A DNA stretch of 64,000 bases from a virus (lineage: Duplodnaviria; Caudoviricetes), in the IMG/VR virus record IMGVR_UViG_3300012007_000014, positions 17,522 to 81,521 of that record; one strand, 5' to 3'. The notes beneath the pieces were generated by a model. The model was not told the origin of the DNA. It saw only the letters and a list, made by a program, of their open reading frames with translations, and did no database searches. Made by a program: the position numbers and the translations under genes. Every line of letters starts with the position of its first letter. Positions within the stretch are counted from its first letter, which is position 1. Below are positions 1 through 64,000 of the stretch, piece after piece.

Positions 1-9
1 ATTCCTCCA

Positions 10-603
10 TTAAATGTTTGAAATATCAATTGGTGCGGGAAGATCAAGCTGATACTTTCCACGATCTGCTCCACTAAAGATTGGATGATACCCAATCTCA
101 TTTGCATTTACCCAGCCATACTTATAGTCCGTAAATGCGATGGGGACTTTTGGTGTTAAAGAAGAATATAAATCAGAAACCTTTGCTACGTGATAGGTTC
201 TGATGAGGTTCTGCAAGAAACCAACTAATTTCTTAGCATCTTCTTCTCTATCCACAACAACGACTCTTACCTCAGAAGACGATCTTCTTGCAATGTTGTC
301 TCTACTGGATACCTGAGACGATGATGGTGTTGTATAATACGTTGTGTAAGATGTATGAGAAGATGAACTTCCTCTATAAGCTCTTCCATGATCTTCTTTA
401 TAGAAGAACTTATTGAGTGCTCCTTGGAAGGCATCATTTGCACCACTCCCAAGCTTTGCAAGGAGGTCGTGCATCACATCCGTTGCTTGAGGGATAATGT
501 ATTCGTCCATTACATATCTCCCAATGTCTCCCATCACGGAAGTCTTTTTGGTTGTTGCACTGACTTCCAATTTCTGAATATCATTGTTCTCATTCTCTGC
601 CAT
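10..603 (-). CDS. Phage hypothetical protein
   Basis: 197-aa ORF with GGAGG RBS; no recognisable catalytic motif. Confidence 0.7.
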   Translation of the reverse strand: MAENENNDIQKLEVSATTKKTSVMGDIGRYVMDEYIIPQATDVMHDLLAKLGSGANDAFQGALNKFFYKEDHGRAYRGSSSSHTSYTTYYTTPSSSQVSSRDNIARRSSSEVRVVVVDREEDAKKLVGFLQNLIRTYHVAKVSDLYSSLTPKVPIAFTDYKYGWVNANEIGYHPIFSGADRGKYQLDLPAPIDISNI

Positions 604-667
604 AGTAACCTCCTAAAAAGAAAAAGAGAAGAGCTGTGTAAATTACACAACTCCTCTCTCACGAGAA

Positions 668-994
668 TTATAACTCTTCTTCAGTTTCCTGCTCGTTTAC
701 AGTCTCATCCGAATCAGAGTCGTCATTTGCCTCCAAAAGACCATTATTGTTGTCCTCCGAAATTGCAGGAGGAGTCTGCTTGTTGCTGTTCATCTTGGAA
801 ACGCCAAACAAGACCGCACCAAGAGCTGCAGCTGCACCGCCAATTGCGATGGCTACCTTTCTCTTTGTGGCCTTGGACTTTTCCTTTGCTGCTTCATCAA
901 CAGTCATCTCCTTCGGCTCCTTCTTCGGTCCAAACAGATGGACCTCTAAAGGCATATCCTGACCATTCTGATCCTTCACTCCGTAAATCCACAT
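668..994 (-). CDS. Hypothetical protein, one TM helix and acidic tail
   Basis: VAIAIGGAAAALGAVLFGV segment; GAGG RBS. Confidence 0.65.
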   Translation of the reverse strand: MWIYGVKDQNGQDMPLEVHLFGPKKEPKEMTVDEAAKEKSKATKRKVAIAIGGAAAALGAVLFGVSKMNSNKQTPPAISEDNNNGLLEANDDSDSDETVNEQETEEEL

Positions 995-1061
995 AACTTA
1001 CCTCCTAAAGAATATAATTAGAGCACTATTGCTCTTCATATAAAGAGTTGATTTTTTTGCG

Positions 1062-1655
1062 TTATTTATTGCTAATGACGGGTGCAATTGTGATTGGAGA
1101 CGGTGACGAGGTATTAGTATTTCCTTTTGGAAGATCGTCAATCTTATCGGAAAGCCTTGAAATCTTTCTCTTAAGATAATCCACATCATCTTCACTTGCC
1201 TTATCATCAATCTTATCAGAGAGTCTATCAATCTTTCGATCAACTTCGTCCTGATAAGACGTCGCCCATTTATTGAAAAGATCCTTGCTATCGCTCTTTA
1301 CATAACTGATAGCATCTTTTCTTACTTCAGACAAAATATCATTCTTAAAGCTAGTTACAGAAGACTTCATGTCTGCTTCCGCTTTCTTTGCATCCGCTTC
1401 TTTTAGTCTAACTTCAAGCTTCTTATTCTCAATTGCTACTTTATCTTCAGAGGATAGTGTGGACCAATACTCTTCTTTATCCTTGAGTTCCCTCTCTTTT
1501 AACTCTTTTTCTTCTTTTGCTTTTCTTTCTTTGAGTTCCATCTCCTGAAGTCTTTTCTTATGGGCATCTATCTCTTCAATGATTGTAATGGTAGCAAAAG
1601 GAATCGCTACTACTCCTACTGCAAAAATGGTTCCAATAACATGATACTTATTCAT
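1062..1655 (-). CDS. Membrane-anchored coiled-coil protein
   Basis: N-terminal TM then K/E-rich coiled coil; start placed at MNKYH behind GGAGG. Confidence 0.7.
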   Translation of the reverse strand: MNKYHVIGTIFAVGVVAIPFATITIIEEIDAHKKRLQEMELKERKAKEEKELKERELKDKEEYWSTLSSEDKVAIENKKLEVRLKEADAKKAEADMKSSVTSFKNDILSEVRKDAISYVKSDSKDLFNKWATSYQDEVDRKIDRLSDKIDDKASEDDVDYLKRKISRLSDKIDDLPKGNTNTSSPSPITIAPVISNK

Positions 1656-1683
1656 ATTAAACCTCCTAAAATATAATTGCAAA

Positions 1684-2589
1684 TTACCATCTTGCCATTG
1701 TTCTAAAAAGTGGAGAAGCGTTTAAGCTAAGTACCCAAATAAGAGAATCAGGATTAGACGGATCTTCGGTACCGTGAATATCAACACTAATGAAGTTCTC
1801 GTCTATGTCACCATACTTCATCTTCTGTGCATCACTCCATCCGAACATGTCACCACGTTGACGGAGAACCAAATTGTCGTCAATGAGTCTATAAATATCA
1901 TTGACAGTTGCATATGCACTGCCATTTTCATCAAACTGATTCCACTCTTCCTTAGTAAACTTAATTGACAAAGAACTAACTTTCTCCCTAATTGATGAGG
2001 GAGAGAGCGTTGACCAAAAATACCGTCCACCAAAGGTATCATAGTAATGGTAGACCTCATTCGCTGTTGCAGGAGTTGTATCGATCATGGAGTTATCCTT
2101 CTTCTCAGGATTCTCCTTGATAATCTCTTTTGCAATTCCCTCTTTGATCTCATCTGTCTTCTTTGTGCCAAGCTTTTTCTCTGCTTCCTTCTGGAATGCC
2201 TGATATGTCACAATAGCATTATTTGCAGCTACCATTGCATCAGAGAGTTTCTTTATCTCTGCATCCTTAGAATCCATTGCTTTCTTAGATTTCACAGCAA
2301 CAACAATCTGAGCTGTTGTAAGAAGAATAATGGGAAGAACAAGAGGAGTAAGAGTTTTAAGCGTCTCTTTGTAGATGTTATTTACCTCATCTTTAGAATG
2401 AGACTGTGCAATAAAAGTTTTGGCATCTGTTACTGTAGACTTGATCTTATCGGCATTCCGAAAGATGACTGCTGCCTCTGCAAGTGATAGTCCAACCTGA
2501 GCCGCAGGAAGGATTACGTTCTCATGTGTTAAGTAATACCTTGAGATAGGTGCAAGTGCATTGTTTACGGGTTTCAAAAAGTTTTTCAT
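1684..2589 (-). CDS. DUF6353-like phage protein (paralog 1)
   Basis: Same layout as 4592-5299 and 6450-7238 (hydrophobic hairpin, coiled coil, aromatic C-terminal domain); family name from memory. Confidence 0.55.
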   Translation of the reverse strand: MKNFLKPVNNALAPISRYYLTHENVILPAAQVGLSLAEAAVIFRNADKIKSTVTDAKTFIAQSHSKDEVNNIYKETLKTLTPLVLPIILLTTAQIVVAVKSKKAMDSKDAEIKKLSDAMVAANNAIVTYQAFQKEAEKKLGTKKTDEIKEGIAKEIIKENPEKKDNSMIDTTPATANEVYHYYDTFGGRYFWSTLSPSSIREKVSSLSIKFTKEEWNQFDENGSAYATVNDIYRLIDDNLVLRQRGDMFGWSDAQKMKYGDIDENFISVDIHGTEDPSNPDSLIWVLSLNASPLFRTMARW

Positions 2590-2880
2590 TTAGACCTCCT
2601 AAAAGAAAAATATAAATACAAGAGCCTAGAATATTTAGACTCTTGCTGTTACACAAATATGCAATTACTTCTTTTTACATACAGTGTACATCAAACCAAT
2701 TCCAATAGCCGTGAGTGGTGCAATCCACCAATATTTCATGACCTTCTTCGAATGTTTTGTGTAAACCACTACTTTCATTTTTACCTCCTTTAATAAAAGC
2801 ACATTTATTCCTTCATTAAGGAGTTTGATTTTTGTGCGAAAAATATAAAGGAAGAGATTTGTTTGAATCAAATAAATCAG

Positions 2881-3087
2881 TTATCTTCTTAATTTCTTAA
2901 ACGATTTCCGACCATCTCTAATAGCAAGTATTGCATCATATGCTAACAACTCAAATATCCAAAGAATTGGCATCAAACCAATTGCGGATAACATTATGCC
3001 AAATGATACAACAATTTTAATCATTACAACACTAGAAACTATTAAATCGATAATACTCAAAACAAAATATAATACTGTCTTTTTCAT
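2881..3087 (-). CDS. Small membrane protein
   Basis: 68 aa, two hydrophobic segments, GGAG RBS, upstream promoter motif. Confidence 0.6.
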   Translation of the reverse strand: MKKTVLYFVLSIIDLIVSSVVMIKIVVSFGIMLSAIGLMPILWIFELLAYDAILAIRDGRKSFKKLRR

Positions 3088-3147
3088 ATTAATCTCCTAT
3101 CCTCTCTTCCTTCATTTAATGACATGATTATTTGACGATGAAATTTC

Positions 3148-3399
3148 TTAAGATTTCCTTAACTTGCAAATAATCTCATACCCTCTACTAATGAGTGTAA
3201 CTGGCCAAATGAAAATTGGTAAAATGATACTTATAATACATAATCCTTCTGTTACTATAAAACGAGCGAACTCGTCTTTGCACATATTTTCCTGCATGTC
3301 ACCAATCCAATTAGCAGTCTCCTCATCGTTAAGTATCAAATAAATAAGATTCATTGCAGCTACAATAATTCCAATCTTAAAATACATTTCCATAATCAT
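3148..3399 (-). CDS. Small membrane protein with WPV motif
   Basis: Two TM segments; IWPV resembles LWPV/FWPV in 18278-18508 and 17804-17992. Confidence 0.55.
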   Translation of the reverse strand: MIMEMYFKIGIIVAAMNLIYLILNDEETANWIGDMQENMCKDEFARFIVTEGLCIISIILPIFIWPVTLISRGYEIICKLRKS

Positions 3400-3453
3400 T
3401 CTCCCAAAAAGAATAAGGCTCTGAACAAATATCAGTCCAAAGCCCTAATCTTT

Positions 3454-3663
3454 TTACTTCTTTTTCTCTCTGCTTGCACAAATTCCTACAATTATACCCG
3501 GAATTGAAATGACAAGCAGGATCAAGACAATTGCAATCATGACACCAGGAGCTGCAAGAAATGCCCCAAAAAATCCAAATAATACCAATAACAGTATTAT
3601 TGCGATCGGTATTCCTACAATTACTCCAAGCATGATTAGCAATCCTTTACCTAGTTTTTTCAT
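3454..3663 (-). CDS. Small membrane protein
   Basis: Two long hydrophobic helices; start MKKLGK behind GGAGG. Confidence 0.6.
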   Translation of the reverse strand: MKKLGKGLLIMLGVIVGIPIAIILLLVLFGFFGAFLAAPGVMIAIVLILLVISIPGIIVGICASREKKK

Positions 3664-3953
3664 TTCATACCTCCTATAAAATTGTTTATTGTCCAACGCT
3701 TCATTAGGAGGCATGAATATTTAGCGTTTTTCAAAGAATACTGGAGTATCAGTTGCTTCATTTACAGGAATATCAAGACAATCAGGGCATGGAGAGTCAT
3801 AGTTATCTTCTTTTCCTCCCTGCCAATACTTGCATTCCTTACATTTTGAGAAATCTACAATTCTATTGTGTTCATTTATCATAGTTATCTCCAAAAAGAA
3901 AAAGGAGATCTTAGATCTTTCAACCTAAAATCTCCTTCGGTGCTAGTTAATCT

Positions 3954-4316
3954 TTATTTAGTTTTTGTACTATAATAATTTCTATAGTCACTCTGAATTC
4001 GCCAAACATCTCCATTCTTTAATTTCATCTCCTCATCAGAGACATAGGCCATCTTGGCCGTTTCATAAGTCATAGCAATGCCAATACCAGACATTACAAG
4101 ACCACCAATACCAGTGATTGCCTGGATTACATCTTTTGGTTCAATACGATGCTCCAGACTCTTCTTCTGGTTCTCGATGGTCTGCAAGTTCTGCATTGCA
4201 GCACACCATTCCTCTGAACCAACCTCCAATGAGCCTATCTTCTCCTTTAATTTTTCGATCTGCTCATTATAGAAATGTTTGTTTGGCTTTGGTCCAAATG
4301 GACTAATGTAAATCAT
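3954..4316 (-). CDS. Hypothetical protein (coiled coil plus TM)
   Basis: ORF behind promoter motif and GAGGTG RBS, followed by hairpin 3903-3937. Confidence 0.6.
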   Translation of the reverse strand: MIYISPFGPKPNKHFYNEQIEKLKEKIGSLEVGSEEWCAAMQNLQTIENQKKSLEHRIEPKDVIQAITGIGGLVMSGIGIAMTYETAKMAYVSDEEMKLKNGDVWRIQSDYRNYYSTKTK

Positions 4317-4591
4317 ACTACACCTCCTTAAAGTGTTAACATTAGCTACCATTAGAGTGTATGAAAAAATGGCAGATTAATAGTCTGGAGCATAGTACGT
4401 CATCTCAAGTTTTCTAATCTCTTTGTTTAATGAAAGACTCCCCTTAATTCCCTCTTTCTTATTCACTTCATCTTTAATTTCTTTCTCTTTATCTTGATAC
4501 TCTCTTGCAGAGATCTCTCCACTATAAAGAGAATCTTTAAGATTTTTAAGTTCCTTTACCTTACTCTTTACTAAACTACTTGCCTGCTCCA

Positions 4592-5299
4592 TTATTCCTC
4601 TCCATATACGCGATCCCATTCATGCATAGGAAGTGCTTCATCATTGAAATAGACAAAGTGACAAACAATTTCTTTTCCTTTAAATAGAATGACTCTTTCA
4701 AAATTATTGAATGTTATGCATTGAAGACCATTGTCATAATCATTCCAATCAAATCTCCATCCATAATGTTCTGCTATCTCAAATAGTTCTGGAAAATCTT
4801 TTTCACTAAAGTTTAAAAGTCGAAAGAAATCAGAAAGATACACAATCCCCTGATTGTGAAAGCATTCATTCAAATCAAGTTCTGCTCTCATAACTTCAGA
4901 GATGTCCTTCCAAAATATAATTCCATAGTCTGGAAGGTAAATAAGTTCATTCACCCCATCCGGAGGATCTAGTGCATTCTGATTCACTGCATCGGCGGCA
5001 TTCATTAACTCCTCTAGATTTACATCCAAAATATCATTCTCATTCCTTCTCTTTTTCAGCAACCCCTCCGTCAAAATTGCAGAACTAGCAGCAAGAATAG
5101 AAGCCTTTTCTTTACTGGAGAGTCTATTGCTTAATAGGATAGAAACAATGGAAGAAGCACTCATGACAACTGGCAAGATGAAATGCGTCTTCTTATGATC
5201 CTCTAAATATAATCTATCAGCTCTTACAAAGAGAATGTTAGAAGTAACGTGAGCCCCTATTGCAATACCAGTTACAATCTCAGGCAAGTATTTCTTCAT
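4592..5299 (-). CDS. DUF6353-like phage protein (paralog 2)
   Basis: KYLPEIVTGI...SILLSNRLSSKEKASILA matches 6450-7238. Confidence 0.6.
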   Translation of the reverse strand: MKKYLPEIVTGIAIGAHVTSNILFVRADRLYLEDHKKTHFILPVVMSASSIVSILLSNRLSSKEKASILAASSAILTEGLLKKRRNENDILDVNLEELMNAADAVNQNALDPPDGVNELIYLPDYGIIFWKDISEVMRAELDLNECFHNQGIVYLSDFFRLLNFSEKDFPELFEIAEHYGWRFDWNDYDNGLQCITFNNFERVILFKGKEIVCHFVYFNDEALPMHEWDRVYGEE

Positions 5300-5586
5300 T
5301 TCTTTTCTCCAAGTCTTTTTGCAATCTCGCCTTGAATGATTTGGTCATAGGTGTAAGAGATAAGTTCTTCTGGCTTTTTCCGTAAAGTCTCTGGAAGGTT
5401 TTTGTCCCAATCAAAATTTACTTCCCACCAGTCTCCATACTTATCTAATATAAAAGAAATTGGTTTATTAGGTTTTACTTGTTCGTGATAAAGCTTTGAA
5501 TGAAAAAAGTTTGAAGTGTAGTGACAGTTTGGTGCACATGGTTTCTTGCATTGTCCGCCTCCTGCACAAATATACATCATCTTCAT
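5296..5586 (-). CDS. Cys-rich hypothetical protein
   Basis: C-x4-C-x3-C-x3-C-H N-terminus, possible metal binding. Confidence 0.55.
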   Translation of the reverse strand: MKMMYICAGGGQCKKPCAPNCHYTSNFFHSKLYHEQVKPNKPISFILDKYGDWWEVNFDWDKNLPETLRKKPEELISYTYDQIIQGEIAKRLGEKK

Positions 5587-6121
5587 TGTTCGTTCCTTTT
5601 TAAAGTGAAAATATAAAGGAAGAGATTTTTAAATCAAATTCCAATAACTAATCTCTTCCTAAAAGTTTATTTCTTTATTAGTGCTGAGTTAATGCTTTAC
5701 TTATTCTAATTCCTATGTCAAACATTAATCCAAATACTCCAGCTAACATGTTAATAATCGCAAATATCTGTAGCGGTGACATGTTAGTTGTAATCATTAG
5801 TGATACTTTGACTATCAAACAAATAGCTGCAGCAAACTCAGCTAACGTAAAAAGAATCTTTAAAACTTTCATAAAAACCTCCTTATTGTAAAAAACGATC
5901 TCTTCCTTTACACTAGGAGGTATGATTTTTTAACAGTTCATCTACCAGAGAATTTCTTTCTATCTCCTTCTTGAACTAACTTGTCAAACATATTATTAAA
6001 CTCATTAACACCAGGTTCTCCATAATTTGTAAGAACCTGACTACGAATATCATCTTCTATCTTTGAATAATCTTTTCCCTCTATTTTTCCGAAAAAATAT
6101 TCCTCATGATAAAAATATAAC

Positions 6122-6436
6122 TTATTTGCTAATGCTTTCAGACTCTGTGTTTCCATTCTGATTATTCACCTCCCTTACAGTCCAACCATAATCCTTAGAA
6201 AGCTGATTCAGTTCTCTAATAATGTCAGAAGGATTTGCATGACCTTTTCGGAAGACAACCTTCACAAGTCCTTCTGTAGGATTGAGAATTCTTGTGTATA
6301 CCCCATTACAACCTCGAAGTCTTAAGTACTCAAAAAGAATCTTGCAATTGGTCATCTCATACTCAATCTTGTCACACAGAAGTGCATTATCATCATACTT
6401 CATAGTGATATACATAGAATAAAACTTATCTCTCAT
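6122..6436 (-). CDS. Hypothetical protein
   Basis: ORF with AGGAG RBS, start MRDKF. Confidence 0.55.
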   Translation of the reverse strand: MRDKFYSMYITMKYDDNALLCDKIEYEMTNCKILFEYLRLRGCNGVYTRILNPTEGLVKVVFRKGHANPSDIIRELNQLSKDYGWTVREVNNQNGNTESESISK

Positions 6437-6449
6437 TTTTAATTCTCCT

Positions 6450-7238
6450 TTAAAATGGTAAACTCTTTTCATTCTTATCTTTTTCAGAAACTTTATTGAT
6501 CCAGTCGTAATACATTCCCCATTCCTCATAGTAGAGTGGGTCGGTATCGAAATTCACATAAGTTACAGGAAATCCATGCACTTCTCTCTTATACATTTGA
6601 ATCTCCATTCCGTAAATATACATCCATCCAAGCTGATCAAGATCGTCATAGTGATGATCATTTGGATCAATGAATGAGAAGAAGTCTGCAAACGAGGCAA
6701 AGTCATTTACAGAAAGTTCCTCATTTAGTGCTTGAACCGCTCCGCAAAGCGCCTCATCCGTTGCAAATATCATTTTTCTAACTTGTGGGAAGAAGTAGAT
6801 ATTTACATCGTTCAATCTATTTTCATTTAATTGATCCGATTTCACTGCATCATCAATCATTCCATCAAGATCTCTTTGTGTGAGCTTTTCCTGAATGTCT
6901 TGTATTTCTTTTGGATCTACATGTTTTTCAAGCTCTTTGGAATATGTTTTTCTCTGCAGACTAGAGGCAACAATTGCAGCATTCATTGCAAGGAGTTTTG
7001 CCTTCTCTTTTTGCTGTAATCTATTAGAGAATATAATCGCAGTGACACTTGCAGAAGAGAGAATAACAGGAGCTGCATATGCTTTGATATAGTCCTTCTT
7101 TGTCGGATTAGGATTCTTTTCATAAAGTTTCTTACTGTTGTAAATATAAAAGAAACTTGCAAGTGCCTCAGACCCTACTCCAATTCCTGTTAGTATTTCA
7201 GGTAAATGATCTTTGATTGGTTTCAAATTTACTTTCAT
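6450..7238 (-). CDS. DUF6353-like phage protein (paralog 3)
   Basis: DHLPEILTGIG...AIIFSNRLQQKEKAKLLA; start MKVNL behind GGAGG. Confidence 0.6.
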   Translation of the reverse strand: MKVNLKPIKDHLPEILTGIGVGSEALASFFYIYNSKKLYEKNPNPTKKDYIKAYAAPVILSSASVTAIIFSNRLQQKEKAKLLAMNAAIVASSLQRKTYSKELEKHVDPKEIQDIQEKLTQRDLDGMIDDAVKSDQLNENRLNDVNIYFFPQVRKMIFATDEALCGAVQALNEELSVNDFASFADFFSFIDPNDHHYDDLDQLGWMYIYGMEIQMYKREVHGFPVTYVNFDTDPLYYEEWGMYYDWINKVSEKDKNEKSLPF

Positions 7239-7641
7239 AGATACCTCCAAAAATATAAAAAGTAAGAACCATGACTTTTCACAGTTCTTACTCTGTTTAC
7301 ACAATAGTTATTCATCTAGCCAATAGCTATTGTTCCATTCTCGCCATTCTTTAAACTCTTTTACCTCTTTATGTAACTTCTCAACACGATTCACAATCAC
7401 ATTGAGTAGTGCATAGGCTCCAAGTCCTAAAGCTGGTAAGAAACATACTATTAACAAATAAATATCCATTTTTCTTCACCTCCATTAAAGAGGATGAACT
7501 TTTTGCGATTTTGTTTTATAGTACTTTTTGTAGGAATCTATCTCTTCTCTAGTCTGTTTGTCAGATGTAAAGAAGACGGGACCCTTTGAATGATCATTTA
7601 CAATCTTTGCCCAATACATGATCTCATACCACTCCGTAAGT

Positions 7642-7968
7642 TCATTCATGAGAGACTTCACCTCCACAAGCAGCATACCCTGCAATGTCAATCCAATTGT
7701 CAGCTTTGTCTTTGTTCTCCTCTCGTGCAACCTTGAAAAGAATCATCATGATTGCAACGTCTTGAGGGCTAATCGGCTTATCAATGTAAAGAGACCAATA
7801 GTCTGCAATGCGTTTGAATGACTCTTCAGGAGATCCATACTGCATATCTCTATCCCCGCAAACACACTGCCTTGCTTTCTCAAGAATGTCCTCTCTTGTT
7901 ACTGCACTCTTATTGTTGCTAACAACTTTTGTAAAATTAATCTTTGCTAAATCTTCCATAAATATCAA
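7642..7968 (-). CDS. DUF6378-like phage protein
   Basis: GDRDMQYGSPEESF..IADYWS...DVAIMMILFKVARE...DNWIDIAGYAAC. Confidence 0.7.
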   Translation of the reverse strand: MIFMEDLAKINFTKVVSNNKSAVTREDILEKARQCVCGDRDMQYGSPEESFKRIADYWSLYIDKPISPQDVAIMMILFKVAREENKDKADNWIDIAGYAACGGEVSHE

Positions 7969-8390
7969 TCTCCTGTTGATCCAAAACCGCCTCTTGACTT
8001 TTCCTGCATTACATTGTTTACAGTTCGAATGGTTACTTCTTGTGAAGGGATAATCCGAAATTGACAGATTCTTGTATTAGCTGGAATTACGGTATCACGA
8101 GTGGCATAAACTGGCATTTTCCACTCATCATTGGGACCACAATATAAATGGTCAATGACTCCAATGCCATTTGTCTGAATGATCCCATATTTCTTGAATG
8201 TAGAAGATCTGGGCACAAGAATGCTCTCATACCCAGAAGGAACTGAGATAATAACGCCAAGAGGAATTAGTGTAGCCTCCCCCTGACGAATGGCAATAAG
8301 TTTGGAAGATCTTAAATCAATCCACTCCCCAGGATGTGCCTGAGAGATGGGATCAATGGTGTCAGTTAGATACTTTACGAAAATATCCAT
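7965..8390 (-). CDS. dut: Trimeric dUTPase
   Basis: IDLRS, PRSS, GVIDHLYCG, RICQF and terminal RGGFGSTG motifs. Confidence 0.92.
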   Translation of the reverse strand: MDIFVKYLTDTIDPISQAHPGEWIDLRSSKLIAIRQGEATLIPLGVIISVPSGYESILVPRSSTFKKYGIIQTNGIGVIDHLYCGPNDEWKMPVYATRDTVIPANTRICQFRIIPSQEVTIRTVNNVMQEKSRGGFGSTGD

Positions 8391-8727
8391 AGCTATTCTC
8401 CTCACATACAGTGACGTCAACAATTCCTTCATTTGCTGTCTCAATAATTGTGTTTGTAGAATGGTAACAACGATCCTGACTCTTATTGCAAAGAGCAGTT
8501 GCTGCCACAGATATAGCTACATACACACCAAGATTAATACCATGAGCAATCAACTTATTTTTTGGAGAAAGATTCGATCCATTAATCAGATCGATTGTGT
8601 GACAAGCAATTGCTGTGTTTGTTGCCAAGACTCCACCAAACAATGTGCCTGAGATTTCAGCATTTAGCATTTCATTGTGGAGATTCTTTTTCTCTAATTT
8701 TTCAATGGCGATCCTTGAAGTATTCAT
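8362..8727 (-). CDS. Hypothetical membrane protein
   Basis: Two hydrophobic segments; in operon. Confidence 0.5.
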   Translation of the reverse strand: MNTSRIAIEKLEKKNLHNEMLNAEISGTLFGGVLATNTAIACHTIDLINGSNLSPKNKLIAHGINLGVYVAISVAATALCNKSQDRCYHSTNTIIETANEGIVDVTVCEENSYGYFRKVSN

Positions 8728-8743
8728 AACATATCCTTTCTAT

Positions 8744-8977
8744 TCACTGTGCAAATATAGAATCAATAAGACTCTGCATCATTGCGATGAGGAGCTGCAA
8801 ACTCTCCTCCTTATTAAACCCTGCTTTACAGAAGCTAGAATATAAATGAAATGTCTCATCTGCTAAATTCTGCCTGTCAGTTTTGTTTTTCTGTGATAGC
8901 AAGAAGTTAACAAACTGCGTTCCTAAAACAGAATCAATCTTTTTCTGCTCATTTTCCTTGTTATCATTCTCACTCAT
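8744..8977 (-). CDS. Hypothetical protein
   Basis: 77-aa ORF with GGAGG RBS. Confidence 0.55.
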   Translation of the reverse strand: MSENDNKENEQKKIDSVLGTQFVNFLLSQKNKTDRQNLADETFHLYSSFCKAGFNKEESLQLLIAMMQSLIDSIFAQ

Positions 8978-9072
8978 TTTATTGTCACCTGCCTCCTTAT
9001 TTTGTTATGTGAACTAAGATCGTAATCACAAATAGTGCAAAGAAAAGTCCCAAAATATCAATGCACCTAAAA

Positions 9073-9555
9073 CTAGAAAAAATTGAAACAATGGTCTCCA
9101 TATTGATAACCTATCTCCCCGTATCTTGGGAAAAACCCTGCACAATAGAAAAAGACCCTTGGATCAATTCTTTCCTCTCCAAGAGCCTCTTGACGCACAG
9201 CCTCAAAACATTCATCAGTTACATTGTAAAATGCTTTGGTAAGTCTCGGATCTCCTTCTCTATAAAACTGACCCTGTTGATAAATGACATCCGATATGGT
9301 GTCTGGAAACCTTGGATCGTACATCCGGTTTAACACTACATCTGCAACTAGTTGCTTTCCTTTTAAGTCTTGATTCCCAGCTTCCGCCCATACAAGACAT
9401 GCAAGAAGCTCCAGGTCATTGTAATAGTATTCTTCTGAAAGTGACCCGTACTTCTCATATCCACTTGGAACAGAAACATTTGCAGCATGAACATTGAGAG
9501 GACAAAATATAAATAAGATGACACTAAACAATAATAAAAACTTTTTCACATTCAT
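9073..9555 (-). CDS. Secreted SleB/Hydrolase_2-family cell wall hydrolase
   Basis: Signal peptide MNVKKFLLLF...VHA; LLACLVWAEAGNQ, VADVVLNR, FPDTISDVIYQQGQF, GDHCF. Confidence 0.85.
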   Translation of the reverse strand: MNVKKFLLLFSVILFIFCPLNVHAANVSVPSGYEKYGSLSEEYYYNDLELLACLVWAEAGNQDLKGKQLVADVVLNRMYDPRFPDTISDVIYQQGQFYREGDPRLTKAFYNVTDECFEAVRQEALGEERIDPRVFFYCAGFFPRYGEIGYQYGDHCFNFF

Positions 9556-9572
9556 TCCCCTTTCATAAAAGA

Positions 9573-9607
9573 AAAGAGTCTTAGAACAATTTGCTCCAAG
9601 ACTCTTT
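9573..9607 (-). terminator. Intrinsic terminator, shared hairpin family
   Basis: AAAGAGTCTTGGAGCAAATTGTTCTAAGACTCTTT then T-tract; near-identical to 19747-19781 and 20037-20070. Confidence 0.75.
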
Positions 9608-9611
9608 ATGA

Positions 9612-9800
9612 CTATTTGTTGACGATTAACTCCAGTATCTCCCATATGACAGTCGCAGATGTCCATCCTATCAAGATTCCACCAAACAGTGATTTATATG
9701 GATTGCCAAGCTTCAGTAACGCACAGGATACTACTACAGACAATATTAAACCAATAATATTAATCAAAACCATGATAAATATAAAATCTCGTTCTTTCAT
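9612..9800 (-). CDS. Small membrane protein
   Basis: Two TM helices; terminator follows. Confidence 0.55.
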   Translation of the reverse strand: MKERDFIFIMVLINIIGLILSVVVSCALLKLGNPYKSLFGGILIGWTSATVIWEILELIVNK

Positions 9801-9817
9801 ATTATTCTTATCCTTTT

Positions 9818-10102
9818 TTAGAACACCAAATAAACTAGTAACACAATGTAATGGATTAACTGATCCGCCGCATAATTAATTTCGTGGTATCTAGCCTTTA
9901 AAGTATCTGATAGTACATGTGTAACAAATATAAATAAAAGCTTCCAGTCTAATCCGAAGAAAATATAGAATGGAAAGCAGTATAGGAAGCAATGTACAAT
10001 CATATGATACCAATTGGTTCCTTTTGTCTTTGCTAGAAAATCATTTTGAAACACATAGTCTCCTAGCAAATGACAAAATATCAATGTGATTATTGTATTC
10101 AT
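9818..10102 (-). CDS. DUF3307-like membrane protein
   Basis: HLLGDYVFQ, H..LY, TH..SD, DQLIH motifs. Confidence 0.8.
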   Translation of the reverse strand: MNTIITLIFCHLLGDYVFQNDFLAKTKGTNWYHMIVHCFLYCFPFYIFFGLDWKLLFIFVTHVLSDTLKARYHEINYAADQLIHYIVLLVYLVF

Positions 10103-10367
10103 TCTTTTTCTTTCTCTTTACCCTCATCATTTTGGATCAACTTTTGGAGAAGTGCATTTTGAATACGAAACTGATCTGAAATATCAGATAAACTCCTTGC
10201 AATTTTCTTCAGGGTATTAAGCCTTTCTATCTCTTGATTTGTCATCATTCTCTTTCTTATCCTCTTTATAAGCATTTAAGAGTTTCTTTAAAGTCTCTAC
10301 TTCTTCTTTCGATAAACTATCTACAAATTCCTTTGTTGTCATGACTTAGAATCCTCCAAAAACTCTT

Positions 10368-10646
10368 TTAATCCTTCTGTGATTCTTCCCATCTTGTCTT
10401 AAATCTCTCCATCTTGTACTTTGCAATTGTGGGACTTGAATGGATTTCAAGTTCATTAGCACAGTTCACAATGTCGGTGTACTCCTCTATAATCGCATCA
10501 TGCATCTCGCTTGCTGTAACTGGAGTTGGATTCTCTCCTCTCTCAATCCGAGCCATTTTTAGTGCCGCTTTTGCAAGCTCCACACACTCTTCTGCCATCT
10601 GTTCATACATGGCAGGTTCTCCAATTTTGTCTTTCATGTAACCCAT
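10368..10646 (-). CDS. MazG-like NTP pyrophosphohydrolase
   Basis: EECVELAKA...IIEEYTDI (EExxE...EExxD). Confidence 0.65.
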   Translation of the reverse strand: MGYMKDKIGEPAMYEQMAEECVELAKAALKMARIERGENPTPVTASEMHDAIIEEYTDIVNCANELEIHSSPTIAKYKMERFKTRWEESQKD

Positions 10647-10705
10647 AATCTAATCCTCCTAAAATTTCTCTTGCTCCTGCATCCAGAGTAAATCCTCCGT
10701 TCTCT

Positions 10706-11119
10706 TTATAGCCCTAATTCCTCAAGAAAATACACATTACCTGTCTCCATGCCCTTATATATTGTCCCACTTTTGAAAAGAGGTAATACAACCTCTGGAC
10801 TATCATCAAGAATAATAACGATGCGCTGGTATACGCATCCTTCAGGGTTATCAAAGTTTACAAAATCCACTTTGCAAATAAAACTAACTTTGTCTCTGAA
10901 CGGCTTAATGACTGCACTCAAATACTTCTTTTCTGCATCGTTAAGGATCTGTTCTTGTTCATGCTCCTTATCAAGCCATCTTTTAAGCGAGGGAATGTAC
11001 TGTCCTCTTACTAAGATTTTGTCATTCAGAGAAATAACAGTATCGCCATTGCTGTCAAAGGAAAAGAGCAAATCACCAAACTTATACCCATTCTTAATCA
11101 TCCATTCTGCATTAGTCAT
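10706..11119 (-). CDS. Phage hypothetical protein, tandem copy B
   Basis: Paralog of 11116-11502 (MTNAEWMIKNGYKF...LEELGL). Confidence 0.75.
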   Translation of the reverse strand: MTNAEWMIKNGYKFGDLLFSFDSNGDTVISLNDKILVRGQYIPSLKRWLDKEHEQEQILNDAEKKYLSAVIKPFRDKVSFICKVDFVNFDNPEGCVYQRIVIILDDSPEVVLPLFKSGTIYKGMETGNVYFLEELGL

Positions 11120-11502
11120 AACCCTAACTCCTCAAGTGTGTATTCTTTGCCAAGTTCCATTCCTTTGTACATGGTATTGGATTTAAAATCCGGGAAAATC
11201 ATTTGGAAACCAATATTAATTACTATATATTCTCCTTTGCCATTCAATTTTGGATTTTTCGTAATACTTCGTACTCGATCTCTGAACGGCTTAATGACTG
11301 CGCTCAAATACTTCTTCTCTGCATCGTTAAGGATCTGTTCTTGTTCATGCTCTTTATCAAGCCATCCGAAAGGAACGTACCCTCCTCTTACTAAAATTTT
11401 GTTATACAGAGAAATGATAATATCTCCACTACTGCTGTCAAAGCAACAGCACAAATCACTGAACTTATACCCATTTTTAATCATCCATTCTGCATTAGTC
11501 AT
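11116..11502 (-). CDS. Phage hypothetical protein, tandem copy A
   Basis: Paralog of 10706-11119; ATGA-coupled. Confidence 0.75.
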   Translation of the reverse strand: MTNAEWMIKNGYKFSDLCCCFDSSSGDIIISLYNKILVRGGYVPFGWLDKEHEQEQILNDAEKKYLSAVIKPFRDRVRSITKNPKLNGKGEYIVINIGFQMIFPDFKSNTMYKGMELGKEYTLEELGL

Positions 11503-11526
11503 AACCTGAATTCCTCCAAAACATCA

Positions 11527-11776
11527 TTTCTGATTTATCTTTGCACCACAATTTGAGCATGCTACATTAGTGTATCCAATGTCCATGTACTCCTGGTTCA
11601 TTTTCAAGTAGAAACCGAATCTTTTCTTTTTCTTTCGTTGAGAAAAACGAACTATTTGCAATCTTATTCCATAATGAGTCTGCACGAATCCATTTAGATT
11701 CCATTGGTTTTGTCACATCAATCTTCTCTACCAATTGCATTTGCCATTCCTCCGTGACGTCAATCTTCGTTTTCAA
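11527..11776 (-). pseudogene. Probable frameshifted Zn-ribbon protein
   Basis: ...HGHWIH* in one frame continues as TNVACSNCGAKINQK* in another. Confidence 0.4.
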
Positions 11777-12089
11777 AGAGGGTTTTCACAAGGTCCAGCT
11801 TCTGCTTTTTACTCCACCGGTTTGCATTCCGGGCAATCAAATGCTGTGTGTAATTGTACTCAAGCTCCGGATCATTAGAATCCTTCTCATTCCCCAGCAG
11901 ATAATCCGTGGTGGTGTGCAGTGCCTTGGCAATATTGACGAGGATAGGACCCTTCGGTACCCGGTCGCCTTTGATATACCTGGATATAGACACCTCAGTG
12001 GTGCCGACCTGTTCAGCAAGCTCTTTTTGAGTTTTGCCTTGTTCCCTCAGTAATCCGGCGATTCTCTCTCCAATAATGTTCTGTGCCAT
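11760..12089 (-). CDS. XRE-family HTH regulator
   Basis: LLREQGKTQKELAEQVGTTEVSISRYIKGDRVP...TTTDYLLG. Confidence 0.9.
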   Translation of the reverse strand: MAQNIIGERIAGLLREQGKTQKELAEQVGTTEVSISRYIKGDRVPKGPILVNIAKALHTTTDYLLGNEKDSNDPELEYNYTQHLIARNANRWSKKQKLDLVKTLFENED

Positions 12090-12139
12090 GTTTTGTTCCT
12101 CTTTTTCATTAAAATTCATTATTTTTATCTCCATTTTAT

Positions 12140-12976
12140 TCAATGTGTACGTACTTCTGGTTCAATATTATTGTTTTTAGACTCAGATGTCTTTCCTTTC
12201 TTGGCATCCTTAACTGCCTTATCTATAAGGTAATCCAGAACAAGTCTCTGCTTTTCATTAAGTGTGTCAATAACGTCCAGAATAGTTTCCTCACCCTCAA
12301 CTACCTTACCTACAATGTAATACAGAACAAATCTCTGCTTTTCATTGAATGTGTCAAAAACGTCCTGAACAGTTTCCTCATTCTCAGGAGCACTCTTCTT
12401 AGTAGTATTCTGAGTCATCGTATCATCATTTCTCATTGAGATCTTAAAAACAGGACGAACCCCGAAGGCACTCGAGGCGGCCCAGCCGTCGACAGCACCG
12501 CGACTGCTGACAACGCAGAAATACGTCGAGGACGCCTTCTCCTTGTTCTGGAGCCATCCCCATTCATACTTGCCTCGCCGCGAAGCTAATCGATTGCGTC
12601 GGTCCTGCATAAGCGGCCACTGCTCATGACCGTCCGGCTCGTACCATTCTGGTAGCTTATCGCCGAACATTTCACCCGCAAAAGGAATGCGGAGTAGATC
12701 ACCATTTTCAAACGGAACCATACGATAACGAATGCCTTTAAAAACATCGATGGCCTCATTACTTTGTAATCTTTTCCGTAAATCGCTTTCCAGGTATCCT
12801 CCATTGTTAATGTCCACCGCATTCATTTCCATTGGCTTATCAAGGTATTGATCTAAGAGAAATATTGCTGCAATCTGCGTAATTTCCTGGCAAGTAGCTG
12901 TATAATGACCAACATGAATCTGGTCGCCGATTTTAAAGCAGTTTGTCTCTGTTTCTATAACACGATTCACTTTCAT
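12140..12976 (-). CDS. C-type-lectin-fold (DUF6273-like) protein with two C-terminal capsid-scaffold-like repeats
   Basis: GGYLESDLRK, WGWLQ...FCVVSSRG...ASSAFGVRPVF typical of DGR targets; ETVxDVxDTxNEKQ twice. Confidence 0.7.
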   Translation of the reverse strand: MKVNRVIETETNCFKIGDQIHVGHYTATCQEITQIAAIFLLDQYLDKPMEMNAVDINNGGYLESDLRKRLQSNEAIDVFKGIRYRMVPFENGDLLRIPFAGEMFGDKLPEWYEPDGHEQWPLMQDRRNRLASRRGKYEWGWLQNKEKASSTYFCVVSSRGAVDGWAASSAFGVRPVFKISMRNDDTMTQNTTKKSAPENEETVQDVFDTFNEKQRFVLYYIVGKVVEGEETILDVIDTLNEKQRLVLDYLIDKAVKDAKKGKTSESKNNNIEPEVRTH

Positions 12977-12979
12977 TTC

Positions 12980-13231
12980 TTATTCCTTCACTACTACATT
13001 ATCTACGATCTTAAGAACATTCAAATGCCACTCGTTTTCATTTCCAATGTGAAGTAAATCATAGTACATCTCATCAGAAAGTGTTGAAGCAAGTAGATAC
13101 CTCAGATGTTTATTTAATAGTCTTTTATGCACTATATATACCGTAAAATCTGGAATCGGATCAGACTTATCTGTATGTTCTATAATGTAATTCCTTACGA
13201 TCTCAACCGCCATTTCATCTTTTCTATTCAT
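12980..13231 (-). CDS. DUF6275-like protein (degenerate paralog of 55393-55644)
   Basis: IVRNYIIEHTDKSDP.PDFTVY...LLASTL...MYY. Confidence 0.65.
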   Translation of the reverse strand: MNRKDEMAVEIVRNYIIEHTDKSDPIPDFTVYIVHKRLLNKHLRYLLASTLSDEMYYDLLHIGNENEWHLNVLKIVDNVVVKE

Positions 13232-13304
13232 TTATCCTTCTCCATCGAAATCATGAAAATAACCAAGCCGATCGCTGTCAAAAGGTCGACTAGTATTTTC
13301 ATGA

Positions 13305-13613
13305 CTAGTCCTCCTCTGTGTTGTCTTCGTCGATGTAATCATCGTCCTGAGGCGCGTCGTCCGGGTAACCATAACGCTCTCCGAGGATGTTGACAGCGAC
13401 ATCGATTGCCCGCTTGTCCTCTCGTCCTTCTCTGACAAAGAACGCGTAGGCACTGAGGTCGTAGTCGTGGGAGAACCCACCATCGGCGATTCTCTTCACG
13501 AGGCCGTTGCTTATTTGAGCCGATTTTTCGCAATAATCCACGATCTCGCCGAGCGTGATTGTGTCATTTCTGTGTTCGGTGATCCATTCCGGGATCGGTT
13601 TTCCAAAATACAT
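13305..13613 (-). CDS. Hypothetical protein in GC-rich block
   Basis: 102-aa ORF, GGAG RBS, acidic tail. Confidence 0.6.
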   Translation of the reverse strand: MYFGKPIPEWITEHRNDTITLGEIVDYCEKSAQISNGLVKRIADGGFSHDYDLSAYAFFVREGREDKRAIDVAVNILGERYGYPDDAPQDDDYIDEDNTEED

Positions 13614-13895
13614 ATCTATGTCTCCTTATTTTGTCTGCTTTATAAAGATTCTCTGCCGGCCATAGTCGGCGATATATGCCAATTTCCCAGACCTCGTCCA
13701 CCCGAGCCGCATAAGCGCTGCAACAAGTACCTCAGATGAAATCATATTTTTAATTCTCTTTTATTTTTTATTGTATCATAGGAAATTTATAAGGTAAATA
13801 TATTTTGAATATCATAAAACCGCTCTTTTGAGTATTTCTATAAAATTTTTACTGAATTAAAGACGCTTTTACAATCACTGAATTAAAGTGTTATT

Positions 13896-14426
13896 TTAAG
13901 TTATAACACCATCCTTTATACACTGTTCTGCACGGCACAAGAAATTATAATAGTATCCGCAATATTTACACTTGTCTGGAATCTGGAAATTACTCAGTGG
14001 GTCTTGCTTTTTAATGATATGCTCTCCTGTTTCCGTGCCATGCCAGTGAAGATTCCCAGCCGTATCTTCATATTTTGCAAATACTTCTTCCATAAACAGC
14101 ACTCCATCCTTTCTCATTGAGATCAGAAAAATCGGCCGAAACCTAGAAATCTCCGAGTTATCCCAGCCGCAGCCATATGGGATCTTGAGCATATCTCCAT
14201 CTTTAAATGAAACCATCTGATCACGGATATCTGCAAAGTCATTTAGCACCTCTTCACTTTGCAATGCCTCTCGCAAACAACTATTTTCAGTAATATATTG
14301 ATCTAAGAGAAATAGTGCGGCTCTTGATGAGATATTCTGGCACGTCGCTGTATATTTACCAACGTGAATCCGGTCATCAACATGAATATCATTTGTTTCG
14401 ATCTCCATCATTCTTTCGACTTTCAT
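13896..14426 (-). CDS. Internally deleted paralog of 12140-12976
   Basis: MKVERMMEIETNDIHVDDRIHVGKYTATCQ...FLLDQY...RPIFLISMRKD; lacks the VR-like segment. Confidence 0.65.
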   Translation of the reverse strand: MKVERMMEIETNDIHVDDRIHVGKYTATCQNISSRAALFLLDQYITENSCLREALQSEEVLNDFADIRDQMVSFKDGDMLKIPYGCGWDNSEISRFRPIFLISMRKDGVLFMEEVFAKYEDTAGNLHWHGTETGEHIIKKQDPLSNFQIPDKCKYCGYYYNFLCRAEQCIKDGVIT

Positions 14427-14492
14427 AATCAATCCTCCATTAATGAAAAAATATGGACCTTGAAATTCCAAAGCCCATACTTTTTGTTTCAC

Positions 14493-14669
14493 TTACTGAA
14501 AACTCAATCCATCAGCAGTCGTATATGTGTATTCAACCTGTTCGGTATGAGTAGACGTATTAAGTGTTAAGTGACCAGTACCGATCAATACTCCTGTAAC
14601 GAGTAATGCTCCAACCAGAACACCTACAACAAAACTTCTAAACATACTTCTCTTCGTATACACTTTCAT
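14493..14669 (-). CDS. Small membrane protein
   Basis: Single TM; GGAGG RBS; promoter motif upstream. Confidence 0.55.
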   Translation of the reverse strand: MKVYTKRSMFRSFVVGVLVGALLVTGVLIGTGHLTLNTSTHTEQVEYTYTTADGLSFQ

Positions 14670-14707
14670 AACATACCTCCTTAAATAAAGTTTAGTTTTA
14701 GTTACTC

Positions 14708-14736
14708 CTTCATTGAAAGACATGTTATTTTCGCGA
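14708..14736 (-). promoter_or_regulatory. Phage promoter motif copy
   Basis: ATCGCGAAAATAACATGTCTTTCAATGAAG fits CG-N9-CA-N9-ATG consensus. Confidence 0.6.
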
Positions 14737-14739
14737 TGT

Positions 14740-15396
14740 TTACTCTCCTGTAATCAAATCATGCATAGGAAGAGTTTCAATCCAGTCACAGAACTGATGC
14801 CATTCTGTAAGCTTATGATTCTTTCTTTGCTGATAAATTGTAGAAAGAACCTGATAATTCATTGTCATTGTGGATTTTTGATTGTATGACGATGGAATGT
14901 ATGCAATTAGAAAATTCCAGATCTCTTTCTTACGCACAGGATCTTTCTCTTTTACATACTGTTCTCTACAAACATTTAAAATATCAATAGTATTTATAAA
15001 CGCTTGATCAAAGCGAGGATAATTGTTATTGAAAGGATAATAATTATTAAAAGGATAAGAGAAGTCCTCAAATGTAAACTCTTTACTAGTAATCTTGTGC
15101 ATGGTAGAGCAAGAGTTTCTGACTGTTCCAATTTTGTAGGTGTCCATTTCTTTCCACCAATAAAGAGGTGCAGAAATGTCAAATATCACAGGAATCATCC
15201 TCATAAACTTGGCATGAGAAGGCCCTGCTTTTACGAGTTTCTTTGCAAGCTCATAATCATTTGGTCCAAATATAAAATCTTCAGTATCGGTGGTGGTATC
15301 CATTTTGTCCCAACTGTTGTAGGAGTTTCTCATCCCCCTTGCAACAGAAACTAACCACTCTTTTGATGGAAGAACGACATTGCAAACAGTTAACAT
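14740..15396 (-). CDS. ThyX-like flavoprotein, non-canonical
   Basis: SHAKFMR..PV.FDISAP....EMDTYKIGTVRNSCSTMH aligns to ThyX core but lacks RHRxxS. Confidence 0.55.
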   Translation of the reverse strand: MLTVCNVVLPSKEWLVSVARGMRNSYNSWDKMDTTTDTEDFIFGPNDYELAKKLVKAGPSHAKFMRMIPVIFDISAPLYWWKEMDTYKIGTVRNSCSTMHKITSKEFTFEDFSYPFNNYYPFNNNYPRFDQAFINTIDILNVCREQYVKEKDPVRKKEIWNFLIAYIPSSYNQKSTMTMNYQVLSTIYQQRKNHKLTEWHQFCDWIETLPMHDLITGE

Positions 15397-15426
15397 AATA
15401 ATTACCTCCTATAAAATATAAATAAA

Positions 15427-15747
15427 CTACTTATTCTTTTTTAAAGGCTTTTCAAGATCAGTGATTCTTGCTTTTAGTTGCTCGATCTCCCTGTACTTTC
15501 CCTTTATCTTCTCTTTAAGAAGAGCAATCTCAAGAGCTTTTGGATCTTCTGGAAGAAGGTAATCAGTAGTAGTGTGAAGTGCATCCGCAAGTACATAGAG
15601 TACGGGATACGACGGTACTAATCCTTTATGTTCAATAAGACTAATCCATCCTTGAGATACTCCAATCTTTTTGGCTAATTGTACTTGAGTATAATTGTTA
15701 GACTTTCTTAATAACTTAACTCTATTGGCAAAAACAAGATTTGTCAT
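15427..15747 (-). CDS. XRE-family HTH regulator with coiled-coil tail
   Basis: LLRKSNNYTQVQLAKKIGVSQGWISLIE...TTTDYLL. Confidence 0.88.
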   Translation of the reverse strand: MTNLVFANRVKLLRKSNNYTQVQLAKKIGVSQGWISLIEHKGLVPSYPVLYVLADALHTTTDYLLPEDPKALEIALLKEKIKGKYREIEQLKARITDLEKPLKKNK

Positions 15748-15783
15748 CTGATTTACCTTTCATAACAAAAATATAAAAATTAT

Positions 15784-16437
15784 TTAATCATTCTTCTCAA
15801 GAGTAGATAGTTTACTTTCCATCTCTTCAATCTCTTTATACTTGTTCTCAATTTCTTCCTTTAACCACTCTTTCTCGTGATCTTCAAAGAGATAAGAAGG
15901 AGAGATCTTATAGTGTTTGCAGATTTCGGAGATTGAATAGAGGCTCGTTTTTGGAGTTACAAAGAACTGATCACCAGTGACCTTAAACAAATGATCAAGG
16001 TTCTTCTGTACCAGTTCCAAAACTTTCTTGCAATCAGGATCGTCTGGAATATCATCCTTCTTTGGAGACTCAGGAATAAGAGAATGATCAATTAATTCCT
16101 GAGTTTTTGTATCCGGACCATCATCAGATTTGAACCCTGGAATATTTCCATAAATACGATGATCTTCATCTGGATCAAATGGAGAATACACAGTTACTTC
16201 TGTAGGTTTTGTGATGGACACTTGAGATTCCTCTCCAAGCAAATACTTAACACTAACATTAAGAACTTCCGATATTTTCTCTCTCATACTGGAGTCAGGA
16301 TAATATTTTCCGTTTTCAACAAGAGAAACATAAGACTGTGTTTTTCCGATCTTATGTGCAAACGCCATCTGAGAAAATTGCAGATACTCCCTCTGAGATC
16401 TCACACGGTTTCCAAAATCAACTGCTATACTATTCAT
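15784..16437 (-). CDS. XRE-family HTH regulator (two HTH-like units)
   Basis: REYLQFSQMAFAHKIGKTQSYVSLVENGKYYP; second degenerate unit ICKHYKISPSYLF; tail like 15427-15747. Confidence 0.85.
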   Translation of the reverse strand: MNSIAVDFGNRVRSQREYLQFSQMAFAHKIGKTQSYVSLVENGKYYPDSSMREKISEVLNVSVKYLLGEESQVSITKPTEVTVYSPFDPDEDHRIYGNIPGFKSDDGPDTKTQELIDHSLIPESPKKDDIPDDPDCKKVLELVQKNLDHLFKVTGDQFFVTPKTSLYSISEICKHYKISPSYLFEDHEKEWLKEEIENKYKEIEEMESKLSTLEKND

Positions 16438-16622
16438 AATAAACTCCTTTCATAATAAACAAATATCAATTTCTTTTAAGACAAGCAAACCTTTCACCAA
16501 CTGGAGTAACAATGTATTCAATAATTGAATCAGAATTCTTTAGACGATCAAGTTCTTCTATGTCGTTTCTATCTGACAGGTCGAAGCATAAATATCCATT
16601 GGATTTGAAGTAGAAACTCCAA

Positions 16623-16799
16623 TTAGGACTTCTTTTTCCATCCATGAATTCTCCTTAAAGACTCATCAATTTTAAAAGATTCTTTGCGTCTTTTATCAAT
16701 TGCTTCCATTGCTTCTTTCCAAGAAATATAATGATTGCAGTTCTGGTGGCACCCAACTTTGCGATCATTACAAGTTCTACATGGACATTCATCACTCAT
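16623..16799 (-). CDS. Small Cys-rich protein
   Basis: CPCRTC...GCHQNC; truncated copy at 18185-18277. Confidence 0.6.
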   Translation of the reverse strand: MSDECPCRTCNDRKVGCHQNCNHYISWKEAMEAIDKRRKESFKIDESLRRIHGWKKKS

Positions 16800-17676
16800 T
16801 TGCAGTATCCTCCATGTATGCATTCACAAATGCTTCAATTCTATCATAGTAAATGGTTTTCTTCATACTATTAAAATCAGTAGATATATCGACAGATCCT
16901 AAGAGATAAGTTTTGCCAAGCCATTCTACATAGATGCCTATACTTTCTCCATCGGAATTTACGATATGAGAAGTGTCGCAAATATCTCTTCCAACAAGCT
17001 TGTTGACTTTGTCAATATATACTTGGCGGTCGATTGCAACGTTATCAGCCCCGTCATAAACAAATGTCATTACAATAAAAGTAAGTCCATTTTTTAAGAC
17101 TAATTCGGACTCTTTGTTCATGTACTTATCCACAATTTCATTAATTTCGTCATAATGTACTTCTCTTTTCTCGCCACAAGCAGATCCTAAGGTATAACGC
17201 TTGCTGTCGTACACAATATAAATTTCTTTTCTCTCTCCATTTAGAAATGGAGCATGGAAGGTGTCACATAAATCCTTTCCACCAAAAAGTTTGTTAACTC
17301 TATCGACATATGATTGAAGATTATTGAAATAGGAGTATTGATTCTTACAAAGGAATTTACCACTTATGGAAGTGTCATTAACAAACTCCCTTGCAATTTT
17401 ATTAAGTGCATATCTTAAGAGTGCTTTGGAATCTTTGTTTTTGTTAAATTGATCTTTTGCATATGCATCTTCTTGTAAGAGCCATTCTCCAATGATTACT
17501 GGAACTACAGGAAAATCTTTTTTGTCAAAAGAACGATAAGACCCTATTCGTTTATTGGTCTTTTTGTTTAAGACTCCCCAAGTGTAAACTTTATCAGCTT
17601 CTGAATAGTCTTCAATTTTTGCAGTGAGATCCTTAAACTCAAGTCCTAAACTTTTTACATATTCAGCGTTATTCAT
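16792..17676 (-). CDS. Hypothetical protein with internal repeat
   Basis: Y.DRVNKL.G..D.CDT...Y.LGS motif occurs twice. Confidence 0.65.
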   Translation of the reverse strand: MNNAEYVKSLGLEFKDLTAKIEDYSEADKVYTWGVLNKKTNKRIGSYRSFDKKDFPVVPVIIGEWLLQEDAYAKDQFNKNKDSKALLRYALNKIAREFVNDTSISGKFLCKNQYSYFNNLQSYVDRVNKLFGGKDLCDTFHAPFLNGERKEIYIVYDSKRYTLGSACGEKREVHYDEINEIVDKYMNKESELVLKNGLTFIVMTFVYDGADNVAIDRQVYIDKVNKLVGRDICDTSHIVNSDGESIGIYVEWLGKTYLLGSVDISTDFNSMKKTIYYDRIEAFVNAYMEDTANE

Positions 17677-17803
17677 AATATTCTCCTTTCTCCAAATTCA
17701 ATTGTCATTGTAGATTCTTGAAGAGGTTTAATTTTAATAGTATCTTTATTTGGACCTTTAGGCTCTATAGTAACCACAGCGTCTTTTACAACCAGTTCCA
17801 TTA

Positions 17804-17992
17804 TTACTTCCCTTTAATTATCATTTCAAATATTCCCATTGGGACTACAACTGGCCAAAATAATCCCATTATTGTGTATCTTAAAAATGAATACCAGAAC
17901 TCTTTAATAGAAAGGTTTCTTTGATACTCAATTTCAAATAAGCATCCCTCCCAGCAAATGTATCCGCCAAGCCAAAACATGAAAAGTATCAT
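17804..17992 (-). CDS. Small membrane protein, WPVVVP family
   Basis: Paralog of 18278-18508. Confidence 0.6.
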   Translation of the reverse strand: MILFMFWLGGYICWEGCLFEIEYQRNLSIKEFWYSFLRYTIMGLFWPVVVPMGIFEMIIKGK

Positions 17993-18184
17993 ACTAATTA
18001 CTCTCCTTTCAAATATAAAAAAAAAGACAAAGAGTCTAAGAAATTCCTTTCTTTATGGCTCTTTGATAGAAATGATTTAGATGTGATATAGATATGACTG
18101 CCGTCTATATCGGTCAACCTCCTTTCTATCTAAATGGTTGAAATTTTTGCGAGATCCACAAATATCCCATCTGTAAAAGTTTTG

Positions 18185-18277
18185 TTATGCTTCCTTCCAG
18201 GTGCCATAATGGGAGCAAGTTGTATGACACCCAACTTTGCGATCATTACAAGTTCTGCATGGACACTCTTCACTCAT
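18185..18277 (-). pseudogene. Truncated copy of Cys-rich microprotein
   Basis: MSEECPCRTCNDRKVGCHTTCSHYGTWKEA*; DNA nearly identical to 16750-16800. Confidence 0.5.
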
Positions 18278-18508
18278 TTACTTATATGCCCTCCATCTAT
18301 TATCTTTATTTGTGTCTTTCTTTGGATCACGAAAACATACATAATAAATTCCAATTGGCACTACAACAGGCCACAATAGAGAAGAAATTATTACAAGCCG
18401 CATACTATTCCACAATTCTTTAACACTATTGCTTCTTTGAAATTCTGTCGTAAATGTACTAAATAAGGATACGACAAGTCCACCTAAATAAAATGCTAAA
18501 ATTATCAT
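18278..18508 (-). CDS. Small membrane protein, WPVVVP family
   Basis: Paralog of 17804-17992. Confidence 0.6.
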   Translation of the reverse strand: MIILAFYLGGLVVSLFSTFTTEFQRSNSVKELWNSMRLVIISSLLWPVVVPIGIYYVCFRDPKKDTNKDNRWRAYK

Positions 18509-18515
18509 AATCGAA

Positions 18516-18722
18516 TCATCCTTTCAATTTAAGATCATCTAAAAGACTTAAGTACATTGCCTTCTGCATTTTTGGGTCACCATTGTAATAATTCCATCCC
18601 GAGGGATATCTTGGAAGACCCACAAGCTCTCTATACTTTCTATATGCAGAAATAATGTCTGCATCATTTGAACTTTTATAAATTGTGTGAAGGCATACGG
18701 AAATATCTTGTTCTTTCATCAC
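18516..18722 (-). CDS. Hypothetical protein
   Basis: 68-aa ORF coupled to neighbour. Confidence 0.5.
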   Translation of the reverse strand: MMKEQDISVCLHTIYKSSNDADIISAYRKYRELVGLPRYPSGWNYYNGDPKMQKAMYLSLLDDLKLKG

Positions 18723-19006
18723 ATCAACCCCAGAATCTCTTCAATTGTCTTATTGCGAAGTTTATAGGCTTCATCAATGACGATGGACCGAAGAGCCGTT
18801 GCATTGGCCCTTTCTTTCATTGTAGAGCCATCATAACTTAATACGTCTTCACACATATCATATACAATATTCAGCTCCTCATTGTACTTATTATAGTTGT
18901 TCTCAAGATCGCTCATCTCTAGTGCCCTTCTTAAGGTCTTCTTCTCTTTTGCAGAGTCATCACATAAATTAAAAATAAAATTCAAATTGGTATCATTCAT
19001 ATACAA
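18719..19006 (-). CDS. Hypothetical protein
   Basis: 95-aa ORF, GGAGG RBS. Confidence 0.6.
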   Translation of the reverse strand: MYMNDTNLNFIFNLCDDSAKEKKTLRRALEMSDLENNYNKYNEELNIVYDMCEDVLSYDGSTMKERANATALRSIVIDEAYKLRNKTIEEILGLM

Positions 19007-19029
19007 GACCTCCTTAAAGCCTTAATAAA

Positions 19030-19190
19030 AAACAAAAATAAAAGAATAATGTCCAAAGCGTTTCCAGCTTCCCTACTCGCATTATCTACCTCCGTCAGCT
19101 CTACCTGTTACATTCCTGATTCGTTTTACAGCCTCCTCTCATAGGCCAAGTCCCTCAGGCGTGGGTATCCTCTTTGATCCTCTTATCCCT
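19030..19190 (-). ncRNA. Candidate GGA-rich small RNA
   Basis: Promoter motif at 19188-19218, U-rich end, no long ORF, 10 GGA in about 140 nt. Confidence 0.35.
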
Positions 19191-19218
19191 TCACTAAGAT
19201 CTATGTATTTTTCGCGAA
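19188..19218 (-). promoter_or_regulatory. Phage promoter motif copy
   Basis: TTCGCGAAAAATACATAGATCTTAGTGAAG. Confidence 0.6.
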
Positions 19219-19388
19219 ATATAAAAAGAAATAGAATAAGATTTGTCAGTAGCCAACAGTTGTATCTCCAATCATTCCTTCGTTTAACTACTAACATTTC
19301 TTATTTGAAGGTGAACTACGCTATTCTAATGTAACAGCAGAGTTAGTCCAATCAAGTTGGCTCCACAAATTGTGCCTTAAGGTTACTG

Positions 19389-19571
19389 TTACTCCTTCAT
19401 AGTAAGAGATGATTTATTTGCTATTAACTTTTCATAAAGTTCTCTTGCTTCATCTCCTTGAAAAACATTGACAATATCAATATGATGATCCCTTCTTATT
19501 CTTCCTACAGTCATTATGATGTTGTCGTTTTTATTTGTGGAATCAACTCTAATTATTATTTGATTTTCCAT
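19389..19571 (-). CDS. Hypothetical protein
   Basis: 60-aa ORF, GGAG RBS. Confidence 0.55.
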   Translation of the reverse strand: MENQIIIRVDSTNKNDNIIMTVGRIRRDHHIDIVNVFQGDEARELYEKLIANKSSLTMKE

Positions 19572-19746
19572 TTTACGTTACTCCCTTTCTTGAAAAATAT
19601 AAAAATTAAAAGACTTTTATTTTTCAACTCTTTCTTTGTTTCTAAAATAATTAATAAGCCAATTCAAAGCGATTCCAGTTGCAACAGAACCTGCCAATCT
19701 TGCAATTGTAAGAAACATTTTTATGACCCTCCAAAAATATAAAAGA

Positions 19747-19781
19747 AAAGAGCCTCAGAACAATTTGTTCCAAAACTCTTT
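19747..19781 (-). terminator. Intrinsic terminator, shared hairpin family
   Basis: Stem with G-U pairs valid only on minus-strand RNA, followed by T-tract. Confidence 0.75.
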
Positions 19782-19790
19782 ATCTTGACT

Positions 19791-19976
19791 TCAGTAGTCC
19801 CAGCTTCCGTCTTCTACAAAGTGATCTCTTATCTTTTTGTATGCAATGTACGTAATTAAACCTTCATCAAGAGCCTTTCCAAATACATATTTCTTCGACA
19901 TAGCCTCCTGACTCGGATTGTAAATCACGTTCAATGCTTCATACAATGTAAACCAAGGATCATTATTGTTTCTCAT
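19791..19976 (-). CDS. Cassette microgene
   Basis: Promoter motif 20001-20029, AGGAG RBS, terminator directly after. Confidence 0.65.
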   Translation of the reverse strand: MRNNNDPWFTLYEALNVIYNPSQEAMSKKYVFGKALDEGLITYIAYKKIRDHFVEDGSWDY

Positions 19977-20000
19977 AACTTAAACTCCTTTCTGACCTCC

Positions 20001-20029
20001 GTCATTATAGGGGTTGCATATTTCGCGAA
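20001..20029 (-). promoter_or_regulatory. Phage promoter motif copy with TATAAT
   Basis: TTCGCGAAATATGCAACCCCTATAATGAC. Confidence 0.7.
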
Positions 20030-20036
20030 AAAAGAC

Positions 20037-20070
20037 AAGAGCCTCAGAACAATTTGTTCCAAGACTCTCT
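20037..20070 (-). terminator. Intrinsic terminator, shared hairpin family
   Basis: AGAGTCTTGGAACAAATTGTTCTGAGGCTCT. Confidence 0.75.
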
Positions 20071-20074
20071 CTTG

Positions 20075-20350
20075 TTAGATACAGGAACGGTCATCTATTA
20101 AACCAATTTCATGGCATATTTCATCATATGTATAGTATTTATCTGTTTTTGGATTAATTTCGCACATAAGATGCCACACTTCATCCTCCATTTTATTCAA
20201 ATAAATTAATGGATCAACACCGTCGGGGAGACCAAAATATCTATTAATTTCCTCGTTGGTGTAATAATCGCCTGTCTTTGGATTTGTGTTACATTCCATA
20301 ATAATTGCCAAATTCTTCATCGATAACAAAACACCAAATATACTCCACAT
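20075..20350 (-). CDS. Cassette microgene with duplicated CxxNPKTxxYYT motif
   Basis: ECNTNPKTGDYYTNEEI and CEINPKTDKYYTYDEI; promoter 20391-20422. Confidence 0.65.
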   Translation of the reverse strand: MWSIFGVLLSMKNLAIIMECNTNPKTGDYYTNEEINRYFGLPDGVDPLIYLNKMEDEVWHLMCEINPKTDKYYTYDEICHEIGLIDDRSCI

Positions 20351-20602
20351 AATATTATTACCTCCTATAAAAATGTATTGAGGACCATTCCTCTTCATAA
20401 GAGTTCATGAAAAATTAACGAAATATAAATAAAAAGAGCCTCAGCAAAAATGCTATTTCTCTTAATGGATTATAGCATTTTTCATATTCATCGCTTTCTG
20501 CGTAGTCTATCAGCATACAAGCCGTATGAAACGCCCCGAAAACAAATAATACTGCATAGACAATTAATAACAAAGTTTTTAATATCATAACTTTTCTCCT
20601 CC

Positions 20603-20881
20603 TTAATAACTAAACGGCCGATACCCCGTAACTAAATATGTCACAAGTTCCACAATATGTTCCGGCAGTCCACGCTTTTCATAGTAATATGCAATGGAAT
20701 CGTACTCCATGTGTCTGTCCATATCACGCTGATCCATATAAAGCTCAAAAGATTCAAAGCTTCCAAAATCGTTTGGATCAAGTTGGTTAAACTCCTCGTT
20801 CCAACACTCTAAATGTTCCATAAGCTCATTCTTAAGCATGCGATAACCAATAAGATTTTCTCTGGTGGCGATAGCGGTCAT
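20603..20881 (-). CDS. Hypothetical acidic protein
   Basis: GGAGGATTATTATG start context. Confidence 0.65.
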   Translation of the reverse strand: MTAIATRENLIGYRMLKNELMEHLECWNEEFNQLDPNDFGSFESFELYMDQRDMDRHMEYDSIAYYYEKRGLPEHIVELVTYLVTGYRPFSY

Positions 20882-21297
20882 AATAATCCTCCATTCTCTT
20901 CATACGAGTTAATCTGATCAAACCATCCTGCATGATCAAAGACATCCCGATCTATTGATTGCATTTCGTCATTCCACTTCTTATAAAGATCCGAAAACTC
21001 TTTCTTAAATTCTTCTTCATTCATCATAATAATTGTCATAATAATCCTCCTTCTTTTAATTCAGCAATAACTTTACGGGTAACGTCTTCTGTCACTCCGA
21101 TTCTTTTATAACACCAACAAATATTACCAATTTCAATCTTTTTACTTATACGAATATCATCTAACCATGCTTTATGGCTTTTAAAACATCTTTCTTCATT
21201 AATTTGGCTCTAGCATCCCAATCCTCTATAGCTTTTAAAACATCTTTCTTCATTAACTCTTCAAGTTTTTCTCCAGCCATAATAATCCTCCTACTAT

Positions 21298-21627
21298 TTA
21301 CTTGTGACTTTCTAAAAGGTGCCACTTATGAATTAGAATGCCAACAGCATCATAAAATTCATCTTCGAAAATATCTTTGAAGATGATCTTACTGTTATTA
21401 ATTTTAATAATTGCGAGTAAATAGTTATCACCACAAATATTCATTCTCAAACAAATTTCATCTGAGTTCACAATAACATCGGTTTTTACAGCATTCGACA
21501 GTCCAAGTCCTTTAATAATTCCATTGATCCTCTCTAAGACTGATACATAATTCATTGCATCAGTTTCCTTTCCATCTGTCAGGAATACATTGCAACAAAA
21601 AGTTAGTTCGTCTTTCATATCATGCAT
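21298..21627 (-). CDS. Hypothetical protein
   Basis: 109-aa ORF, GGAGG RBS. Confidence 0.6.
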   Translation of the reverse strand: MHDMKDELTFCCNVFLTDGKETDAMNYVSVLERINGIIKGLGLSNAVKTDVIVNSDEICLRMNICGDNYLLAIIKINNSKIIFKDIFEDEFYDAVGILIHKWHLLESHK

Positions 21628-21654
21628 AACAAACCTCCTAAGAATAAAATGAAA

Positions 21655-21855
21655 ACAAAAAGAAAAATTATATGAAAAGAAATCTTGTAAAGCTACCTCT
21701 AGGGTCCGCCGAGTATCGTCCGATCTAATATAAATGACCTTTCTTCAGGCTGTGCTCCATGTACGCTGTTAAGCCATACTGTCCCTTCAATTAATCCTCT
21801 CATCTTTACAATGCCTTTTTCAATTAGGATCTAGTTTACTACCTAATCCTTTCTC
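21655..21855 (-). ncRNA. Candidate structured small RNA
   Basis: Promoter with perfect TATAAT at 21853-21884; no ORF over 11 codons; 5' hairpin AGGATTAG/CTAGATCCT; U-rich end. Confidence 0.4.
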
Positions 21856-21884
21856 TTCATTATATGAGATGTATTTTTCGCGAA
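21853..21884 (-). promoter_or_regulatory. Phage promoter motif copy with TATAAT
   Basis: TTCGCGAAAAATACATCTCATATAATGAAGAG. Confidence 0.7.
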
Positions 21885-22181
21885 ATATAAAAAGAAGAGC
21901 CCTTGTTAGGACTCCTCCTTTACTTCATAACTAACTTTCACTACTTTTTCACCATCAATTCCGTCAACAATACTGATTTCATATTTTACATTTTCACTAT
22001 TAAGTTCAGCAATCTTTTTTGCCAAATCAATAGCGTTTGTGTAAATACTTGAATACTTCATAGTTTTCTCCTTAATAGTAACTTAATAGTAATTCAATAG
22101 TTTCTATTATAGTCCTTGTTTTTCTTGTGAATTTAAAAATAGAAGTCTCAGAATTTCTTCCAAGACTTCTAATCTTAAACC

Positions 22182-22580
22182 TCATCTGCAAATCTTTTTA
22201 GCTTTGTCATTAGCTGGTACAACTGTTATAAATACACTTGAATCTGTACTTATTAGATCACCAATAATATCTCCATTTTCATCTGAATGCAGTTTATAGA
22301 TTCTATCGTGTATAGTTGACAAAACTTCATTCTGCTTTTTGCAAATATACTTCATGTACTCCGAATTTGGATTGGATCTATCCTCAATAATACCAGGATA
22401 CATCTCATCAAATTCTTTATTCCATTCATCATATTTGTCATTTAAAGCATCACAAGCTTTATTTCTAACATCAACAAAATGTCTATTTGCTACATCCCTA
22501 TAAACCTCGCTTAAACTAGCAATCTGTTCAATATCTTTTCCAGACCAATTAAAATGTACGTTAAATAACATATCTTCCAT
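22182..22580 (-). CDS. Cassette gene, hypothetical
   Basis: Promoter 22614-22643, GGAGG RBS, hairpin 22141-22170. Confidence 0.7.
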   Translation of the reverse strand: MEDMLFNVHFNWSGKDIEQIASLSEVYRDVANRHFVDVRNKACDALNDKYDEWNKEFDEMYPGIIEDRSNPNSEYMKYICKKQNEVLSTIHDRIYKLHSDENGDIIGDLISTDSSVFITVVPANDKAKKICR

Positions 22581-22613
22581 AATAACTCCTCCTTAAAAAT
22601 ATAAGTTAAAGGT

Positions 22614-22643
22614 TTCTATTATAGGAGTTGTTTTTCTTGCGAA
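22614..22643 (-). promoter_or_regulatory. Phage promoter motif copy with TATAAT
   Basis: TTCGCAAGAAAAACAACTCCTATAATAGAAAC; near twin at 22103-22131. Confidence 0.7.
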
Positions 22644-22675
22644 ATAAAAGGAAAGAGAGGGAATGAAAATATCCA

Positions 22676-23017
22676 TTATAATGATTTCAGTCTTTGTTCC
22701 TCTTTGAAACTTGCGAATTTCATCGCAAGATTTCCTAAGTCCAACAGCATCCGCGGATCAACATTGTCTACGCTTCCGTCACAGATCCATCCATCATCTT
22801 CATCCCATACGTATGAATACGTTCTTTCCTCAAACACCTTGTAAGTATTTGGAGTAGCCTCGAATTCAACGTAGTAATAGAATTTGTTGAACTGATCTAA
22901 TACTTCTTCAGCCATAAAGTTGACATCCGTATATGTTGTCATTGGTTCATCAACCAATCTTACTCTGTACTCAACAATTTCAAGATTGTACTGTTTCTTA
23001 ATCTCATCAATAGTCAT
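22676..23017 (-). CDS. Cassette gene, hypothetical acidic protein
   Basis: Promoter 23036-23065, AGGAG RBS. Confidence 0.7.
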   Translation of the reverse strand: MTIDEIKKQYNLEIVEYRVRLVDEPMTTYTDVNFMAEEVLDQFNKFYYYVEFEATPNTYKVFEERTYSYVWDEDDGWICDGSVDNVDPRMLLDLGNLAMKFASFKEEQRLKSL

Positions 23018-23092
23018 TTAATTCTCCTTTCTCCCTCTCATTAGAAGACATGAAATAATTACGAAAAAAAAAGAAAGAGTACCTGACTTTCA

Positions 23093-23314
23093 TCAAGCAC
23101 TCATCCTTTTCATCTTTTGATACAGTGGGAACAGTAAACTCCCTTTCTCAAACATTTCCGAAAAGCATTTGTAACTATTATCTACTTCAGGTTCTTGAAG
23201 GAATCTAACTGCATGACTAAGTGAATCAATATAGTCACGCCCTTGGATCTCTTCTAGATCGATTAGTTCAACAACCGCTAGCTGTGCTTCTCTAAGTTCA
23301 TCAAGTGTATACAT
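23093..23314 (-). CDS. Cassette gene, hypothetical
   Basis: Promoter 23325-23352, GGAGGTG RBS. Confidence 0.65.
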   Translation of the reverse strand: MYTLDELREAQLAVVELIDLEEIQGRDYIDSLSHAVRFLQEPEVDNSYKCFSEMFEKGSLLFPLYQKMKRMSA

Positions 23315-23350
23315 TCTCTCACCTCCTCATTAGAGGGGATGAAAATTTCG

Positions 23351-23638
23351 TTATCTTACTTTGTCGAGTAAATAGAAGAATGCTCGATATGGAAGATTCA
23401 GAACAGCATAGGATTTTCCCTCTGTAACCGCTTTGAAGAGGTACTTTTCAATGTCTCCACCAGCTTTCTTGCAGCAGTCCTCGATCATACTCTTACAATG
23501 CCCTAAAATGGCCAAATTTGCCGCTTTTTCGCCCACTTTATCGCTTGGGTGTGTACTTGTTCCAATGGATACAAAACCGCCTAAAAACGGCCATTTTTTG
23601 CGTTCTAGGGGTATTCTACGTTTGTACTCATTTGTCAT
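23351..23638 (-). CDS. Phage protein, possibly degenerate transcriptional regulator
   Basis: C-terminal IEDCC..AG..I..YL.KAVTEG.SY motif; start uncertain because the longer ORF overlaps the tRNA. Confidence 0.4.
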   Translation of the reverse strand: MTNEYKRRIPLERKKWPFLGGFVSIGTSTHPSDKVGEKAANLAILGHCKSMIEDCCKKAGGDIEKYLFKAVTEGKSYAVLNLPYRAFFYLLDKVR

Positions 23639-23697
23639 GCAAAAAATGAAAGGCCATGAGTTTTGGACGAGAAATATCCTCTCCAGCCTCCTATAAA

Positions 23698-23770
23698 CAG
23701 TCCTGGTTCGATTTGAACGAACGATCACGGAGTCAAATTCCGTTGCCTTACCGACCTTGGCTACAGGACT
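23698..23770 (-). tRNA. tRNA-Gln (anticodon UUG), no encoded CCA
   Basis: Acceptor AGTCCTG/CAGGACT, D arm GCC/GGC, anticodon arm ACGGA-ATTTGAC-TCCGT, T arm GTTCG-TTCAAAT-CGAAC. Confidence 0.92.
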
Positions 23771-23774
23771 AGAA

Positions 23775-23825
23775 ATAAAAAATCCCACATGACCTAGCAT
23801 CAATCTGACACCAAATCATGTGGGA
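23775..23825 (-). terminator. Late-operon terminator
   Basis: 10-bp inverted repeat TCCCACATGA/TCATGTGGGA followed by T6 on minus strand. Confidence 0.65.
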
Positions 23826-23833
23826 AATTCACT

Positions 23834-24181
23834 TTATCTGGATAGCTTCTTCCTTGCAATCTCTTCTGCTTTGTCAAGCTCTTCCCTTGTAATTGTAGGA
23901 GCGATGATCTGAGGTTCCAACTTGTTAATCTCATCTCTCCACTCCTGACGCTGCTTTCTTATAGGAGCATACTCTTCTTCTGAGAGTGCACCATCAGAGA
24001 ACTTGATTGCCTTATAATCGGTTTTCTCAAGAAGTCTCTTTAGCTCTTTGACCTTCTTTTTACATTCCACACTATTTGTGTCCTCATAATCAAGAGCTAC
24101 CTCAAAATCACCATCGTCAATAATAATACCATTCACCATAACATAACCAGGTAGAATGTTTCCATGTCTGTCGATTAGCAT
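23834..24181 (-). CDS. Tail/fibre assembly chaperone-like protein
   Basis: LEKTDYKAIKFSDG...EEYAPIRKQRQEWRDEINKLE motif, directly after Tal. Confidence 0.6.
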   Translation of the reverse strand: MLIDRHGNILPGYVMVNGIIIDDGDFEVALDYEDTNSVECKKKVKELKRLLEKTDYKAIKFSDGALSEEEYAPIRKQRQEWRDEINKLEPQIIAPTITREELDKAEEIARKKLSR

Positions 24182-24192
24182 ATAGATCCTCC

Positions 24193-26562
24193 TTAAACGA
24201 CCTCTGACCACTCTTTGGTACCTGTAATTGCAAGACCATCAATGAACTGAATCTGGTTACCTCCAACTTTAAGATAAACAGGAAGAGTACAATAGACGTC
24301 GCATTCGCTCTTATCAACACCTTTGAGTGCAATCTCTGTGGTATGCTGACTGCCGCTTCCATCATTCATGTTCTTTTCAACAGAAGTTACAACACTGAAA
24401 CCATCGTTCCTTGTATCGTTAACTTGTGCTGCACCAGTACCAAAACTCTTTCCCACAACTTGAAGCTTTGGAGTACGAATAACGATTCCTTCCTTTGCAT
24501 CGAAAAGCATCTTGGCATTTGGACCAGACCCATTGATCATATCAATAACGTTCACTAGTTCATTTCCACTCATACCTTTAATTGCAGACGTGAGACCTTC
24601 AATCACGACACGAAGTCCAGTAGAAGCGGTCTGCATGGTAATTGCAGTAAGGAGACCTGTTGTAATCCAGTTGGCAGAGAATGTTCCGTCAATGGTCCAA
24701 GCAGAAGTAAACGGTCCTTGATATCCTGTCTGTGAAAATGCAATGCCATTCTTGTTAAGTCTAATAACATTTTTTGCTTTGGTGTAATCGGACTCGTCCA
24801 TAATAAGAAGCTCTTCTGGAAGGTTGTTCTTATCATAGCGAAACTTAACATACCCGCCAAGTCCACCAGTAATCATCTCTGCTTGCCTTTGAATAACTTC
24901 TCGAAGATCCTGAGAGACACCACTTGATGCTTCCTTGATTGTATTAGACTGATTTGCAATTGTTCCAGATAGATCTCTTGTCTTGTTTTTATTCCAATTG
25001 GAGTCTACTTCAATGGAGTCATAACGATTGAGAAGTGTATTATAGACAGTTTTTGTTACCTTGGCACTTGTATGAACTCCTAATTTTTCAAATATCACAG
25101 TAACGGTATCACAAAGTTTTACAGACTCAATTGGATAAAGATCTTTGTATTCCTCTGTCTCCCATAACGGTTGATAGGATACGGTCATGGATACTTCAGG
25201 AACACCAAAATCATGGTCATTCATATACTTGGTTGATAATCTATCAATATCTGATACCAGAGGAATTGTGTTCTGTTCTATCTCGTATGTTGATCCGTTG
25301 TATCTCCAAACATAGTTCTTAATTTCGTTCGTCGCATCTTGTGTAAGTTTGTAGAACTGGAAACTAGATCCATTCCAAGTATAAAGGCCTTTATAGTTTG
25401 TGTAATCTGATTCTTCACCAGATTGCCTTACATAATAGCTTCCATTCCAAATATAAACGGTATTTGTGTCTTTAGACTGATCCACATAATAGACATTAAG
25501 TCTTGGCGTAATGAATGTATCATGAGAGGAATCTGTATAAAAACTATTGCCTTGAATATAACCTCTTTGAAGTGTATTTCCATCGGAATAATACTTATAA
25601 AGTTCAGGACTGATTTGTTTCTTATTGTCAGAGTCTGTGAAGAAACTAGAACCATTAAAATATCCAGTAATGATTGTTCCAGAGTCTTCGTAGTAGTTGT
25701 TCTTTATTACAAGAACGCCTTCTTTATGCTCAGAGTCTTTGTAGAAGTTTTGCCCAACCCGATATCCTTTCATTACGGTATCATTAAAATCAGAAGAACA
25801 GTTGTAAATATAAGTTCTGATGTAGGGGAATTTATCTGCATTGGCGCATTTAATGATAGACCCTTCAATCTTTCGTTCTGGTGTTGAAGCCTCTGCATCT
25901 GCTTTGTAATATCCAAAGATTGCAGTATAAGTCTTCTCAATATTCTCTTCTTCTTTCAAATCCGTTAGGTTCTTTCCATAACGAATTGCTACTCCATTGT
26001 CTCTCCCTCTACTAGAGAGAATAGAAACATTAAAATCATCCCATTTTACTTCTCCGCCATACGTATCAAGGAATCCTTTGTCTCCACCAATTGCAGATCG
26101 AACTGATACGGGAGCATCAATACCAAAGGTAAGAGCTGCTGAAGAAATATCAGTAGAGAATTTGTAAGGACAAGATGGATCTTTAATTGCAGAAGTAATT
26201 GCAGATAAAGAAGACTTGGCAGATCTTTGTGCTGATGGAACAAATCCAACTGGGGTGTAAGAAAGTCTGTAAGAATTATGTCTTGCGGAAACCGTAACCT
26301 TACCATTCAATGGCTTAGATACCTTGTAAATGCGAAACGGCTGGTTTACATGATCGTCATTTGTTCCTTCAAACGCCTTGGCATAAATAATATTGTCATT
26401 GAGTAAATATTTAAAGAGAGGCCCGGAAACAGGGTATTGCATTTCAAGTTCATATTCACCGTTTCGTTCCTCTGTTACTTTACAGCTAATTGCCTCTGAT
26501 AATCTGCCAAGACCATTTGTAGTCCAAGTAGTAGCAGATTTGTCAAATAGAATTGGAATCAT
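24193..26562 (-). CDS. Tail spike/baseplate hub (prophage tail endopeptidase, Tal-like) with repeat insertion
   Basis: GLGRLSEAISCKVTEERNGEYELEMQYP, QPFRIYKVSK, IRYGKNL, V.LCDTVTV; follows Dit. Confidence 0.88.
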   Translation of the reverse strand: MIPILFDKSATTWTTNGLGRLSEAISCKVTEERNGEYELEMQYPVSGPLFKYLLNDNIIYAKAFEGTNDDHVNQPFRIYKVSKPLNGKVTVSARHNSYRLSYTPVGFVPSAQRSAKSSLSAITSAIKDPSCPYKFSTDISSAALTFGIDAPVSVRSAIGGDKGFLDTYGGEVKWDDFNVSILSSRGRDNGVAIRYGKNLTDLKEEENIEKTYTAIFGYYKADAEASTPERKIEGSIIKCANADKFPYIRTYIYNCSSDFNDTVMKGYRVGQNFYKDSEHKEGVLVIKNNYYEDSGTIITGYFNGSSFFTDSDNKKQISPELYKYYSDGNTLQRGYIQGNSFYTDSSHDTFITPRLNVYYVDQSKDTNTVYIWNGSYYVRQSGEESDYTNYKGLYTWNGSSFQFYKLTQDATNEIKNYVWRYNGSTYEIEQNTIPLVSDIDRLSTKYMNDHDFGVPEVSMTVSYQPLWETEEYKDLYPIESVKLCDTVTVIFEKLGVHTSAKVTKTVYNTLLNRYDSIEVDSNWNKNKTRDLSGTIANQSNTIKEASSGVSQDLREVIQRQAEMITGGLGGYVKFRYDKNNLPEELLIMDESDYTKAKNVIRLNKNGIAFSQTGYQGPFTSAWTIDGTFSANWITTGLLTAITMQTASTGLRVVIEGLTSAIKGMSGNELVNVIDMINGSGPNAKMLFDAKEGIVIRTPKLQVVGKSFGTGAAQVNDTRNDGFSVVTSVEKNMNDGSGSQHTTEIALKGVDKSECDVYCTLPVYLKVGGNQIQFIDGLAITGTKEWSEVV

Positions 26563-27327
26563 TTATAACCTCCACCACCTTGGAATGATAGATAACTTTG
26601 TAATAGAATCTGAATAGGAAATCACATTCTTTTTTCCAAGATACATTTTATCGAGTCCAGATGGAAGTGAAAATGTGGATTTGGAATTGAGATTTTCTGT
26701 TCCGTGATAGACATTCATCATGTCGCAATCAACAGTTGCATCAGACTCTACTGTTACCAAAAATGTTCCATCTTCATTTTGAATAGTAACTGTTCCTTTT
26801 CCTTCAATCATAATTATTGGAAAGGCGATAAAAGAAGTAGGATTGAATAATGTAAGCCCTTTTTCAATTATCACAGGAATTTCTCCATACTTCAGGAATC
26901 TCTGTGGTTTACAATTAAACTTAATATTCACCATTCCTGCTTCCAACGAATCTATCATTGACGGACTAAAATCTTGTGAAATATAAGCCATTCTGTATTC
27001 GTCTGGATGCCAAGTATCTTCCAGCCTTTTGTAACCGATTGGACCAAACAGCCATTCTCTTACTGCTGCAAGTCTTTGATCCATATCAAATGGATACCAT
27101 TCTTCTGGAATAAAGCCTACACCATCGTAAGTAACATCGGTGTCATCATAGTATCCCTTGTCAATTAGCAAAGATCCATTTCTTCCTGGAATTTGAACAG
27201 TATCATAAGCCCTTTTGGGAGCACCATAGGTACCCCCGCCAGAGCAAATAAGGCGAAAATCAGAAGAGGCTTTTCCATTAAATATAAAACACTTTTCCGT
27301 GAGCAAATCTCCAATATTTAAGCCCAT
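26563..27327 (-). CDS. Distal tail protein (Dit)
   Basis: FIFNGKASSDF, IPGRNG, FNCKPQRF, IIPRWWRL; follows tape measure. Confidence 0.85.
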   Translation of the reverse strand: MGLNIGDLLTEKCFIFNGKASSDFRLICSGGGTYGAPKRAYDTVQIPGRNGSLLIDKGYYDDTDVTYDGVGFIPEEWYPFDMDQRLAAVREWLFGPIGYKRLEDTWHPDEYRMAYISQDFSPSMIDSLEAGMVNIKFNCKPQRFLKYGEIPVIIEKGLTLFNPTSFIAFPIIMIEGKGTVTIQNEDGTFLVTVESDATVDCDMMNVYHGTENLNSKSTFSLPSGLDKMYLGKKNVISYSDSITKLSIIPRWWRL

Positions 27328-30300
27328 ACTGATTCCCTCCTTCCAACTGCATTGTTAATATTTTGAGAAACACCATTTGTTACTGCACCTGCAATTTCTC
27401 CACTATCAAGAACAATTTGCATCTTAGACACTGCATTTCCAAGATTCACAACGTCTTCTCTCAAAGATGTAATTGCAGAAACAACATCTCCATTCGAGAT
27501 TCTTCCAAACATTCCATTTAATCTATTAAGCTCAGAATCTTTCGGTGTTGTTACATTTCCAAGATTCGGATTCAAATTAATACCATAGGATCCGTTATAC
27601 ATCGAAGAAATAAGACCTTGACTAGCATAAATATTTGAATAGTCAACAACAGGTGTAATGGTAGGATTTGCACCAAGATCTGCATCTAATGCTGATCCAA
27701 CAATAGAACCAATATTATTTGCAACTTCAGAAATTCTATCAGAACTAGAGTCAAGACCTCTAATATAACCCTCATCCATAAATTGACCAAGCTTAAACAT
27801 TACTCTTGAAGGAGAATGGATTTGGTTCATACTAGCGACTGTGGATGACAGCTCAGTCGCGATCTCATTACAAAGAGCATCAAATTCTTCTTTCTTAGAA
27901 TTAATACCATCAATAAGTCCTTGCATCAGATTGGAACCAGCATTAAACATGTTGCCTTCCTGAGCTTCTACAGATTTCACCATTGAAGATGCATAATCTT
28001 TGCCGTTCTTACTACCTTCAGAAGAATTTACCTTCTTATCAATTTCAGAAGTTGCCTTATCTGCAATCCCCTTGGATGCATTTGCAACCGCTGCTTCATT
28101 CTCCTGATATCCAGTTTGAAGACCAGTTGCCATATTGGTAGCAATCGTTGATGCTGTCGTTTGAGAAGTTTGTGAAATCGTTTCTGTATCATTAGAAAGA
28201 GCAGCCTGAATGGACTGACCAAAGAGCGCTGCTGCTTCTGTACCCATAGAAATAAGAGCAGGATCAATAACAGTGCTAAAGTTTGTCACCATTGTCTGAA
28301 CTGTTGTTGCAAGAGCGTTAACATCAGACATAGCCGCTGATAATGCTTGCTGATAGGTTTGACCATTCATGGTACCCGCATCAAGCCATTGCTGAGAAGC
28401 TTTCGCTTTTGCATCATCACCAATCGTGGTTGCCCGTTCATACATGGCATTTGCACTACTTACTTGATCAGACGTCCATTGTGTTGCTGCTGCAAGATAT
28501 TCAGGTCCCTGTTCTGCAAGCTGTTCCAAAAGTCCAGAATTAAGTCCCTTTGCCTCAAGAGCAAGATAGTTTTGTAACTCTTTTTCAGCTTTATCAAGGT
28601 TCCCTCTCATTCTAGTAATAAGTTCATCACCAGAAATTTGATCTTGCTTGTCAGAAAGTTCTGCATAAAGATTTGTATTATCAAGAACAGATTTAATAGC
28701 ATCACCAACTTCATTTGCAGTAAGCTTAAACTGTTCTACAAGCTTAGAAGACTCGGTTGCTTTCTTGAACACCTTATCAAAATTCTTAACAATATTATTT
28801 GTAAGAGCGTCCTGAATGGTAGTTCTATCTTCCAGAATGGCTCCTAGTTGCTCTTCTGTAATGCCATAATTTTGAGCAGCCGTTGCAAGGTCATCAAACG
28901 CCTGTCTTGCCGTATCGTTATCAGGACCAACCTGAGCAATAAAGTCTTGATAGTTAAGAGCTGCCATTAAGAACTCATTGGAAACATCTCCAATTCCATC
29001 AATGGCATTTCCAAATATTCCAGACTCACCAAGATCCATGCTCTCACCAAGAACATTGGTAACGTTTTCTACACTATCTTTGAACGAACTAACAGCAGTC
29101 TCGCCAAGCTCCTTGCCAGCTACTTTCACTGCATCTTTTCCATCGTCCATAGAACCGGCAATATTACTCACAGCATGATCTGCTGCTTTTGTTGCCTCTT
29201 CGTCCATTTGAGCTGCAGTAAGATTTAAATTCTGATACTCTTTGTTGAGTTGAGTAATCTTTTTCTTAGCGTTCTCTGCATTCTTAATTTCATTTTGATA
29301 TTCTTTGTTCGTATTCTTTTCAACCCACAGAGAATACTTTTCAAACAGATCTTGTTTCTTTGCAGATACTTTAAGAGCTTCTTTATAATCCTTGTAATTA
29401 TCATTAACTTTCTTAATCCATTCGTCTCCCATTTTCCCTGCTGCGATAACAGTACCTTGACCTTGGGAAATAAGCTCTTGAAGTGCTTCCTGGTTAAGAC
29501 CTCTCTGCCTAAGGCTTAAGATTTCCAATTGATAGTCTTTAATTCCAGCAACACGTTTTTCAAGATTGGATAATAACTGCTTACCAGTAACATTAGAAGA
29601 AATATCAAGAGATTCAAATGCTCCACCAAATCCTTCAATGGCATCTTTCATTGCAGAGCCAAATGCTTTTGCCTTAGACTCATACTCAGAAAGCTTACTC
29701 ATTGCATTGTCGAATTGTGTGTAAGCTTCTTGAACATCTGAAATAATAACAGTCTTTAAAATATTAGTTGAGTCAATAGTTTGATGAAGATAGCCATACA
29801 AGTCACTAAGACTCATTCCAGCTGCATCTGCATACTTCTTAAGCTCTCCGTATGCTTTCTCAAGTCCAGAATGATCATATGCATCACTATCAAGAGCGAT
29901 TCCCATTGCCTTGACTTTGTTCTCTTCTCTAAGAGTGTCAACGTAAGCCTTGGTCATCCCATCAAGCTCTTCATAAGTCTTAAGACCATCTTCTTTCATC
30001 TTGTTCAAATATAAAGCAACCATTCTAGCATTTTCTACTCTAACCGTTGCTTCTTGAGCAAGTTTTTCAGCTTTGGCTTGATAACCAAGGAAATCCTTTA
30101 GCTCACTATTCGACATCTGCCGAAGTTCCATGATCTTCTGATAATTCTCAAGAGGATTAGAACCAAGATCAGCAAGTGTATCATCGTCCACACCTCTATA
30201 AGCAAGAGAGGTAAGAGCGTCTGTGGATTCTCGCAGTGCGTCGACTTGAGACTTTGCATTCATGATAAGTTTGTCTGGCTTTATCATGTCGGAAGTCTTT

Positions 30301-33300
30301 TTATCAAACTCTGTATAAAAGTCTAATGATCCTTTAATTGCATCTGAGATCTTATTGAACGCTTCCACAAAGGCTTCTCGTATTGCATTCGCCCTTTGCT
30401 GAAGAGCAGTACCTTTTTCTTCAGAGTCTTCATAGACCTCATCTGCTTTATTACTTGTTTTATAAATTTCAGAAAGTAAGAGTTCAAACCCTTCTGCTCC
30501 AATTTGATAAGAAGTAGAATCGGAAACGGTACTCATCATAGAGCCAAAGGAAGAGGTGAATTTATTAATGATTGGAATTGCCCTTTCATTAAACTTCTCA
30601 AGAGTATTCTGGAACTCCTCAAGAGCCCTGGTATTGTCTTTTGCAGATTTAGATCCGCCACCAGACCCTTTTCCTTTCTTTTTAGAGCCAGAATCTCCTC
30701 CACCACTGCCTCCAAGATCAGGAGTCGTGCTAGGCGATCCAGTTTTGGAGTCTCCTTTACTTGCAAAGTCAGACCAAGAGAACGGAAGGCCAGAATCGTT
30801 TTTAGCTCCACTCTCCCAGCTTCCCTTTTGATAAACTCGCTTCATCTTTCCGGTCTTAGGGTCTTTTTGCATAACCCATTTGCCCTTGGTCCAATGCTTC
30901 GCACCATTGTTCTTTTTGGTACCTGTTCTGAAGCTAATTTCTCCTTCTGTACCAGTGCCAGCACCAACATAACCAAGATCAAGAGAGCTCATAGCAGCTC
31001 TTGCAGAAGAGACATACCCAAGAATATTGGATAAGAAACTGGAGCCCATGAGATCTCCAATATTACCACCAGTAATACCAGCAAGAGAAATATCACCACT
31101 TGCAATGCCACTCGTAAGTTCAGATATCATGGAACCACCAGTGCCATTTCCATCAAAAGCACCGGAGAGTTTATCCTTTGCCATAGAGCCAAAGTTTTCC
31201 ATAGCAGTAGAAGCAGGGACTTCACCAGAAATAACACCTTTAACAAGTTCCAGCATATTGGACTTGCCAGTATTTTCTGCATCTGCTCCTTCTGTTACGC
31301 CTTCTGATGCTGCGCTGCCAACTTCTTGACCTGCATTTTGAGCATCGTCAGATGTACTAGCAACACCACTTGCTGTTGCACTGCCAAAGTTCTCACCAAG
31401 CTTTGCACCATCCTTAGGATTTAATGTATCAGCAATGCTACTTGCAATATCAGAAGATGCGGCTTTCACTTTAGGAACACCAGCCTCTAGTCCTCCTGCA
31501 AGCATTGAAGTAAAATCTGGCATCCAACTGTCAGAGTTAGCAAGAGGTCCTTCATCAGGTGTTGAGAAGTGAAGGAATGATGCAATCGCGCTTGCAATAC
31601 TTGATGCAGCATTTTTCACAAGATCAATACCTGCAGAAATACCATCCGCAAGCTTCTGTGCAAGATCCATTCCCCATTGTGCAGCTTCTTCTGATACCTC
31701 TTTAAGGGAGATAAGAAAACCAGCTACCTGCTCTGCAACAGAGACAATTACAAGTAAGACAGCACCAAGTCCAGCAGCAAATATTAATAATCCTACTCCC
31801 GCAATACCGCCACCAGCTCCGATTGCAATAAGTGACAATCCAAGCAGTGTTAATGCTCCTGCCATGAGTGCAAGGCTTCCAGCCTGATCGGATAGTGCTG
31901 CCATTGCAGTTACAAACGCTGTGACTTGAGGAAGGAGTGCTGCAATTCCCTTTGTAATTAGCATAATACCAACTCCAAAGAGTGCTGCTCCAGCTCCAAA
32001 GCCAACAAACGCTGCTGCAATAGAAAGAATAACAGCAGCAAACGCCAAGATTGCTGGAGTTGCTAAAGACAGTCCAGTTCCAAATATCCCAACAACAGCT
32101 GTTAGTGCAACCATGATTCCCATTAAAACGCCTATTACGATAGCAACTTGTGTAAGCCTATCAGCAGGAATCTGTGCAAGCATTGTCATAGAGACAGCTA
32201 AAATAGCAACTGCTCCAGCAAAAGCTATCATCATTACAGAAATTCCAAGTGATGCAATTGCAGACATGTTTTGACCAATGGTCATCATGACACTCATGCA
32301 AATTGCAAAGACAGCCATTGTCGCGTTTAATGCTAGAGCCACTCCTAATAAATCTTGAGCTGGAATCTGCGCTACTAGTACAAGAGCAAGTGATAGAATA
32401 GCAACTGCGCCACTAAATGAAAGGACTGTAACTGCAAAAGCTCCTATATCAAGAGCTGTAAAACCTTGAACGATATTTGCAATCAAGGCAATTGACGCTG
32501 ACATTGCAAGCATCATCATGGACAAAGATTCTGCTATTGTTATTGCAGCATCCACGTTCTGAAGACCTGCAAGCGCAGTGACAATTTGACTCATTGCATA
32601 AATTGCAACTGAGAAAGAACCAATTGTAGCAATAAAAGCAACGATGTCGAGCCCTTTCATGTCTTTTGTAACATCCCCTACAATCTTAATGGCAAGTCCA
32701 AGAGCAAGCATCATACCAGCAATCTCTGCTGCTGCAGCAATGGATTGATCCATAGGCAAGGCTGCTAAATTAATAGCCATCTTTCCCATCATCTGAATTG
32801 CAAGAAGCATTACTCCAACAATTGGAATAACATTAAGAGGCTTTGCCTTGTCCATAAGCTTGACAGAAAATGCTAAAGAGATCATCATTCCTGCAACAAG
32901 AGCAAGACCTGCTGCCATGGGTTTCCAAAGAGCACCCATAATAGCCATGATAGGTGCAAGAATATACATAGCACCTGCAAGAGCAAGCATAGTACCTGCT
33001 ATCTTTCCAACTTCTGCACCATTCATAATCTTAATGGACCATGCTGCGGCAAACATTCCACCAGCCATAATTAGAAGACCCTTACCAATCGTAAAAAAGT
33101 CAGCTTTTCCAAAAAGTGTTACTGCTGCAGCAAATATAATAAACGCACCAGAAAGAGCAAGCAAAGATGTAGCAATGGATTTTAAGGTTGGAACTCCGGC
33201 AGAAAATGCAAAAATTGAAAGGACTGTAAGTACACCAACAAGTCCAAGAAGAGCAATACCAAGTCCTTGAAGTGCTTTTATAGGATTTCCAAGCTGTGTG

Positions 33301-36300
33301 CTAAGAACAGAGATAGCAACGCTCATTCCAATTAAGGATAGAGATAAAAGTCCAATCGATGCTGCTATCTGTATGGTTAAGTCATTAAAGGCATTAACAA
33401 CTGCCTTTAATCCTATGAAAATAACGACAACTGCAGCAATTGAACCTGCAAGTTGTCCAAGAAATGCAACAATTCCTCCAACCTCTCCAAATAATGCTTG
33501 AAGAGCTTTTATATGAGCGAATATCAATCCTCCAATAACAGTCATCTCTTGCATAAAGAGTCCTGCCTGCACAACTATAATCTTAATTGCCATATTCATA
33601 AAGACAATAGAAGCTGCAAGAGCTGCAATGCCAGCTGCCATTTTGAGCATGGAAATAGAAGCCTGTGAAATCTTATCAGAAAACTTAGCAAACGTTGCCA
33701 TCACGACAATAAGTGCTGCAAATCCAGCTGCCAAGATTCCAACTGGAACGACAATTCTTGCAAGGAACTCCTGCCAAGTTTGAATGTGATTGTAGAGCAC
33801 ATTTACAGCAACTGTAGTAACACCAAGCTCAATGCCAAGAACTGCAAGTACACCAGCAAAGGAAGTCATGGCAAGTGTAAAAGCACCAAGACCCTTGGTA
33901 TTAACCTTTCTAGAAAGAACCGTTGTCAAATATGCAAGAGCTGCTGCACAACCAGTGATTGTGATAGTAAGACGAGCAATCGTTGCTGCTGCTCTTTCAA
34001 ACCGTTCCGGATCAATTTGAACAACAGAAAGTGCAATGAGTGCTGCTGTAAGAATACCAACGCCAATTGCAATGTTTCTAAATGTCTTTGCACCATTAAT
34101 TGCTGTGAGCTGTACGAAATATCCTCTAATTGCACCAAGAGTCTTCTTTAAAGAACCTCCAAGTGTATCAAAAGCATCACCAAATGTCTGGAAGGAATCT
34201 GTTAACTTCTTTAAGTAACGAATAAACAGCAAGATATATCCAAAGGCAAGGATCTGCTGCCAATCCATTTCATTTATCTTAGTAATAAACTTTCCGACAA
34301 GAGTGTCAGTTTGCCCAGCAGCTTTCACAGCATTACTTGCATTTAGTGCAAAAGACTTAAGAGTTTCAACAATTGTGGCAAAGATTGATTGACTCTTTTG
34401 GAGTGCGGGGGTTGTCTTCTCAATCTTCTTTCCAAGAGCACCCATCTTATCTGCAGAAGCACCAATAGTATCTCCAAAGGATCCAACTGTTTCGGAGTGC
34501 TTAGAGAACTTGTTTATAATTGAAGATATGGAAGATTTTACATTGTTAATTGCATCATTTAAGCTAATCTCTCCTTTTGCAAGAGAGAAAATAGATTTCA
34601 CAAAGGAAGAGATTGCTGTTCCAGCGATGAGAAGACCTCTTGCTATTGTTCCAAAAATATCATTTGAACTTGCAAGTTTTGTGATAAAACTTACAATACT
34701 ATCTTTCATCTGAATAATAACAGTGACAATTGCAGAAAGATTCTTTTTAACCCCATTCCAATCAATGGATTTAATCTTCTGAATGAGTAAAGAGATACCA
34801 ATAATTGCAGCTCCAACTACTGTCTGAAGAACTGCTGCAGCAACTCTAAGACCTTTCACAATTCCTTGGATAACTTTAGAAGAAGAAAGTTTCTTTATAA
34901 TTGGCTCTACCTTTTGAATAAGAGAGCTAATTACAGAAGATACTCCTCCAACTGCTTCTCCTGTATCCTTAAAGCTCTTATTAAGTCCAAGAACTGTTTT
35001 TAACAAATTGAAGGATAAGATAATCTTAAATAATGAGATAATTGTATTAAGGCCAAGTCCTCCCATAAACAAAGACTGCAATGCTTTAATAGCAGTCGTG
35101 ATAAGAAGGAAGGACATAATCGGTTTTCTAAAAGCAAGGATTACTTCAAGACCCGTTTTAATAATAGAGAACGTTGTCTTAGCAACTTCCTTGAGATCCG
35201 CCATTTGATCCTTGGTAAGGATAAGGTTTCTAGTAAAGCGCTCAATAAAGTCTGTAATAGCCATGAGTCCTTTTGCAGAGTTTACAGATCCTTGAACATA
35301 CCCTGTCACCTCTTGCAAAGCCTCTCCTATTGGCTTTAAAACACTCCAAATCGCATTGAAAATATTAGCAATGGATTGGAGCATCTCCTTTCTTCCACCC
35401 TCTGCTTTCCAGACAGCAAGCATAGAGTTTCTAAAGTCAGACACTTTATTGATGGCATTTCCTAAAATGTTAGAGATTCCAGTCCAAAGCCCTTTTGCCT
35501 CTTCGAAATCACCAATGACAGTTCTAAAACTCTGTGTCCATCCAGATCCAATTGCTTCTCCAAGGGTGTCCACCAACATGGAAAATGTTTTGACATCTTT
35601 TGCGGCATCAGCAGCTTTCATTCCAAGTTGCTCAAACTGCTTTATTTGAGTAGCAGTAAATCCTTGAGCTTTAAGTCTCTTCTCATAATTCTCTTGCTCT
35701 ACTTTTGTTAAATCTCTTATGTCTGTTGCATAAAGTTTAAGAGCAGTTGTCAGGGTATCATTGGTAAGCCATTGATATTGAAGAGAATCATTAAAACCTT
35801 TCTGAGCATTGAAGAGTTCTGAAATATCACCCTTCATGTTCGTTGTTACGGTTCTGTAACCACCACTAACTTTCTTAACTGTACCAAGTGCTTCTGCTGT
35901 TTGAAGGAGCGTATTCTTAAACTCTACGGTAGCCATCATAGAGTTCTCAATAGATTTCCAGTCGATGAGTTTTGTATAACCAGAAGACAGTGCCTGAGCA
36001 AAGTTATACATAGCATGAGAAGCTTGTTGTGCATTTGCTCCAGAGATAGCGGCCTCATTAGCAATACCTTTAATGGCAGCCACTGCATCATCAAGTTTAA
36101 CTCCCTGATTCGTAAATTTACCGATATTGGAAGTCATATCTTGAAACTTATAGATGGTATCATCTGAGTATTTGTTTAACTCATCAAGCTTTTTATTTAC
36201 TCTTTCAACAGATTCTCCTGTTCCAGCCATAATGGTTTGAACAGATCCCATCATGTCTTCGTATTCCTTGAAGCCTTCTCTTGGACCAGACGTGATCATG

Positions 36301-36611
36301 GAGAGTCCTTTATGGACGAAGCTGCTTACGGAATTTCCAATATTACGAAGAACTTGATCAGAAATTGTACCAAGTGTAGAAAACTTTTTGGTCATGACAT
36401 CAAGAGAACTATTCATTTGATCAAAAGAAGAGTTCGCCTTGGATAACTGACCTTCCATTCCAGAGAACATCTCTTTTCCAGTTTTCTTGGTGTTCTCTTC
36501 AATGGTATCGTTTAATTTATTTAGAGATTGCAGAGTTTCCTGAATACCAGCTTCGAATTGTTTGTTATCGAATTGCATCTGCACAACTCTTTGATCAACT
36601 TGTGTTGCCAT
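27318..36611 (-). CDS. Tape measure protein (3097 aa)
   Basis: Tape-measure domain (LNKYSDDTIYKFQDMT..IGKF..QG), long Ala/hydrophobic helical region, position. Confidence 0.93.
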   Translation of the reverse strand: MATQVDQRVVQMQFDNKQFEAGIQETLQSLNKLNDTIEENTKKTGKEMFSGMEGQLSKANSSFDQMNSSLDVMTKKFSTLGTISDQVLRNIGNSVSSFVHKGLSMITSGPREGFKEYEDMMGSVQTIMAGTGESVERVNKKLDELNKYSDDTIYKFQDMTSNIGKFTNQGVKLDDAVAAIKGIANEAAISGANAQQASHAMYNFAQALSSGYTKLIDWKSIENSMMATVEFKNTLLQTAEALGTVKKVSGGYRTVTTNMKGDISELFNAQKGFNDSLQYQWLTNDTLTTALKLYATDIRDLTKVEQENYEKRLKAQGFTATQIKQFEQLGMKAADAAKDVKTFSMLVDTLGEAIGSGWTQSFRTVIGDFEEAKGLWTGISNILGNAINKVSDFRNSMLAVWKAEGGRKEMLQSIANIFNAIWSVLKPIGEALQEVTGYVQGSVNSAKGLMAITDFIERFTRNLILTKDQMADLKEVAKTTFSIIKTGLEVILAFRKPIMSFLLITTAIKALQSLFMGGLGLNTIISLFKIILSFNLLKTVLGLNKSFKDTGEAVGGVSSVISSLIQKVEPIIKKLSSSKVIQGIVKGLRVAAAVLQTVVGAAIIGISLLIQKIKSIDWNGVKKNLSAIVTVIIQMKDSIVSFITKLASSNDIFGTIARGLLIAGTAISSFVKSIFSLAKGEISLNDAINNVKSSISSIINKFSKHSETVGSFGDTIGASADKMGALGKKIEKTTPALQKSQSIFATIVETLKSFALNASNAVKAAGQTDTLVGKFITKINEMDWQQILAFGYILLFIRYLKKLTDSFQTFGDAFDTLGGSLKKTLGAIRGYFVQLTAINGAKTFRNIAIGVGILTAALIALSVVQIDPERFERAAATIARLTITITGCAAALAYLTTVLSRKVNTKGLGAFTLAMTSFAGVLAVLGIELGVTTVAVNVLYNHIQTWQEFLARIVVPVGILAAGFAALIVVMATFAKFSDKISQASISMLKMAAGIAALAASIVFMNMAIKIIVVQAGLFMQEMTVIGGLIFAHIKALQALFGEVGGIVAFLGQLAGSIAAVVVIFIGLKAVVNAFNDLTIQIAASIGLLSLSLIGMSVAISVLSTQLGNPIKALQGLGIALLGLVGVLTVLSIFAFSAGVPTLKSIATSLLALSGAFIIFAAAVTLFGKADFFTIGKGLLIMAGGMFAAAWSIKIMNGAEVGKIAGTMLALAGAMYILAPIMAIMGALWKPMAAGLALVAGMMISLAFSVKLMDKAKPLNVIPIVGVMLLAIQMMGKMAINLAALPMDQSIAAAAEIAGMMLALGLAIKIVGDVTKDMKGLDIVAFIATIGSFSVAIYAMSQIVTALAGLQNVDAAITIAESLSMMMLAMSASIALIANIVQGFTALDIGAFAVTVLSFSGAVAILSLALVLVAQIPAQDLLGVALALNATMAVFAICMSVMMTIGQNMSAIASLGISVMMIAFAGAVAILAVSMTMLAQIPADRLTQVAIVIGVLMGIMVALTAVVGIFGTGLSLATPAILAFAAVILSIAAAFVGFGAGAALFGVGIMLITKGIAALLPQVTAFVTAMAALSDQAGSLALMAGALTLLGLSLIAIGAGGGIAGVGLLIFAAGLGAVLLVIVSVAEQVAGFLISLKEVSEEAAQWGMDLAQKLADGISAGIDLVKNAASSIASAIASFLHFSTPDEGPLANSDSWMPDFTSMLAGGLEAGVPKVKAASSDIASSIADTLNPKDGAKLGENFGSATASGVASTSDDAQNAGQEVGSAASEGVTEGADAENTGKSNMLELVKGVISGEVPASTAMENFGSMAKDKLSGAFDGNGTGGSMISELTSGIASGDISLAGITGGNIGDLMGSSFLSNILGYVSSARAAMSSLDLGYVGAGTGTEGEISFRTGTKKNNGAKHWTKGKWVMQKDPKTGKMKRVYQKGSWESGAKNDSGLPFSWSDFASKGDSKTGSPSTTPDLGGSGGGDSGSKKKGKGSGGGSKSAKDNTRALEEFQNTLEKFNERAIPIINKFTSSFGSMMSTVSDSTSYQIGAEGFELLLSEIYKTSNKADEVYEDSEEKGTALQQRANAIREAFVEAFNKISDAIKGSLDFYTEFDKKTSDMIKPDKLIMNAKSQVDALRESTDALTSLAYRGVDDDTLADLGSNPLENYQKIMELRQMSNSELKDFLGYQAKAEKLAQEATVRVENARMVALYLNKMKEDGLKTYEELDGMTKAYVDTLREENKVKAMGIALDSDAYDHSGLEKAYGELKKYADAAGMSLSDLYGYLHQTIDSTNILKTVIISDVQEAYTQFDNAMSKLSEYESKAKAFGSAMKDAIEGFGGAFESLDISSNVTGKQLLSNLEKRVAGIKDYQLEILSLRQRGLNQEALQELISQGQGTVIAAGKMGDEWIKKVNDNYKDYKEALKVSAKKQDLFEKYSLWVEKNTNKEYQNEIKNAENAKKKITQLNKEYQNLNLTAAQMDEEATKAADHAVSNIAGSMDDGKDAVKVAGKELGETAVSSFKDSVENVTNVLGESMDLGESGIFGNAIDGIGDVSNEFLMAALNYQDFIAQVGPDNDTARQAFDDLATAAQNYGITEEQLGAILEDRTTIQDALTNNIVKNFDKVFKKATESSKLVEQFKLTANEVGDAIKSVLDNTNLYAELSDKQDQISGDELITRMRGNLDKAEKELQNYLALEAKGLNSGLLEQLAEQGPEYLAAATQWTSDQVSSANAMYERATTIGDDAKAKASQQWLDAGTMNGQTYQQALSAAMSDVNALATTVQTMVTNFSTVIDPALISMGTEAAALFGQSIQAALSNDTETISQTSQTTASTIATNMATGLQTGYQENEAAVANASKGIADKATSEIDKKVNSSEGSKNGKDYASSMVKSVEAQEGNMFNAGSNLMQGLIDGINSKKEEFDALCNEIATELSSTVASMNQIHSPSRVMFKLGQFMDEGYIRGLDSSSDRISEVANNIGSIVGSALDADLGANPTITPVVDYSNIYASQGLISSMYNGSYGINLNPNLGNVTTPKDSELNRLNGMFGRISNGDVVSAITSLREDVVNLGNAVSKMQIVLDSGEIAGAVTNGVSQNINNAVGRRESVWA

Positions 36612-36653
36612 ATGTATTCACAACTCCTCTCTATTGTGTTAAATTTGGGAATA

Positions 36654-37049
36654 TCATTGTGATTTCACTTCTTCCCAAATATCTTTTTCCATTTCATCAA
36701 ATAAAGGTTTGAGGGCTGGATTAATATAATCAATACCTTCAATCCAACCCCCATTTTTTGTTGCATGACCATATTGAAGCATCAGTGCAACATTAAAATA
36801 ATCTTTCTTTACATTGCTGTTGTACCAAGTAAGTGTTAAAGTCTCACCATCGTCTTCTATCTTGTAATACCAAGATGAAGCAGTAAGCCCTGTATCTCTT
36901 GGAGTATTTTCTGAAAGAAGTTGAACTCCTCTTTCACCATACTTATTTAAATTGGAAAGGAACTTTTTCTCTTGCATGGCTTTGAGGAATTTAAAAGTTT
37001 TCTTAAAATCCCCTTTTTCAGACATTTGTACCACAATTCCTCTAGCCAT
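36654..37049 (-). CDS. HK97 gp10-like tail completion protein
   Basis: TPRDTGLTASSW...LQYGHATKNGGWIEGIDYINPAL. Confidence 0.8.
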   Translation of the reverse strand: MARGIVVQMSEKGDFKKTFKFLKAMQEKKFLSNLNKYGERGVQLLSENTPRDTGLTASSWYYKIEDDGETLTLTWYNSNVKKDYFNVALMLQYGHATKNGGWIEGIDYINPALKPLFDEMEKDIWEEVKSQ

Positions 37050-37074
37050 TTTGAGAGTCCTCCAATGATGCTAT

Positions 37075-38568
37075 TTAGACGATATACATGTTCTTCTTTC
37101 TTCCAAGATCTTTAACGCTATTCTTTTTCCTATTTGTCTTCTTGTTAAGTTTCTTATTAACATTGTCGACACTATTCCTAAGATTATCAACAGGTGTATT
37201 TGTAATGATCTTCGGCTGATGAAGTGCCTTATTTAATCTATACTTAGCATTTCTTACAGTGTTTCTAGCATTAATCTTTGCAAGATCCTTTTTGTATCTT
37301 GCCTTATTCTTAAGACTTCTTGCATCAGACTGAACACTATAGATTCCAGCATCAATATTGTTCCTAGTCTGTCTTGCTCGTTTCTCGGCATCTCTTGCAG
37401 CATTGGATACAGATCTCTTAGCATTGGAAGCAGTTCTCTTTGCAGAATTAATGCCAGAGTTTACCCTAGATCTGGCCTCGTTCATTGCATTATTAGCAGT
37501 TCTCTTTGCAGAGTTAATTCCAGAATTTACTCTAGATCTTACTAAGTCAGCATTATTATTTGCATTAGACCTTGCTCTATTTACGGTTCTAGATGCGGTT
37601 CTCCGAATATCATTGATTTCATTCTCAGCGTTAGATCTTGCTCTATTTGCACTATTCTTTGCATAATTGATACCAGAATTTACTCTAGATCTGGTTTCAT
37701 TCATGGCATTATTAGCAGTTCTTCTAGCAGAATTAATCCCAGAATTCATTCTAGATCTGGTTTCATTCATGACATTATTAGCAGTTCTTCTAGCAGAATT
37801 AATGCCGGAGTTCATTCTAGATCTAGCCAAATCAATATTATTATTTACGTTGGATCTAACTCTGTTTGCAGTTCTATTTGCTGTTTTCCGAATATCATTG
37901 ACTTCGTTCTCAGCTCTATATCTAGCATTGTTGGCTGTTCTCTTTGCAGAGTTGATACCAGAATTCACTTTCCTTCTAGCAGAGTTGATACCAGAATTCA
38001 CTCTAGATCTAGTTAAATCAACATTATTTCTTACTCTAGATTTCGTTCTACTAGCTGTTCTTCTTGCAGTTCTTTGAATATCATTGAACTCATTCTCAGC
38101 GTTAGATCTAACTCTATTTGCAGTTCTTCTTGCGGAATTAATTCCAGAGTTTACTCTAGATCTGGCTAAGTCAATATTATTTCTTGCATTAGATCTGGCC
38201 CTATTTACACCGGAGTTTACTCTATTGGAAAGATTTTCTGCAGTATCTCTAGCCGCGTCAATACGATCATTCACACCGTTTCTAAACTTCGTTACAGCAT
38301 AATCCCTATTTACTGCATCACTAATTTCATTTGCAGTATCTCTGGCAATACGACTTGCCTGATTAGAAATATAATTTAACTCTTTTCCTGCCTGTTTCGC
38401 TCTAAGCTGCTGCTTTCTTGCGAGGATCCTGTTTTTGTTCTTGATGTAATACGCCTTATTGTAAGCATCCTGCTTTGCCTTATCCCAGTTCTTGGAATAG
38501 TGGGCCTTACCTGTTGCAGCATGTTCGATGTAATCGTCAAGACCTAAATTCCAGCTATAATTATTCAT
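37075..38568 (-). CDS. Very basic R/N/S/A repeat protein with YIEH leader
   Basis: About 10 copies of RSR(V/M)NSGINSA(R/K)RTAN; N-terminal DDYIEH. Confidence 0.8.
   Translation of the reverse strand: MNNYSWNLGLDDYIEHAATGKAHYSKNWDKAKQDAYNKAYYIKNKNRILARKQQLRAKQAGKELNYISNQASRIARDTANEISDAVNRDYAVTKFRNGVNDRIDAARDTAENLSNRVNSGVNRARSNARNNIDLARSRVNSGINSARRTANRVRSNAENEFNDIQRTARRTASRTKSRVRNNVDLTRSRVNSGINSARRKVNSGINSAKRTANNARYRAENEVNDIRKTANRTANRVRSNVNNNIDLARSRMNSGINSARRTANNVMNETRSRMNSGINSARRTANNAMNETRSRVNSGINYAKNSANRARSNAENEINDIRRTASRTVNRARSNANNNADLVRSRVNSGINSAKRTANNAMNEARSRVNSGINSAKRTASNAKRSVSNAARDAEKRARQTRNNIDAGIYSVQSDARSLKNKARYKKDLAKINARNTVRNAKYRLNKALHQPKIITNTPVDNLRNSVDNVNKKLNKKTNRKKNSVKDLGRKKNMYIV
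37400..38230. repeat. In-frame degenerate tandem repeats (ACTCTAGATCT core)
   Basis: Includes adjacent 66-bp units near 37670-37830; all preserve frame. Confidence 0.85.
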
Positions 38569-38573
38569 AGTTT

Positions 38574-39128
38574 TTAGCCTTTCGTATGAAACCTTGCTTT
38601 GTTGAGCTTATTTAGCTCTGAGTAATATTTTGATGTTTGAGATTTACTCATTTTCTCAGGTGGTGTATTGTTTTCACTACACACTTTAATAAGTGTTAGG
38701 AGATTATTTAAATGCCATTTTTCACACACATCAAATGGGAGATTAAATTCTGCCATATGAGAATATATAACTTCAGATGTGAGAGTTATAGGCTTTTGTC
38801 TTTTCTTACTTGGGTGTTCTTTAATGGTTGTTGCAGTCATTGGATCATTGATATAATTAATGATTTTGTTATAGTCTTCATTTGATAGCTTCTGAAAAAT
38901 ATAAGGAGGAACTGATTGATCGAGTGACATGCAATAGAAATAGTACAAGGTTTCGTCTAAGGTTTTTGGTCCTGTTTTATCGGATAGATATGGTCTCTTG
39001 TACTTTTGTTCCCAACGTGTAAGAGATATTAAAGAATGCTCAAGACGCAAGTTATAATCCTTTACTTTGTAGAATTCTCCTTTGGCATTGTCAAAGTATT
39101 CACCACCTGGTATTTTTATCCTGAGCAT
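38574..39128 (-). CDS. Tail assembly chaperone (second)
   Basis: LEHSLISLTRWEQKYKRPYL...WHLNNLLTLIKVC. Confidence 0.7.
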   Translation of the reverse strand: MLRIKIPGGEYFDNAKGEFYKVKDYNLRLEHSLISLTRWEQKYKRPYLSDKTGPKTLDETLYYFYCMSLDQSVPPYIFQKLSNEDYNKIINYINDPMTATTIKEHPSKKRQKPITLTSEVIYSHMAEFNLPFDVCEKWHLNNLLTLIKVCSENNTPPEKMSKSQTSKYYSELNKLNKARFHTKG

Positions 39129-39147
39129 TCTTTACATCACCTCGGAT

Positions 39148-39543
39148 TCACTGCTTATTTTCCGGAAATGGAATGGTGTTTTCCTTCTTCTTAGGCATTA
39201 CACCGTTGATGAATTCCTGAGCTGCCTTCTCATCTGTTGCAAGTCTCATGTAAATCTGAGAATAAGCATTGGTTGAAACAAAGTCGTCGATGATCTGCTG
39301 ACTCTTTCTAAAGTGAATGCCATCAGGATCTCTCTCGCCATAAGAACGGACAATAATATCCTTGAAGTACTTAATAAGCTCAGGTGTAGACTTTGCTCCA
39401 ATGATCTTCTGAAGCATGGCTACCATGCCACCGGACACACCATACTGCATCTCAGTAATCTCAGCCTCTGTAAGATTGAAGTAGAAATCCCCTTCAATCA
39501 TGTTTCCATCAAAATCCGGATACTTCTCGTGAATCTTATACAT
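39148..39543 (-). CDS. Tail assembly chaperone (first)
   Basis: Directly after major tail gene; FYFNLTEAE...SYGER..DG..F.KS. Confidence 0.7.
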   Translation of the reverse strand: MYKIHEKYPDFDGNMIEGDFYFNLTEAEITEMQYGVSGGMVAMLQKIIGAKSTPELIKYFKDIIVRSYGERDPDGIHFRKSQQIIDDFVSTNAYSQIYMRLATDEKAAQEFINGVMPKKKENTIPFPENKQ

Positions 39544-39572
39544 AATATGCTCCTTTCAATTTTTTACGTTAC

Positions 39573-40241
39573 TTAAGCCTTGAACGCGGCCACAACCTCA
39601 TCAGGAAGCGGAAGCTTTGCAGTCGTTCCAGTACCAGAATCAGCACCATCAGTGCCGTAAAGAATATCCTCGAACTTCTTGAGCTTCTCAGCATCAACCT
39701 TAGTGGAGTTGATAACCATGTGACTCATCGGCTTGCCAAAGGTGTTACGAATAGGATTGCAAGCAAACTCAAAGCTCATCGTTCCAGCTTCCGGAGAGTC
39801 ATTGATCGTCTGATACTGCAGCTCAGAAGGAGAGACCGTTGCGTTGTAGACAAGGTGAAGCTCATAACCGAACGACATGCCTGCCTCGTCATTTCCAAGC
39901 TCCGTTCTATAAGACAGACCAAACGGTGCCCTAGGCTGCTGATTTGCCTTGACGCCCGGCACAAGTTCAAGTTCACCATTGCACTCTGCAAAGCTGTCCG
40001 GATAGGTATAGCACTCAATCGTGCCACCAAAATCCTCTGCACCTCTTAAAGATCCATACAGAATGTTATCTGCATAGAACTTCTGCTCGTCTGCGCCAGA
40101 AGGAGACTCCGTGACAGACGTCAGACCATTCCAAGCCTCAGCCTTGTCATAAACTCCCTTATTGAGGCGATACAGAACACCATTCTGAACACCAAGAGAG
40201 TAAATCTTCTCTCCAGTGCCGTCCCATGTAAGTCTTGCCAT
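39573..40241 (-). CDS. Major tail (tube) protein
   Basis: AWNGLTSVTESPSGA...YADNILY..LR.AEDFGGTIE.YTYP; high-expression codon bias. Confidence 0.88.
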   Translation of the reverse strand: MARLTWDGTGEKIYSLGVQNGVLYRLNKGVYDKAEAWNGLTSVTESPSGADEQKFYADNILYGSLRGAEDFGGTIECYTYPDSFAECNGELELVPGVKANQQPRAPFGLSYRTELGNDEAGMSFGYELHLVYNATVSPSELQYQTINDSPEAGTMSFEFACNPIRNTFGKPMSHMVINSTKVDAEKLKKFEDILYGTDGADSGTGTTAKLPLPDEVVAAFKA

Positions 40242-40349
40242 AATTTGTTACCTCTTTCTATAAATGTGAGTGTTAAGGCTTGAAACGAGTGCGACTTCAT
40301 TTCTTGCCAGTGTATTGAATAAACCCTTATAAAGGGCTTATTAGTGAAA

Positions 40350-40601
40350 TTATCTTCCAAAGAGTCTCTGAATTACATTTCCAACATTAATTTGACTCTT
40401 TAGAATATTAAATGCCTCCTCTGGAGTTTGAACATTTGGCATATTAATACCATTCTCCTTGCAGAGGTTCATAAAAGCAGTCTTACTATCTCCACCATGA
40501 GAAGAAACATAAGACTTGGCCCCATCCAAAGGATTCGAGGCAGGTGTTTGAGTGGAAGATGCACTTCTTTGGAACATGTCAAGAATTGGATTATTCATCC
40601 T
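40350..40601 (-). CDS. Hypothetical protein
   Basis: MNNPILDMF...; GGAGGTG RBS. Confidence 0.55.
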   Translation of the reverse strand, partial: RMNNPILDMFQRSASSTQTPASNPLDGAKSYVSSHGGDSKTAFMNLCKENGINMPNVQTPEEAFNILKSQINVGNVIQRLFGR

Positions 40602-40971
40602 TCTCACCTCCAAGATCTTTCACAAGCTTGTTTACTTTGTCAGCTAACTTGTCAAATTCTTTTGTTGTGACGTAAACCGGGGTTTCCTCTTTCATCTCGG
40701 CATCATCCATTGGAACAATCCGAAAGCCTTTCAAAGTTGGATAACCTGCGCCGTCCGTCATCTTCGCCCAAATAATGGAATCTGTCTCATCCATTAAGAG
40801 AATCGAAGAATTCGGAGGAAGAGAATAGGCTTTTGCACCATTCTCACCATGTACTTGAGGAACTTTAATAGAAGGTTCCTGTTGCATTGGCGTTTGAGGC
40901 TGATTAAACTGACTATAGCCATAAGCAGGAATCCCAAAATTATAAGGATTATACGGATTCATAAGTAACAC
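40591..40971 (-). CDS. Conserved Firmicute-phage hypothetical protein
   Basis: P/Q/Y-rich N-terminus; VHGENGAKAY...ILLMD......K.TD..G.P. Confidence 0.65.
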   Translation of the reverse strand: MLLMNPYNPYNFGIPAYGYSQFNQPQTPMQQEPSIKVPQVHGENGAKAYSLPPNSSILLMDETDSIIWAKMTDGAGYPTLKGFRIVPMDDAEMKEETPVYVTTKEFDKLADKVNKLVKDLGGEKDE

Positions 40972-40993
40972 CTCCTACACTCCATTTTGATCG

Positions 40994-41365
40994 TCAATTC
41001 TTTATCGGTAGTTGCTCAACTTTGCTAAGCAAGACCTTTCCTTCTCCAGTGACATCATCAAGTTCGAAATAAGGAACAGAAAGATCTTTAATTGTCTGGA
41101 GTTCATCAAACGTGATAGATCCTTCATTGATAGCATTTTTGCTAAGAAACATGAATCTATCTCGTAAGAGTGCCACATTGGCTTGCTTAAGTTTAGCGTC
41201 GTTGTTTGCCATTTCAGATAAAGCACTATCGACGTTATCAAGGCGTCTTGAGAGCTCATCTAAAATATCTTTTCTCATCATTCTTTTGGAGAACCATGAG
41301 GACGAGATCACGGCAACCAACACTGATGCAATGCTTGCAACTATCGTACTAAGCCAAGGTGGCAT
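40994..41365 (-). CDS. Membrane-anchored protein (holin-like)
   Basis: N-terminal TM, coiled coil, LLRDR...Y..L...G.G. Confidence 0.55.
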   Translation of the reverse strand: MPPWLSTIVASIASVLVAVISSSWFSKRMMRKDILDELSRRLDNVDSALSEMANNDAKLKQANVALLRDRFMFLSKNAINEGSITFDELQTIKDLSVPYFELDDVTGEGKVLLSKVEQLPIKN

Positions 41366-41386
41366 ACTCTTTACCCTCCCTAGCCT

Positions 41387-41629
41387 TTAAAGTGACTGCA
41401 TGATCGTAATCTCTGCTACCCGTTTGGAGTAATAGCTTACGATGTGCTCATCTGGATTCTGAATCATCTCGAAAAAGTTCTTGGCATGTGCCAACTCCTC
41501 TTTTGACATAGCCAAGAACTTGTCTGAATCTTCTTTCGAGGTTTTCTTCAGCCAGAGTGCTTTCTTTGCATAATCTTCAGCATCATTAAGCTCGTCGCAG
41601 AGATAGTTTTCCAGCTGGTTTATGCTCAT
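41387..41629 (-). CDS. Small ferritin-like helical protein
   Basis: DELNDAEDYAKKA...EELAHAK (ExxH) pattern. Confidence 0.5.
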   Translation of the reverse strand: MSINQLENYLCDELNDAEDYAKKALWLKKTSKEDSDKFLAMSKEELAHAKNFFEMIQNPDEHIVSYYSKRVAEITIMQSL

Positions 41630-42273
41630 CCAGTGGTAACTGTAGAGGAGGCTGCCTGAGATCCACTAGGAGTCCAGGCAACAAATCTCCCAAGTGCTCC
41701 CAGAATGTTCTGAGTCTGCTGAGCGTTATTGATGGCATTTTGAGCAACACCAAGCTCTCTGTTTCTATCCTCCAGACGATCCTGAAGCATCTGCGTCTTA
41801 ATGCTGCAGCAGCACTGATCCATCTGATAACCAAGCTGACTGATCTGCATTGCAAGCTGATTCGTCTGATTCTGAAGCTGCTGAGAGACACCATCAAAGC
41901 CGCCCTGGAGTGTCTGGTTCACACTATTGAATCCCTGCACTGCATTGATCTGATTTGCATGGTTCTGCTGCTGGAGAATATTCGTCTGACCGTTGATAAG
42001 CTGAGCAGTCTGATAGTTATTGTCAGCAGTAGCAAGCGCAATGTTATTAAGGCCAGTATTTACAGTCTGATTGTTAATCATCCCCTGAACATCAGTCACT
42101 GTTGCAACATTCGGAGGAACTGCAGGACCAGGATTCCGATTCCAGCCGCCACCCATTGCTCCAAAAAACAGGAAGATCAGAATCAGCCATCCAAGACCAT
42201 CTCCATTGCCGAAGCCAGAGCGATTACCAAGCATCGCGGCAATGTCCCCAAGAGAATAATTTGAATTTTCCAT
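41626..42273 (-). CDS. Conserved Q/N-rich membrane-anchored coiled-coil protein
   Basis: SLGDIAAM, WLILIFLFF TM, DQCCC..K...LQD+. Confidence 0.7.
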   Translation of the reverse strand: MENSNYSLGDIAAMLGNRSGFGNGDGLGWLILIFLFFGAMGGGWNRNPGPAVPPNVATVTDVQGMINNQTVNTGLNNIALATADNNYQTAQLINGQTNILQQQNHANQINAVQGFNSVNQTLQGGFDGVSQQLQNQTNQLAMQISQLGYQMDQCCCSIKTQMLQDRLEDRNRELGVAQNAINNAQQTQNILGALGRFVAWTPSGSQAASSTVTTG

Positions 42274-42526
42274 AAGGTTACCTTTCTCTGCTTTGTTCTG
42301 AAGCAGTAAGAAATGAGTAAAAATTAAGAGCCACTACTCATATTGAGTAATGATTCTAGTTACCATTTGGAATGTTACATTGGCAGAGAATGAATAAGCT
42401 GCTTTACTGTCTCTTTGTCGGTATCAGAAAGTTTGGTATAAGAATTAATAACTGTGGTCTCATCTTCACCACTATTAATTCTTTCCCTTGCATTCCTAGC
42501 AATAATCCTAAGAATAAACATTGGCA

Positions 42527-42820
42527 TTAGGATACACCTCCCATACTAAGAGCAATTGCAGACTCAAGATCTGAAATTCTCTGTCTTAAAATATCAGTTG
42601 ATGTGAAGTTACCGAAGATCACATGGTCCTTACCATCTTCCATAAAGTGCGCGACTACCTTATCGAAATTTGTGGTAACGCCATCAATCTTCATGTTCTT
42701 AATTGTATCGTTTGTAAAGGCGTCACTAGGAACTACAGTATCAAAAATATAATTATTTCCGTTTAATGTAGCTTCGTATGACTTTCCATTACTAAGTACA
42801 ATTGTATGCTTCTCTTCCAT
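42527..42820 (-). CDS. Hypothetical protein
   Basis: LSNG......LNGNNY; GGAGG RBS inside RT 3' end. Confidence 0.6.
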   Translation of the reverse strand: MEEKHTIVLSNGKSYEATLNGNNYIFDTVVPSDAFTNDTIKNMKIDGVTTNFDKVVAHFMEDGKDHVIFGNFTSTDILRQRISDLESAIALSMGGVS

Positions 42821-43889
42821 AAGCACCTCCATATAGAGTGAAAGCATGTGCAAATTGTTCGCTATAAAGGTTGTATAGATTACAAAGTGTTCTTTTGGAG
42901 AGGATCTTTTTAAATGACATTATCCAAGATTTAAATGCATTCTCTACATCTTTGAAACTCATTCTTCCTTGTATGCAGAGCACAAATTGTTTCTTAAGTC
43001 TTCGTCTAAATGAAGAAATTCTTTTTGGATTCATGCGCTTGCAAAGATGACCTGATTTTGAGAGTCTGTAGCGAATCTGTAAGAAAGTAAACCCTCTAGA
43101 TAGCTTATAAATATGTGTTTTACGAGTATTGACGTGAATACCAAGTTTGTTTGCAACAAGAATAGCTTTCTTCAAGAGAGACTTTAGAAACTCTTTTGAC
43201 TTATGAACAATGCAAGAATCATCCATATATCTATCATAGTTTCTAATATGTTTTACAACTTTAAAGAACGTATCCCAAATTGTAGGAAAATAAACTCCAA
43301 ATATCTGAGAACATTGATCTCCTATTCCGCATGATATTGGCTTACTATTAATTTCAAAGTTCTTAAGAATTGTTTTGATAAGCCAAATACAATCGGCATC
43401 AGTTAAATGCTTTTTCACTTGTTCCAATAGCTTATCATGTGGTATGGAATCATAATACTTCTTGAAGTCAATGATTAGGATATACCCATCATTTCCATGA
43501 TTCTTTCTGTAAAACTCATGGATCTTCTGCTCAAATCTACGTCTTGTGAATCCGATTCCTTTCCCTCTTACAGAAGCACCATTGTCATGAATGAGATATG
43601 GGTATAAAGCTGGTTCTAAGACATAATCACAAAAGCATCTTCGTATGACTCTATCATAGAATGGATTGCTTCTAATATATCTTATCTTTCCGCGCTCTCT
43701 TATTGTGAATTCTTTTCCTTTTCTTGGCTTATAAGTCTTTTCTTCAAGCTCTTGTCTTGTTTTTACAATATTAATAAGCCAATTTTGCTCGTAAATTTGA
43801 ACGGAAGACTTCCAATCTGAGCCATTTTTAGACTTTTTGTAGGAATCATAGAGATGATTTAAATCTGTAAGTTCACTATATCCCTCCAT
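42792..43889 (-). CDS. DGR reverse transcriptase
   Basis: RGK.R.I, DRV, GKG, DFKKYYDSIPH, GIGDQCSQ (DGR-type SQ), RYMDD; adjacent TR and avd. Confidence 0.95.
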   Translation of the reverse strand: MEGYSELTDLNHLYDSYKKSKNGSDWKSSVQIYEQNWLINIVKTRQELEEKTYKPRKGKEFTIRERGKIRYIRSNPFYDRVIRRCFCDYVLEPALYPYLIHDNGASVRGKGIGFTRRRFEQKIHEFYRKNHGNDGYILIIDFKKYYDSIPHDKLLEQVKKHLTDADCIWLIKTILKNFEINSKPISCGIGDQCSQIFGVYFPTIWDTFFKVVKHIRNYDRYMDDSCIVHKSKEFLKSLLKKAILVANKLGIHVNTRKTHIYKLSRGFTFLQIRYRLSKSGHLCKRMNPKRISSFRRRLKKQFVLCIQGRMSFKDVENAFKSWIMSFKKILSKRTLCNLYNLYSEQFAHAFTLYGGAYGREAYNCT

Positions 43890-44069
43890 AAACAATAATT
43901 CCTTTATATTTATTAGCCTTAAATTAGAGTGGAAATTAGTCGGCTAGAGATAACAGACGTATCTGATCTCATCTAATATGGAGATATTCTCCACCCACTC
44001 CTTTATTTCTCCATTTAGCTGGAAGGGACTAAATCTCCTTCTCCTGATCCATTTCTGAACCAAAAGAAT

Positions 44070-44159
44070 CCCAAAACGCTGTTCCAAGTATTCGAAGCGT
44101 TGTTCCTATTCGCGTTACCATTGTTGTTGACATTCGCAAAGTTAGATGCTGACACAACG
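44070..44159 (-). repeat. DGR template repeat (TR)
   Basis: AAC/AAT-rich; 71/90 identical to VR 44786-44875; 17 of 19 mismatches at TR adenines. Confidence 0.96.
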
Positions 44160-44174
44160 GAAAAGTTTACAGAT

Positions 44175-44675
44175 CTAGCCCACAGGAAAGTAAACTCCTT
44201 GCTTTTCCTGATTTTTCTTTAACTTTCTAAATTGTTGTAAATCTTTGTTTTTAATCGAACGAAGTAAGTCAATTTCTTTGACAATCAGTTGGGTAAGCCG
44301 ATAATACTTATTAATATTTACGTCTATATTTTGAGCACGAGAAGTTTCTATAAAAGTCATACAGACTTGTTCCAATTTATAGCAAGCCGCAATTGCTTTT
44401 ATTAATTGTTCTCTTCTATACTTCAGATCAATGTCCGTTACAACCTTGCAGCATCCAGCATTAGAAACTCTAAGATGAAGTTCTCTTACTTGTTTATACA
44501 TATCGTCTCTTGCAAGTGTGATATAATTGATAAAGACCTGAGGGTAATTGCGTGCTTTTGCTGTATCAATACCTAAATCAGTAAGGACGTAATTTAATAA
44601 TTCATTCTTGATCTGGTGAGTTACATGAAACGCTTCGTTACAAGATGGTTTCCTCTCACCTTTCTTAACACTCAT
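44175..44675 (-). CDS. avd: DGR accessory variability determinant (four-helix bundle)
   Basis: MSV.K.ER start, all-helical basic 166 aa, position between target and TR. Confidence 0.8.
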   Translation of the reverse strand: MSVKKGERKPSCNEAFHVTHQIKNELLNYVLTDLGIDTAKARNYPQVFINYITLARDDMYKQVRELHLRVSNAGCCKVVTDIDLKYRREQLIKAIAACYKLEQVCMTFIETSRAQNIDVNINKYYRLTQLIVKEIDLLRSIKNKDLQQFRKLKKNQEKQGVYFPVG

Positions 44676-44725
44676 TGTTATCTCCTATTGTTCTGCCCGA
44701 TAATATCAGAATAGGCTGAAAACGG

Positions 44726-44757
44726 CCTCGCTTCGCTCGGATCGCTGCGTACGCAGC
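44726..44757 (-). promoter_or_regulatory. DGR target-recognition hairpins downstream of VR
   Basis: Palindrome GCTGCGTACGCAGC (44744-44757) and CCGAGCGAAGCGAGG (44726-44740). Confidence 0.7.
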
Positions 44758-44766
44758 TCGTAATTT

Positions 44767-45645
44767 TTAATGGATCAGGTAGTAGCCCAAAACGCCGTAC
44801 CAAGTAAACGAAGCGTAGTACCTATACGCGCCACCATAGTAGTCGACACCCGCGAAGTCAGACGCCGACACGACGTCTCTTAACCAAATACTTATTTTTC
44901 TATTCATACTTGACTGATCAAACTTAAAAAGTGCAATCTGATTCTTCGAGCATCCAGTATTATATAGACCTGCTCCAGCATTATTTGCGCCGTTTACAAC
45001 AGTCCCATAATACATTGCTTCGTTGAAGATGTTATAAATTGTGTCTACCCATTCACCACCAGTAGGAACACCATCTGTAACAGCATTTGAAATGTACTCT
45101 CTATGTTTTAAAAGATGATTTCCAAATGCTGTAGTAATATCGGGAAGAATCTGATTTGGAATTGTAGTATTCCACATCTTTGAACCCTTAAATCCACCAG
45201 CAGTGGTATCGGTATCATTCATGAAATGCGTAGTTGATCCATCTGCAGTAAGATCTACACCATCGTCAACCATTAAAAGGTGATGACCTAATTCGACGTT
45301 ATCTCCACAATGAATGAAGTAATCGATATCACCAATGCGTCTTGTCTTTCCATTAATCACCCAGTAATCACCAACATACATATCTGTAAAGGTGCCATTC
45401 TGTACTGCTTGTGACTGCTCGGTTGTGAAAGAAGTTCCAAGATTCTTTCCTCGATAGATCATTCTATGAGAAATTGCAGGAGGGCAAAGCTCCATGATTG
45501 CCCTAAGATCTGCTGCCTTTGCAGCGACATTGTCCTGAAACTTCGATACTGGCATTCTTCTAAGTCCTGAAGTAGCTCCTGTAATCAGGACACTATCATC
45601 CGAATTAAACCCGCTAGTTGATGGATAATTGTTTACTTGACTCAT
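44767..45645 (-). CDS. DGR target protein, C-type lectin fold, probable receptor-binding tail protein
   Basis: VGDYW..NG, GG..GS.M, WLRDVVS...A.V....G.A...AS....GV; VR at C-terminus. Confidence 0.9.
   Translation of the reverse strand: MSQVNNYPSTSGFNSDDSVLITGATSGLRRMPVSKFQDNVAAKAADLRAIMELCPPAISHRMIYRGKNLGTSFTTEQSQAVQNGTFTDMYVGDYWVINGKTRRIGDIDYFIHCGDNVELGHHLLMVDDGVDLTADGSTTHFMNDTDTTAGGFKGSKMWNTTIPNQILPDITTAFGNHLLKHREYISNAVTDGVPTGGEWVDTIYNIFNEAMYYGTVVNGANNAGAGLYNTGCSKNQIALFKFDQSSMNRKISIWLRDVVSASDFAGVDYYGGAYRYYASFTWYGVLGYYLIH
44786..44875 (-). repeat. DGR variable repeat (VR)
   Basis: Adenine-specific variant of TR; encodes VVSASDFAGVDYYGGAYRYYASFTWYGVLG. Confidence 0.96.
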
Positions 45646-45660
45646 TTATTTTATTCTCCT

Positions 45661-47925
45661 TTATGCTGTAGCAATAGAAGCCTTTAAATCTTCTATCTGC
45701 TTATCCATTTTCTTTACTCGAAGCCGGTACCAATTCTCAATCTGTGCAAAGTCCATCCCATTTGGTTCTGTTCTAAAGAGTCTCCTGTCTGCTTCAATTG
45801 CATTCATTGGAATCTTGCGAATAAAGCTTAGGAACTCTCTATAAACATTCTCTTCAGAAAACACGGTTGAGCGCAGATATTCATACCTGTCAATTAGTCT
45901 TTGGGGATCATAAGTCCAGATCATATGCATTGCTCTGTTGTGACCATCCCAGCCTTTAAGCGATGGAGATCCTTCATCTGGTCTCCAAAGAAGATTCGGA
46001 TTTTTAGAATCAGGGCACCAGTTTCCCCAAGTCGTATCAAGGTCGTAAGCGGAAAAGAACCATTTTGTTCCGTCATATGTCACAAGAAGCCAGTTCTTAC
46101 CAACATCATCCGCTGCATTAATGAGGGAACTGAAGATCATGTAATCTACAACAGAATCGTAGTCCAAATACTGTGCAGAAACCTTCTTATAATTTGTATC
46201 TTTGTTATCCTTACCAGTGCTATCAACAACAGACTGAATCATGGTATTAAGAGATGCTCTAAACTTTGTGTTATCAGCTTCATACTTAGACAGATCTTCC
46301 TTGTAAGCATCATCATCTACACCCTTGTCATAATCAGAAGGCTTTGGTTTTTCATTTGGAATGCACTCATAAGTCCATGCAGTCGATTTCCCAGAAACGT
46401 CTTCACCTTCTTCTGCGTCCACGACTAAGTTTGCCGCCTTAAATCCACCAGCACCATCTGTTCCAGCACCTTCATTAGACACAACGCATTCCGTCTTCTT
46501 ATACTGCTTATACTGACCAATTCCAAACATATCTTTGTCTTTCGCAATCAGCATTGTGTAAAGACCGATATACTTCCCATTTGCAATAATGTATATAGGA
46601 AATCCATCATAGGTTCCATGATTAGGATAGACATCAATAGGATAAGAAGGAACTGTTATAGCATCTCCATTTTGATCAAGCAGTTCTTCTTTCTTCTCAT
46701 CAAGAAGGGATTCGTAGGAAACGTTCGGTCTTGATGCAACACACTGTGCCCAAAGCCGTCCTGAAACCGCATTTCTAGCCCAAGTAGGATCATTCCAGCA
46801 AGATTTGAATGTGTACTTCTTTGAAGGAAGCCAATCATTTTTTGCAAGAAATTTATCAGCAAATGTGATGCTATAATTCTTCTTAGGAAGTCCAGACGAA
46901 CTTTGTCCCTGAACGCCAATCTTTCCAACACCAACGAGATCCTGTCCATTAATATCTTTAAACTGATACCTTACTTTAAACTTACCCTCACCCTTACTTT
47001 TAGGAATATGTCCATAGACATAAAGAATTGGGATTACAACGGTTTTACCGCTCCATCCCCAAACGTTCCATCTATTTTCTGTTTCCGGATTAAATAAATA
47101 GTCCTTTACTCCAGAAAGTGCAGGCCCTGATAAAACTAAATCTGTTCCATTTGCAATGATCGGATCACCAATTTCATCAAGAATTGGTTCTAGTTTCTCA
47201 TCCAGAACATAATCATATTGCTTTGTGCTGAATTCAGACGTGAAGTTATTTAGTTTATTTAACGCAGACTCAATAGCAAATAACCTATCGCCGACTGTCT
47301 TTGAATCAGCGCTTGCCCACTTAATGGAAAGAGAGTCATCAACAATATTGACACCCGGTGAAATGTGGTTAAATATCCATTGATTCACCGTAGATCGTGC
47401 AACATTGTTCATATTGGCAGTTGCTGCTGTAACCAAGCTATTGGCCTTTGTATTCATTTGGTCAATAGCCCCATTAATATTAGTAGCTGCTTCTTTCTGA
47501 ATATCTGGGATGACACCCATAATATAGTTTAGAATGTTCTGATATACGGAGACATCTTCTGTATAGGTCACACCAAGACTAAAGGTTGCATTCTCAACAA
47601 GAATTGCAAAGTTCGCTGTTCCAACCGTTCCAATAGTGATCTCTGCAAGGCAAGGACCTGCAATAACAGTCATTACTGGTTTTAAAGGGAAGCTAACTGT
47701 TGATCCAGAAACTGTTACTGGGAAAGGACCCCAATTTGCTCCATCTGATCGAACGCCATGCACAGAACAGACATAAGAAGAACAGTCAAATAATTCTCCA
47801 CCATTCATCACTTCAAATGAAATGACAGAATCAAAGTCTCCACATGAGCAATGAACTACAGTAGGAGCACTGATCCCCGGTTGTATATCTATTGTATGTT
47901 TCTGTGTTATTGCCATAATTGTCAC
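45661..47925 (-). CDS. BppU-like baseplate N-terminus fused to CotH-family kinase domain
   Basis: N-terminal VVHCS.GD..S.I.F; KIGVQGQSS...PKKNY, NA..G.LW, G.P......G.YIGLY, NW...YD......AYDLD.TWG. Confidence 0.8.
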   Translation of the reverse strand: MTIMAITQKHTIDIQPGISAPTVVHCSCGDFDSVISFEVMNGGELFDCSSYVCSVHGVRSDGANWGPFPVTVSGSTVSFPLKPVMTVIAGPCLAEITIGTVGTANFAILVENATFSLGVTYTEDVSVYQNILNYIMGVIPDIQKEAATNINGAIDQMNTKANSLVTAATANMNNVARSTVNQWIFNHISPGVNIVDDSLSIKWASADSKTVGDRLFAIESALNKLNNFTSEFSTKQYDYVLDEKLEPILDEIGDPIIANGTDLVLSGPALSGVKDYLFNPETENRWNVWGWSGKTVVIPILYVYGHIPKSKGEGKFKVRYQFKDINGQDLVGVGKIGVQGQSSSGLPKKNYSITFADKFLAKNDWLPSKKYTFKSCWNDPTWARNAVSGRLWAQCVASRPNVSYESLLDEKKEELLDQNGDAITVPSYPIDVYPNHGTYDGFPIYIIANGKYIGLYTMLIAKDKDMFGIGQYKQYKKTECVVSNEGAGTDGAGGFKAANLVVDAEEGEDVSGKSTAWTYECIPNEKPKPSDYDKGVDDDAYKEDLSKYEADNTKFRASLNTMIQSVVDSTGKDNKDTNYKKVSAQYLDYDSVVDYMIFSSLINAADDVGKNWLLVTYDGTKWFFSAYDLDTTWGNWCPDSKNPNLLWRPDEGSPSLKGWDGHNRAMHMIWTYDPQRLIDRYEYLRSTVFSEENVYREFLSFIRKIPMNAIEADRRLFRTEPNGMDFAQIENWYRLRVKKMDKQIEDLKASIATA

Positions 47926-48035
47926 ACTCCAATTCCATTGATCTTGTGGTGCCCTTGTTGATTAACAGAAATTTGGATGATCAAAGAGTCGCCACGGGTT
48001 AGACTAATCGTAGTTCCAGATACTTTTGCACTCAT
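47922..48035 (-). pseudogene. Truncated TRGD-type tail gene
   Basis: MSAKVSGTTISLTRGDSLIIQISV then stop after 37 aa. Confidence 0.45.
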
Positions 48036-48070
48036 CTCTGTTGATCACCTCTTTTCATTTATTTTGAGAA

Positions 48071-48373
48071 TCAATCGTGAAGTATCTTAATATTGTAATA
48101 TTTGCAAGCATCATGCTCAATCTTGCAGCCACGATGCTCGTTCCAATGATCTGCAAAATAAGCTGCATCAGCTGTGGATAACAGTTCAAGCGATTTTGCT
48201 AAAAACCATAATGGATTAGCATGATGCGGGGCTTGTCTAAAGAAACTATCGACTATCACAACATCGTCATCAGGTATCATTGTGTTTAATTCTTGCGTGA
48301 TTGCGTTGCGTTCTGCAATAATCACTTCATCGGACCTGCTGCCCATTGGCTGTGATATAAATACTTTAACCAT
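48071..48373 (-). CDS. DUF4406 / nucleoside 2-deoxyribosyltransferase-fold protein
   Basis: KVFISQPM...LELL..ADA.YF...W...RGC.IE. Confidence 0.7.
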   Translation of the reverse strand: MVKVFISQPMGSRSDEVIIAERNAITQELNTMIPDDDVVIVDSFFRQAPHHANPLWFLAKSLELLSTADAAYFADHWNEHRGCKIEHDACKYYNIKILHD

Positions 48374-48389
48374 TGGATTCCTCTAAGCC

Positions 48390-49175
48390 TCAATTTTTGA
48401 GTGCAGAAAGATAGGTCTTATTTCCTTCTTTCTTACAAGCATATCCTGTGCCCTTATCTGTTACGACATACAGCCAAGTGTTACCTTCTGTGTCGTACTT
48501 GTAGTACCCATACCAAGTAACAACATCATTCTTATGAAGAACACTAATAATGCTTGCACCCATCTTTCCATCAGAACGAAGCATTAAGGAGCTGCAAGAA
48601 ACCTTAAACCGTTTTCCAAATTTTGCAGAGGCATCTTTATAAGTCTTTCCTGCTACCGGTTTGGTTGTCGTTGGCTGCGTCGTAGTTCCAACATATCGCA
48701 AGACCTTGTTCCAGGGATAGTTTCTGTAATTCCTAATGAGAAACTCTTTTCCAGTCTGATCTCCAGTAAGTCTTCCCACAACGGTTCCACGCTCATCAAT
48801 GGAGGCTTCCACTTCTTTTCCATTGCCACAGAACATTGCAGTGTGATGTTTCAGATTTAAAAGAACGTCACCTCTTTGAAGGCCTCTTCCAGTCTTTAAA
48901 TCAACTTCTGCAGTCACGTCCTTAAACCCACACTTCTTAAATGCACCAAGCATATTGCCAGTATAAGAAGCGCCGTTTGCCTTTACAGGAACACCATTTG
49001 TCTGCCATGCTGTAATGACTGCCGAAGAACAGTCATAGTCAGGCCCCCAACGATGTACCTGGGAATATCCATGAGAATTATCTCTTGCCGTTTTCTCCAT
49101 CCAGGAGATAGCAGCTTCAATTGTCTGTTGTGTCGTCATTATAAACTTCTCCTGATTCAGAATTGGTTTTGCCAC
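48390..49175 (-). CDS. Endolysin: NlpC/P60-type catalytic domain plus SH3b-like binding domain
   Basis: GYSQ..RWGPDYDCSS, GDVLL...HHTAM; C-terminal LMLRSDG...WLYV. Confidence 0.88.
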   Translation of the reverse strand: MAKPILNQEKFIMTTQQTIEAAISWMEKTARDNSHGYSQVHRWGPDYDCSSAVITAWQTNGVPVKANGASYTGNMLGAFKKCGFKDVTAEVDLKTGRGLQRGDVLLNLKHHTAMFCGNGKEVEASIDERGTVVGRLTGDQTGKEFLIRNYRNYPWNKVLRYVGTTTQPTTTKPVAGKTYKDASAKFGKRFKVSCSSLMLRSDGKMGASIISVLHKNDVVTWYGYYKYDTEGNTWLYVVTDKGTGYACKKEGNKTYLSALKN

Positions 49176-49350
49176 GCTTTATCACTGCAGAACAAACAAG
49201 TTCTACAACACCCGGAGTTAAGATGCATCCCTCCAAGACAGAGGGTTCCTCGCCTTTGATGATCCATGCAACGAAGAACATAACACTCCAAGTCACAATG
49301 TATAAAGCTGCCGCAATAACCCATTTGCTTAAATTGTCGATCTTTTTCAT
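49117..49350 (-). CDS. Holin-like small membrane protein
   Basis: Two TM segments directly upstream of endolysin. Confidence 0.6.
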   Translation of the reverse strand: MKKIDNLSKWVIAAALYIVTWSVMFFVAWIIKGEEPSVLEGCILTPGVVELVCSAVIKRGKTNSESGEVYNDDTTDN

Positions 49351-49352
49351 GA

Positions 49353-49688
49353 TTACCAAATTAGTTCATATCGATCATTATATAAACCATCTACATAAAT
49401 CCTACTGACAAATCGAATAGATTGAAAGGAATTTATCATCTTGTCAGTAAGTTCATTGGACAATGATTTATAGATATGTGTTATAGCATAACTTCTGAAT
49501 TTGCTATAATTTAAATTATCTGCACGCCGCAATTCAATGGAGTCGAGTTGATATCGAATTGCAGGATACTTCATTTGAACATTTGATGGCGGCTGAAAAT
49601 ATACGTTATTGTTACCAATTATTTCAACCAATTTCTTTTGTAAATCTTCACGGGTCCTCATTTGATTCCTCCTCTTTATAAAGAGATC
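49353..49688 (-). CDS. Tail terminator/completion protein
   Basis: NVYFQPP....MKYPAIRY...F.S..Y.DGLY.D; start MRTRE. Confidence 0.8.
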   Translation of the reverse strand, partial: DLFIKRRNQMRTREDLQKKLVEIIGNNNVYFQPPSNVQMKYPAIRYQLDSIELRRADNLNYSKFRSYAITHIYKSLSNELTDKMINSFQSIRFVSRIYVDGLYNDRYELIW

Positions 49689-49977
49689 CAAATGAAAGAG
49701 TGAGACGAGGATATCCAACTTGAACCTCGCTCACTCTCCATTTAGAACCCATGAATGTTACATATAAAATCTTATGAAAGCTATCTAACAAATATGGATC
49801 GGCAATCACAGATAACTGATTGGTAACCGTAATATCTTGATTGATCTCAGTTACTTGATTTCGTTTAGAGTTTTGAAGAATATCTCCAAAGTAATCTCTC
49901 TCAACAATCTTATTTTCCCATATTCCAGTTCCGTCATCCACCTGATCTGCAAATGCAATCTTGCCAAACCACTTCAT
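49648..49977 (-). CDS. Head closure/stopper protein
   Basis: KWFGKI.F.......GIW......RDYFGD...N.LS..ADPY...G.KW.V....YPRL. Confidence 0.8.
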   Translation of the reverse strand: MKWFGKIAFADQVDDGTGIWENKIVERDYFGDILQNSKRNQVTEINQDITVTNQLSVIADPYLLDSFHKILYVTFMGSKWRVSEVQVGYPRLTLSFGSLYKEEESNEDP

Positions 49978-50009
49978 TAGATAGCCTCCATTTTGAGAAT
50001 TAAACTACC

Positions 50010-52064
50010 TCAGGCGCCAGTTCCAGCAGCCTTCACAGGCTTGTAGTAGAACGTGATTGCAGACAGAGGCTTAACAAGAGCACCGGACATACGAGTCTCA
50101 TACAGGCAGATCTGTGTATTCGTGTTCAGGTCGAAATCATCGAAGAAGTCGGTCTTTGCACCGCCATTTGTACCAACATTGTAATCTGCAAGGTTGACAT
50201 CAACACCTGCGACATCGTACTTGGTCTTGGTAGAGCCATCATCACCAGTGACCTCAATCTGAAGGCCATCCATAACCTCAATCGGCTGAACAGTGGAGAC
50301 TCTCATTGCAGTTGCAACCTCAGCCTCAGACTTGTACATCCGCTCTCCAATACCATTCTCAAGAAGCAGAACGTTGGTAAGCTCATCCTCCTTGGTGTAG
50401 AAGGTCATGTTGCCAGAGCCCTTGTACTGCTTTCTAGCCTTGAGCTGTGCCTTCAGCAGAGCCTTTGCCTTCTGATCGTCGGTTGCGTTCTCAGGAATCT
50501 CAACAGGGAACTTAATGGTGTAGAGATCAGAGTCATTGAAGACAGGGCGAATATTCTCTTCCTTAATCTTGTCCTCATCAGATGCAAGACGACCATCACC
50601 GATCAGGATTGCTCTTGCAATCTCCTCACGAAGCATGACCTGCATCTCAGCCTTAACCCAAGCGACCACATCGAACTCAGTGATGTCATCGATGTCATCC
50701 TTGTCGAGCTTCTGCTTCTTATAGATGGTCTGTGGAGGCGTCACACGCTTTAAGAGAGAGAAGACCTCCTCCTTCTTAAGCTTTCCCTTAATGTAGCCCT
50801 TTGCTCTTGCCTCATCCTCGGTGATGTTTGCAAGAACACTCTTCACACGAGAGAACGGAGTCTTGTGAACAGAAGACAGAACCTTGTCCACCCAGCCCGT
50901 ATCTCTCTTAATGAACTCGGGCTTGTCGCCAACCATCTTTGCCTCAGGGAAGAGATAGTCGATGTTCTCAATGCCATAAGTCTGGTCACCATGAGCGATC
51001 GACTCATCATCGCCGTAATACTCATCAAACGCCTGGCTAAGCTTGCCAGTTCTCTGGGTGAGCTCCATGATGTTCGTCATATCATCATGAGAAATGTACT
51101 CTCTACCCTCATCTGCTGCGCCATAATCCTCAAATACATTGTGCTTCACGTTATCATCCTCCTCATCGGATTCTTCATCTGCAGTTTCAAGTGCCTTACC
51201 AATCAGAAAATCAACAACCTTCTTCTGCTTGGGTGTTAATGTGTTGATGACATCCTCGACGGTCTCATCTTCCTCGTCGTCCTCGTCGTCTTCATCATCC
51301 TCAGCATGCTCTACGTCGTCCTCATCGTCATAATCATCTGAGTCGTCGTAGTCATCCTCATCATCTTCGTCATCATCGTAATCGTAATCGTCATCATCCT
51401 CTGCGTGCTCGACGTCCTCATCCTCGTCTTCGTCGTCAGCCTCATCAGAAGTAATCTGACTAATAATGATGGCAACAGCTTTCTTCTGCTTATCAGTTAA
51501 GGTATCAAATACGTCCTTAACAGTCTCCTCGTCGTCATCTTCATTGTCAGCGGGAGACTTTCTTCTCGTATCTTCCTTTGCCATGTCTTCTTCCTCACTT
51601 GCATCTGCATGATAAATCTCAGGTGCACCAAAGCCCCAAATTTCTGCCTCATCATCTGAAATATCACCATGCTCCAATACTGTATCAATTCTTGCTTCTG
51701 GATCAGCACCACCAATTACTAGCGATACTTCCTTGATCACTCCATGAAGAATATCTCCTCCTCTCCTAATAAGCTTATTGGCCCAAATAGAAAGGGAATT
51801 AATATCTCCATTTCGAAGAAGCTCTTTTGCAGTCTGTCCACCTTCTGTATCGTTGAAATATCCATCAACTCTGGTACCTCCAGGGACACAATGCAAAATT
51901 GCATGACCAAGCACCTGTCCTACTTCATCGTGATTGTGCATATAACAAAGTGGGACCTGCTCGCCATCCTGTTGATCAAAGCAGCCGTCTCGTATCGTTG
52001 TGCCGTCCGAGCAGAGAACATTGGACTTACTAGCCCATCCCTGAAAATCAGGTTTCCTCATCGT
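50010..52064 (-). CDS. Fused prohead protease - acidic scaffold - major capsid protein
   Basis: HK97-type protease motifs (MHNH, SLSIWA, EVSLV..GADP.A), D/E linker, capsid domain (KTPFSRVKS, TPPQTIYKKQKLD, ETRMSGAL); strong codon bias. Confidence 0.92.
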   Translation of the reverse strand, partial: TMRKPDFQGWASKSNVLCSDGTTIRDGCFDQQDGEQVPLCYMHNHDEVGQVLGHAILHCVPGGTRVDGYFNDTEGGQTAKELLRNGDINSLSIWANKLIRRGGDILHGVIKEVSLVIGGADPEARIDTVLEHGDISDDEAEIWGFGAPEIYHADASEEEDMAKEDTRRKSPADNEDDDEETVKDVFDTLTDKQKKAVAIIISQITSDEADDEDEDEDVEHAEDDDDYDYDDDEDDEDDYDDSDDYDDEDDVEHAEDDEDDEDDEEDETVEDVINTLTPKQKKVVDFLIGKALETADEESDEEDDNVKHNVFEDYGAADEGREYISHDDMTNIMELTQRTGKLSQAFDEYYGDDESIAHGDQTYGIENIDYLFPEAKMVGDKPEFIKRDTGWVDKVLSSVHKTPFSRVKSVLANITEDEARAKGYIKGKLKKEEVFSLLKRVTPPQTIYKKQKLDKDDIDDITEFDVVAWVKAEMQVMLREEIARAILIGDGRLASDEDKIKEENIRPVFNDSDLYTIKFPVEIPENATDDQKAKALLKAQLKARKQYKGSGNMTFYTKEDELTNVLLLENGIGERMYKSEAEVATAMRVSTVQPIEVMDGLQIEVTGDDGSTKTKYDVAGVDVNLADYNVGTNGGAKTDFFDDFDLNTNTQICLYETRMSGALVKPLSAITFYYKPVKAAGTGA

Positions 52065-53382
52065 CATATCCTCCACTATTTAGTGCATCCAAGATATCTT
52101 GTACATAATCATCATTTTGCCTTGTATCTGCACCATCATTTTGAGAGTCTTCGTCTCCTCCCGTATTCTGCTCAACCGTCGCACTAGATTGAGTGATGTT
52201 AGGATTGGATAAAGTCTCAGCCTGTTGTGCATCTGAAGGTTTCAGTCCGATTTCTGCTCGGATCTCATTGGATGTCATGATTTCATTACGTCTAAACTTG
52301 TCGGCAATATCAGCAAGCTGACTGACAGGAACAAGCTTGAAAGGATCTCTAAAGAAGACAATAGACTGTCCCTGAGATCTTGCTGTTCTAGATAAGAACT
52401 TTCGCTTAAACTCATCACAAATGACAGAACAGATCGGTGCAATCGTATTGTTGTAGTAATTAATCATTACTGCTTCATTTGCTGATCCATCCATTACGCC
52501 TTGAGTTAAACCAAGCTGGTTATAGAGCTGGGTTGTTAAATCTTTCACCTGATCCCAAAGATTGTTTTCAAGTGAGCGATTAAGCTGAATGATTCTTTCT
52601 GTACCATCCGCCCAAGCAACACCATATCTAGAGCCCTCAAGCTGCTCTGTTAATTCCTTCCGTCTCTGATTGGCAATCTCTTTTCGCTGTTCACTCTTTA
52701 CTGCATAAGGAAGCTGAATAATAAGATCAAGCTTACCTGCTGCTGACTGTTCGTTTAACTGATCCAGTTTTGCAATTGTCCTTTGAAGGCGTTTTAGTGT
52801 AGAGTTTGGTTCATTCATGATAGAATAGAACGGATTCTCAATCACTGCCACAGAGGACTTAGGAAGCCGCAAATCTTGATAGTTTCCTGTTCGCTCATTG
52901 TAAAGATGAACAACTACTTCAGAAGGGTACCAACCAACAATTCTTCCAACCTTTAGCCTTTGGATCATCCATTGCTCAGATAGTCTTGTAGGATCAAAGT
53001 CAGTATCGGTAGGAACCACTGCAACACAACCCTCATCAAACATTGATTGGACAATATCCTGAAGGAGAGCTTTGCCAGTTTGATCTGTGTTTGCTTCGGT
53101 GTTTAGACAATAATTAAGACCAGAATCGACGTTTTCAATAAACGATCCATTCTCATCAACTTTGCAATGCTCAAACCGAATGGATGAGACATCAATTGCA
53201 ATTCTGTTATAAACAGATGCAACAATGGTTCTTTGAGAGGTGTTTACGAAATGCATTCGATCTGGTCTTGACGAATAACCCATGTACGGCTGGTTATTAG
53301 TGCCATCGTTTCTAATCTCCTGGGTCGGATCTCTTCCGAGGAAGGCATTCCAGCCCGATTTTATTCGTTGGACAATTCCCAT
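52048..53382 (-). CDS. Portal protein
   Basis: YNRIA.DV, EAN.DQT, IENPFY..MNEPNSTL, LDLIIQLPY, DPFKLVP; after terL. Confidence 0.92.
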   Translation of the reverse strand: MGIVQRIKSGWNAFLGRDPTQEIRNDGTNNQPYMGYSSRPDRMHFVNTSQRTIVASVYNRIAIDVSSIRFEHCKVDENGSFIENVDSGLNYCLNTEANTDQTGKALLQDIVQSMFDEGCVAVVPTDTDFDPTRLSEQWMIQRLKVGRIVGWYPSEVVVHLYNERTGNYQDLRLPKSSVAVIENPFYSIMNEPNSTLKRLQRTIAKLDQLNEQSAAGKLDLIIQLPYAVKSEQRKEIANQRRKELTEQLEGSRYGVAWADGTERIIQLNRSLENNLWDQVKDLTTQLYNQLGLTQGVMDGSANEAVMINYYNNTIAPICSVICDEFKRKFLSRTARSQGQSIVFFRDPFKLVPVSQLADIADKFRRNEIMTSNEIRAEIGLKPSDAQQAETLSNPNITQSSATVEQNTGGDEDSQNDGADTRQNDDYVQDILDALNSGGYDDEET

Positions 53383-55139
53383 CAGTCAAAACTCTCCTTG
53401 TTTAGTTTGAAAGCTACAAAAGCATCCATCAGTGCTGCAACAGCATCGATCTTTGCTTCATAACTCTTTTTCATAAGCTTCTTATTCCCATTGGTGTCTT
53501 GGATAACAATACAGTTACCCATTGTGTAAGAGAATAGTTTTTCATCAAATATCAGTAATCTTTGCTCTGCAAGCTTTTTCAATTCTGTCAGAGGAACAGA
53601 TTCTGTCTTAGATCCCTGAATCACTTTTTCAACACCGAACTCTCCATTTTCTGTGCACCAGCGTTGGATGAATTCCTTGGCATTGTAGGGGTCATATCCT
53701 AAACATCTCACGTCATATTTATTCGTTTGAATATGCTTATCAAGATCATCATAAACATCTTGCATATCCAAATTCGTACCAGGCATGACAACAAGCGATC
53801 CTTCTGCCATGAACTCTTCATACTTTTGTCGCATAGCAGCGGGAAGTTGTGACATCGTGTATTCTGAAATGTAATCAATTGTTTTAATCCCAAATCGTCC
53901 ACCTGATAAAGGGAACAAGAATGTGAAAGAACAGAAGTCACCACCTTGAGATAAGTCACATCCAATCGAGCAGGGCATTCCAGTATAGTCTTGGTAATGG
54001 AATGGTTTAATCTCCTCATAAGTAAAGAAGTAGGTATAGCCTTCCATTGGAATGCCGAATCGTTTTGCTAGAATATCATTTCGATCAATCGGGTTATGTT
54101 CTGCTTTTTCTACATCAAGTTGATATGTTTCATAAGAAACAGTCTTACCAAGATTCGGATTTGCTTTCAGCCACATTTGCGGATTGTTCACTTCAGTTAC
54201 ATCATCAAGTTTGTACCAAAAGATAGATACATGAGGATTGTAATAATCCCCTTTTAAGATAGAAGACAACTCCATTTTGATCGTGTCACCAACACCATTT
54301 CTTACGGTTCCCTCTGAGGAAACAGCAATGATGAGAAAGCCATCAATCTTTGCACAACCCTGCTCCAATGCAGTAATTGGACTCTCTCTTATGTCTCCTG
54401 AAAGCCACTCATCGACGGTTGCTATTTTGTCTCCTCGACCCTGAAGCTTATCAATTGACATCGGACAGAATTCGATTAGAGAATTGGTGATAAAGTTTTG
54501 GATGCCTTTCTTTGTTGCTGCTAGTTTCAACTTATTCCTGGAAGAACCGGTTGTGTTATTGATCGATCCTTCTGTTAAAAATGTAAACAATGGCCCACGC
54601 GATCTTGTAATAGCAGTTCTAATGTAAGCAATTGTCTCATTCCCCTGCCTTTCTGTTGGAGCTGTAATGCATTGCTGCGTCGTAGTGGTATCAACGGTAA
54701 GACCATATGATTGGAAGCAAGCTTCATATCCAGTCTTTGAAGCTCCTCGTCCAACAATTAAATATTGATGGTCGACAAGACGCTTCTTTACTTTTCTGTT
54801 TTCGTATCCACCTCTCCCACCGCCATAGTGGTTTGGGTTCCAAACAGTACGATCTGTAAAGTAATACCAACCTAAGATCTCTTCTCCCCAAAGCTTGTAG
54901 GAGTCGAGCATAAAAAAGTCTGAGCCATCTCTTAGAGTTAGCTCAGATTCACAAAACTCAATCCAACCCTCAACAGGAGCGGGATCGTAATAAAATCTAG
55001 GATCTTTAATAAGAGCATCGATCCTATTCATCTCCATGGAAATCTCTTTACAAACTGGAATCTCTCCTCGTAGTACCTTGCTTCTAAACTCTCCGTAATA
55101 TTTTGGGGTTGCGGTGTTAGAGAGCATCGCTCTTGTCAC
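53382..55139 (-). CDS. terL: Terminase large subunit
   Basis: Walker A VGRGASKT, Walker B VDEW, nuclease CDLSQGGDF, YDPYNA, KIDAVAALMD. Confidence 0.95.
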   Translation of the reverse strand: MTRAMLSNTATPKYYGEFRSKVLRGEIPVCKEISMEMNRIDALIKDPRFYYDPAPVEGWIEFCESELTLRDGSDFFMLDSYKLWGEEILGWYYFTDRTVWNPNHYGGGRGGYENRKVKKRLVDHQYLIVGRGASKTGYEACFQSYGLTVDTTTTQQCITAPTERQGNETIAYIRTAITRSRGPLFTFLTEGSINNTTGSSRNKLKLAATKKGIQNFITNSLIEFCPMSIDKLQGRGDKIATVDEWLSGDIRESPITALEQGCAKIDGFLIIAVSSEGTVRNGVGDTIKMELSSILKGDYYNPHVSIFWYKLDDVTEVNNPQMWLKANPNLGKTVSYETYQLDVEKAEHNPIDRNDILAKRFGIPMEGYTYFFTYEEIKPFHYQDYTGMPCSIGCDLSQGGDFCSFTFLFPLSGGRFGIKTIDYISEYTMSQLPAAMRQKYEEFMAEGSLVVMPGTNLDMQDVYDDLDKHIQTNKYDVRCLGYDPYNAKEFIQRWCTENGEFGVEKVIQGSKTESVPLTELKKLAEQRLLIFDEKLFSYTMGNCIVIQDTNGNKKLMKKSYEAKIDAVAALMDAFVAFKLNKESFD

Positions 55140-55356
55140 TTCCTGCTAGACTTGAGCTATCTGTCCATCCCTCTACAAAAATGTAGGAGATAAGAGATCC
55201 AAATGCCATAATAATTGATGCTACCTGAGAGATTGATCCGTCTGATACATGAAAGGCCGTAAGAAGTGCTGTAACAAATGCAACTACAGCAATCCAAAAT
55301 TTACGACTTGTAAGTTTCCTTACGATTTGATCTTTTGTCATTGAAACCTCCTGATT
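55117..55356 (-). CDS. Holin-like membrane protein
   Basis: RKLTSRKFWIAVVAF, two TM, G..D tail; overlaps terL start. Confidence 0.7.
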   Translation of the reverse strand, partial: NQEVSMTKDQIVRKLTSRKFWIAVVAFVTALLTAFHVSDGSISQVASIIMAFGSLISYIFVEGWTDSSSLAGSDKSDAL

Positions 55357-55392
55357 ATTTGTTACCTTTTGAAAATGCGGTGATGACATCTT

Positions 55393-55644
55393 TTACTCTT
55401 TTATTACTACATTCTGAAACTTCTTGTAAGCGTCCAGATACCACTCATTCTTATCACCATTGTAGGTTAGCTCATAGTACATGCCATCAAAGAGAGTGGA
55501 GCTAAGAAGATACTTCCAGTTCTGAAGAGTCTTACACTTCCACACAGTAAATACTGTAAAGTCTGGCTCTGGATCGGATTTATCAAGATGCTCCATGATG
55601 TAATCTCTTACAATCCTGGCTGCTCTTTCATCAAAGTTAATCAT
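55393..55644 (-). CDS. DUF6275-like protein
   Basis: VW.CKTLQNWK.LLS.TL.DGMYYE.TYNGDK.E.YLDAYKK. Confidence 0.8.
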   Translation of the reverse strand: MINFDERAARIVRDYIMEHLDKSDPEPDFTVFTVWKCKTLQNWKYLLSSTLFDGMYYELTYNGDKNEWYLDAYKKFQNVVIKE

Positions 55645-55662
55645 ATCTTTCCTCCAAGTATT

Positions 55663-56502
55663 TTACTTATTTGGTTGACCACCCGGCTTCTTTCCCTTAT
55701 CGGCATTGTAGTTAATCTTCTGAAGATCGGTTCCTGCAAATGCATTAGCGTATCCAGCAATGGTATTCCACACATCAGCGCCTGTTCTAGCCCAACCATT
55801 GATCTGTTTTGCAGTATTCACCGCTTTGTCAATCTTATCCATGGCAGTTGGTTCTTTTAACTCGGAATTTATACCTGCCATGAGATCTGCTTTGTAAAGA
55901 GCAGTTTGAAGTTCATCTTTACTTGCAAGAGGTGCAACACTTTGGATACGTCTTAAATCGCCAGACTCAAGTGCTTCTTTCTTTTCTCTTTCTTTTGGAG
56001 ACAAGTTCTTTGTAACATCATTGCCATCTGGCTTTTTCTTCAATCTGTCCATGGCATCAATTCGATTCATGGCTTCTCGAAGTTCATCCTGAGACATTTC
56101 TTTGGCGTACTTCTTTACTTGAACTCTGCTTCCAGATTTAATGGCTGCTTGTCTTTTTGCTTCATGCTCTTCTGGAGTCTCTGGTTTGGGTTCTTTCTTT
56201 GTAGAACTCATTGTTTCACTCTTTGATGGTGTTCTAGATCTTGAAACAGTTGTTCCACTCTTTTTAATGTTCTCAATTGAACCTTTTCCAGAGTCAGACC
56301 CAACTTTAATTCCAGCTTTTGAAGCAGCCTTTTTCTCATTTGCTGAGTGATCGCCTTTTCCAAGTGGATAGGGAGGACCATTCAAGCGTCCCCATTTCAT
56401 ACCTAAGATCCCATGATGTGCGATCGAGAGTATTTCATCATTGATCTCTACATCATTATGATCTAGGTACTCATCTAATTCTAAAGGAGTCATATGATGC
56501 AC
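55663..56502 (-). CDS. HHG-leader protein (basic cargo)
   Basis: SIAHHGILGMKWG..NGPPYPL; two Helix repeats (ELREAM.R / ELQTAL.K). Confidence 0.8.
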   Translation of the reverse strand: MHHMTPLELDEYLDHNDVEINDEILSIAHHGILGMKWGRLNGPPYPLGKGDHSANEKKAASKAGIKVGSDSGKGSIENIKKSGTTVSRSRTPSKSETMSSTKKEPKPETPEEHEAKRQAAIKSGSRVQVKKYAKEMSQDELREAMNRIDAMDRLKKKPDGNDVTKNLSPKEREKKEALESGDLRRIQSVAPLASKDELQTALYKADLMAGINSELKEPTAMDKIDKAVNTAKQINGWARTGADVWNTIAGYANAFAGTDLQKINYNADKGKKPGGQPNK

Positions 56503-56595
56503 CTCCTCTCCTCTTATGATTCTTACTCATAACCATATTCATTAGTAAGTAGCTTCCCAGGTCTATAATAATCGGCATTATCATTTGGATCACTC

Positions 56596-57138
56596 CTACA
56601 TGCCAATATTTTTAATCTTTTCATTAGCCCACATATCGTATTCTGCTTTTGCAGCTTTAGAAGCTTCTGAGTAAGCCTTAGATGGAATATTATGCACAAT
56701 AACACCAGCTAGCACACCAGTAATAGGACCTCCTAGTACAGTTCCAACAGCAGCTCCGATAGCAGTGTTTCTGTCATGAATGTATTTGTAGCCGCCTACT
56801 TCTTTTTCTGCTTTACTAAGACCTTTACCATAAATTTTTGCATTCACGTTTGCCTTATTTGCAAGATCTTTATACTTATTGGCTTTTGACGTATTTCCTT
56901 TTACTCTGGCATCTACTGCTTTACTAGCGTACTTTGATGCAAGTTGTCCCTGCTTCCAAGCTTCAGCAGATCTCCTAGCTCGGCTCTTATAAGACTCAAC
57001 ACGATTCGAACCATCGTCCTGATAAATCCTTTTTCTTCCTGCTGCCGTTAATGTTCCATCCGGATTCTGATATCTTCTAACTCCCCACTTTTGTCCTAGA
57101 ATTCCATGATGAGATAGATAATCGCTATATTCATTCAT
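56596..57138 (-). CDS. HHG-leader protein with C-terminal Gly-rich hydrophobic helix
   Basis: YLSHHGILGQKWGVRRYQN.DGTLT.AG+.R. Confidence 0.8.
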   Translation of the reverse strand: MNEYSDYLSHHGILGQKWGVRRYQNPDGTLTAAGRKRIYQDDGSNRVESYKSRARRSAEAWKQGQLASKYASKAVDARVKGNTSKANKYKDLANKANVNAKIYGKGLSKAEKEVGGYKYIHDRNTAIGAAVGTVLGGPITGVLAGVIVHNIPSKAYSEASKAAKAEYDMWANEKIKNIGM

Positions 57139-57376
57139 ATTCGTTACCCCTACTCCATAATTTGAAGAACTCATTGGGATGAGGATCGTTTGTTGGCTGA
57201 TATGCTCCAATGACGCCAGTCTTTTTATTGACAGCATACATGGAATCTAGAGAGTTAAAGCTATTCTTGTTCTCCAAAAGAAAGATGTAATATCCGTTGT
57301 AGTCAACATACTTTCTTGCTTCCTTTTGAGGGAATTGTTTTAGGAGTTTTTTATAAGCTTCTTGAAAAGTAATCAT
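57131..57376 (-). CDS. Putative immunity/partner of papain-fold protein 57373-58767
   Basis: ATGA-coupled; homologous to 61818-62078. Confidence 0.55.
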   Translation of the reverse strand: MITFQEAYKKLLKQFPQKEARKYVDYNGYYIFLLENKNSFNSLDSMYAVNKKTGVIGAYQPTNDPHPNEFFKLWSRGNEYE

Positions 57377-58767
57377 TTGTCGCCATAGACCTCCTTCTTC
57401 ACTCTATCTTGATTCCACCAATCCATATCTTTGAGTTGTGTGTACTTGTCTTCAATTGCTTGCCATCTATCCCTTTCCTCGTCAGTATCGGGGATATACA
57501 TGTTGAGACTCTTGTTGTAGTGATTGACCATATTCTCGATGTCTTTTACATCATAGTTGAATGTGACGTTCCTATTGGTCTTTGCCTCGTCCACGTTATC
57601 ATTTGGCTCGAGATAACTTGCTGCCGTCTTTGTAAGTGCCTTATCATCTGTTCGAAGAGCTGTTACTTGATTGGGTGCTACATAGTCTGCTTTGCTATAA
57701 TCTGCCATCTTTTCCGTGGTGTTGTTTTGAGCATCATGGATGTAGATCTCTCCGTCTTTCTTTTCCCAAGCGACGTTGTGACCGCCTCCACCTTCCCAAT
57801 AAATGTCAAGACATCCTCTTGCACCATCTTCGTATTTGTCATTGAGCATGTCGGCAGCTTCTTCCATGGTTTCTTTTCCATTGCTTGCCTTCTGCTCTAG
57901 TGCAACATCAAGATCCCAACCACTGTTTATATTGATCGTACCGTCACTATTTTGGTAAGATTCAACACCTTCATAGAAGCTTGAGATCTCTTCATCCGTT
58001 CCACCATTTGGATCATACTGTGCTTCTACGTCGTATCCTCTGTGTCTTGCTTCCCAGGTAAGCGAACAGTCATAACAATTGGTAGACCATCCAGGTTCCA
58101 GATCAATTCCGCCATCGGTCATTGACTTATGAAAGTTCTTATTGACCTCTGCCATTGACTGTTCTTCTGTCTCTGGAGTTTTAATAAGATCAAACTCACT
58201 CATAATTTCTCGTTCTGCTTTTGCTTCTGGATTATTATTGTAGTAAGCATTCAGTTCTGCTTCTGTATAGAAATATCTATACTTGCCCTTAATCAAAAGC
58301 TTTGCAACGTATTTGTGAGTCTTAGAGTTCGTATCTTTATTTGTCTTGGGAATTGGCTTAGGAGAATGGCTTGCTGGATTCTTTGTCTTCTTGTTCTTAG
58401 ATGTACGCTTCTTGATTGCAGCATCTGCCTTGTCGATTACATCCCATCTTCCATTCTTATCGGTGTCAGCAACGTCCTCGATCTTTTCTACAATATCCCA
58501 TTTGCCGTTACCATCTTTGTCGACTGTCTTCTTAAAGCTATTAATTGCCTTATTTAAAAGAGATCTGATCTTCTTTAAAGTCTTTTGTTTCTTATTCTTC
58601 TCAGAGCCTTTTGATCCTTTGAAATAGACATCATACTCTGCTTTAGAATAGAAATATAAATAGGGTTTCTTCTTGTTTCCTGTTTCAATTCTCTTGTAGT
58701 ACTTGTGGGAAGCTTTTGTCTCGTAATGGAGACCTGTTTTTCTATGAGCAATGTAGTCTTCCATCAT
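57373..58767 (-). CDS. YIAH-leader protein with papain-fold (Tox-PL-like) domain
   Basis: TNCYDC...RGYDVEA, GGGHNVAW, IHDAQ = Cys-His-Asp; two HKY..KY.YFY..AE repeats. Confidence 0.75.
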   Translation of the reverse strand: MMEDYIAHRKTGLHYETKASHKYYKRIETGNKKKPYLYFYSKAEYDVYFKGSKGSEKNKKQKTLKKIRSLLNKAINSFKKTVDKDGNGKWDIVEKIEDVADTDKNGRWDVIDKADAAIKKRTSKNKKTKNPASHSPKPIPKTNKDTNSKTHKYVAKLLIKGKYRYFYTEAELNAYYNNNPEAKAEREIMSEFDLIKTPETEEQSMAEVNKNFHKSMTDGGIDLEPGWSTNCYDCSLTWEARHRGYDVEAQYDPNGGTDEEISSFYEGVESYQNSDGTININSGWDLDVALEQKASNGKETMEEAADMLNDKYEDGARGCLDIYWEGGGGHNVAWEKKDGEIYIHDAQNNTTEKMADYSKADYVAPNQVTALRTDDKALTKTAASYLEPNDNVDEAKTNRNVTFNYDVKDIENMVNHYNKSLNMYIPDTDEERDRWQAIEDKYTQLKDMDWWNQDRVKKEVYGDK

Positions 58768-59114
58768 GCATCCCCCGCTTCGTTTTCTGCCATGATACGC
58801 CATTCAAATTCTGCAATCTGTTTGTTCAGCGCATCCAGTGCAAAGCTTGAAGCAGGTGGATCGAACATGACTTTTACTTTCATTCCCACATATGTTTTGA
58901 TAAGATTGAATCTTGGATCAATCACAATATCATCCCAAGTTGAGGTATTGTCCACGATTTCATATCCAGTATCTGGTCCAATTCCTAACTGATGGAGTGT
59001 TGAAAATGTAGTGTTGATATAAAGGAGGATTTGATCATCAAATACTGTATACTCAGGTACAATCCCAAGCTGTTTCTTGATTGAATCCAAAATTGACTCA
59101 TTCTGTTTTGCCAT
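58764..59114 (-). CDS. Head-tail connector/adaptor protein
   Basis: SILDSIKK.LG......FD..I...IN..F..L.QLG.GP...FDPP.S. Confidence 0.8.
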   Translation of the reverse strand: MAKQNESILDSIKKQLGIVPEYTVFDDQILLYINTTFSTLHQLGIGPDTGYEIVDNTSTWDDIVIDPRFNLIKTYVGMKVKVMFDPPASSFALDALNKQIAEFEWRIMAENEAGDA

Positions 59115-59137
59115 TGCTATCCTCCTTTCTTTTTAAG

Positions 59138-59895
59138 TTAATCTAGTTCAACAGTTTTGATGTAGTTTTTAATCCAATCAGAACCGCGTTTTGCTTGCGC
59201 AGATTTTTCTAATGATTTAAGCTGCTGATTCATTACTTTATACCAATCGAGTCGATCTTGAATATCATTTTCATCAAGTTCGTCTCTTTCGCCCCCTCTA
59301 ATTGCTGATTCTTTTGGTGAAGTTCCAAGTATAATTAGAGGCTTGTCATTATAAAAATTTGGATCCGTTCTAAGAAAATCTTTATCAGCTATTTGAACTC
59401 CTTCACAAATAACTTTCCTGCCATTCTTGTATTCTCTTGCAGAAAATTCATCCATCGCCTTTATAATATTATCTGAGATTTTAATTCCTTCTTTATGAGA
59501 TTTTTCAAATGTTGGAACGAATTCCTTCCAATTCTTCACATGCTTATTTAAATATGAATTGAAAGATTTATTCTGAAGTTCTCTTTTCGATTCTTCACTC
59601 ATTGGGTTTAAATAGGAATCCAAATTAATCCAATCGGTCTCACCGTCATCGGCCATAAAAGATGCGACGGTTGATTTGCCAGAGCCAGAATATCCAGTTA
59701 TATACAAAGTATTATATTGCGGTGCTTTGCCCCAACGATCAAGATTTGATGATTTAGCATTCTTAAGCCTTTGAAGAGCCGGAGATGAATGAATCTTTTT
59801 ACTACTAGAGGATAAGGTGGACCGTTCTTTACGCCCCATTTTTGTCCCTTAACACCGTGATGCGAAATGGAGTCTAGGTAATACTCACTGCCCAT
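59138..59895 (-). pseudogene. HHG-leader P-loop kinase split by a -1 frameshift near 59800
   Basis: Leader frame 59698-59895 (SISHHGVKGQKWG..GPPYPL) joins frame 59138-59839 (ITGYSGSGKST, WINLD, ICEG). Confidence 0.7.
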
Positions 59896-60202
59896 TGCTA
59901 TCCTCCTTTCTTTATTTAGTCATTACTCTTAATTCAATTTTAATTCTTCTTTGGTCATAGTCTTATGAATATTTAACAGAGTTCTTTTTCATTTTTTCGA
60001 CGATACCAATTCATACTTTTTAGACTTTTTATTCCAGTTGTTTATTACTTTAATGATGAGGAATCACTGCTTCTTGAAAGATCACATCCAAAAGAACGAT
60101 GCAACTCATTTTCTTTGTTCGTGTAGTCACTTATTCTAAAAAACTTTTCAGTTTTATGGTCCTCAAGATCTTTTGAAATCTTTTCTTTTAATTCTTCTTT
60201 TG

Positions 60203-60967
60203 TCATAGCTTTATGATCTTTCCTTGTTTATTAAGTTCTCTCTTGACATCAGTATAATTCTTATACATATTTGCAAGAACATTATAGTCAGTAGTACCGA
60301 GCCATTTCAAATCTTTTCGATTAAAAATAATTATCGGATCTTGTGCCTCATTATAAACGCCCTGATTGTTATCATCAACCATAGCGTCAAAATTCTTTTC
60401 CATTAATTCCTTGTATTTCTTCGTTGTCTTAAACGCCTCGACATTTTCCATTGCATGGTTAAATACGTCATAGGCCGCTTTATAGTCATCCTCTGTTTTA
60501 AGATTTGAAAGATCAACCGATACTGATTTTCTATCACGTTCACCTGGGTACTCGGAGAAACCATAGTTTTTGAGCCTTTCTTGCACATTACTGAGATCTT
60601 TTACTGCAACATCTTTATTCTCGTTGTATACTTTCTTAAATGCTTCATATCGTTCTTTACTGTTCGGCATTTTCAGATCTCTTGTGACTTCATAGCTTAC
60701 ATCTTCAAGTGGATATTGACCCAAGTTTGATTTGTAAATAGAAAAAGGTCCGCGATACACTTTTGAATCCCATTCATTTTCTGGATTATAAGTGTACTTC
60801 CATTTTTTATTGATGTTGGGGATTGCTCGATTAAATACATATTCAATCGAATTCAGCTTTGTATCTTTTTTAAGCACTTTGTCTTCAATTGGATAAGGTG
60901 GACCGTTCCTTACACCCCATTTTTGTCCCTTAACACCGTGATGAGAAATATAGTTATTCATAGACAT
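60203..60967 (-). CDS. HHG-leader protein with possible ADP-ribosyltransferase-like cargo
   Basis: YISHHGVKGQKWG; KYTY, DLKMP, FDAMVDDNN...PIIIFN. Confidence 0.65.
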   Translation of the reverse strand: MSMNNYISHHGVKGQKWGVRNGPPYPIEDKVLKKDTKLNSIEYVFNRAIPNINKKWKYTYNPENEWDSKVYRGPFSIYKSNLGQYPLEDVSYEVTRDLKMPNSKERYEAFKKVYNENKDVAVKDLSNVQERLKNYGFSEYPGERDRKSVSVDLSNLKTEDDYKAAYDVFNHAMENVEAFKTTKKYKELMEKNFDAMVDDNNQGVYNEAQDPIIIFNRKDLKWLGTTDYNVLANMYKNYTDVKRELNKQGKIIKL

Positions 60968-60968
60968 T

Positions 60969-61382
60969 TTACCTCCATGGTATCTGGTCATTTGGTTTTC
61001 GCTCTATGGGACTTGTTGGAGTAAGTCTTTCAAGAGCACCATAATGAATTGCGTTGTGTGTTTGCAATGACACAGTAATGAGATTGTTTAAATCAAACAC
61101 TGCTGGGTCATGATTTGTTACTTGTTCAATTGTGATGGGATTTAAGTGATGAATGAGAATAGATCTTAACAACGGTCTTTCTGCTATTCCTAGATCACAA
61201 CCATTGTCTCTTATGATGACGGCTCTTCTTACTTTCTTCCATTCTGGAGAATTGTAGAGAATCTGATTTAGTACTCTATGACCACCAAATGTAATCTCAG
61301 ATGGAGAGCCATTACACTTGCAATATTCAAATCGTTCCTCGAAAGTTGGAAGTAAGATTAGCTCGCTATAAGTTCGAAGCAT
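60969..61382 (-). CDS. HNH endonuclease (packaging-associated)
   Basis: IIRDNGCDLG, IHHLNP, NLITVS..THNAIHYG. Confidence 0.88.
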   Translation of the reverse strand: MLRTYSELILLPTFEERFEYCKCNGSPSEITFGGHRVLNQILYNSPEWKKVRRAVIIRDNGCDLGIAERPLLRSILIHHLNPITIEQVTNHDPAVFDLNNLITVSLQTHNAIHYGALERLTPTSPIERKPNDQIPWR

Positions 61383-61411
61383 AGCATCCTCCTTTCTAAG
61401 AAGCATAAAGA

Positions 61412-61446
61412 AAGAGCCTTAGATCATTTCTGACCTAAAGCTCTTT
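61412..61446 (-). terminator. Intrinsic terminator
   Basis: AAAGAGCTTTAG...CTAAGGCTCTTT followed by T-rich run. Confidence 0.6.
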
Positions 61447-61560
61447 GAAGAATATCTTATCGATTTGTTTAAGATTTATACATCTGACCCATTTCGAATT
61501 GATCGTCTATGCTTTCCATCTCTTGAGTAATACACTCTAAGGAGAGTTACTTGCTAACTG

Positions 61561-61821
61561 TCAAAACAAATCTTTTAGTATCTTCTCAATGAAAGATTCT
61601 TTTTGCTCTGGAATGTCTTTTACACTTACATCGCTATACTCATCTCTCATATCTTCAAATGCTTTGAACCCATTCTTTCTTGCGAGAAATTCCTCATGCT
61701 TTCTGATAGAATCCGCATAATGAATTCTTCCTTCTGGGGTAAATGTTCCGTCTTTGTACTGCCAGCGTCTCTTGTACCATTTCATTCCATGGATGCCAGA
61801 ATGCTTCACAAAAGTTTTCAT
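61561..61821 (-). CDS. Minimal His-leader protein
   Basis: FVKHSGIHGMKW..RRWQY.DGT.T.EGR.HY. Confidence 0.7.
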   Translation of the reverse strand: MKTFVKHSGIHGMKWYKRRWQYKDGTFTPEGRIHYADSIRKHEEFLARKNGFKAFEDMRDEYSDVSVKDIPEQKESFIEKILKDLF

Positions 61822-62078
61822 CTCGTAAACTTAATTCTGTTTTGCATGCCTTCTCTAAATTCTTTTGGATCCATAACAGGTGAATACTCTGTTACCTTTC
61901 CATTTGCAGACACTTTAAAGAAAGGATCCATAAGAACTTCATCTTTCGGCCACTTATCAGGTCTTAGAGAGAACACGTATCCATCTTTTACTTCAAAACC
62001 AAAGATTGCATGGGATTTAACACCAGAAGACTTTTTTACATAATCTTCAACAATTTTCTTTGCAACATTAATATTCAT
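61818..62078 (-). CDS. Putative immunity/partner of papain-fold protein 62089-63429
   Basis: Directly downstream; homologous to 57131-57376. Confidence 0.55.
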   Translation of the reverse strand: MNINVAKKIVEDYVKKSSGVKSHAIFGFEVKDGYVFSLRPDKWPKDEVLMDPFFKVSANGKVTEYSPVMDPKEFREGMQNRIKFTR

Positions 62079-62088
62079 AGAAACCTCC

Positions 62089-63429
62089 TTACCAAGTATC
62101 AACTTTCTTGCCGCTCCATTTGTTCTCAACAAATCCAGAATCATTAGCAAGCCTTAAAACAGAATCTTGTTCCATAGCATCTAAGTTTGGTTCACAATTA
62201 TCTAATCTATATGTCGAGACACTAGCACTCTTGTCAGCACCATATTCATCCATCATCTCTTTAACAGATTCAAAGCATCTTCCATTTTGTCCATCCTGAA
62301 TTTCGAAGTTACCATCTTTATCATTTGTCCAATGCATCGAATGGCCACCACCGTTATCAGGATATCTAATACTTATTGTACCAGAAGTCATTGGTCCATA
62401 TGATCTTAAGCCATCTTCTGCTGCATCGGAATCCATGTCAATTCTTTGAGCACCTTTGAACCAATAGCCCATTGCATCTGCACTTGAAGGATAGGATTGT
62501 CTTCCAGCATTTACTTCATATCCTCTAAGTCTCATTTCTAGATCAGCAGAACACTTAGCACAATTCTGAGTTGTTCCAGCATCACCAAATCCAGGATTGC
62601 ATAAATCGAGATCTCTATTAAGAAGTTGACCAAAGGAATGATCTCTTACAACATTTCCATTTTCGTCAATGTCATGGAAGTTATCACTTGTTCTGAAATT
62701 AGCATTATTTCTTGCAATTGTCTTGGCAACATTCTCATCCACATAATCTGTTCCATTTATAACCATACTGCTCATTTCCTGCCAATCGAAGTCATGGCCA
62801 TTGATGAGACCTGATACCCATTCTTCTCCTGGGTGATCACTTCTTGAGAATTTGGTAAGACTTCCAACTTGGTAATCTTTTAAATCATCAACCTTTGCTT
62901 TCCCAGATTTGATGAGAGAGTTGATGTATGCGTTCTGACCGCCTCCTGGTTTGCTAGCACTGGTTGCTACTTTTGAAGATCTTGTTTTCACGTATCTCCC
63001 AGTAGATTTTCCAACTTTAACGCCTGCTTGCTTTGCAGCTGCAATCTGTGCTTTGGAATGACTCTCTGCACCAAGTGGATAGGGAGGGCCATTCCTATGT
63101 CCCCATTTCTGTCCAGCAATTCCATGGTGAGAAAGAATGTCATCAGAAGACAAATACTCTTCTAGAAACTTATTACCAATAATAGCACAATGAATCATTA
63201 CATCATCAGGCTGGTAGTGTTTGTAGAAGTCATTGTTTTTACTTGGAGTAAGTTGAATGTTATACTCTTTAACTTTCTTAGCGATTCTCTTTGCAAGTTC
63301 TTTTCGGTACCTAGGCTTGGCCCAATTGAAGAACTTAACGGCAGAGATTACATGAGCCCTTGTATCAAGAGGGAATTTCTTTTGTTCAGGGATTCCGTAT
63401 TCCCTATCCTTCTGTTCCATCGTCTTCAT
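62089..63429 (-). CDS. DUF6582-like N-domain + HHG leader + papain-fold (Tox-PL-like) domain
   Basis: YGIPEQKKFPLD...HV.SA..FF; ILSHHGIAGQKWG; QNCAKC...RGYEVNA, GGGHSMHW, IQDGQ. Confidence 0.78.
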   Translation of the reverse strand: MKTMEQKDREYGIPEQKKFPLDTRAHVISAVKFFNWAKPRYRKELAKRIAKKVKEYNIQLTPSKNNDFYKHYQPDDVMIHCAIIGNKFLEEYLSSDDILSHHGIAGQKWGHRNGPPYPLGAESHSKAQIAAAKQAGVKVGKSTGRYVKTRSSKVATSASKPGGGQNAYINSLIKSGKAKVDDLKDYQVGSLTKFSRSDHPGEEWVSGLINGHDFDWQEMSSMVINGTDYVDENVAKTIARNNANFRTSDNFHDIDENGNVVRDHSFGQLLNRDLDLCNPGFGDAGTTQNCAKCSADLEMRLRGYEVNAGRQSYPSSADAMGYWFKGAQRIDMDSDAAEDGLRSYGPMTSGTISIRYPDNGGGHSMHWTNDKDGNFEIQDGQNGRCFESVKEMMDEYGADKSASVSTYRLDNCEPNLDAMEQDSVLRLANDSGFVENKWSGKKVDTW

Positions 63430-63766
63430 GACCTGAATACCTCTTCATTGCCTCAATCGCATCGGAATAAATCTTCTCCAAATGCTCTGCAGATTCTAGT
63501 GCTTGGATCTTTGCGTCTTTCAGTTTCATCTCAGACTCCATGAGTTCCTTCTGAAGTCTGTCTGTACTCGATCCTAGCTTTAAAAAGTGAACAATCTCTT
63601 GTGAAGTTGCAGTTCCTTCTCTGATTCTCTTCTCAGCAGCATCATAGGCAAGTGAAATGAGTTCGTTTTCTCTTGCTTCCATTGAGGTTGCTGCATGAGT
63701 TGGGAGGTTTGTGATAGGTTCTGTATCACCTGGGTTTTGTTTGTGTGTAGTTCTGTTTTGTTTCAT
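63404..63766 (-). CDS. Putative terminase small subunit
   Basis: RENELISLAYD.AE.RIR.GTATSQ...HFLKLGS; first gene of packaging arm, helical. Confidence 0.55.
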   Translation of the reverse strand: MKQNRTTHKQNPGDTEPITNLPTHAATSMEARENELISLAYDAAEKRIREGTATSQEIVHFLKLGSSTDRLQKELMESEMKLKDAKIQALESAEHLEKIYSDAIEAMKRYSGHEDDGTEG

Positions 63767-64000
63767 GGTGACTTTAGCTCCTTTTGTATTACTTCTTGTG
63801 ACTTTTCATTGCTGCTTTTATAGAAGAACGAACGTCTAGATTGATAGAGGACTTTGAAAGGAGCAAAGTAGGTCACCAACTACTTCAGGAGGTCGTTTAA
63901 TGCCCTCTGCTAAATGCTCGTTCTCCTATAAAAACAGCAATTGCGCTGGAAAATATCCTGGAAACCTCTGCCAAAAAGCTCCGCCGGAGCGGATATCAAG

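Follow-up and report, generated by a model that had tools for sequence, protein, structure and literature searches.

The last ~95 residues of P0002, a DUF6273 protein of a tailed phage (G000), were shown by nucleotide and protein alignment to be a recently captured segment of the spacer of a protease-capsid fusion gene, with a G001-type relative as the donor. In the alignment, the captured piece amounts to one 'scaffold peptide' unit, almost complete but lacking its flanking hydrophobic-x-His sites, and its 29-aa helical core was later duplicated in tandem. That the tail is a recent capture, as judged from its divergence, is the new finding of this study. We tentatively propose that the tail is a scaffold-mimic docking tag that would load the lectin domain into proheads. 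The window, i.e. the whole stretch of DNA that was analysed, is 64,000 nt long, and the features discussed below are collected in Table 1.

Table 1. Positions in the window of the P0002 gene, the capsid precursor gene and related features
Feature	Position	Strand	Remarks
P0002 gene, DUF6273 domain plus captured helical tail	12140-12976	-	278 aa
P0002 N-domain, DUF6273/C-type-lectin-like	12437-12976	-	aa 1-180; ends with the invariant GVRPVF
P0002 junction leader '...DTMTQNTTKKSAPEN'	12380-12427	-	aa 184-199; derived from G001-type capsid spacer
P0002 helical unit copy 1	12293-12379	-	aa 200-228
P0002 helical unit copy 2	12206-12292	-	aa 229-257
P0002 basic 'AKKGKTSES' stretch and variable C-terminal end	12143-12205	-	aa 258-278; capsid-spacer derived
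XRE-type HTH gene, downstream	11760-12143	-	abuts the P0002 stop codon; longest ORF overlaps by 4 nt
DUF6273 short-form paralogue, tail-less	13896-14492	-	middle of lectin domain deleted; C-terminus Cys-rich
P0001, protease-spacer-major capsid protein fusion	50010-52076	-	688 aa; Peptidase_S78 and phrog_3270 at 9e-187
P0001 spacer helical unit 1	51441-51530	-	aa 183-212
P0001 spacer helical unit 2	51180-51269	-	aa 270-299
DGR reverse transcriptase	42792-43895	-	RVT_1, 2.5e-13
DGR TR	44065-44159		78% identical to VR over 95 nt
DGR VR	44781-44875		3' end of ORF 44767-45645(-)
DUF7211-tagged proteins	55663-56502, 56596-57237, 60203-60991, 62089-63429		

The DUF6273 protein and the capsid precursor

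The open reading frame of P0002 and the two C-terminal peptides quoted in the initial annotation were found as described there, and a repeat search recovered the 87-nt tandem direct repeat that underlies them (12205-12291 and 12292-12378, 85% identical). The two units are C-terminal, spanning aa 200-257 of 278, and alignment with homologues indicated that the end point after the 'AKKGKTSES' stretch varies. The neighbours of the gene are early/middle genes, including those for HTH regulators and a dUTPase. The same region contains two tandem paralogues (10706-11119 and 11116-11502; 137 and 128 aa) whose N-termini are nearly identical and whose stop and start codons overlap.

The N-terminal domain had been described as a lectin fold, and this description held at the level of family assignment. 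The profile phrog_21980 matched P0002 at 2e-27 over aa 1-178, and 29 of the 30 ESM-Atlas clusters nearest to P0002 were DUF6273 proteins. Pfam DUF6273 (PF19789) gave a partial match to P0002 itself, at 17.4 bits and under the 23.5-bit cut-off, and is present on many homologues that are 60-70% identical to P0002. The DUF6273 domain has been reported to be C-type-lectin-like and a frequent target of diversity-generating retroelements (DGRs) (PMC10743442). The AlphaFold model of full-length P0002, which was built on a shallow alignment of 25 sequences and had a mean pLDDT of 51, was too poor for a fold search and could not confirm the fold.

Residues 152-169 of P0002 (12470-12523) correspond to a VR-like patch that is hypervariable across the family, with an entropy of more than 3 bits in 118 DUF6273 homologues. 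The commonest residues in these columns belong almost entirely to the NNC/NNT set, a DGR-like signature that applies at the family level only. The patch sits at the C-terminal end of the lectin domain, which is the canonical VR position in DGR targets such as BPP-1 Mtd and the DUF6273 proteins of Faecalibacterium and gut phages (PMC10743442, PMC11792537). Unlike the genes for these targets, the P0002 gene lies in the early region and was not matched by the resident TR, and the sole TR/VR pair found joins that TR to the VR listed in Table 1. We know of no DGR target that carries a capsid-spacer tail. The resident DGR cassette (42792-45645) is complete and is located between the head and tail genes. 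Two further genes have an unusual place between the capsid genes and this cassette, one encoding a CotH kinase-like protein of 754 aa (45661-47925) and the other an endolysin-like protein with Amidase_5/NlpC-P60 and SH3 domains (48390-49175). The tail module includes a single 3,097-aa ORF (27318-36611), presumably for the tape measure protein, which is very long for an 81.5-kb genome.

P0001 consists of an S78 prohead protease, a very acidic spacer and an HK97-type major capsid protein. As had been noted, both motif copies occur in this capsid precursor, where they are the only non-acidic islands of the spacer; the stretch between them is 79% Asp/Glu. P0002 and P0001 matched in BLASTP at E = 2e-7, and the P0002 tail matched the phrog_3270 profile only at spacer positions 164-207 (E = 2.4e-11). 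By these matches P0002 is not a member of the protease-major capsid fusion family and bears a fragment of one. A profile of the four copies, run against the six-frame translation of the window and the whole 81.5-kb genome, found no carriers beyond P0001 and P0002.

On the ORF map, the interval from the portal gene to the P0001 gene contained no separate gene for a scaffold. We infer that the P0001 spacer acts as a scaffold and that the unit, the conserved helical element of the only scaffold-like region in these fusions, may be regarded as a 'scaffold interaction helix'. To our knowledge, there has been no experimental work on the protease-capsid fusion family. In the corresponding arrangements of lambda, P2 and HK97, maturation removes the helical scaffold-like part, as it would in P0001. 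P0001 resembles lambda gpC/Nu3, P2 gpO and the HK97 gp5 delta domain in having protease, scaffold-like region and capsid functions in one frame, and differs from them in joining all three in one polypeptide with repeated units, poly-acidic spacers and His-marked sites. Protease-capsid fusions have been likened to these systems before (PMC5513430).

The His-marked sites of P0001 (IYH, VEH twice and VKH; 51140-51620, aa 154-312) flank each unit on both sides and also stand ahead of the capsid domain. Such bracketing was seen in all fusion proteins inspected, with 'KHNVF' before the capsid domain, and these hydrophobic-x-His sequences are candidate protease cut sites on the basis of their placement. 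The P0002 tail carries none of them and equals the interior of one inter-His spacer segment. The sole hydrophobic-x-His sequence in P0002 is VGH (aa 22-24), which is non-conserved and lies within the domain.

In the AlphaFold model of the tail alone (pLDDT 75), a short helix, a turn and a long helix occur twice, so that the units are predicted, with moderate confidence, to be two amphipathic helix-turn-helix elements. A Foldseek search of this model against the PDB returned nothing below E = 4.7, and in profile searches of the PDB sequences the unit matched only helix 1 of the winged-helix domain of HrcA, at borderline significance (E = 0.003). A DNA-binding HTH was considered and rejected, since a single helix aligns to HrcA and the remainder of the HTH is absent. 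Weak matches of the Sigma70_r4 type were seen for one small unit protein.

Origin and age of the tail

The relative G001, from IMG/VR, encodes a tailed DUF6273 protein as well as a protease-capsid fusion of 716 aa. The spacer of this fusion contains, contiguously, the leader of P0002, one unit and the basic 'KKGKTSES' stretch, with the leader placed before motif copy 2. At the DNA level, the identity of the G000 tail was 90.5% with the capsid spacer of G001 (90.6% over 139 nt in blastn) and about 80%, over 46 nt, with its own capsid gene. The protein comparison had the same trend, with 21-23 of 29 residues common to the G000 tail copies and unit 2 of the G001 capsid, and 12-15 of 29 common to the tail copies and the units of the phage's own capsid. 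The tail of G001 was 91-93% identical in DNA to G001's own capsid spacer. The initial annotation had suggested that an early-region protein borrows the scaffold motif; the borrowing could be traced to a nucleotide-level copy (~90%) of a capsid-fusion spacer, taken from a G001-type relative and not from the phage's own capsid gene. In some homologues the tail extends into the beginning of the capsid domain ('KKLKHNAF'), which indicates that the capsid gene was the donor and that the captured piece has variable boundaries.

The two parts of P0002 have diverged to very different extents. Between G000 and G001, dS was 1.07 for the N-domain (dN/dS 0.155) and 0.07 for the tail, in which 3 synonymous and 14 non-synonymous changes gave a dN/dS of about 1.3. 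Purifying selection on the tail was undetectable in this comparison. Between the two tail copies, 1 synonymous and 12 non-synonymous differences were counted.

Together with the HTH gene that follows it, the tail makes up one recently exchanged mosaic block with 92% nucleotide identity to G001. Positions 11738-12108 and 11118-11310 were 91-92% identical to G001, and the flanking genes about 75%. A read-through form that joins the tail to the HTH protein (P0262) was also found. The dN/dS of the HTH gene was 0.86 with its non-homologous N-terminus included; such a high value at low divergence indicates that the selection test has little power.

These data are compatible with a neutral origin, in which ectopic recombination added a piece of spacer to a DUF6273 gene at its 3' end and the product has no function related to the capsid. 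The extension would then be harmless, would have been duplicated by slippage and would have spread by hitch-hiking with the HTH block. The low dS of the tail next to that of the N-domain, its dN/dS, the excess of non-synonymous differences between its copies, its position in the mosaic block and its resemblance to the capsid of a relative instead of its own all agree with this explanation, as does the fact that the majority of the more than 1,400 P0002 homologues are ~180-190 aa long and tail-less. Although doubtful when taken by itself, the neutral explanation is nearly as likely as that of a docking tag. The distribution of the unit bears on both.

Carriers of the helical unit

A phmmer search with the 89-aa tail as query, covering 1.84 billion representative proteins, gave only 55 hits, and these matches together with a profile search for longer proteins yielded 179 unit carriers that were classified. 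Protease-capsid fusions made up 113 of the 179, 97 of them with two units. The remainder comprised 34 DUF6273 proteins (long and short forms with 1-3 units), 23 tiny proteins with little beyond two units, two DUF7211 proteins and seven fragments. Among cultured phages, the unit was found only in phages of Gordonia, Arthrobacter and Rhodococcus, in genes annotated as 'major capsid and protease fusion protein', with up to five copies per fusion. As judged from these matches, the unit is characteristic of protease-capsid fusions in phages of Firmicutes and Actinobacteria, usually in two copies.

Outside capsid proteins the unit is rare, being confined to the DUF6273 subclade of P0002, the pair of DUF7211 proteins and a number of tiny proteins with two copies. 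A wide occurrence of the motif in unrelated non-capsid proteins, which the initial annotation had considered as evidence against its proposal, was not observed in the phmmer and profile searches. One JGI metagenome scan gave chance matches only, a scan of GTDB genomes found no relative, and scans of IMG/VR with small-protein or tail queries returned capsid fusions only.

At least 34 distinct tailed DUF6273 proteins, in long and short forms, have 1-3 intact in-frame units. None of this set is truncated within a unit, and their endings past the last unit vary; a short fragment, P0161, does break within unit 1. The core residues T4, V8, T11, Q16 and K/R17 were invariant across 60 tail copies. Both the intact units with variable ends beyond them, with P0161 as the exception, and the invariant core residues argue against a neutral origin of the tail.

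A third argument against it comes from the DUF7211 proteins. P0163 and P0165 carry two diverged units ahead of a hydrophobic-x-His site and a DUF7211 tag, and by their divergence these captures are older than the tail, which argues that the unit is useful outside capsid genes. In the window, a DUF7211-type tag (hydrophobic-x-His-His-Gly-x-x-Gly-x-Lys-Trp-Gly) is common to four proteins encoded just upstream of the terminase gene, adjacent to the head genes. The tag occurs alone in gp6 of Arthrobacter phage Kardesai, which has the same head-module synteny as this window.

Two other proteins, P0248 and P0283, consist of a protease, a collagen-like GPKGPKG stretch and 1-2 units, followed by a true stop common to both clusters. 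They presumably represent a split head gene with the capsid protein encoded separately, and the unit at the C-terminus of the protease recalls arrangements of the lambda gpC/Nu3 type. Most other 'protease plus spacer' matches of 200-455 aa were truncated or frameshifted fusions; only P0248 and P0283 share a true stop. P0123, in which a protease is followed by a DUF6273-type tail, was set aside because its two parts may have been joined artificially in assembly through the segment they share.

Tailed DUF6273 genes were found only in phages with a P0001-type capsid (G000 and G001). Five complete or nearly complete genomes with a stand-alone DUF6273 gene (G002, G007 and G008, which are 100% complete, and G004 and G009) have neither a P0001-type capsid nor the unit. 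This co-occurrence of tail and capsid type is trivially expected if the tail was copied from a resident capsid gene. G006 has a P0001-type capsid and no DUF6273 gene, so the DUF6273 protein is dispensable. A stand-alone DUF6273 relative is located in a replication module, and the short form, which is tail-less in this phage, bears a capsid-derived tail in other phages.

Docking in proheads and other possible functions of the tail

In the docking model, the helix-turn-helix-like unit of the capsid precursor would be the structured part of its delta-domain-like or scaffold-like spacer and would keep protease and spacer beneath the assembling shell. The same unit at the C-terminus of a globular domain would serve P0002 as a docking tag, by which the lectin domain would be co-assembled into proheads. 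In this model, P0002 is an accessory protein of the early/middle region, and its C-type-lectin-like N-domain is of the ligand-binding kind diversified by DGRs. Without a hydrophobic-x-His site of the spacer type, it would escape the dicing undergone by the spacer, may stay in the head as cargo and would be on hand at the next infection.

Co-assembly of P0002 into proheads, which the initial annotation had put forward, is plausible from the arrangement of its domains. In its favour are the topology of P0002, the rare architectures that join the motif to a protease or to DUF7211, and the co-occurrence with the capsid type. P0248 and P0283 also agree with docking, in that their protease, which has to get into the prohead, ends with the unit as its C-terminal tail. 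Furthermore, the tails stay open through the units, the core residues of the units are invariant, the units are predicted to be helical, and most carriers of the unit are capsid precursors. On the other side, the tail is young, constraint on it was undetectable and it may hitch-hike with the HTH block; the units of the phage's own capsid are matched poorly and those of a relative better. The location of the gene among early/middle genes, the stand-alone relatives in replication modules and the dispensability seen in G006 also count against docking. The proposal of a docking tag is therefore a tentative one.

Known systems provide partial precedents. SaPI1 CpmB reportedly bears the C-terminal helical capsid-interaction element of the 80alpha scaffold gp46 and thereby enters the procapsid as it assembles (Dearborn et al. 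2017). CpmB is island-encoded, acts against the helper phage and alters capsid size. P0002 resembles CpmB in that a non-scaffold protein appears, from alignment, to have a C-terminal helical element in common with a capsid-precursor spacer. It differs in being phage-encoded and in that the donor element lies within a protease-capsid fusion.

In T4, a capsid-targeting sequence, common to head-core components, addresses IPI-III and Alt to the prohead; it is an N-terminal peptide of ~10 residues that is removed by gp21. Like this sequence, the P0002 tail is a candidate portable peptide on an otherwise unrelated protein. Unlike it, the candidate tag of P0002 is C-terminal, ~60-95 residues long, consists of a double helical unit and has no predicted cut site.

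The P0002 tail has two features of the P22 gp8 and 80alpha type, namely a predicted C-terminal helix-turn-helix and an element common to a scaffold-like spacer. The C-terminal helix-turn-helix of the P22 scaffold binds coat protein, and engineered cargo-scaffold fusions are used to make P22 nanoreactors (PMC9962691). P0002 has the same order of parts as these fusions, with the globular part N-terminal and the helix-turn-helix C-terminal, an arrangement that in P22 suffices for loading of an HK97-fold procapsid. No similarity to the P22 scaffold in sequence or fold was detected, and P0002 would be a natural capture instead of an engineered fusion.

By extension, phages with fusion heads might load a DGR-type variable lectin by means of a copied helical scaffold unit, as a natural 'cargo-scaffold fusion'. 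This wider proposal is more doubtful than docking itself. If it is true, the unit would be a portable, recently mobilised address label, which would explain the motif-DUF7211 proteins too, and a variable ligand-binding protein would be delivered along with the DNA.

Two functions other than docking were also considered. The first is self-association, independent of the capsid, in which the hairpins would bundle and turn a lectin monomer into a dimer or oligomer of higher avidity. Scaffold segments often bundle with each other. The prediction of two amphipathic helix-turn-helix units, although of moderate confidence, would fit such bundling, and so would the variation in unit copy number from 1 to 3 and the existence of tiny proteins that consist of two units alone. 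It has been suggested that the helical flanks of small DUF6273 DGR targets serve as interfaces for interaction (PMC10743442). However, structure and profile searches matched the unit to no coiled coil or known oligomer fold, and units that bind themselves should also bind the many copies of the capsid precursor, so that cross-talk would be hard to avoid. Self-association is thus an unlikely function for the tail.

The second is interference. The initial annotation had suggested that the protein might poison capsid assembly of related phages. In such a model, an early-made mimic of the G001-type spacer would intrude on head assembly of competing G001-type phages, much as SaPI1 CpmB does with the 80alpha scaffold; alternatively, it would sequester the prohead protease or a host sensor. 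The far closer match of the tail to the spacer of the relative than to its own agrees with this suggestion, as do the early-region location of the gene and the exchange of DNA between the two phage types, which implies that they share hosts. However, G001 itself has a tailed DUF6273 protein that matches its own spacer, which a poison model does not predict, and neither a size-redirection partner nor an island context was found. The better match to the capsid of a relative therefore stands as a point for poisoning, the matched tail of G001 speaks against it, and interference or a decoy function appears quite improbable.

Phages whose heads are built from protease-capsid fusions are common in gut, rumen and soil. 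In the assembly of such heads, the obvious candidate for the scaffold contact is the repeated helical unit. A unit freshly copied onto an unrelated soluble domain offers a simple handle on the assembly of fusion heads. If the tail does not dock, it is still a clean, datable case of a structural-gene fragment moving to an accessory gene. If the tail brings the lectin or a reporter into proheads, the assembly contact would be identified and a natural cargo-loading tag for HK97-fold shells would be at hand, and the variable lectin would join the proteins that phages may deliver with their DNA.

What the first reader, a model, noticed from the sequence alone, without database searches (positions are those of the whole stretch)
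50985..51690. All seven histidines in the capsid precursor linker lie in one motif: a His-directed maturation signal
Between the protease and capsid domains the His contexts are VLEH-G, EIYH-A, DVEH-A (twice), NVKH-N, YISH-D and SIAH-G. All 7 of 7 have I/L/V at -2 and a small or acidic residue at +1, and the capsid domain proper has no such site. The last site sits at the predicted start of the mature capsid (GDQTYGIENIDYLFP). By analogy to T4 gp21 ([ILV]-x-E), this suggests a prohead protease cleaving after [ILV]-x-His, an unusual P1 specificity.
Basis: partly seen in the sequence, partly recalled or inferred. Interest (0 to 1): 0.88.

Follow-up and report, generated by a model that had tools for sequence, protein, structure and literature searches.

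The report
His-marked cut sites in protease-capsid fusion
A phage gene that fuses the head-maturation protease to the capsid protein has a short histidine-centred motif at each place where the protein should be cut; the motif is kept across a very large phage family, so it probably marks an undescribed "cut after histidine" specificity, though no cutting has been measured.

Summary
ORF 50010-52076 (-) is an HK97-type (S78) prohead protease, an acidic linker and an HK97-fold capsid protein in one frame. All 7 linker His have I/L/V at -2 (P about 8e-7; 0 of 200,000 shuffles).

The pattern is not peculiar to this phage. In 151 representatives under 50% identical to one another, four of the His columns are nearly invariant (151, 148, 138 and 133 of 151). 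The consensus is [LIVMF]-x-H-[ASG]-[DE]. Of 1,035 linker His, 88% have a hydrophobic residue at -2, against 11-26% for any other residue and 29% for capsid-domain His. Every member has such a site 10-43 residues before the capsid N-arm, in 149 of 151. By structural superposition this is where the mature HK97, T5 and D3 capsid proteins begin. HK97's own known cut (F-N-K|S) uses the same frame.

One correction: H312 (VKHNVF) is not such a site. It is residue 3 of a conserved nested start. In the window this is GGAGGAT, 6 nt, then GTG. In relatives a start codon sits there in 51 of 53 loci. The nested start would give a capsid precursor without the protease.

Cleavage after His is therefore well supported by comparison but is not shown biochemically. 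I found no paper that describes it. I class it as a new variant of a known kind.

The parts
50010..52076 (-). Protease-linker-capsid fusion ORF, 688 codons counted from GTG 52076. The likely real start is ATG 52059-52061 (residue 6), which follows GGAGGAT plus 6 nt. Residue numbers in this report count from 52076.
   Evidence: PHROG 3270 at E 9e-187. [quoted passage not shown]
51678..52040 (-). S78 (HK97-type) prohead serine protease domain, residues 13-133. Catalytic His47 is at 51936-51938 and Ser96 at 51789-51791.
   Evidence: Pfam PF04586 at E 2.8e-4, 21.5 bits against a cut-off of 21. hhalign of the family profile against HK97 gp4 gives 94.9% probability, E 4e-8, with H47 aligned to gp4 H65 and S96 to gp4 S114. 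H47 and S96 are invariant in 124 sequences. AF2 pLDDT is about 97.
51663..51677 (-). Site 1, L-E-H136|G-D, three residues after the last strand of the protease domain. Proposed self-release cut.
   Evidence: His is present in 151 of 151 representatives. P3 is I/L/F/V/M in 150 of 151. P1' is S/G/A/D in 145. P2' is D/E in 125. pLDDT falls from residue 137.
51603..51617 (-). Site 2, I-Y-H156|A-D, in the disordered acidic linker.
   Evidence: His in 138 of 151 representatives; P3 is L/I/V/F/M in all 138. It lies in the pLDDT<50 segment 137-181.
51399..51413 (-). Site 3, V-E-H224|A-E, in the poly-Asp/Glu stretch. It is one of two duplicated copies.
   Evidence: It lies in the pLDDT<50 segment 214-269. 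It is kept in close relatives although the acidic run around it gains and loses residues.
51300..51314 (-). Site 4, V-E-H257|A-E, the second duplicated copy. Four close relatives (P0016, P0018, P0020, P0021) lack it.
   Evidence: The column has His in 62 of the 71 representatives that have a residue there.
51441..51530 (-). Helical module 1 (EETVKDVFDTLTDKQKKAVAIIISQI...). It is conserved and scaffold-like, and its function is not known.
   Evidence: AF2 helices at 186-190 and 195-210. Family consensus is TVxDVxxxxxExQKxxV. The module is repeated 2-3 times in relatives.
51174..51272 (-). Helical module 2 (DETVEDVINTLTPKQKKVVDFLIGKALE), a duplicate of module 1.
   Evidence: AF2 helices at 273-277 and 282-301.
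51147..51164 (-). Nested translation start. The Shine-Dalgarno sequence GAGGAGGA is at 51157-51164. After an 8-nt spacer counted from GGAGG, GTG sits at 51147-51149 (codon 310). The predicted product is a 379-aa capsid precursor without the protease, beginning M-K-H-N-V-F.
   Evidence: the same GGAGGAT plus 6 nt as at the gene's own likely start. In relatives the codon is ATG 41, GTG 8, TTG 2 of 53. All 8 Val are GTG and both Leu are TTG, whereas at control positions GTG makes 10 of 88 Val codons and TTG 11 of 115 Leu codons. An SD-like word is present in 51 of 53, against 84 of 325 controls. With a looser pattern it is 75 of 75.
51129..51149 (-). V-K-H312-N-V-F-E, the seventh 'site' of the finding. 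I read it as the N-terminus of the nested product, not a cleavage-type site.
   Evidence: The consensus M-K-H-N-V-F-[DE] differs from the other sites: P1' is N, P2' is V, P3' is F. His occupies this position in only 49 of 75 loci; the rest have R, T, N, K and others. The Met and the N-V-F stay conserved.
51081..51095 (-). Site 5, I-S-H330|D-D, at the N-terminal cap of the propeptide helix.
   Evidence: His in 133 of 151 representatives. P3 is L in 112, I in 14, M in 4. P1' is S/D/A in 114..
51015..51089 (-). Propeptide helices 330-343 and 346-354 (family consensus ...GSLKxA...), a short delta-domain-like segment between sites 5 and 6.
   Evidence: AF2; consensus.
50985..50999 (-). Site 6, I-A-H362|G-D, the proposed final maturation cut. 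The predicted mature N-terminus is G363 (GDQTYGIENIDYLFPE).
   Evidence: His in 148 of 151 representatives; two of the three exceptions are alignment slips with L-E-H|G or I-C-H|G next door. All 151 have a Phi-x-H-small site upstream of the LFP motif, at 10-43 residues in 149. It lies in the pLDDT<50 segment 358-364. In the superposition, model residue 378 aligns with HK97 117, T5 176 and D3 126, which puts their mature starts (104, 160, 114) at model residues 365, 362 and 366.
50013..50990 (-). Predicted mature HK97-fold major capsid protein, residues 363-688 (326 aa).
   Evidence: Foldseek E down to 2.5e-12 against phage capsids. VIA-align Z 16-17 against GTA, HK97, T7 and Kp9 capsids over model residues 378-681.

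Best explanation
The gene encodes an HK97-type (S78) serine prohead protease, an acidic and partly helical linker, a short propeptide, and an HK97-fold capsid protein, all in one frame.

Proposed mechanism:
- Two products are made: the full-length fusion, and a protease-less capsid precursor from a nested SD plus GTG at codon 310. This is inferred from sequence conservation.
- Both co-assemble into the prohead, so the protease is carried inside as part of some subunits (inferred).
- The protease then cuts after His in the motif [LIVMF]-x-H|[ASG]-[DE], with P3 hydrophobic, P1 His, P1' small and P2' acidic.
- The cuts fall at the end of its own domain (H136), at several places in the acidic linker (H156, H224, H257), inside the propeptide (H330), and just before the capsid N-arm (H362).
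- This chops the linker into small acidic peptides that can leave the shell, and leaves a 326-residue mature capsid protein starting at G363.

Shown here: the motif, its conservation across the family, its positions relative to the folded domains, and the protease family with its catalytic residues. Inferred: that the motif is cut, that the bond cut is the one after His, and that the nested start is used.
For: (1) In the window protein, 7 of 7 linker His have I/L/V at -2 (P about 8e-7; 0 of 200,000 shuffles).

(2) In 151 representatives under 50% identical to one another, His is kept at the columns of H136 (151), H362 (148), H156 (138) and H330 (133), inside otherwise poorly conserved acidic sequence. 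Each has the same flanks.

(3) Of 1,035 linker His, 88% have LIVMF at -2, against 11-26% for the other 19 residues. 76% have A/S/G/D at +1, against 24-40%. 71% have both, against 3-10%. Capsid-domain His sit at background: 29%, 21% and 7%.

(4) Every representative has a site just upstream of the N-arm LFP motif, with modal spacings of 10 and 14 residues. After structural superposition this position matches the mature N-termini of HK97 (S104), T5 pb8 (160) and D3 (114; PMC12749128) to within 1-4 residues.

(5) Five of the six sites lie in or at the edge of pLDDT<50 segments. The sixth caps a helix.

(6) Only this ORF in the 64-kb window has the full motif, and it has it six times.

(7) The protease profile aligns to HK97 gp4 with the catalytic His and Ser matched. 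HK97's established cut in gp5 is F-N-K|S, the same frame of hydrophobic P3 and small P1' (sequence checked; the cut position is from the literature). T4, phiKZ and SPN3US proteases likewise read x-X-E| with several sites per propeptide (PMC5694885).

(8) In close relatives (90-98% identity) the acidic runs gain and lose residues while VEHAE, ISHDD and IAH[AG]D stay.

(9) One divergent member (P0247) has Gln in place of His at two sites in the same frame, L-Q-Q|S-A and L-F-Q|A-A, as expected of a P1 position.

(10) Characterised phages show the same layout: 1706 gp10 has VLKH|AITNIDV, ReqiPepy6 has ALKH|GIEDIDV, Circum has VLAH|AQEYGIE.
Against: - No biochemical datum exists. No N-terminal sequence, mass-spectrometry neo-terminus or solved capsid of any family member was found. 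The ReqiPepy6 paper and the HK97 protease paper could not be read.
- Conservation shows that the motif is functional, not that it is cleaved, and does not show which bond is cut.
- Three protease-domain His (H58, H62, H111) fit the loose pattern and are presumably not substrates, so sequence alone is not sufficient.
- His at P1 has no precedent that I know of among prohead proteases.
- The Pfam S78 hit on the window protein alone is marginal (21.5 bits against a cut-off of 21).
Confidence: 0.6

Rival explanations
1. The motif is the protease's recognition element, but the scissile bond is not the one after His. It could be one residue later, after the small residue, or before His. His would then be P2, P1' or an exosite contact rather than P1.
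For: Conservation alone cannot place the bond. P1' (A/S/G) and P2' (D/E) are also well conserved. The superposition locates the mature N-terminus only to within about 4 residues.
Against: His is the most conserved position of the motif, as P1 usually is. The frame of a hydrophobic residue two positions before and a small residue right after is that of HK97 F-N-K|S, and of T4 and herpesvirus proteases (established knowledge). Gln replaces His at two sites in P0247.
Confidence: 0.12
2. The His motifs are not cleavage sites. They would be functional contacts of a scaffold-like linker: metal- or pH-sensitive His switches, or docking peptides that bind the capsid interior or the portal. Processing, if any, would occur elsewhere.
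For: The motifs are repeated His in a strongly acidic, disordered linker beside conserved helical modules whose function is not known. No cleavage has been measured.
Against: A docking or metal site would not be expected to sit exactly at both domain borders in every member (H136 in 151 of 151; the last site 10-43 residues before the N-arm in 149 of 151). Nor would it need a small residue at +1. Copy number ranges from 1 to 10 per protein, which suits redundant cut sites better than a defined binding geometry. The gene carries an intact protease with invariant catalytic residues, which needs substrates, and no other recurrent motif is present.
Confidence: 0.15
3. The pattern is a by-product of composition or of the internal duplication and has no function.
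For: Two of the seven sites are duplicates. The linker is of low complexity.
Against: 0 of 200,000 shuffles reproduce it. The His columns are kept across 151 representatives under 50% identical to one another, and only His among the 20 residues shows the flanking bias.
Confidence: 0.01
4. The sites are cut by a host protease rather than by the fused phage protease.
For: Some phages, such as Staphylococcus 80alpha, use a host enzyme to trim capsid and scaffold proteins (established knowledge).
Against: The motif is the same in phages of Actinobacteria, Lactococcus, Faecalibacterium and gut metagenomes. It always travels with the fused S78 domain, whose catalytic residues are invariant.
Confidence: 0.03

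Closest known systems
HK97 gp4 protease and gp5 capsid protein (MEROPS S78; delta domain removed by a cut at K103|S104)
   Same: The protease family is the same: profile-profile 94.9%, with catalytic His and Ser aligned. The capsid fold is the same, Z 16.1. An N-terminal propeptide is removed just before the N-arm. The site frame is the same, with hydrophobic P3 and small P1' (F-N-K|S). By my own count the HK97 delta domain holds four Phi-x-K-[AS] matches, against one in the mature part.
   Different: Here the protease and capsid protein are one ORF. P1 would be His rather than Lys. The linker is acidic and largely disordered rather than a 102-residue coiled-coil delta domain. The motif is far more stereotyped: 88% of linker His fit, against 4 of 13 delta-domain Lys in HK97.
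[quoted passage not shown]
   Same: These are direct homologues at 33-48% identity over 73-89% of the length, in the same PHROG 3270. They carry the same sites.
   Different: The papers I could read note only that the fusion exists (PMC5513430; bioRxiv 10.1101/2020.01.10.891226). None describes a cleavage motif, a mature N-terminus or a nested start.
T4 gp21 ([L/I]-x-E|), and the phiKZ and SPN3US prohead proteases ([S/A/G]-x-E| and A-x-E|)
   Same: A three-residue code ends in one fixed P1 residue. Several sites per propeptide break it into small pieces. The protease cleaves its own C-terminal part (PMC5694885).
   Different: They belong to a different protease family (S77). P1 is Glu. The protease is a separate gene. 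In those phages many head proteins carry the motif, whereas here only the fusion protein does within the window.
Nested protease-scaffold genes: herpesvirus UL26/UL26.5, lambda C/Nu3, and Gifsy-2-type tripartite head genes
   Same: One reading frame gives a long product with the protease and a shorter in-frame product without it, which sets the ratio of enzyme to structural subunit.
   Different: Here the shorter product would be the capsid precursor itself rather than a scaffold. The start is inferred only from conservation of the SD and start codon. Earlier notes of this scan report similar nested starts in other fusion families and in one relative of this family.

Membership tests
Peptidase S78 (HK97-type prohead serine protease) | Sequence or profile similarity to the family model and to its founder, HK97 gp4 | tested here: met
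   PF04586 at E 2.8e-4, 21.5 bits against a cut-off of 21, on residues 13-97. hhalign of the 124-sequence profile against HK97 gp4 gives 94.9% probability, E 4e-8, over 122 columns. Many homologues carry precomputed PF04586 hits.
Peptidase S78 (HK97-type prohead serine protease) | Catalytic His and Ser present at the positions of gp4 His65 and Ser114 | tested here: met
   H47 aligns with gp4 H65 and S96 with gp4 S114. Both are invariant in 124 sequences.
Peptidase S78 (HK97-type prohead serine protease) | Proteolytic activity on the capsid precursor | not testable with these tools
   No biochemical data were found. The complex prediction gave no verdict.
HK97-fold major capsid protein | HK97 fold (N-arm, P-domain, A-domain, E-loop) | tested here: met
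   The AF2 model has pLDDT above 90 over most of 378-681. Foldseek gives E 1e-11 to HK97 1ohg_A. VIA-align gives Z 16.1, rmsd 4.0 over 254 residues to 1ohg_A, and Z 17.0 to the GTA capsid. Pfam PF05065 was not hit by the window protein itself but is on record for relatives.
Prohead-protease cleavage motifs of the type x-X-P1| (T4, phiKZ, HK97) | A short motif with one fixed residue, recurring in propeptide or linker and absent from the mature domains | tested here: met
Prohead-protease cleavage motifs of the type x-X-P1| (T4, phiKZ, HK97) | Demonstrated cleavage C-terminal to the fixed residue | not testable with these tools
   This needs Edman sequencing or mass spectrometry of virions or expressed protein.
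Nested (internal-start) protease and structural-protein genes | Conserved in-frame start codon with a ribosome-binding site inside the long ORF | tested here: met
   Window: GGAGGAT plus 6 nt plus GTG, identical in form to the ORF's own likely start. Relatives: 51 of 53 have a start codon and 51 of 53 have an SD-like word, against 26% at control sites. With a looser pattern, 75 of 75.
Nested (internal-start) protease and structural-protein genes | Two protein products observed | not testable with these tools
   This needs a Western blot, mass spectrometry or ribosome profiling.

The most novel reading that the evidence does not exclude
A very large clade of tailed phages shares two undescribed features. 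The clade includes 244 isolated phages of Arthrobacter, Gordonia, Streptomyces, Rhodococcus, Microbacterium, Lactococcus and Faecalibacterium, and thousands of metagenomic relatives. First, its S78 prohead protease cuts specifically after histidine, at [LIVMF]-x-H|[ASG]-[DE], a P1 specificity not described for any capsid-maturation protease. Second, its fused protease-capsid gene makes a second, protease-less capsid precursor from a conserved nested start, which would set the dose of protease per prohead.
Probability: 0.5. Interest if true: 0.72.

Novelty: new variant of a known kind. Interest (0 to 1): 0.62.

Why it matters
The specificity of HK97-type (S78) prohead proteases is known for very few phages. 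A simple sequence rule would have four uses.
- It would allow the mature capsid N-terminus to be predicted for thousands of phages. [quoted passage not shown]
- It would give structural biologists the correct construct boundaries.
- It would add a His-specific serine protease with a short, portable recognition tag to the enzymology of viral proteases.
- It would help explain how a 1:1 gene fusion avoids overloading the prohead with protease, namely through the nested start.

The prediction can be tested directly with one mass-spectrometry run on any isolated family member.

Tried and rejected
- **Split relatives.** Capsid-only relatives that begin MKHNVF first looked like natural split genes. 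All three contigs I inspected are artefacts. L001 and L002 have N-runs inside the gene, and L002 also has a duplicated segment. L004 has two frameshifts in a long-read contig. I therefore do not claim natural split forms.
- **Complex prediction.** I submitted the protease domain (1-135) with residues 310-400. The result was no verdict (score 0.00), which is no evidence either way.
- **Solved structures by sequence.** No relative was found in the PDB, so no experimentally defined mature N-terminus is available for the family.
- **Literature.** Seven full-text searches found no cleavage data for this family. The ReqiPepy6 paper (PMC3020559) and the HK97 protease paper (PMC3709472) are not held. 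The 1706 paper (Garneau 2008) did not turn up in the library searches and I did not request it by id.
- **D3.** I considered D3 as a second S78 comparator, but its protease is annotated as ClpP-like. I used it only for the position of the mature N-terminus.
- **Pfam scan of the alignment.** hhalign of the family profile against HK97 gp5 was not significant (0.5%), so the capsid relationship rests on fold comparison.
- **Model coordinates.** These could not be read, so I could not check whether any site is modelled in the active site.
Full report
**What is there**

The finding lies in one minus-strand ORF, window 50010-52076 (688 codons counted from GTG 52076). It sits directly downstream of a large terminase gene (53382-55139) and a portal gene (52048-53382), and upstream of head-tail genes. 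The ORF's likely real start is ATG 52059-52061, which follows GGAGGAT plus 6 nt; relatives are 680-683 residues long.

Pfam places an S78 'Caudovirus prohead serine protease' at residues 13-97. The hit is marginal (E 2.8e-4, 21.5 bits against a cut-off of 21). PHROG 3270 covers the rest of the protein at E 9e-187. A family profile aligns to HK97 gp4 at 94.9% probability, with H47 on gp4 His65 and S96 on gp4 Ser114. Both residues are invariant in 124 sequences.

An AlphaFold2 model built on that alignment has mean pLDDT 81. It shows:
- a compact protease domain, residues 10-133;
- disordered stretches at 137-181, 214-269, 303-322 and 358-364;
- two copies of a helical module, 186-210 and 273-301;
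- two short propeptide helices, 330-354;
- an HK97-fold capsid domain (Foldseek E about 1e-11 to HK97; VIA-align Z 16-17 over model residues 378-681).

Homologues occur in 244 isolated phages of Arthrobacter, Gordonia, Streptomyces, Rhodococcus, Microbacterium, Curtobacterium, Lactococcus (1706 group), Faecalibacterium and Bifidobacterium. [quoted passage not shown] There are also thousands of metagenomic proteins.

**The observation**

The protein has 13 His. All seven have L, I or V at -2. I/L/V make up 13.6% of that stretch, so the chance value is about 8e-7, or about 6e-6 if the duplicated VEHAE is counted once. None of 200,000 shuffles reached 7 of 7. The single capsid-domain His (SSVH-K) does not fit.

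Two qualifications apply. H58, H62 and H111 in the protease domain also fit the loose pattern, but they lie in high-confidence beta-strands. And the +1 residue of H312 is Asn. Among all minus-strand ORFs of 60 aa or more in the window, the fuller motif [LIVMF]-x-H-[ASGD]-[DE] occurs only in this ORF, six times.

**Is it more than a quirk of one protein?**

An exhaustive search returned 1,408 cluster representatives. I aligned the best 150 with the window protein.

| Column | His in 151 representatives |
|---|---|
| H136 | 151 |
| H362 | 148 (two of the three exceptions are alignment slips with L-E-H\|G or I-C-H\|G beside them) |
| H156 | 138 |
| H330 | 133 |

Each of these columns has the same flanks: L/I/V/M/F at -2, A/S/G(/D) at +1, and mostly D/E at +2.

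Counting every residue in the linker regions gives 1,035 His, about 6.9 per protein:

| Feature | Linker His | Other 19 residues in the linker | Capsid-domain His |
|---|---|---|---|
| LIVMF at -2 | 88% | 11-26% | 29% |
| A/S/G/D at +1 | 76% | 24-40% | 21% |
| Both | 71% | 3-10% | 7% |

His is also three times more frequent in the linker than in the capsid domain.

All 151 proteins have such a site upstream of the nearly invariant L-F-P of the N-arm. In 149 it lies 10-43 residues before it, with modal spacings of 10 (H|GIxxΦxxLFP) and 14 (H|AxxYGIxNIDxLFP).

In relatives 90-98% identical to the window protein, the poly-Asp/Glu runs gain and lose residues freely while VEHAE, ISHDD and IAH[AG]D persist. 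More distant relatives add further modules, each with its own Φ-x-H|A. Characterised phages show the same layout: 1706 gp10 VLKH|AITNIDV, ReqiPepy6 ALKH|GIEDIDV, Circum VLAH|AQEYGIE.

**One of the seven is something else**

H312 (N-V-K-H-N-V-F-E) has a different consensus, M-K-H-N-V-F-[DE].

Capsid-only gene calls beginning MKHNVF suggested natural split genes. The three contigs I inspected are assembly artefacts: N-runs in two and frameshifts in a long-read contig.

The DNA shows what the element is. In 53 loci carrying the x-x-H-N-Φ-F pattern, the codon two positions before the His is ATG in 41, GTG in 8 and TTG in 2. All eight Val are GTG and both Leu are TTG. At the hydrophobic positions of the cleavage-type sites, GTG makes only 10 of 88 Val codons and TTG 11 of 115 Leu codons. 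An SD-like word lies 4-18 nt upstream in 51 of 53, against 84 of 325 at the control sites, which sit in the same acidic context. With a looser pattern the SD-like word is present in 75 of 75, and the residue at the H312 position is His in only 49 of 75.

In the window the sequence is GAGGAGGATGATAAC-GTG. That is GGAGGAT plus 6 nt plus a start codon, exactly as at the ORF's own likely start.

I therefore read H312 as residue 3 of a nested product: a 379-residue capsid precursor without the protease. Earlier notes of this scan flagged nested starts in other fusion families and in one relative of this family. I tested the idea here independently.

**How it most likely works**

The six remaining His sites have the anatomy of a prohead-protease code.
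- One residue is fixed, with a hydrophobic residue two positions before it and a small residue after it.
- The motif is repeated in a disordered linker or propeptide.
- It is absent from the mature domain.
- One copy sits at each domain border.

The final site (I-A-H362|G-D) lies where mature capsid proteins begin. In the superposition, model residue 378 aligns with HK97 residue 117, T5 pb8 residue 176 and D3 residue 126. Their mature N-termini are S104 and residue 160 (both from established knowledge) and residue 114 (PMC12749128). These map to model residues 365, 362 and 366.

HK97's own cut, checked in its sequence, is F-N-K|S. That is the same frame with Lys in place of His. The HK97 delta domain holds four Φ-x-K-[AS] matches, against one in the mature part.

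T4, phiKZ and SPN3US proteases read x-X-E|. They use several sites per propeptide, and the protease trims its own C-terminal part (PMC5694885).

One divergent family member has Gln for His at two sites in the same frame.

Taken together, the best reading is this. Full-length and nested products co-assemble into the prohead. The tethered protease cuts after His at H136, H156, H224, H257, H330 and H362. The acidic fragments leave the shell. The mature capsid protein starts at G363.

Shown: the motif, its conservation, its placement, and the enzyme family. Inferred: the cleavage, the exact bond, and the use of the nested start.

**Rivals**

| Reading | Confidence |
|---|---|
| Recognition motif with a different scissile bond | 0.12 |
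| Non-proteolytic His contacts (metal, pH or docking) | 0.15 |
| Cleavage by a host protease | 0.03 |
| Chance or composition | 0.01 |

The border placement in every member, the small P1' residue, the variable copy number (1-10 per protein) and the invariant catalytic residues all argue for cleavage sites. Only protein chemistry can settle it.

**Novelty**

The fusion itself is known and is annotated in hundreds of genomes (PMC5513430; bioRxiv 10.1101/2020.01.10.891226). I found no description of a cleavage motif, a mature N-terminus or a nested start for this family. No relative has a solved structure by sequence search. Key older papers (ReqiPepy6 and the HK97 protease; Garneau 2008 on 1706 was not retrieved either) could not be read, so prior N-terminal data cannot be excluded. 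I class the finding as a new variant of a known kind: a prohead-protease code with His at P1, in an S78 enzyme fused to its substrate.

Noticed in passing
window 42792-45645: A diversity-generating retroelement. A reverse-transcriptase ORF lies at 42792-43895 (-) (PHROG 1423, E 6e-64). A 95-nt template repeat lies at 44065-44159. A 78%-identical variable repeat lies at 44781-44875, at the 3' end of ORF 44767-45645 (-). The mismatches fall mostly at template T on the + strand, which is A on the coding strand.
   Followed up: partly
window 51147-51164 (and 75 related loci): A conserved nested SD plus start codon inside the protease-capsid ORF. It would give a protease-less capsid precursor beginning M-K-H-N-V-F. 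This is worth a report of its own.
   Followed up: yes
window 51939-52076: The public gene call for this protein (P0014, 643 aa) starts at Met46 and so cuts off the first third of the protease domain. Relatives and the SD point to ATG 52059-52061 as the start.
   Followed up: partly
L001 3348-5068; L002 1629-3559; L004 1824-3586: Apparent 'split' protease and capsid genes in metagenome contigs are assembly artefacts. Two have N-runs, one of them with a duplicated segment, and one long-read contig has homopolymer frameshifts. Capsid-only entries of this family in protein databases should be treated with care.
   Followed up: yes
window 51744-51746 (H111), 51891-51905 (H58, H62): Protease-domain His also sit in Phi-x-H-small contexts. 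V-x-H111-G is kept in 136 of 151 relatives and its Gly is invariant. I did not resolve whether this is an active-site feature (a third catalytic residue?) or a late self-destruction site.
   Followed up: no
window 51174-51272 and 51441-51530: A duplicated helical module (ETVxDVxxTLTxKQKKxV...) is conserved across the family and repeated 1-3 times. Its function is not known; it may be a scaffold-like or capsid-binding element.
   Followed up: no
L088 1029-2183 (HK97 gp5): The HK97 delta domain contains four Phi-x-K-[AS] matches: IQK|A at 9, LTK|S at 52, LIK|S at 87, and the known FNK|S at 103. The mature domain has one. This hints that the multiple cuts in the delta domain follow the same frame.
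   Followed up: partly
window 27318-36611: A single 3,097-codon ORF on the minus strand lies downstream of the head module. It may be a tail or tape-measure-like giant protein. I did not examine it.
   Followed up: no
window 48071-49175: Two ORFs sit between the head-tail connector genes and the following structural genes: a nucleoside 2-deoxyribosyltransferase-like ORF (48071-48373; PHROG 355, E 1e-12) and a 261-aa ORF of an unnamed PHROG (48390-49175).
   Followed up: no
P0247 (representative): A divergent family member has Gln instead of His at two of the conserved sites (L-Q-Q|S-A and L-F-Q|A-A). It could serve as a natural specificity variant for comparison.
   Followed up: partly

What the first reader, a model, noticed from the sequence alone, without database searches (positions are those of the whole stretch)
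55663..63429. Polymorphic virion-cargo array sharing the capsid's [ILV]-x-His leader
Seven genes here plus 37075-38568 begin with, or contain after an N-domain, the same signal: SIAH-HG, YLSH-HG, YIAH-R, SISH-HG, YISH-HG, FVKH-SG, ILSH-HG, YIEH-A. It is usually followed by G.KGQKWG..NGPPYP or RRYQN.DGT.T. The C-termini are unrelated: two papain folds, a P-loop kinase, an ART-like domain, a hydrophobic helix and basic repeats. The leader resembles what I recall as DUF7211. Inference: a capsid-targeting and processing sequence, like the T4 internal-protein CTS, that loads a swappable effector arsenal into heads for injection. It is distinct from MuF-fused toxins since no MuF is present. I cannot verify from here whether this link is published.
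Basis: partly seen in the sequence, partly recalled or inferred. Interest (0 to 1): 0.92.

Follow-up and report, generated by a model that had tools for sequence, protein, structure and literature searches.

The report
His-site tag on phage head cargo
A rumen phage puts the same short peptide tag, opened by a "hydrophobic-x-His" site that also studs its capsid precursor, on a varied set of enzyme-like, toxin-like and membrane-helix proteins, so they are probably loaded into the virus head and delivered with the DNA, though nobody has measured this.

Summary
Six genes between the putative small terminase and the large terminase carry Pfam DUF7211: [LI]-x-H-[HY]-G-x-x-G-[QM]-K-W-G. One of them is split by a 1-nt deletion that is absent in relatives and in other metagenomes. 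Two further genes (57373-58803 and 37075-38568) share only D-Y-I-x-H.

The capsid gene (50010-52076) is an S78 protease-linker-MCP fusion. All 7 His of its linker sit in hydrophobic-x-His followed by a small or acidic residue. In 29 homologous linkers, 160 of 170 His have a hydrophobic residue at P3.

The tag is widespread in one phage lineage: 1706-like phages, the actinophage supercluster and gut Clostridia phages. It lies inside the head and packaging module. Every sufficiently complete tag-bearing genome I checked also has this capsid fusion. C-terminal parts are highly polymorphic (77 clusters among 167 proteins). They include papain-like, ART-like, kinase, GNAT and Ntox50 domains. The lineage's own RNA polymerase carries a variant of the tag.

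Lactococcus phage 1706 ORF7, which has two tags, is annotated "structural protein" by its depositors. Cleavage, packaging and injection are all inferred, not shown.

The reading works like the T4 capsid-targeting sequence but is not a member of that system, and there is no MuF. I found no paper that mentions the tag. Earlier agents of this scan reached the same reading on other genomes.

The parts
62089..63429 (-). 446-aa protein: DUF6582 N-domain, L-S-H site at His101, DUF7211 tag, long disordered spacer, papain-like Cys/His domain
   Evidence: Family alignment A4 has invariant N-C, H and Q. The papain domain aligns with that of 57373-58803 at 2e-7. AF2 model and Foldseek give papain-like effector proteases at 1.3e-4.
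61818..62150 (-). 110-aa ORF overlapping the end of the papain gene. Possible partner or immunity protein; unsupported.
   Evidence: Position only. No Pfam match, no homolog in related loci, atlas hits at chance level.
61561..61821 (-). 86-aa basic protein with a degenerate tag (V-K-H-S-G-I-H-G-M-K-W-Y)
   Evidence: (13 bits). phrog_32444 at 1.7e-7, shared with 56596-57237.
60969..61406 (-). HNH endonuclease of the packaging module (context)
   Evidence: Homolog of OhMyWard gp12, annotated HNH endonuclease, and conserved in 33 of the 82 loci scored (80 IMG/VR, OhMyWard, the window).
60203..60991 (-). 262-aa protein: tag plus ART-like fold. The most conserved tagged family, also found in Gordonia and Arthrobacter phages.
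   Evidence: AF2 mean pLDDT 72, with the tag disordered. VIA list is almost all ART superfamily: MbcT Z 6.7, diphtheria toxin catalytic domain 5.6, cyanophage A4 pre-ejectosome 5.0.
60045..60206 (-). 53-aa ORF overlapping the end of the ART-like gene; function unknown
   Evidence: Conserved only in the near-identical relative L002.
59138..59895 (-). Tag plus P-loop kinase gene, split in this record (leader ORF 59698-59895, kinase ORF 59138-59839) by a 1-nt deletion in a poly-A run
   Evidence: L058 is in frame. L062 has the intact fusion. An extra base behind 59795 is present in runs X2 (part of the depth), X3 and X15.
58764..59114 (-). Connector protein (PF24829), context
   Evidence: 1.8e-34. 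Homolog of 1706 orf6, annotated 'structural protein'.
57373..58803 (-). 476-aa protein: D-Y-I-A-H site only (no DUF7211), two K-Y...Y-x-Y-F-Y modules, papain-fold toxin domain PF15644
   Evidence: (32 bits against a cut-off of 24.1).
57131..57376 (-). 81-aa ORF overlapping the end of the papain-toxin gene. Possible partner; unsupported.
   Evidence: Position. Weak Tad2-like match at 0.06. A similar segment is fused in front of a papain domain in L067.
56596..57237 (-). 213-aa basic protein: tag (RRYQNPDGT variant) plus a C-terminal hydrophobic helix
   Evidence: 30.1 bits; 33 bits.
55663..56502 (-). 279-aa protein: two His sites (L-D-H, I-A-H), tag, Ser/Lys-rich spacer, S-x-D-E-L-R helical motif. 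This family is in 17 loci and usually ends in a hydrophobic helix.
50010..52076 (-). S78 protease, acidic/helical linker and HK97-type major capsid protein in one gene. His sites at residues 136, 156, 224, 257, 312, 330 and 362.
   Evidence: (phrog_3270, 9e-187).
52048..55139 (-). Large terminase (53382-55139) and portal (52048-53382), context
63404..63766 (-). Putative small terminase, named by position only (phrog_4259, function unknown). Conserved at the head of the module.
   Evidence: Homolog of OhMyWard gp11 and 1706 orf4.
37075..38568 (-). 497-aa basic helical-repeat protein in the tail module, with leader M-N-N-Y-S-W-N-L...D-Y-I-E-H and no DUF7211
   Evidence: repeats similar to tape-measure proteins.

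Best explanation
DUF7211 with its opening [LI]-x-His is a short, disordered linear signal. It marks proteins for incorporation into the procapsid of one siphovirus lineage whose major capsid protein is made as a protease-linker-MCP fusion.

Proposed course of events:
1. The head module is expressed late. Gene order is shown; timing is inferred.
2. The fusion protein assembles on the portal with the protease and the acidic helical linker facing inward. This is inferred from HK97-type assembly.
3. Tagged proteins dock inside through the tag, either on the protease cleft or on the linker helices. This is inferred.
4. The S78 protease cuts after His at hydrophobic-x-His sites. That frees itself, chops the linker, exposes the mature MCP N-arm just before G-I-E-N-I-D-Y-L-F-P, trims the 6-17-residue leaders, and separates modules of polyproteins such as DUF6582 from the papain protein. 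This is inferred from motif statistics only.
5. The cargo leaves with the DNA. Small basic proteins with a hydrophobic helix would help passage through the envelope. Enzymes (ART-like, papain-like, kinase, and elsewhere GNAT and Ntox50) would act on the host. The tagged RNA polymerase would start transcription. This is inferred by analogy with T4 IPI-III and Alt and with N4 and crAss virion RNA polymerases.
For: - The tag is real and recurrent: 6 copies here; more than 523 pattern matches in IMG/VR, 362 of them confirmed; 253 confirmed in bacterial genomes, mostly gut Clostridia. Of the 82 loci scored, 48 hold 2-8 copies.
- In loci that contain TerL, all 146 tagged genes are on the TerL strand. 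59 lie between TerS and TerL, 49 between TerL and portal, and 10 between portal and capsid.
- In 29 capsid-fusion linkers, 170 His were counted. P3 is L, I, V or M in 158 and hydrophobic in 160, against a background of 24%. P1' is A, S, G, N or D in 154, against 38%. All 7 linker His of this phage fit.
- In the tag, P3 is L or I in 178 of 180.
- The first site closes the protease domain (invariant H133). The last site sits just before the conserved MCP N-arm.
- Co-occurrence with the fusion:
  - all 8 viral records at least 88% complete
  - the cultured phages OhMyWard, Qui, Bilo, 1706 and ReqiPoco6
  - 8 of 10 bacterial assemblies whose locus lacked markers
- The tag is predicted disordered in both models.
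- The tag can be internal, after DUF6582 or DUF5662, or repeated within one protein. That fits a cut or dock site rather than an export signal.
- C-termini fall into 77 clusters among 167 proteins, including toxin domains.
- The lineage's two-barrel RNA polymerase, encoded just upstream of the array across the record junction, begins ...S-I-A-H-Y-G-K-G...R-Y-P-W-G-S-G. Its homologs in 14 loci begin ...I-L-M-H-Y-G...R-Y-P-W-G-S-G.
- 1706 ORF7 has two tags and three more L-x-H sites, and is called 'structural protein' without 'putative' by its depositors.
Against: - There is no experimental cleavage or virion datum for any tagged protein that I could read. The 1706 and ReqiPepy6 papers are not held, so the basis of the 'structural protein' label is unverified.
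- P1' is H or Y in the tag but almost never in the linker sites. The tag may therefore not be cut, or may be cut differently.
- The conserved G..G.KWG lies downstream of the presumed cut.
- All co-occurrence is within one phage lineage, so it may reflect shared descent.
- HK97-type S78 proteases are not known to cut after His (my knowledge of HK97 gp4).
- Two of the eight proteins lack DUF7211.
Confidence: 0.58

Rival explanations
1. The tag directs incorporation into the head, or into an ejection complex at the portal, but is not cleaved. The [LI]-x-H start would be a pseudo-substrate or docking element for the protease domain, or an unrelated resemblance.
For: P1' is H or Y in 177 of 180 tags, against A, S, G, N or D in 154 of 170 linker sites. 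The most conserved residues lie after the His and would be kept. The position in the head module and the co-occurrence are explained equally well.
Against: P5-P1 of the tag (acidic or polar, then aromatic, then L or I, then x, then H) resembles the linker sites. Internal tags sit between domains, and further plain L-x-H-[SA] sites occur in the same proteins (1706 ORF7 and the L002 polyprotein). That pattern looks like polyprotein processing.
Confidence: 0.2
2. The tagged proteins are assembly factors or scaffold-like internal proteins of the procapsid. They are degraded or expelled at maturation and are not delivered to the next host.
For: Many are small, basic and low-complexity, which would complement the very acidic linker. 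The protease-MCP fusion has no separate scaffold gene. Two families are conserved across the lineage.
Against: Papain-toxin, Ntox50, DUF4258, GNAT, kinase and ART-like domains and an RNA polymerase have no obvious role in assembly. Diversity of 77 clusters is unlike that of scaffolds.
Confidence: 0.1
3. The tag is an export or release signal for phage-encoded bacteriocin-like toxins, secreted or freed at lysis to act on neighbouring bacteria, and is unrelated to the capsid.
For: Several C-termini are polymorphic-toxin domains. Small ORFs follow three of the genes, as immunity genes would.
Against: The tag is not hydrophobic. It can be internal. It occurs on the RNA polymerase. It is confined to genomes with this capsid fusion, in both Actinobacteria and Firmicutes phages. 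The small ORFs have no recognisable immunity family and no conserved pairing.
Confidence: 0.05
4. The shared N-terminus is only a recombination or duplication scar: a common 5' cassette that lets genes be swapped, with no function of its own.
For: Genes occur in tandem arrays with variable 3' parts.
Against: The peptide is conserved at protein level between phages of high-GC Actinobacteria and low-GC Clostridia, with invariant H, G, G and W. It also occurs internally.
Confidence: 0.04

Closest known systems
Phage T4 capsid-targeting sequence (CTS) of IPI-III and Alt, removed by prohead protease gp21 (Mullaney and Black 1996, cited in PMC12991175; reviews PMC9958956, PMC9026906)
   Same: A short N-terminal leader sits on unrelated proteins. 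It ends in a hydrophobic-x-residue site that matches the sites processing the phage's own head precursors. The cargo includes an ART-type enzyme, as Alt is. The presumed route is delivery with the DNA.
   Different: P1 is His, not Glu. The protease is an S78 domain fused to the capsid protein, not gp21. The conserved G..G.KWG lies after the presumed cut and would be retained. The hosts are Gram-positive and the phage is a siphovirus. No experiment exists.
MuF polymorphic toxins of temperate phages (PMC5576092)
   Same: These are phage-borne proteins with a conserved N-terminal part tied to head morphogenesis and highly variable C-terminal toxin domains, thought to travel in the capsid.
   Different: There is no MuF domain in this genome. 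The conserved part here is a disordered peptide of about 20 residues, not a folded domain. There are many tagged genes per genome instead of one. Cargo also includes non-toxin proteins and the RNA polymerase.
Pfam PF23847 (DUF7211), function unknown
   Same: It is the same peptide. Two to three of the window's proteins reach the gathering score.
   Different: From the model and its one-line description, the family covers only the 25 residues and is listed as of unknown function. I did not read the full Pfam entry. The links to the His sites, the capsid fusion, the position in the head module and the RNA-polymerase variant come from this analysis and from earlier notes of this scan.
Ejection proteins and head-internal proteins of giant phages phiKZ and SPN3US, processed by their prohead protease (PMC7411985, PMC10052503)
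   Same: Many head-internal proteins are cut at a short consensus by the prohead protease and are ejected into the host.
   Different: Those are a different protease family with a different consensus (x-x-Glu). They are myoviruses of Gram-negative hosts. No shared tag like DUF7211 is described for them.

Membership tests
Pfam DUF7211 (PF23847) | HMM score at or above the gathering cut-off of 27 bits | tested here: met
   56596-57237 scores 30.1-33 bits. 60203-60991 scores 27.4-30.7. 55663-56502 reaches 27.6 together with its neighbours in the frame. The other three are below the cut-off (26, 24 and 13 bits) but align in register.
T4-type CTS cargo system | A short leader on unrelated proteins that ends in the prohead-protease consensus | tested here: inconclusive
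   Leaders are 6-17 residues long and end in [LI]-x-H. P3 and P1 match the linker sites, but P1' does not.
T4-type CTS cargo system | The same consensus processes the phage's own capsid or scaffold precursors | not testable with these tools
   The motif is strongly enriched in the linker, but cleavage itself cannot be observed here.
T4-type CTS cargo system | A gp21-type (S77) prohead protease and homologous internal proteins | tested here: not met
   The protease domain matches Peptidase_S78 and phrog_3270, not gp21. It is therefore not a member. The claim is 'works like' only.
T4-type CTS cargo system | The leader is sufficient to package a foreign protein | not testable with these tools
   This needs a tag-GFP packaging experiment.
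MuF polymorphic toxins | N-terminal Phage_Mu_F domain (PF04233) | tested here: not met
   No match in the 81.5-kb genome at E <= 1, while the controls ring.
Polymorphic toxin systems (conserved trafficking part, variable toxin, adjacent immunity gene) | A variable C-terminal toxin domain behind a conserved N-terminal part | tested here: met
   77 tail clusters among 167 proteins. PF15644, Ntox50 and DUF4258 are among them.
Polymorphic toxin systems (conserved trafficking part, variable toxin, adjacent immunity gene) | A cognate immunity gene immediately downstream | tested here: inconclusive
   Small overlapping ORFs follow three of the genes. They match no immunity family, show no conserved pairing and do not resemble each other.
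Peptidase S78 (HK97-type prohead protease) | Pfam match plus conserved catalytic-type His and Ser residues | tested here: met
   PF04586 scores 21.5 bits against a cut-off of 21. H44, H46, S93, H108, E113 and S115 are invariant in the 26-sequence alignment A7 and invariant or missing in at most one of the 29 fusions scored. Which of them are catalytic was not tested.
ADP-ribosyltransferase/NADase (ART) superfamily, for 60203-60991 | ART fold with a catalytic H-Y-E or R-S-E type motif | tested here: inconclusive
   Nearly all VIA rows are ART-fold proteins, but Z is at most 6.7 and the best Foldseek E-value is 6e-3. No canonical catalytic triad was identified in alignment A3.
Papain-fold toxin 1 / Gln deamidase (PF15644) | Pfam match with a catalytic Cys and His | tested here: met
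   57373-58803 scores 32 bits against a cut-off of 24.1. 62089-63429 has no Pfam hit but aligns to it at 2e-7, has an invariant N-C...H...Q, and gives Foldseek 1.3e-4 to papain-like effectors. The activity, deamidase or protease, is unknown.

The most novel reading that the evidence does not exclude
A whole lineage of Gram-positive siphoviruses (1706-like phages, actinophage clusters AM, AU, AW, DJ, CC, EL and BI, and many gut Clostridia phages) uses a His-specific S78 prohead protease fused to its capsid protein. A portable tag of about 20 residues loads an open-ended arsenal into the head and injects it. The arsenal includes polymorphic toxins, an Alt-like ART enzyme, membrane-helix pilot proteins and the phage's own RNA polymerase. 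The tag could then be used to load foreign proteins into these capsids.
Probability: 0.4. Interest if true: 0.85.

Novelty: new variant of a known kind. Interest (0 to 1): 0.72.

Why it matters
Protein delivery by phage heads is well worked out only for T4 and a few giant or podo-type phages of Gram-negative hosts. This finding gives a sequence-defined, easily searchable candidate for the same principle in a large lineage that infects Actinobacteria, lactic acid bacteria and gut and rumen Clostridia.

If the reading holds, it would do four things:
- Assign a role to a Pfam family of unknown function and to hundreds of orphan genes beside the packaging genes.
- Predict an unusual His specificity for an S78 protease.
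- Suggest that these phages inject their own RNA polymerase and toxin-like enzymes.
- Offer a tag for loading proteins into capsids.

It is directly testable in cultured phages such as 1706, OhMyWard and FP_oengus.

Tried and rejected
- Complex prediction of the protease domain (A7) with the tag (A6) gave no answer, with a score of 0.01. This is not evidence either way.
- Sequence search of the capsid fusion against the PDB found no solved relative, so no mature N-terminus could be read from a structure.
- Literature searches found nothing relevant: 'DUF7211' gave 0 papers; motif strings gave only unrelated papers; 'after histidine' with prohead protease gave nothing relevant.
- Summer 2011 (PMC3020559) and Garneau 2008 (PubMed 18191977) are not held.
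- Immunity reading of the small downstream ORFs: there is no Pfam immunity family, no homologs beside related toxins, no similarity between the 81-aa and 110-aa ORFs, and atlas hits at chance level. It is kept only as a possibility.
- A regex search for a second leader family, D-Y-I-x-H-x-x-T-G, found only the window's own two proteins.
- I considered folding the 279-aa family, but the alignment shows low complexity plus a hydrophobic helix, so I used the second fold job on the papain family instead.
- Contigs from the RNA library (X15) cover part of the stretch. They cannot show transcription.
- Two MAG assemblies (G018, G020) and two viral records 65-75% complete showed no capsid fusion with this query. 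All four are incomplete, so I do not count them as counter-examples.

Full report
**What the window is.** The window is the right-hand 64 kb of an 81.5-kb IMG/VR virus record that CheckV rates complete. GC content is 38%. Nearly all genes lie on the minus strand. Near-identical DNA occurs in bovine gut metagenomes from several studies.

Gene order on the minus strand:
- putative small terminase, 63404-63766 (named by position only)
- the array under study
- HNH endonuclease, 60969-61406
- connector, 58764-59114 (PF24829)
- large terminase, 53382-55139
- portal, 52048-53382
- a 688-aa protein, 50010-52076, that joins an S78 prohead protease, an acidic linker and an HK97-type capsid protein (phrog_3270, 9e-187)

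The same fusion is found in Lactococcus 1706-like phages, Faecalibacterium phages, Rhodococcus ReqiPepy6 and ReqiPoco6, and Arthrobacter, Gordonia and Streptomyces phages. That is the inter-phylum supercluster described in bioRxiv 10.1101/842583.

**The observation.** Pfam DUF7211 matches six ORFs. In register they read hydrophobic-[IL]-x-H-[HS]-G-[IV]-x-G-[QM]-K-W-[GY], followed by RNGPPYP or RRYQ..DGT.

In five of the six the tag is at the N-terminus. In 62089-63429 it follows a 100-residue DUF6582 domain.

The tagged kinase is split by a 1-nt deletion in a poly-A run. The relative L058 is in frame there and L062 has the intact fusion. Contigs of two other DNA runs and one RNA-library run carry the extra base. 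The intact leader-kinase gene therefore exists, and the break is a strain variant or an assembly error.

57373-58803 and 37075-38568 share only D-Y-I-x-H-x-x-T-G. The leader of the latter recurs in L002 in front of a degenerate tag.

- two related papain folds
- a P-loop kinase
- an ART-like fold at modest Z, but with a nearly uniform hit list
- a hydrophobic helix and basic helical repeats

There is no MuF domain in the genome.

**The capsid link.** All seven His between residues 121 and 370 of the fusion sit in V-L-E-H-G, I-Y-H-A, V-E-H-A (twice), V-K-H-N, I-S-H-D and I-A-H-G.

I counted 170 His in 29 non-identical homologous linkers. These include Gordonia OhMyWard, Arthrobacter Qui and Streptomyces Bilo.
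- P3 is L, I, V or M in 158 and hydrophobic in 160, against a background of 24%.
- P1' is A, S, G, N or D in 154, against a background of 38%.

The sequences are related, so the p-values overstate independence. The pattern nevertheless holds at five or more separate linker positions and in phage 1706. The first site closes the protease domain. The last sits just before the conserved MCP N-arm.

This is what a multi-site maturation cleavage map looks like, with His at P1. In 180 unique tags P3 is L or I in 178. P1' is H or Y there, which differs from the linker sites.

**Distribution.**
- A pattern scan of IMG/VR gave more than 523 matches, 362 of them confirmed.
- A scan of one genome per species gave 253 confirmed matches, mostly Lachnospiraceae, Ruminococcus, Oscillospiraceae and other gut Clostridia. 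Some are prophages in complete genomes.
- Of the 82 loci scored (80 from IMG/VR plus OhMyWard and the window), 48 hold 2-8 tagged genes.
- In loci with TerL, all 146 tagged genes are co-oriented with it, and 118 lie between TerS and the capsid gene.
- A second architecture, DUF5662-tag-tail, lies about 10 kb upstream of the RNA polymerase, far from the head genes.

Every tag-bearing viral record at least 88% complete has the capsid fusion (8 of 8). So do five cultured phages. So do 8 of 10 bacterial assemblies whose locus showed no marker. I found no clean counter-example. All of this lies within one lineage, so it does not separate function from descent.

**Cargo diversity.** The parts behind the tag fall into 77 clusters among 167 unique proteins, 59 of them singletons.

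Three families are conserved:
- the ART-like family, also in Gordonia and Arthrobacter phages
- a small basic family with an S-D-x-E-L-R motif and a terminal hydrophobic helix
- the papain family

Pfam recognises GNAT, Ntox50, PF15644, DUF4258, DUF6883, a kinase, sigma region 4 and Mu gp27 among the representatives. Most have no other family. Both AF2 models leave the tag disordered.

**RNA polymerase.** The 1075-aa two-barrel RNA polymerase (D-F-D-G-D motif; phrog_4291, 8.5e-246) is encoded at record positions 659-3886. If the genome is circularly permuted, that is directly upstream of the array. It begins with a leader ending S-I-A-H-Y-G-K-G...R-Y-P-W-G-S-G. Homologs in 14 loci begin ...I-L-M-H-Y-G-x-x-R-x-S-G-R-Y-P-W-G-S-G. 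In bacterial-genome loci the polymerase is regularly next to TerS.

**Experimental hint.** Lactococcus phage 1706 ORF7 lies between the connector and TerL. It has two tags and three further L-x-H sites. Its depositors label it 'structural protein', while they mark inferred functions as 'putative'. ReqiPoco6 annotations note that gp019-gp022 share their N-termini and resemble 1706 gp07. I could not read either paper.

**Reading.**
- Most likely (0.58): the tag is a head-loading signal whose His site is a prohead-protease site. The proteins would be internal or ejected cargo.
- Main rival (0.2): loading without cleavage, because of the P1' difference.
- Less likely: scaffold-like assembly factors, secreted toxins, or a recombination scar.

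The closest known mechanism is the T4 capsid-targeting sequence, and the closest known gene class is the MuF polymorphic toxins. The finding is a member of neither. No paper in the held library mentions the tag. Earlier agents of this scan reached the same reading on other genomes.

Noticed in passing
window:42792-45645: Diversity-generating retroelement. The reverse transcriptase is at 42792-43895 (phrog_1423, PF00078). A 95-nt template repeat at 44065-44159 and a 78%-identical variable repeat at 44781-44875 lie at the 3' end of the 292-aa ORF 44767-45645. Mismatches are mostly at T on the plus strand, which is A on the coding strand.
   Followed up: partly
L089:659-3886 (record positions, outside the window): 1075-aa two-barrel (YonO/RdRP-like) RNA polymerase with the D-F-D-G-D motif. 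Its N-terminus carries a variant of the His-site tag. It lies just upstream of the array if the record is circularly permuted.
   Followed up: yes
window:59795-59800: A 1-nt deletion in a poly-A run splits the tag-kinase gene. Other bovine-gut runs and the relatives L058 and L062 have the in-frame form.
   Followed up: yes
window:27318-36611: A very long tape-measure gene (3097 aa) with a central hydrophobic, Ala/Gly/Ile-rich stretch of about 900 residues.
   Followed up: no
window:45661-47925: A 754-aa protein with a CotH kinase domain (PF08757, 7.7e-20) sits between the head and tail genes, next to the retroelement.
   Followed up: no
window:55393-55644 and window:12983-13231: Two paralogs of DUF6275 (PF19791). 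One lies directly between the tagged array and the terminase.
   Followed up: no
window:57373-58803, residues about 30-60 and 160-190: A repeated module H-K-Y-x-x-K...G-x-x-(K/R)-Y-x-Y-F-Y-x-x-x-E. A similar module (H-G-F-K-Y-K...G-K-W-I-Y-N-Y) follows a His site in 1706 ORF7. A further post-His module, (Y/L)-S-x-x-W...Q-x-A-Y-N-x-x-Y-Y, occurs in 37075-38568 and three times in L002.
   Followed up: partly
L002:544-1614: In a close relative, the first gene after TerS is a polyprotein-like ORF. It has three hydrophobic-x-His sites between short modules and DUF6582 at its C-terminus. In the window, DUF6582 is instead fused in front of the tagged papain protein.
   Followed up: partly
window:48390-49175: An endolysin (Amidase_5/NlpC-P60, ELLD and SH3 domains) lies inside the structural block, between the capsid and tail genes.
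   Followed up: no

Follow-up and report, generated by a model that had tools for sequence, protein, structure and literature searches.

The Locus and Its Layout

The locus described here raises the question of what an enzyme of a toxin family does in a phage that encodes it within its head-gene operon, and what the small gene coupled to it is for. The source phage is uncultured and is represented by a CheckV-complete record of 81.5 kb, of which we analysed a window of 64,000 nucleotides (positions 17,522 to 81,521 of IMG/VR record IMGVR_UViG_3300012007_000014). The features discussed, with their coordinates in the window, are collected in Table 1. A preliminary description of this DNA had read the region as a papain-fold toxin-like cargo gene with a coupled partner.

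Table 1. Features of the locus, in window coordinates.
Feature	Coordinates	Strand	Basis
Tox-PL1 (Pfam Gln_amidase) cysteine hydrolase gene, 464 aa (pair 1)	57373..58767	-	Pfam, phrog_5234, relatives
Leader (D-Y-I-A-H, residues 4-8) and first HKY..Y.YFY..EY module (residues 21-48)	58624..58752	-	alignment
Two 18-residue D-x-D-x-N-G-x-W-D units, Ca-loop-like (residues 83-112)	58432..58521	-	sequence
Second HKY module (residues 151-176)	58240..58317	-	alignment; modelled beta-hairpin and helix
Papain-fold catalytic domain (residues ~196-392)	57592..58182	-	invariant columns and fold matches
C-terminal extension (residues 393-464)	57376..57591	-	helical, pLDDT 40-69; closest relatives only
81-aa partner gene, predicted active-site inhibitor	57131..57376	-	ATGA coupling, family, complex model
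180-aa protein, gene directly after partner	56596..57138	-	DUF7211 leader, Pfam 30.1 bits (cut-off 27)
Phage_connect_2 connector gene, upstream neighbour	58764..59114	-	Pfam E 1.8e-34; coupled to enzyme gene
Paralogous Tox-PL1 enzyme, pair 2, 446 aa	62089..63429	-	family HMM E 4e-63; NC / H / DxQ intact
Pair-2 partner, 86 aa	61818..62078	-	18% identical homolog of the 81-aa partner; partner HMM E 4e-21

The enzyme gene, whose stop codon is 57373-57375 on the minus strand, is preceded by a Shine-Dalgarno sequence, GGGGGA, and its first ATG (58767-58765) shares ATGA with the TGA of the connector gene. A second in-frame ATG (58764-58762), which would give 463 aa, is the start used by close relatives. 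The product consists, in order, of the leader, an HKY module, a Lys-rich linker, the second HKY module, the papain-fold domain and the C-terminal extension.

Family and Predicted Fold of the Enzyme

The PF15644 (Gln_amidase) profile matched the enzyme over positions 1-113 of 114 with 32 bits (cut-off 24.1, E 3e-7), a six-frame search with the same profile gave 34.9 bits, phrog_5234 matched with E 8.5e-15, and 20 full-length relatives were found. The Tox-PL/glutamine-deamidase-like family proposed in the preliminary description is thus borne out by a score above the Pfam cut-off, as well as by a predicted papain-like fold. The motifs cited there, a Cys in TNCYDC, a His in GGGH and an Asp in HDAQ together with RGYDV.A, were all found at the coordinates given. 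TNCYDC contains Asn230-Cys231 (58080-58075), GGGH contains His330 (57780-57778), HDAQ contains Asp345 (57735-57733) and Gln347 (57729-57727), and RGYDVEA spans R243-A249. Every one of the 61 aligned phage relatives has N230, C231, R241, G244, Y245, D246, H330 and Q347, and at least 90% have D345. The signature that defines Tox-PL1 consists of NC, H and DxQ (PMC3482391), and the enzyme has each element (N230-C231, H330, D345-A-Q347). Judged by its sequence, the enzyme is a member of the Tox-PL1 / Gln_amidase family.

The catalytic core of the predicted enzyme model has pLDDT of 80-95, and the model points to a papain-like hydrolase fold. Its best match in VIA-align structure searches was SpvD (Z 11.1, rmsd 2.9, 154 aligned), followed by OspI (Z 9.6), C39 peptidases (Z 8.3-8.7), staphopain (Z 8.2) and AvrPphB (Z 7.4). 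For both the enzyme and the partner model these searches were more informative than Foldseek against the PDB, which gave weak rows only (E above 1e-3). A PDB sequence search with the profiles of both families returned nothing usable, that is, no solved sequence relative of either chain. OspI of Shigella and SpvD of Salmonella, the nearest solved folds, have Cys-His-Asp chemistry in common with the enzyme, but are only 8-16% identical to it, and the fold match does not discriminate cleavage from deamidation. Both are delivered by a T3SS and act on eukaryotic targets; OspI is a glutamine deamidase, hence the Pfam name Gln_amidase. Our literature searches brought up no experimental studies of DUF7211, of the leader peptide or of PF15644 / Tox-PL1.

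Setting among the Head Genes

The Tox-PL1 gene is flanked by the connector gene on one side and by the TerL, portal and S78-MCP genes on the other, and it sits inside the head-gene operon, to which it is translationally coupled. The same phage has an S78 prohead protease, present as a fusion with the capsid protein. The order of connector followed by cargo recurs in relatives and in Lactococcus phage 1706, the orf7 of which carries DUF7211 motifs at the equivalent position and is annotated as 'structural protein'. The gene of the 180-aa protein starts with an ATG at 57138 that overlaps the stop codon of the partner gene (ATGAATGA). Among 61 phage Tox-PL1 proteins, head-linked domains are frequent: 27 start with DUF7211, and five are fused to MuF or minor-capsid-protein-2 domains. 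In cultured Bacteroides and Arthrobacter phages the Tox-PL1 domain is found on proteins annotated 'MuF-like / minor head', and it also occurs within mycobacteriophage 'VIP2-like toxin' proteins. A cultured Acutalibacter muris phage was among the further matches. The presence of Tox-PL1 among phage head genes has been known since 2012 (Zhang et al., PMC3482391).

This setting bears on a rival reading, in which the enzyme is a classical interbacterial polymorphic toxin, exported by a lysogen or a phage-derived particle against competitors, and the partner confers immunity on kin. Most known examples of Tox-PL1 belong to polymorphic toxins (T6SS, T7SS and Rhs-type) whose genes are followed by one for immunity, and antibacterial toxin-immunity pairs with papain-like toxins have been proven (Cpe1/Cpi1, PMC12136450; StbD-CT/StbI). 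However, Pfam revealed no secretion or trafficking domain in the enzyme (the sole match at E up to 0.1 was Gln_amidase), its gene is coupled into the head operon, and we found neither an integrase nor a resolvase in the CheckV-complete phage genome. The lack of the latter two argues against a toxin that serves a lysogen, and the phage appears virulent. We therefore regard an interbacterial role as very improbable.

The N-Terminal Region of the Enzyme

Pfam did not find a MuF (Phage_Mu_F) domain at the N-terminus of the enzyme. The two HKY...Y.YFY..AE repeats noticed in the preliminary description are present, and the alignment shows that both modules, as well as a [Y/E]-[L/I]-x-H start, are kept across the enzyme family. 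The second module is modelled as two strands (155-159 and 162-166) and a helix (169-178) with pLDDT of 78-93. The N-terminus made of leader and HKY module also matches neighbouring ORFs that are devoid of the catalytic domain (loci L002, L005, L007, L029, L037, L072 and L086). A trait of polymorphic toxins is thus present here, in that a single N-terminal module is common to proteins with differing C-terminal domains.

The motif of DUF7211 (PF23847), H-x-G-x-x-G-x-K-W-G-x-R, gave no Pfam match at the N-terminus of the pair-1 enzyme. The possibility that this N-terminus is a degenerate DUF7211 found no statistical support, as an HMM built from 25 leaders gave E above 1; the two have in common only the Y-I-x-H that precedes the motif. 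From the position of the gene and the shared [Y/E]-[L/I]-x-H start, we infer that the N-terminus may nevertheless serve in capsid loading.

Between the modules lie the D.D.NG.WD units (residues 83-94 and 101-112), where the model has pLDDT below 50. The preliminary description had called them EF-hand-like repeats: the two units are there, and their loops agree with EF-hand positions 1, 3, 5, 6, 9 and 12, but flanking helices of normal length are absent. We rejected EF-hand identity, given the lack of a Pfam match, the low pLDDT and the restriction of the units to close relatives (one to three copies in the closest ones, none in distant ones). As no Pfam match was obtained, 'EF-hand-like' denotes a resemblance of pattern only.

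The Partner Family and Its Linkage to Tox-PL1 Genes

The 81-aa gene had been described as translationally coupled downstream of the enzyme gene in a toxin-immunity layout. In agreement with this, its start overlaps the enzyme stop (ATGA), AAGGAGG is located 14 nt upstream, and the order of the two genes is conserved in phages. Its product belongs to a family of proteins of ~80 aa for which there is no Pfam model, and of which an exhaustive search found 484 clusters.

We assessed the distribution of this family via Tox-PL1 loci and, independently, via a reverse sample of partner homologs. A partner-type small gene lay directly downstream of the enzyme gene in the first loci examined (8/8). Among non-redundant Tox-PL1 ORFs of IMG/VR, the partner was found downstream in 60/76, and in cis, as an N-terminal domain, in four more. 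Conversely, matches of the partner HMM adjoined or lay within a Tox-PL1 ORF in 72/75 cases in viral loci and in 37/39 in genome loci, and all five partner homologs picked blindly from the exhaustive search directly follow a Tox-PL1 gene (5/5). The cis forms read inhibitor, leader, enzyme, in the manner of a zymogen. Thus, in the regions sampled, the partner seldom occurs anywhere but immediately after a phage Tox-PL1 gene.

A second group of 12 downstream small ORFs proved to be related to the partner family (hhalign probability 96%). Another cluster of six was unrelated, and in Microbacterium phage GardenState the small gene that follows Tox-PL1 showed no detectable relation to the partner (hhalign probability 0.4%). 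Such unrelated genes indicate that certain lineages may have another partner or none.

The window contains a second pair of the same kind. Its enzyme is ~21% identical to that of pair 1, scores 15.6 bits with PF15644, which is below the cut-off, and carries the DUF7211 motif at residues 95-112.

Predicted Fold of the Partner and Its Complex with the Enzyme

The partner model (pLDDT 90.8) suggests a PepSY-like alpha-beta4-alpha arrangement, possibly with the helix packed on a four-stranded antiparallel sheet as in PepSY domains. Its top fold matches were the PepSY proteins CD1622, YpmB and YpeB at only Z 5.8-6.4, a range that may mean no more than a common arrangement, and the vibriolysin propeptide matched with Z 4.9. 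The PepSY (PF03413) profile did not match the 81-aa partner, which is no sequence member of that family, and weak matches of this profile were obtained for 7/77 members of the partner family (best E 8.6e-4). An arrangement of this kind may be shared with the propeptides of thermolysin-type (M4) proteases and with YpeB/YpmB, and some relatives of the partner likewise sit as a prodomain-like N-terminal part of the enzyme. The PepSY inhibitors known to us target metalloproteases, not cysteine hydrolases.

The predicted complex of enzyme and partner reached an ipSAE of 0.86, as compared with 0.01 for the best control; the mark applied was attained by 58/80 solved complexes and by 2/110 mismatched pairs. 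Contact agreement between three runs was at least 91%, and the pLDDT of the partner was at least 86. The modelled interface takes in enzyme residues 228-232, 323-331, 345 and 347, and the beta2-beta3 loop of the partner, around Asp44, is placed against Cys231 and His330. A structure prediction of the complex was among the checks put forward in the preliminary description, and its outcome, with contacts to both C231 and H330, favours the pairing. According to the model, the partner would cover the catalytic cleft of the enzyme.

The same observations bear on the reading of the partner as an independent Tad2-like anti-defence sponge for Thoeris signal molecules, with an accidental place next to the enzyme gene. 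The Tad2-like profile (PF11195) did match the partner over most of its length, yet with 14.3 bits and E 0.062, short of the 25-bit cut-off, and did so in just one of the 77 family members; we rejected Tad2 identity on these grounds. The near-exclusive adjacency to Tox-PL1 genes, the fusions and the modelled active-site interface all point to the enzyme as the ligand, so that a sponge function is the least probable of the readings considered here. Taken together, adjacency, the blind-sampled homologs, the fusions and the predicted complex show that the 81-aa gene encodes the cognate partner of the enzyme.

Proposed Function of the Module

The reading that we consider the most likely, and fairly probable, is that the two genes form a module in which a Tox-PL1 papain-fold cysteine hydrolase, either a peptidase or a deamidase, is loaded into the head, co-injected with the DNA and silenced by its cognate inhibitor. 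The enzyme and the partner would be made late, alongside the head proteins, and the partner would hold the enzyme inactive in the producing cell. The leader and the HKY modules would stand in for a MuF or DUF7211 tag and load the enzyme into the procapsid, where the S78 prohead protease might trim its extreme N-terminus at the I-A-H site. The partner, which is untagged, would stay behind or be stripped off. Injected with the DNA into the next host, the enzyme would then cleave or deamidate a host protein at an early stage of infection. The labels 'toxin' and 'cargo' should be read in this sense, with packaging deduced from gene position and leader. As the phage kills its host anyway, the need for a toxin is not obvious, and the enzyme may act on a protein of defence or housekeeping, or on a different target altogether.

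A different role for the same enzyme would be that of an assembly-stage or releasing peptidase, which acts on phage proteins (leaders, polyprotein joints or head proteins) in the procapsid or at ejection, with the partner as a prodomain-like timer. A processing peptidase was suggested by Zhang et al. for MuF-linked Tox-PL1 (PMC3482391), and several of our observations fit: some relatives are ORFs of 1,343-1,375 aa that end in a Tox-PL1 module and have three or four DUF7211 motifs in their interior, the C39 leader peptidases are near in fold (Z 8.3-8.7), and the cis order of inhibitor, leader and enzyme recalls the PepSY propeptides of M4 proteases. Homologues in actinophages are even annotated 'capsid maturation protease', but this label tracks an N-terminal VG15 domain and gene position. 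Moreover, the phage already has a prohead protease in the S78 protein fused to its capsid protein, and Tox-PL1 is missing from two cultured phages with complete genomes, FP_oengus and 1706, although both encode DUF7211 proteins (in one case with two motifs). The two Tox-PL1 paralogues, only ~21% identical and each with its own partner, resemble diversifying effectors rather than one housekeeping protease. On balance, we consider a peptidase that acts on phage proteins unlikely, though clearly less so than an interbacterial toxin.

Returning to an injected and silenced hydrolase, its design may be more general. We put forward, tentatively, that a large lineage of phages of gut and rumen Firmicutes and Actinobacteria carries cargo with a safety catch, in the form of leader-loaded swappable enzymes and a PepSY-like inhibitor. 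A short leader, either DUF7211 or the HKY variant, would replace MuF and load the swappable enzymes into the capsid, of which the dangerous ones (the Tox-PL1 hydrolases) would be accompanied by a dedicated inhibitor; this inhibitor would be left behind, or the prohead protease would sever it at the leader; and the enzyme would become active only once in the capsid or in the next host.

Comparison with Known Systems

The closest known counterparts are the MuF-Tox-PL1 prophage fusions (PMC3482391), which have the same domain family and signature, whose genes likewise neighbour those for terminase, portal and capsid, and for which a head-packaging route was already put forward. In contrast to them, the enzyme described here has, instead of MuF, a short leader and two HKY hairpin modules, and it has a dedicated partner family, whereas that paper gave the MuF-linked forms neither an immunity protein nor an inhibitor. 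The MuF polymorphic toxins of temperate phages (Jamet et al. 2017, PMC5576092) share with our locus a head-associated N-terminus, a variable C-terminus of toxin type and a small downstream gene, but here there is no MuF domain and the phage is apparently virulent; papain-fold domains go unmentioned in that work. The proposed logic of an N-terminal tag, procapsid loading and injection is also that of the T4 internal proteins IPI-III and of Alt, which lose their capsid-targeting sequence to the prohead protease (summarised in PMC5512222). Here, this logic is deduced from the genes; there is no sequence relation to the T4 cargo, and the latter has no inhibitor partner.

Cpe1-Cpi1 (PMC12136450) and StbD-CT-StbI (bioRxiv 10.64898/2026.05.07.723447) are antibacterial systems with toxins of papain/C39 type that cut GyrB and ParE. 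In them a papain-fold cysteine peptidase is neutralised by a small cognate protein encoded next to it, a layout like the one predicted for our locus, and they are distant structural neighbours of the enzyme (8ssm, Z 7.1; 9l5u). Those toxins, however, belong to another sequence family and are delivered by T6SS or CDI. Cpi1 is reported to compete for the substrate surface rather than to occlude the active site (PMC12136450), unlike the phage partner, which is predicted to occlude it.

Significance

Whereas the enzyme family is known, no description has so far been given of the partner family or of where it sits in a phage cargo array. To our knowledge, phage proteins co-injected with DNA are known in detail for few model phages, such as the Alt and internal proteins of T4 and Dar of P1. 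The locus, from a phage lineage that is common in metagenomes of gut and rumen, offers a concrete, testable pair, in which a toxin-family enzyme is combined with a specific and very compact (~80 aa) predicted inhibitor, from a family without a database model. Because one genome holds two divergent pairs, specificity can be tested cleanly. Were the inhibitor to act as predicted, it would provide a new natural scaffold to block papain-fold hydrolases, a marker for phage-borne Tox-PL1 effectors, and a route to the host protein disabled on phage entry. Should the design of a cargo with a safety catch hold true, phage biology would gain a new family of cysteine-hydrolase inhibitors and an activation step of zymogen type.

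Pair-1 Genes and Their Genomic Context

The pair-1 enzyme and its 81-aa partner are encoded by overlapping genes (see the table of features). ATG 58767, the first of the two possible enzyme starts, forms an ATGA overlap with the connector stop codon, and a ribosome-binding site, GGGGGA, is located just 5' of the start. The 81-aa gene starts in an ATGA overlap with the enzyme stop codon, with AAGGAGG upstream, and ends in a ATGAATGA overlap with the next gene, which encodes a DUF7211 leader. All motifs that the preliminary description had listed for the enzyme and the partner region were present in the sequence.

The record is 81,521 bp long and rated complete by CheckV; the window is its right-hand 64 kb. 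GC skew is negative along the whole window, all genes with homologue support are on the minus strand, and the plus-strand ORFs across pair 1 are only overlaps of minus-strand genes. In minus-strand order from 64000 down, a run of short genes, an HNH endonuclease gene and the connector gene (Phage_connect_2) lead to pair 1, which is followed by two further small genes and then by TerL, portal and S78-capsid fusion genes. Six DUF7211 motifs were found in the genome, every one within the block that holds pair 1. A search of the genome revealed no integrase or resolvase. The terminase is 67% identical to that of human-faeces contigs, and the closest Tox-PL1 relatives in genomes belong to prophages of Clostridia and Coriobacteriia from gut and rumen (identity at most 28%); the host is therefore probably an uncultured gut-type Firmicute.

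Two other features of this genome were observed. The tail region contains a single ORF of 3,097 aa. For the P-loop kinase-like gene (233 aa), what seems to be the DUF7211 leader is encoded apart, by a 65-aa ORF in another frame; this split (59138-59895, minus strand) may stem from a sequencing error, from a frameshift or from a cassette recently exchanged out of frame.

Coordinates of the features discussed (window positions unless a locus or accession is given)
Feature	Location	Strand	Remarks
Pair-1 enzyme	57373-58767	-	Tox-PL1; start at ATG 58767 or next ATG 58764
Pair-1 partner	57131-57376	-	81 aa
Pair-2 enzyme	62089-63429	-	Tox-PL1, about 21% identical to pair-1 enzyme
Pair-2 partner	61818-62078	-	18% identical to pair-1 partner
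Large terminase	53382-55139	-	Downstream of pair 1
Portal	52048-53382	-	After large terminase
S78 protease and major capsid protein, fused	50010-52076	-	After portal
18-residue repeat region	58432-58521	-	D-x-D-x-N-G-x-W-D unit
Kinase-like gene	59138-59839	-	P-loop
Apparent leader of kinase-like gene	59698-59895	-	DUF7211
Long tail-region ORF	27318-36611	-
Fused partner/Tox-PL1 ORFs	L033:722-2635, L022:4347-5693, L045:4305-5672, L081:4236-5687		Partner N-terminal, before leader
Related-phage polyprotein ORFs	L061:1671-5699, L058:1332-5456		1,343 and 1,375 aa
Lactococcus phage 1706 region	L174, NC_010576, 1729-9031

The Enzyme Belongs by Sequence to the Tox-PL1 Family

The enzyme scores 32 bits with PF15644 (Gln_amidase, Tox-PL1), above the cut-off of 24.1. 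The NC-H-DxQ signature, taken from the family-defining paper (PMC3482391), corresponds to N230-C231, H330 and D345-x-Q347, and these residues show little or no variation across 19 full-length relatives and 61 IMG/VR phage proteins. The AlphaFold model, confident at residues 150-390, aligned best with the injected cysteine hydrolases SpvD (Z 11.1) and OspI (Z 9.6), and further with C39 leader peptidases (Z 8.3-8.7), staphopain and AvrPphB. Judged by its sequence, the enzyme is a new member of the known Tox-PL1 family, and its chemistry would be that of a peptidase or a deamidase.

The N-terminal half is specific to the family. From a [Y/E]-[L/I]-x-H start it runs through an HKY..YRYFY..EY module (hairpin and helix) and a linker rich in Lys to another HKY module. 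As the same N-terminus heads other ORFs of related phages that lack the catalytic domain, it behaves as a shared 'front end'. The 18-residue unit is present in one to three copies in relatives that are 65-86% identical (P0002, P0006), and this difference in copy number points to recent gain and loss of repeat units.

The Partner Is Predicted to Cover the Active Site

The partner has no sequence relative in Pfam, PHROG or PDB. An exhaustive search with a profile of eight syntenic copies yielded 484 clusters. The partner is modelled with confidence (pLDDT 90.8) as four strands with one helix before and one after them. The top structural matches are the PepSY-domain proteins CD1622 (Z 6.4), YpmB (6.1) and YpeB (5.8), with vibriolysin propeptide (4.9) and cystatin-fold proteins lower, and 7 of 77 family members show weak PepSY matches. 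We describe the modelled fold as PepSY-like, which is short of assigning the protein to the PepSY family.

Enzyme residues 150-395 and the partner were predicted to form a complex with ipSAE 0.86 in three runs, as compared with 0.01 for the best of three controls; in calibration of the tool, the mark was reached by 58 of 80 solved complexes and by 2 of 110 mismatched pairs. The runs agreed in at least 91% of contacts, with partner pLDDT of at least 86. The predicted interface takes in enzyme residues 228-232 (Asn230, Cys231), 323-331 (His330), 345 and 347, and partner residue 44 contacts Cys231 and His330. Since PDB sequence searches with both families found no solved complex of relatives, it is improbable that the score merely reproduces a known structure. 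The model supports, and does not prove, binding of the partner over the enzyme active site.

Linkage of Enzyme and Partner Genes

The window contains a second such pair (pair 2). In six distant metagenome relatives, the enzyme gene is followed by a gene of 77-96 aa, and the small genes of these loci are mutually homologous. A partner-HMM match -70 to +60 nt from the Tox-PL1 stop was found for 60 of 76 non-redundant IMG/VR ORFs (80 loci); four others encode the partner domain within the Tox-PL1 ORF itself, two extend past the contig end, and ten have no match. In bacterial genomes, 36 of 81 Tox-PL1 ORFs (80 loci) have a match, and another 12-member cluster of downstream small ORFs is related to the partner (profile-profile probability 96%). 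Conversely, 72 of the 75 partner-HMM matches in the viral loci and 37 of the 39 in the genome loci adjoin a Tox-PL1 ORF or fall inside one. As all these loci had been chosen around Tox-PL1, we also took five homologues, chosen by rank, from the exhaustive partner search, and all five were directly 3' of a Tox-PL1 gene.

In the pair-2 enzyme, an extra region of about 90 residues (1-90; weak DUF6582 match, E 0.0023) precedes the DUF7211 motif, so that its leader is internal. In a Mycobacterium phage group, Tox-PL1 occurs inside proteins annotated 'VIP2-like toxin' (genes 2 and 3), near the left genome end.

Association with Phage Head Genes

An N-terminal DUF7211 leader is present in 27 of 61 phage Tox-PL1 proteins, and a MuF or minor-capsid-protein-2 fusion in five. 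In cultured Arthrobacter and Bacteroides phages the Tox-PL1 domain is on 'MuF-like / minor head' proteins, and in cultured phages it also occurs after the portal gene, where the proteins bear the label 'capsid maturation protease'. Lactococcus phage 1706, which is cultured and virulent, has the gene order of the window: HNH, connector, orf7, TerL, portal and S78-capsid fusion. Its orf7, annotated 'structural protein', contains two DUF7211 motifs; unlike the window phage, 1706 lacks Tox-PL1. Given these architectures, head proteins and gene order, the most economical reading would be that the enzyme is loaded into the phage head, which fits the published idea that MuF-linked enzymes enter with DNA (PMC3482391; PMC5512222).

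Fused Forms and the Processing-Peptidase Alternative

In four lineages (L022, L033-35, L045 and L081), a partner-like domain makes up about the first 80 residues of the enzyme, followed by a DUF7211-type leader near residue 120 and the catalytic domain, and no separate partner gene is found downstream. A complete genome among them has the fused Tox-PL1 and no other. This is a fusion of the partner and enzyme families, arranged as a zymogen would be, with the inhibitor first, the processing or tag site next and the enzyme last. The database proteins P0073, P0094, P0112 and P0161 have the partner and DUF7211 followed by a different C-terminal region. Two related-phage polyproteins have Tox-PL1 as their final module, behind three or four internal DUF7211 motifs; a partner gene follows, and they join cargo that is separate genes in the window.

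Such polyproteins, in which Tox-PL1 comes last after several leaders, would also fit a processing peptidase, the role put forward by Zhang et al. (PMC3482391), as would the C39 leader peptidases among the structural neighbours and the cis-inhibitor architecture. However, the phage already has an S78 prohead protease, two divergent enzyme-partner pairs are present in one genome, and the complete genomes of FP_oengus and 1706 encode DUF7211 proteins and no Tox-PL1. On balance we regard a processing peptidase as unlikely, though by no means negligible.

The location of Tox-PL1 beside phage packaging genes has been known since 2012 (PMC3482391). In Pfam and the searchable literature we found neither the partner family, nor a description of how it is almost always linked, and at times fused, to the enzyme, nor one of short leaders taking the place of MuF. 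We regard the pair as a well-supported instance of such an enzyme-partner arrangement. Phage 1706 may offer an experimental model of the DUF7211 leader.
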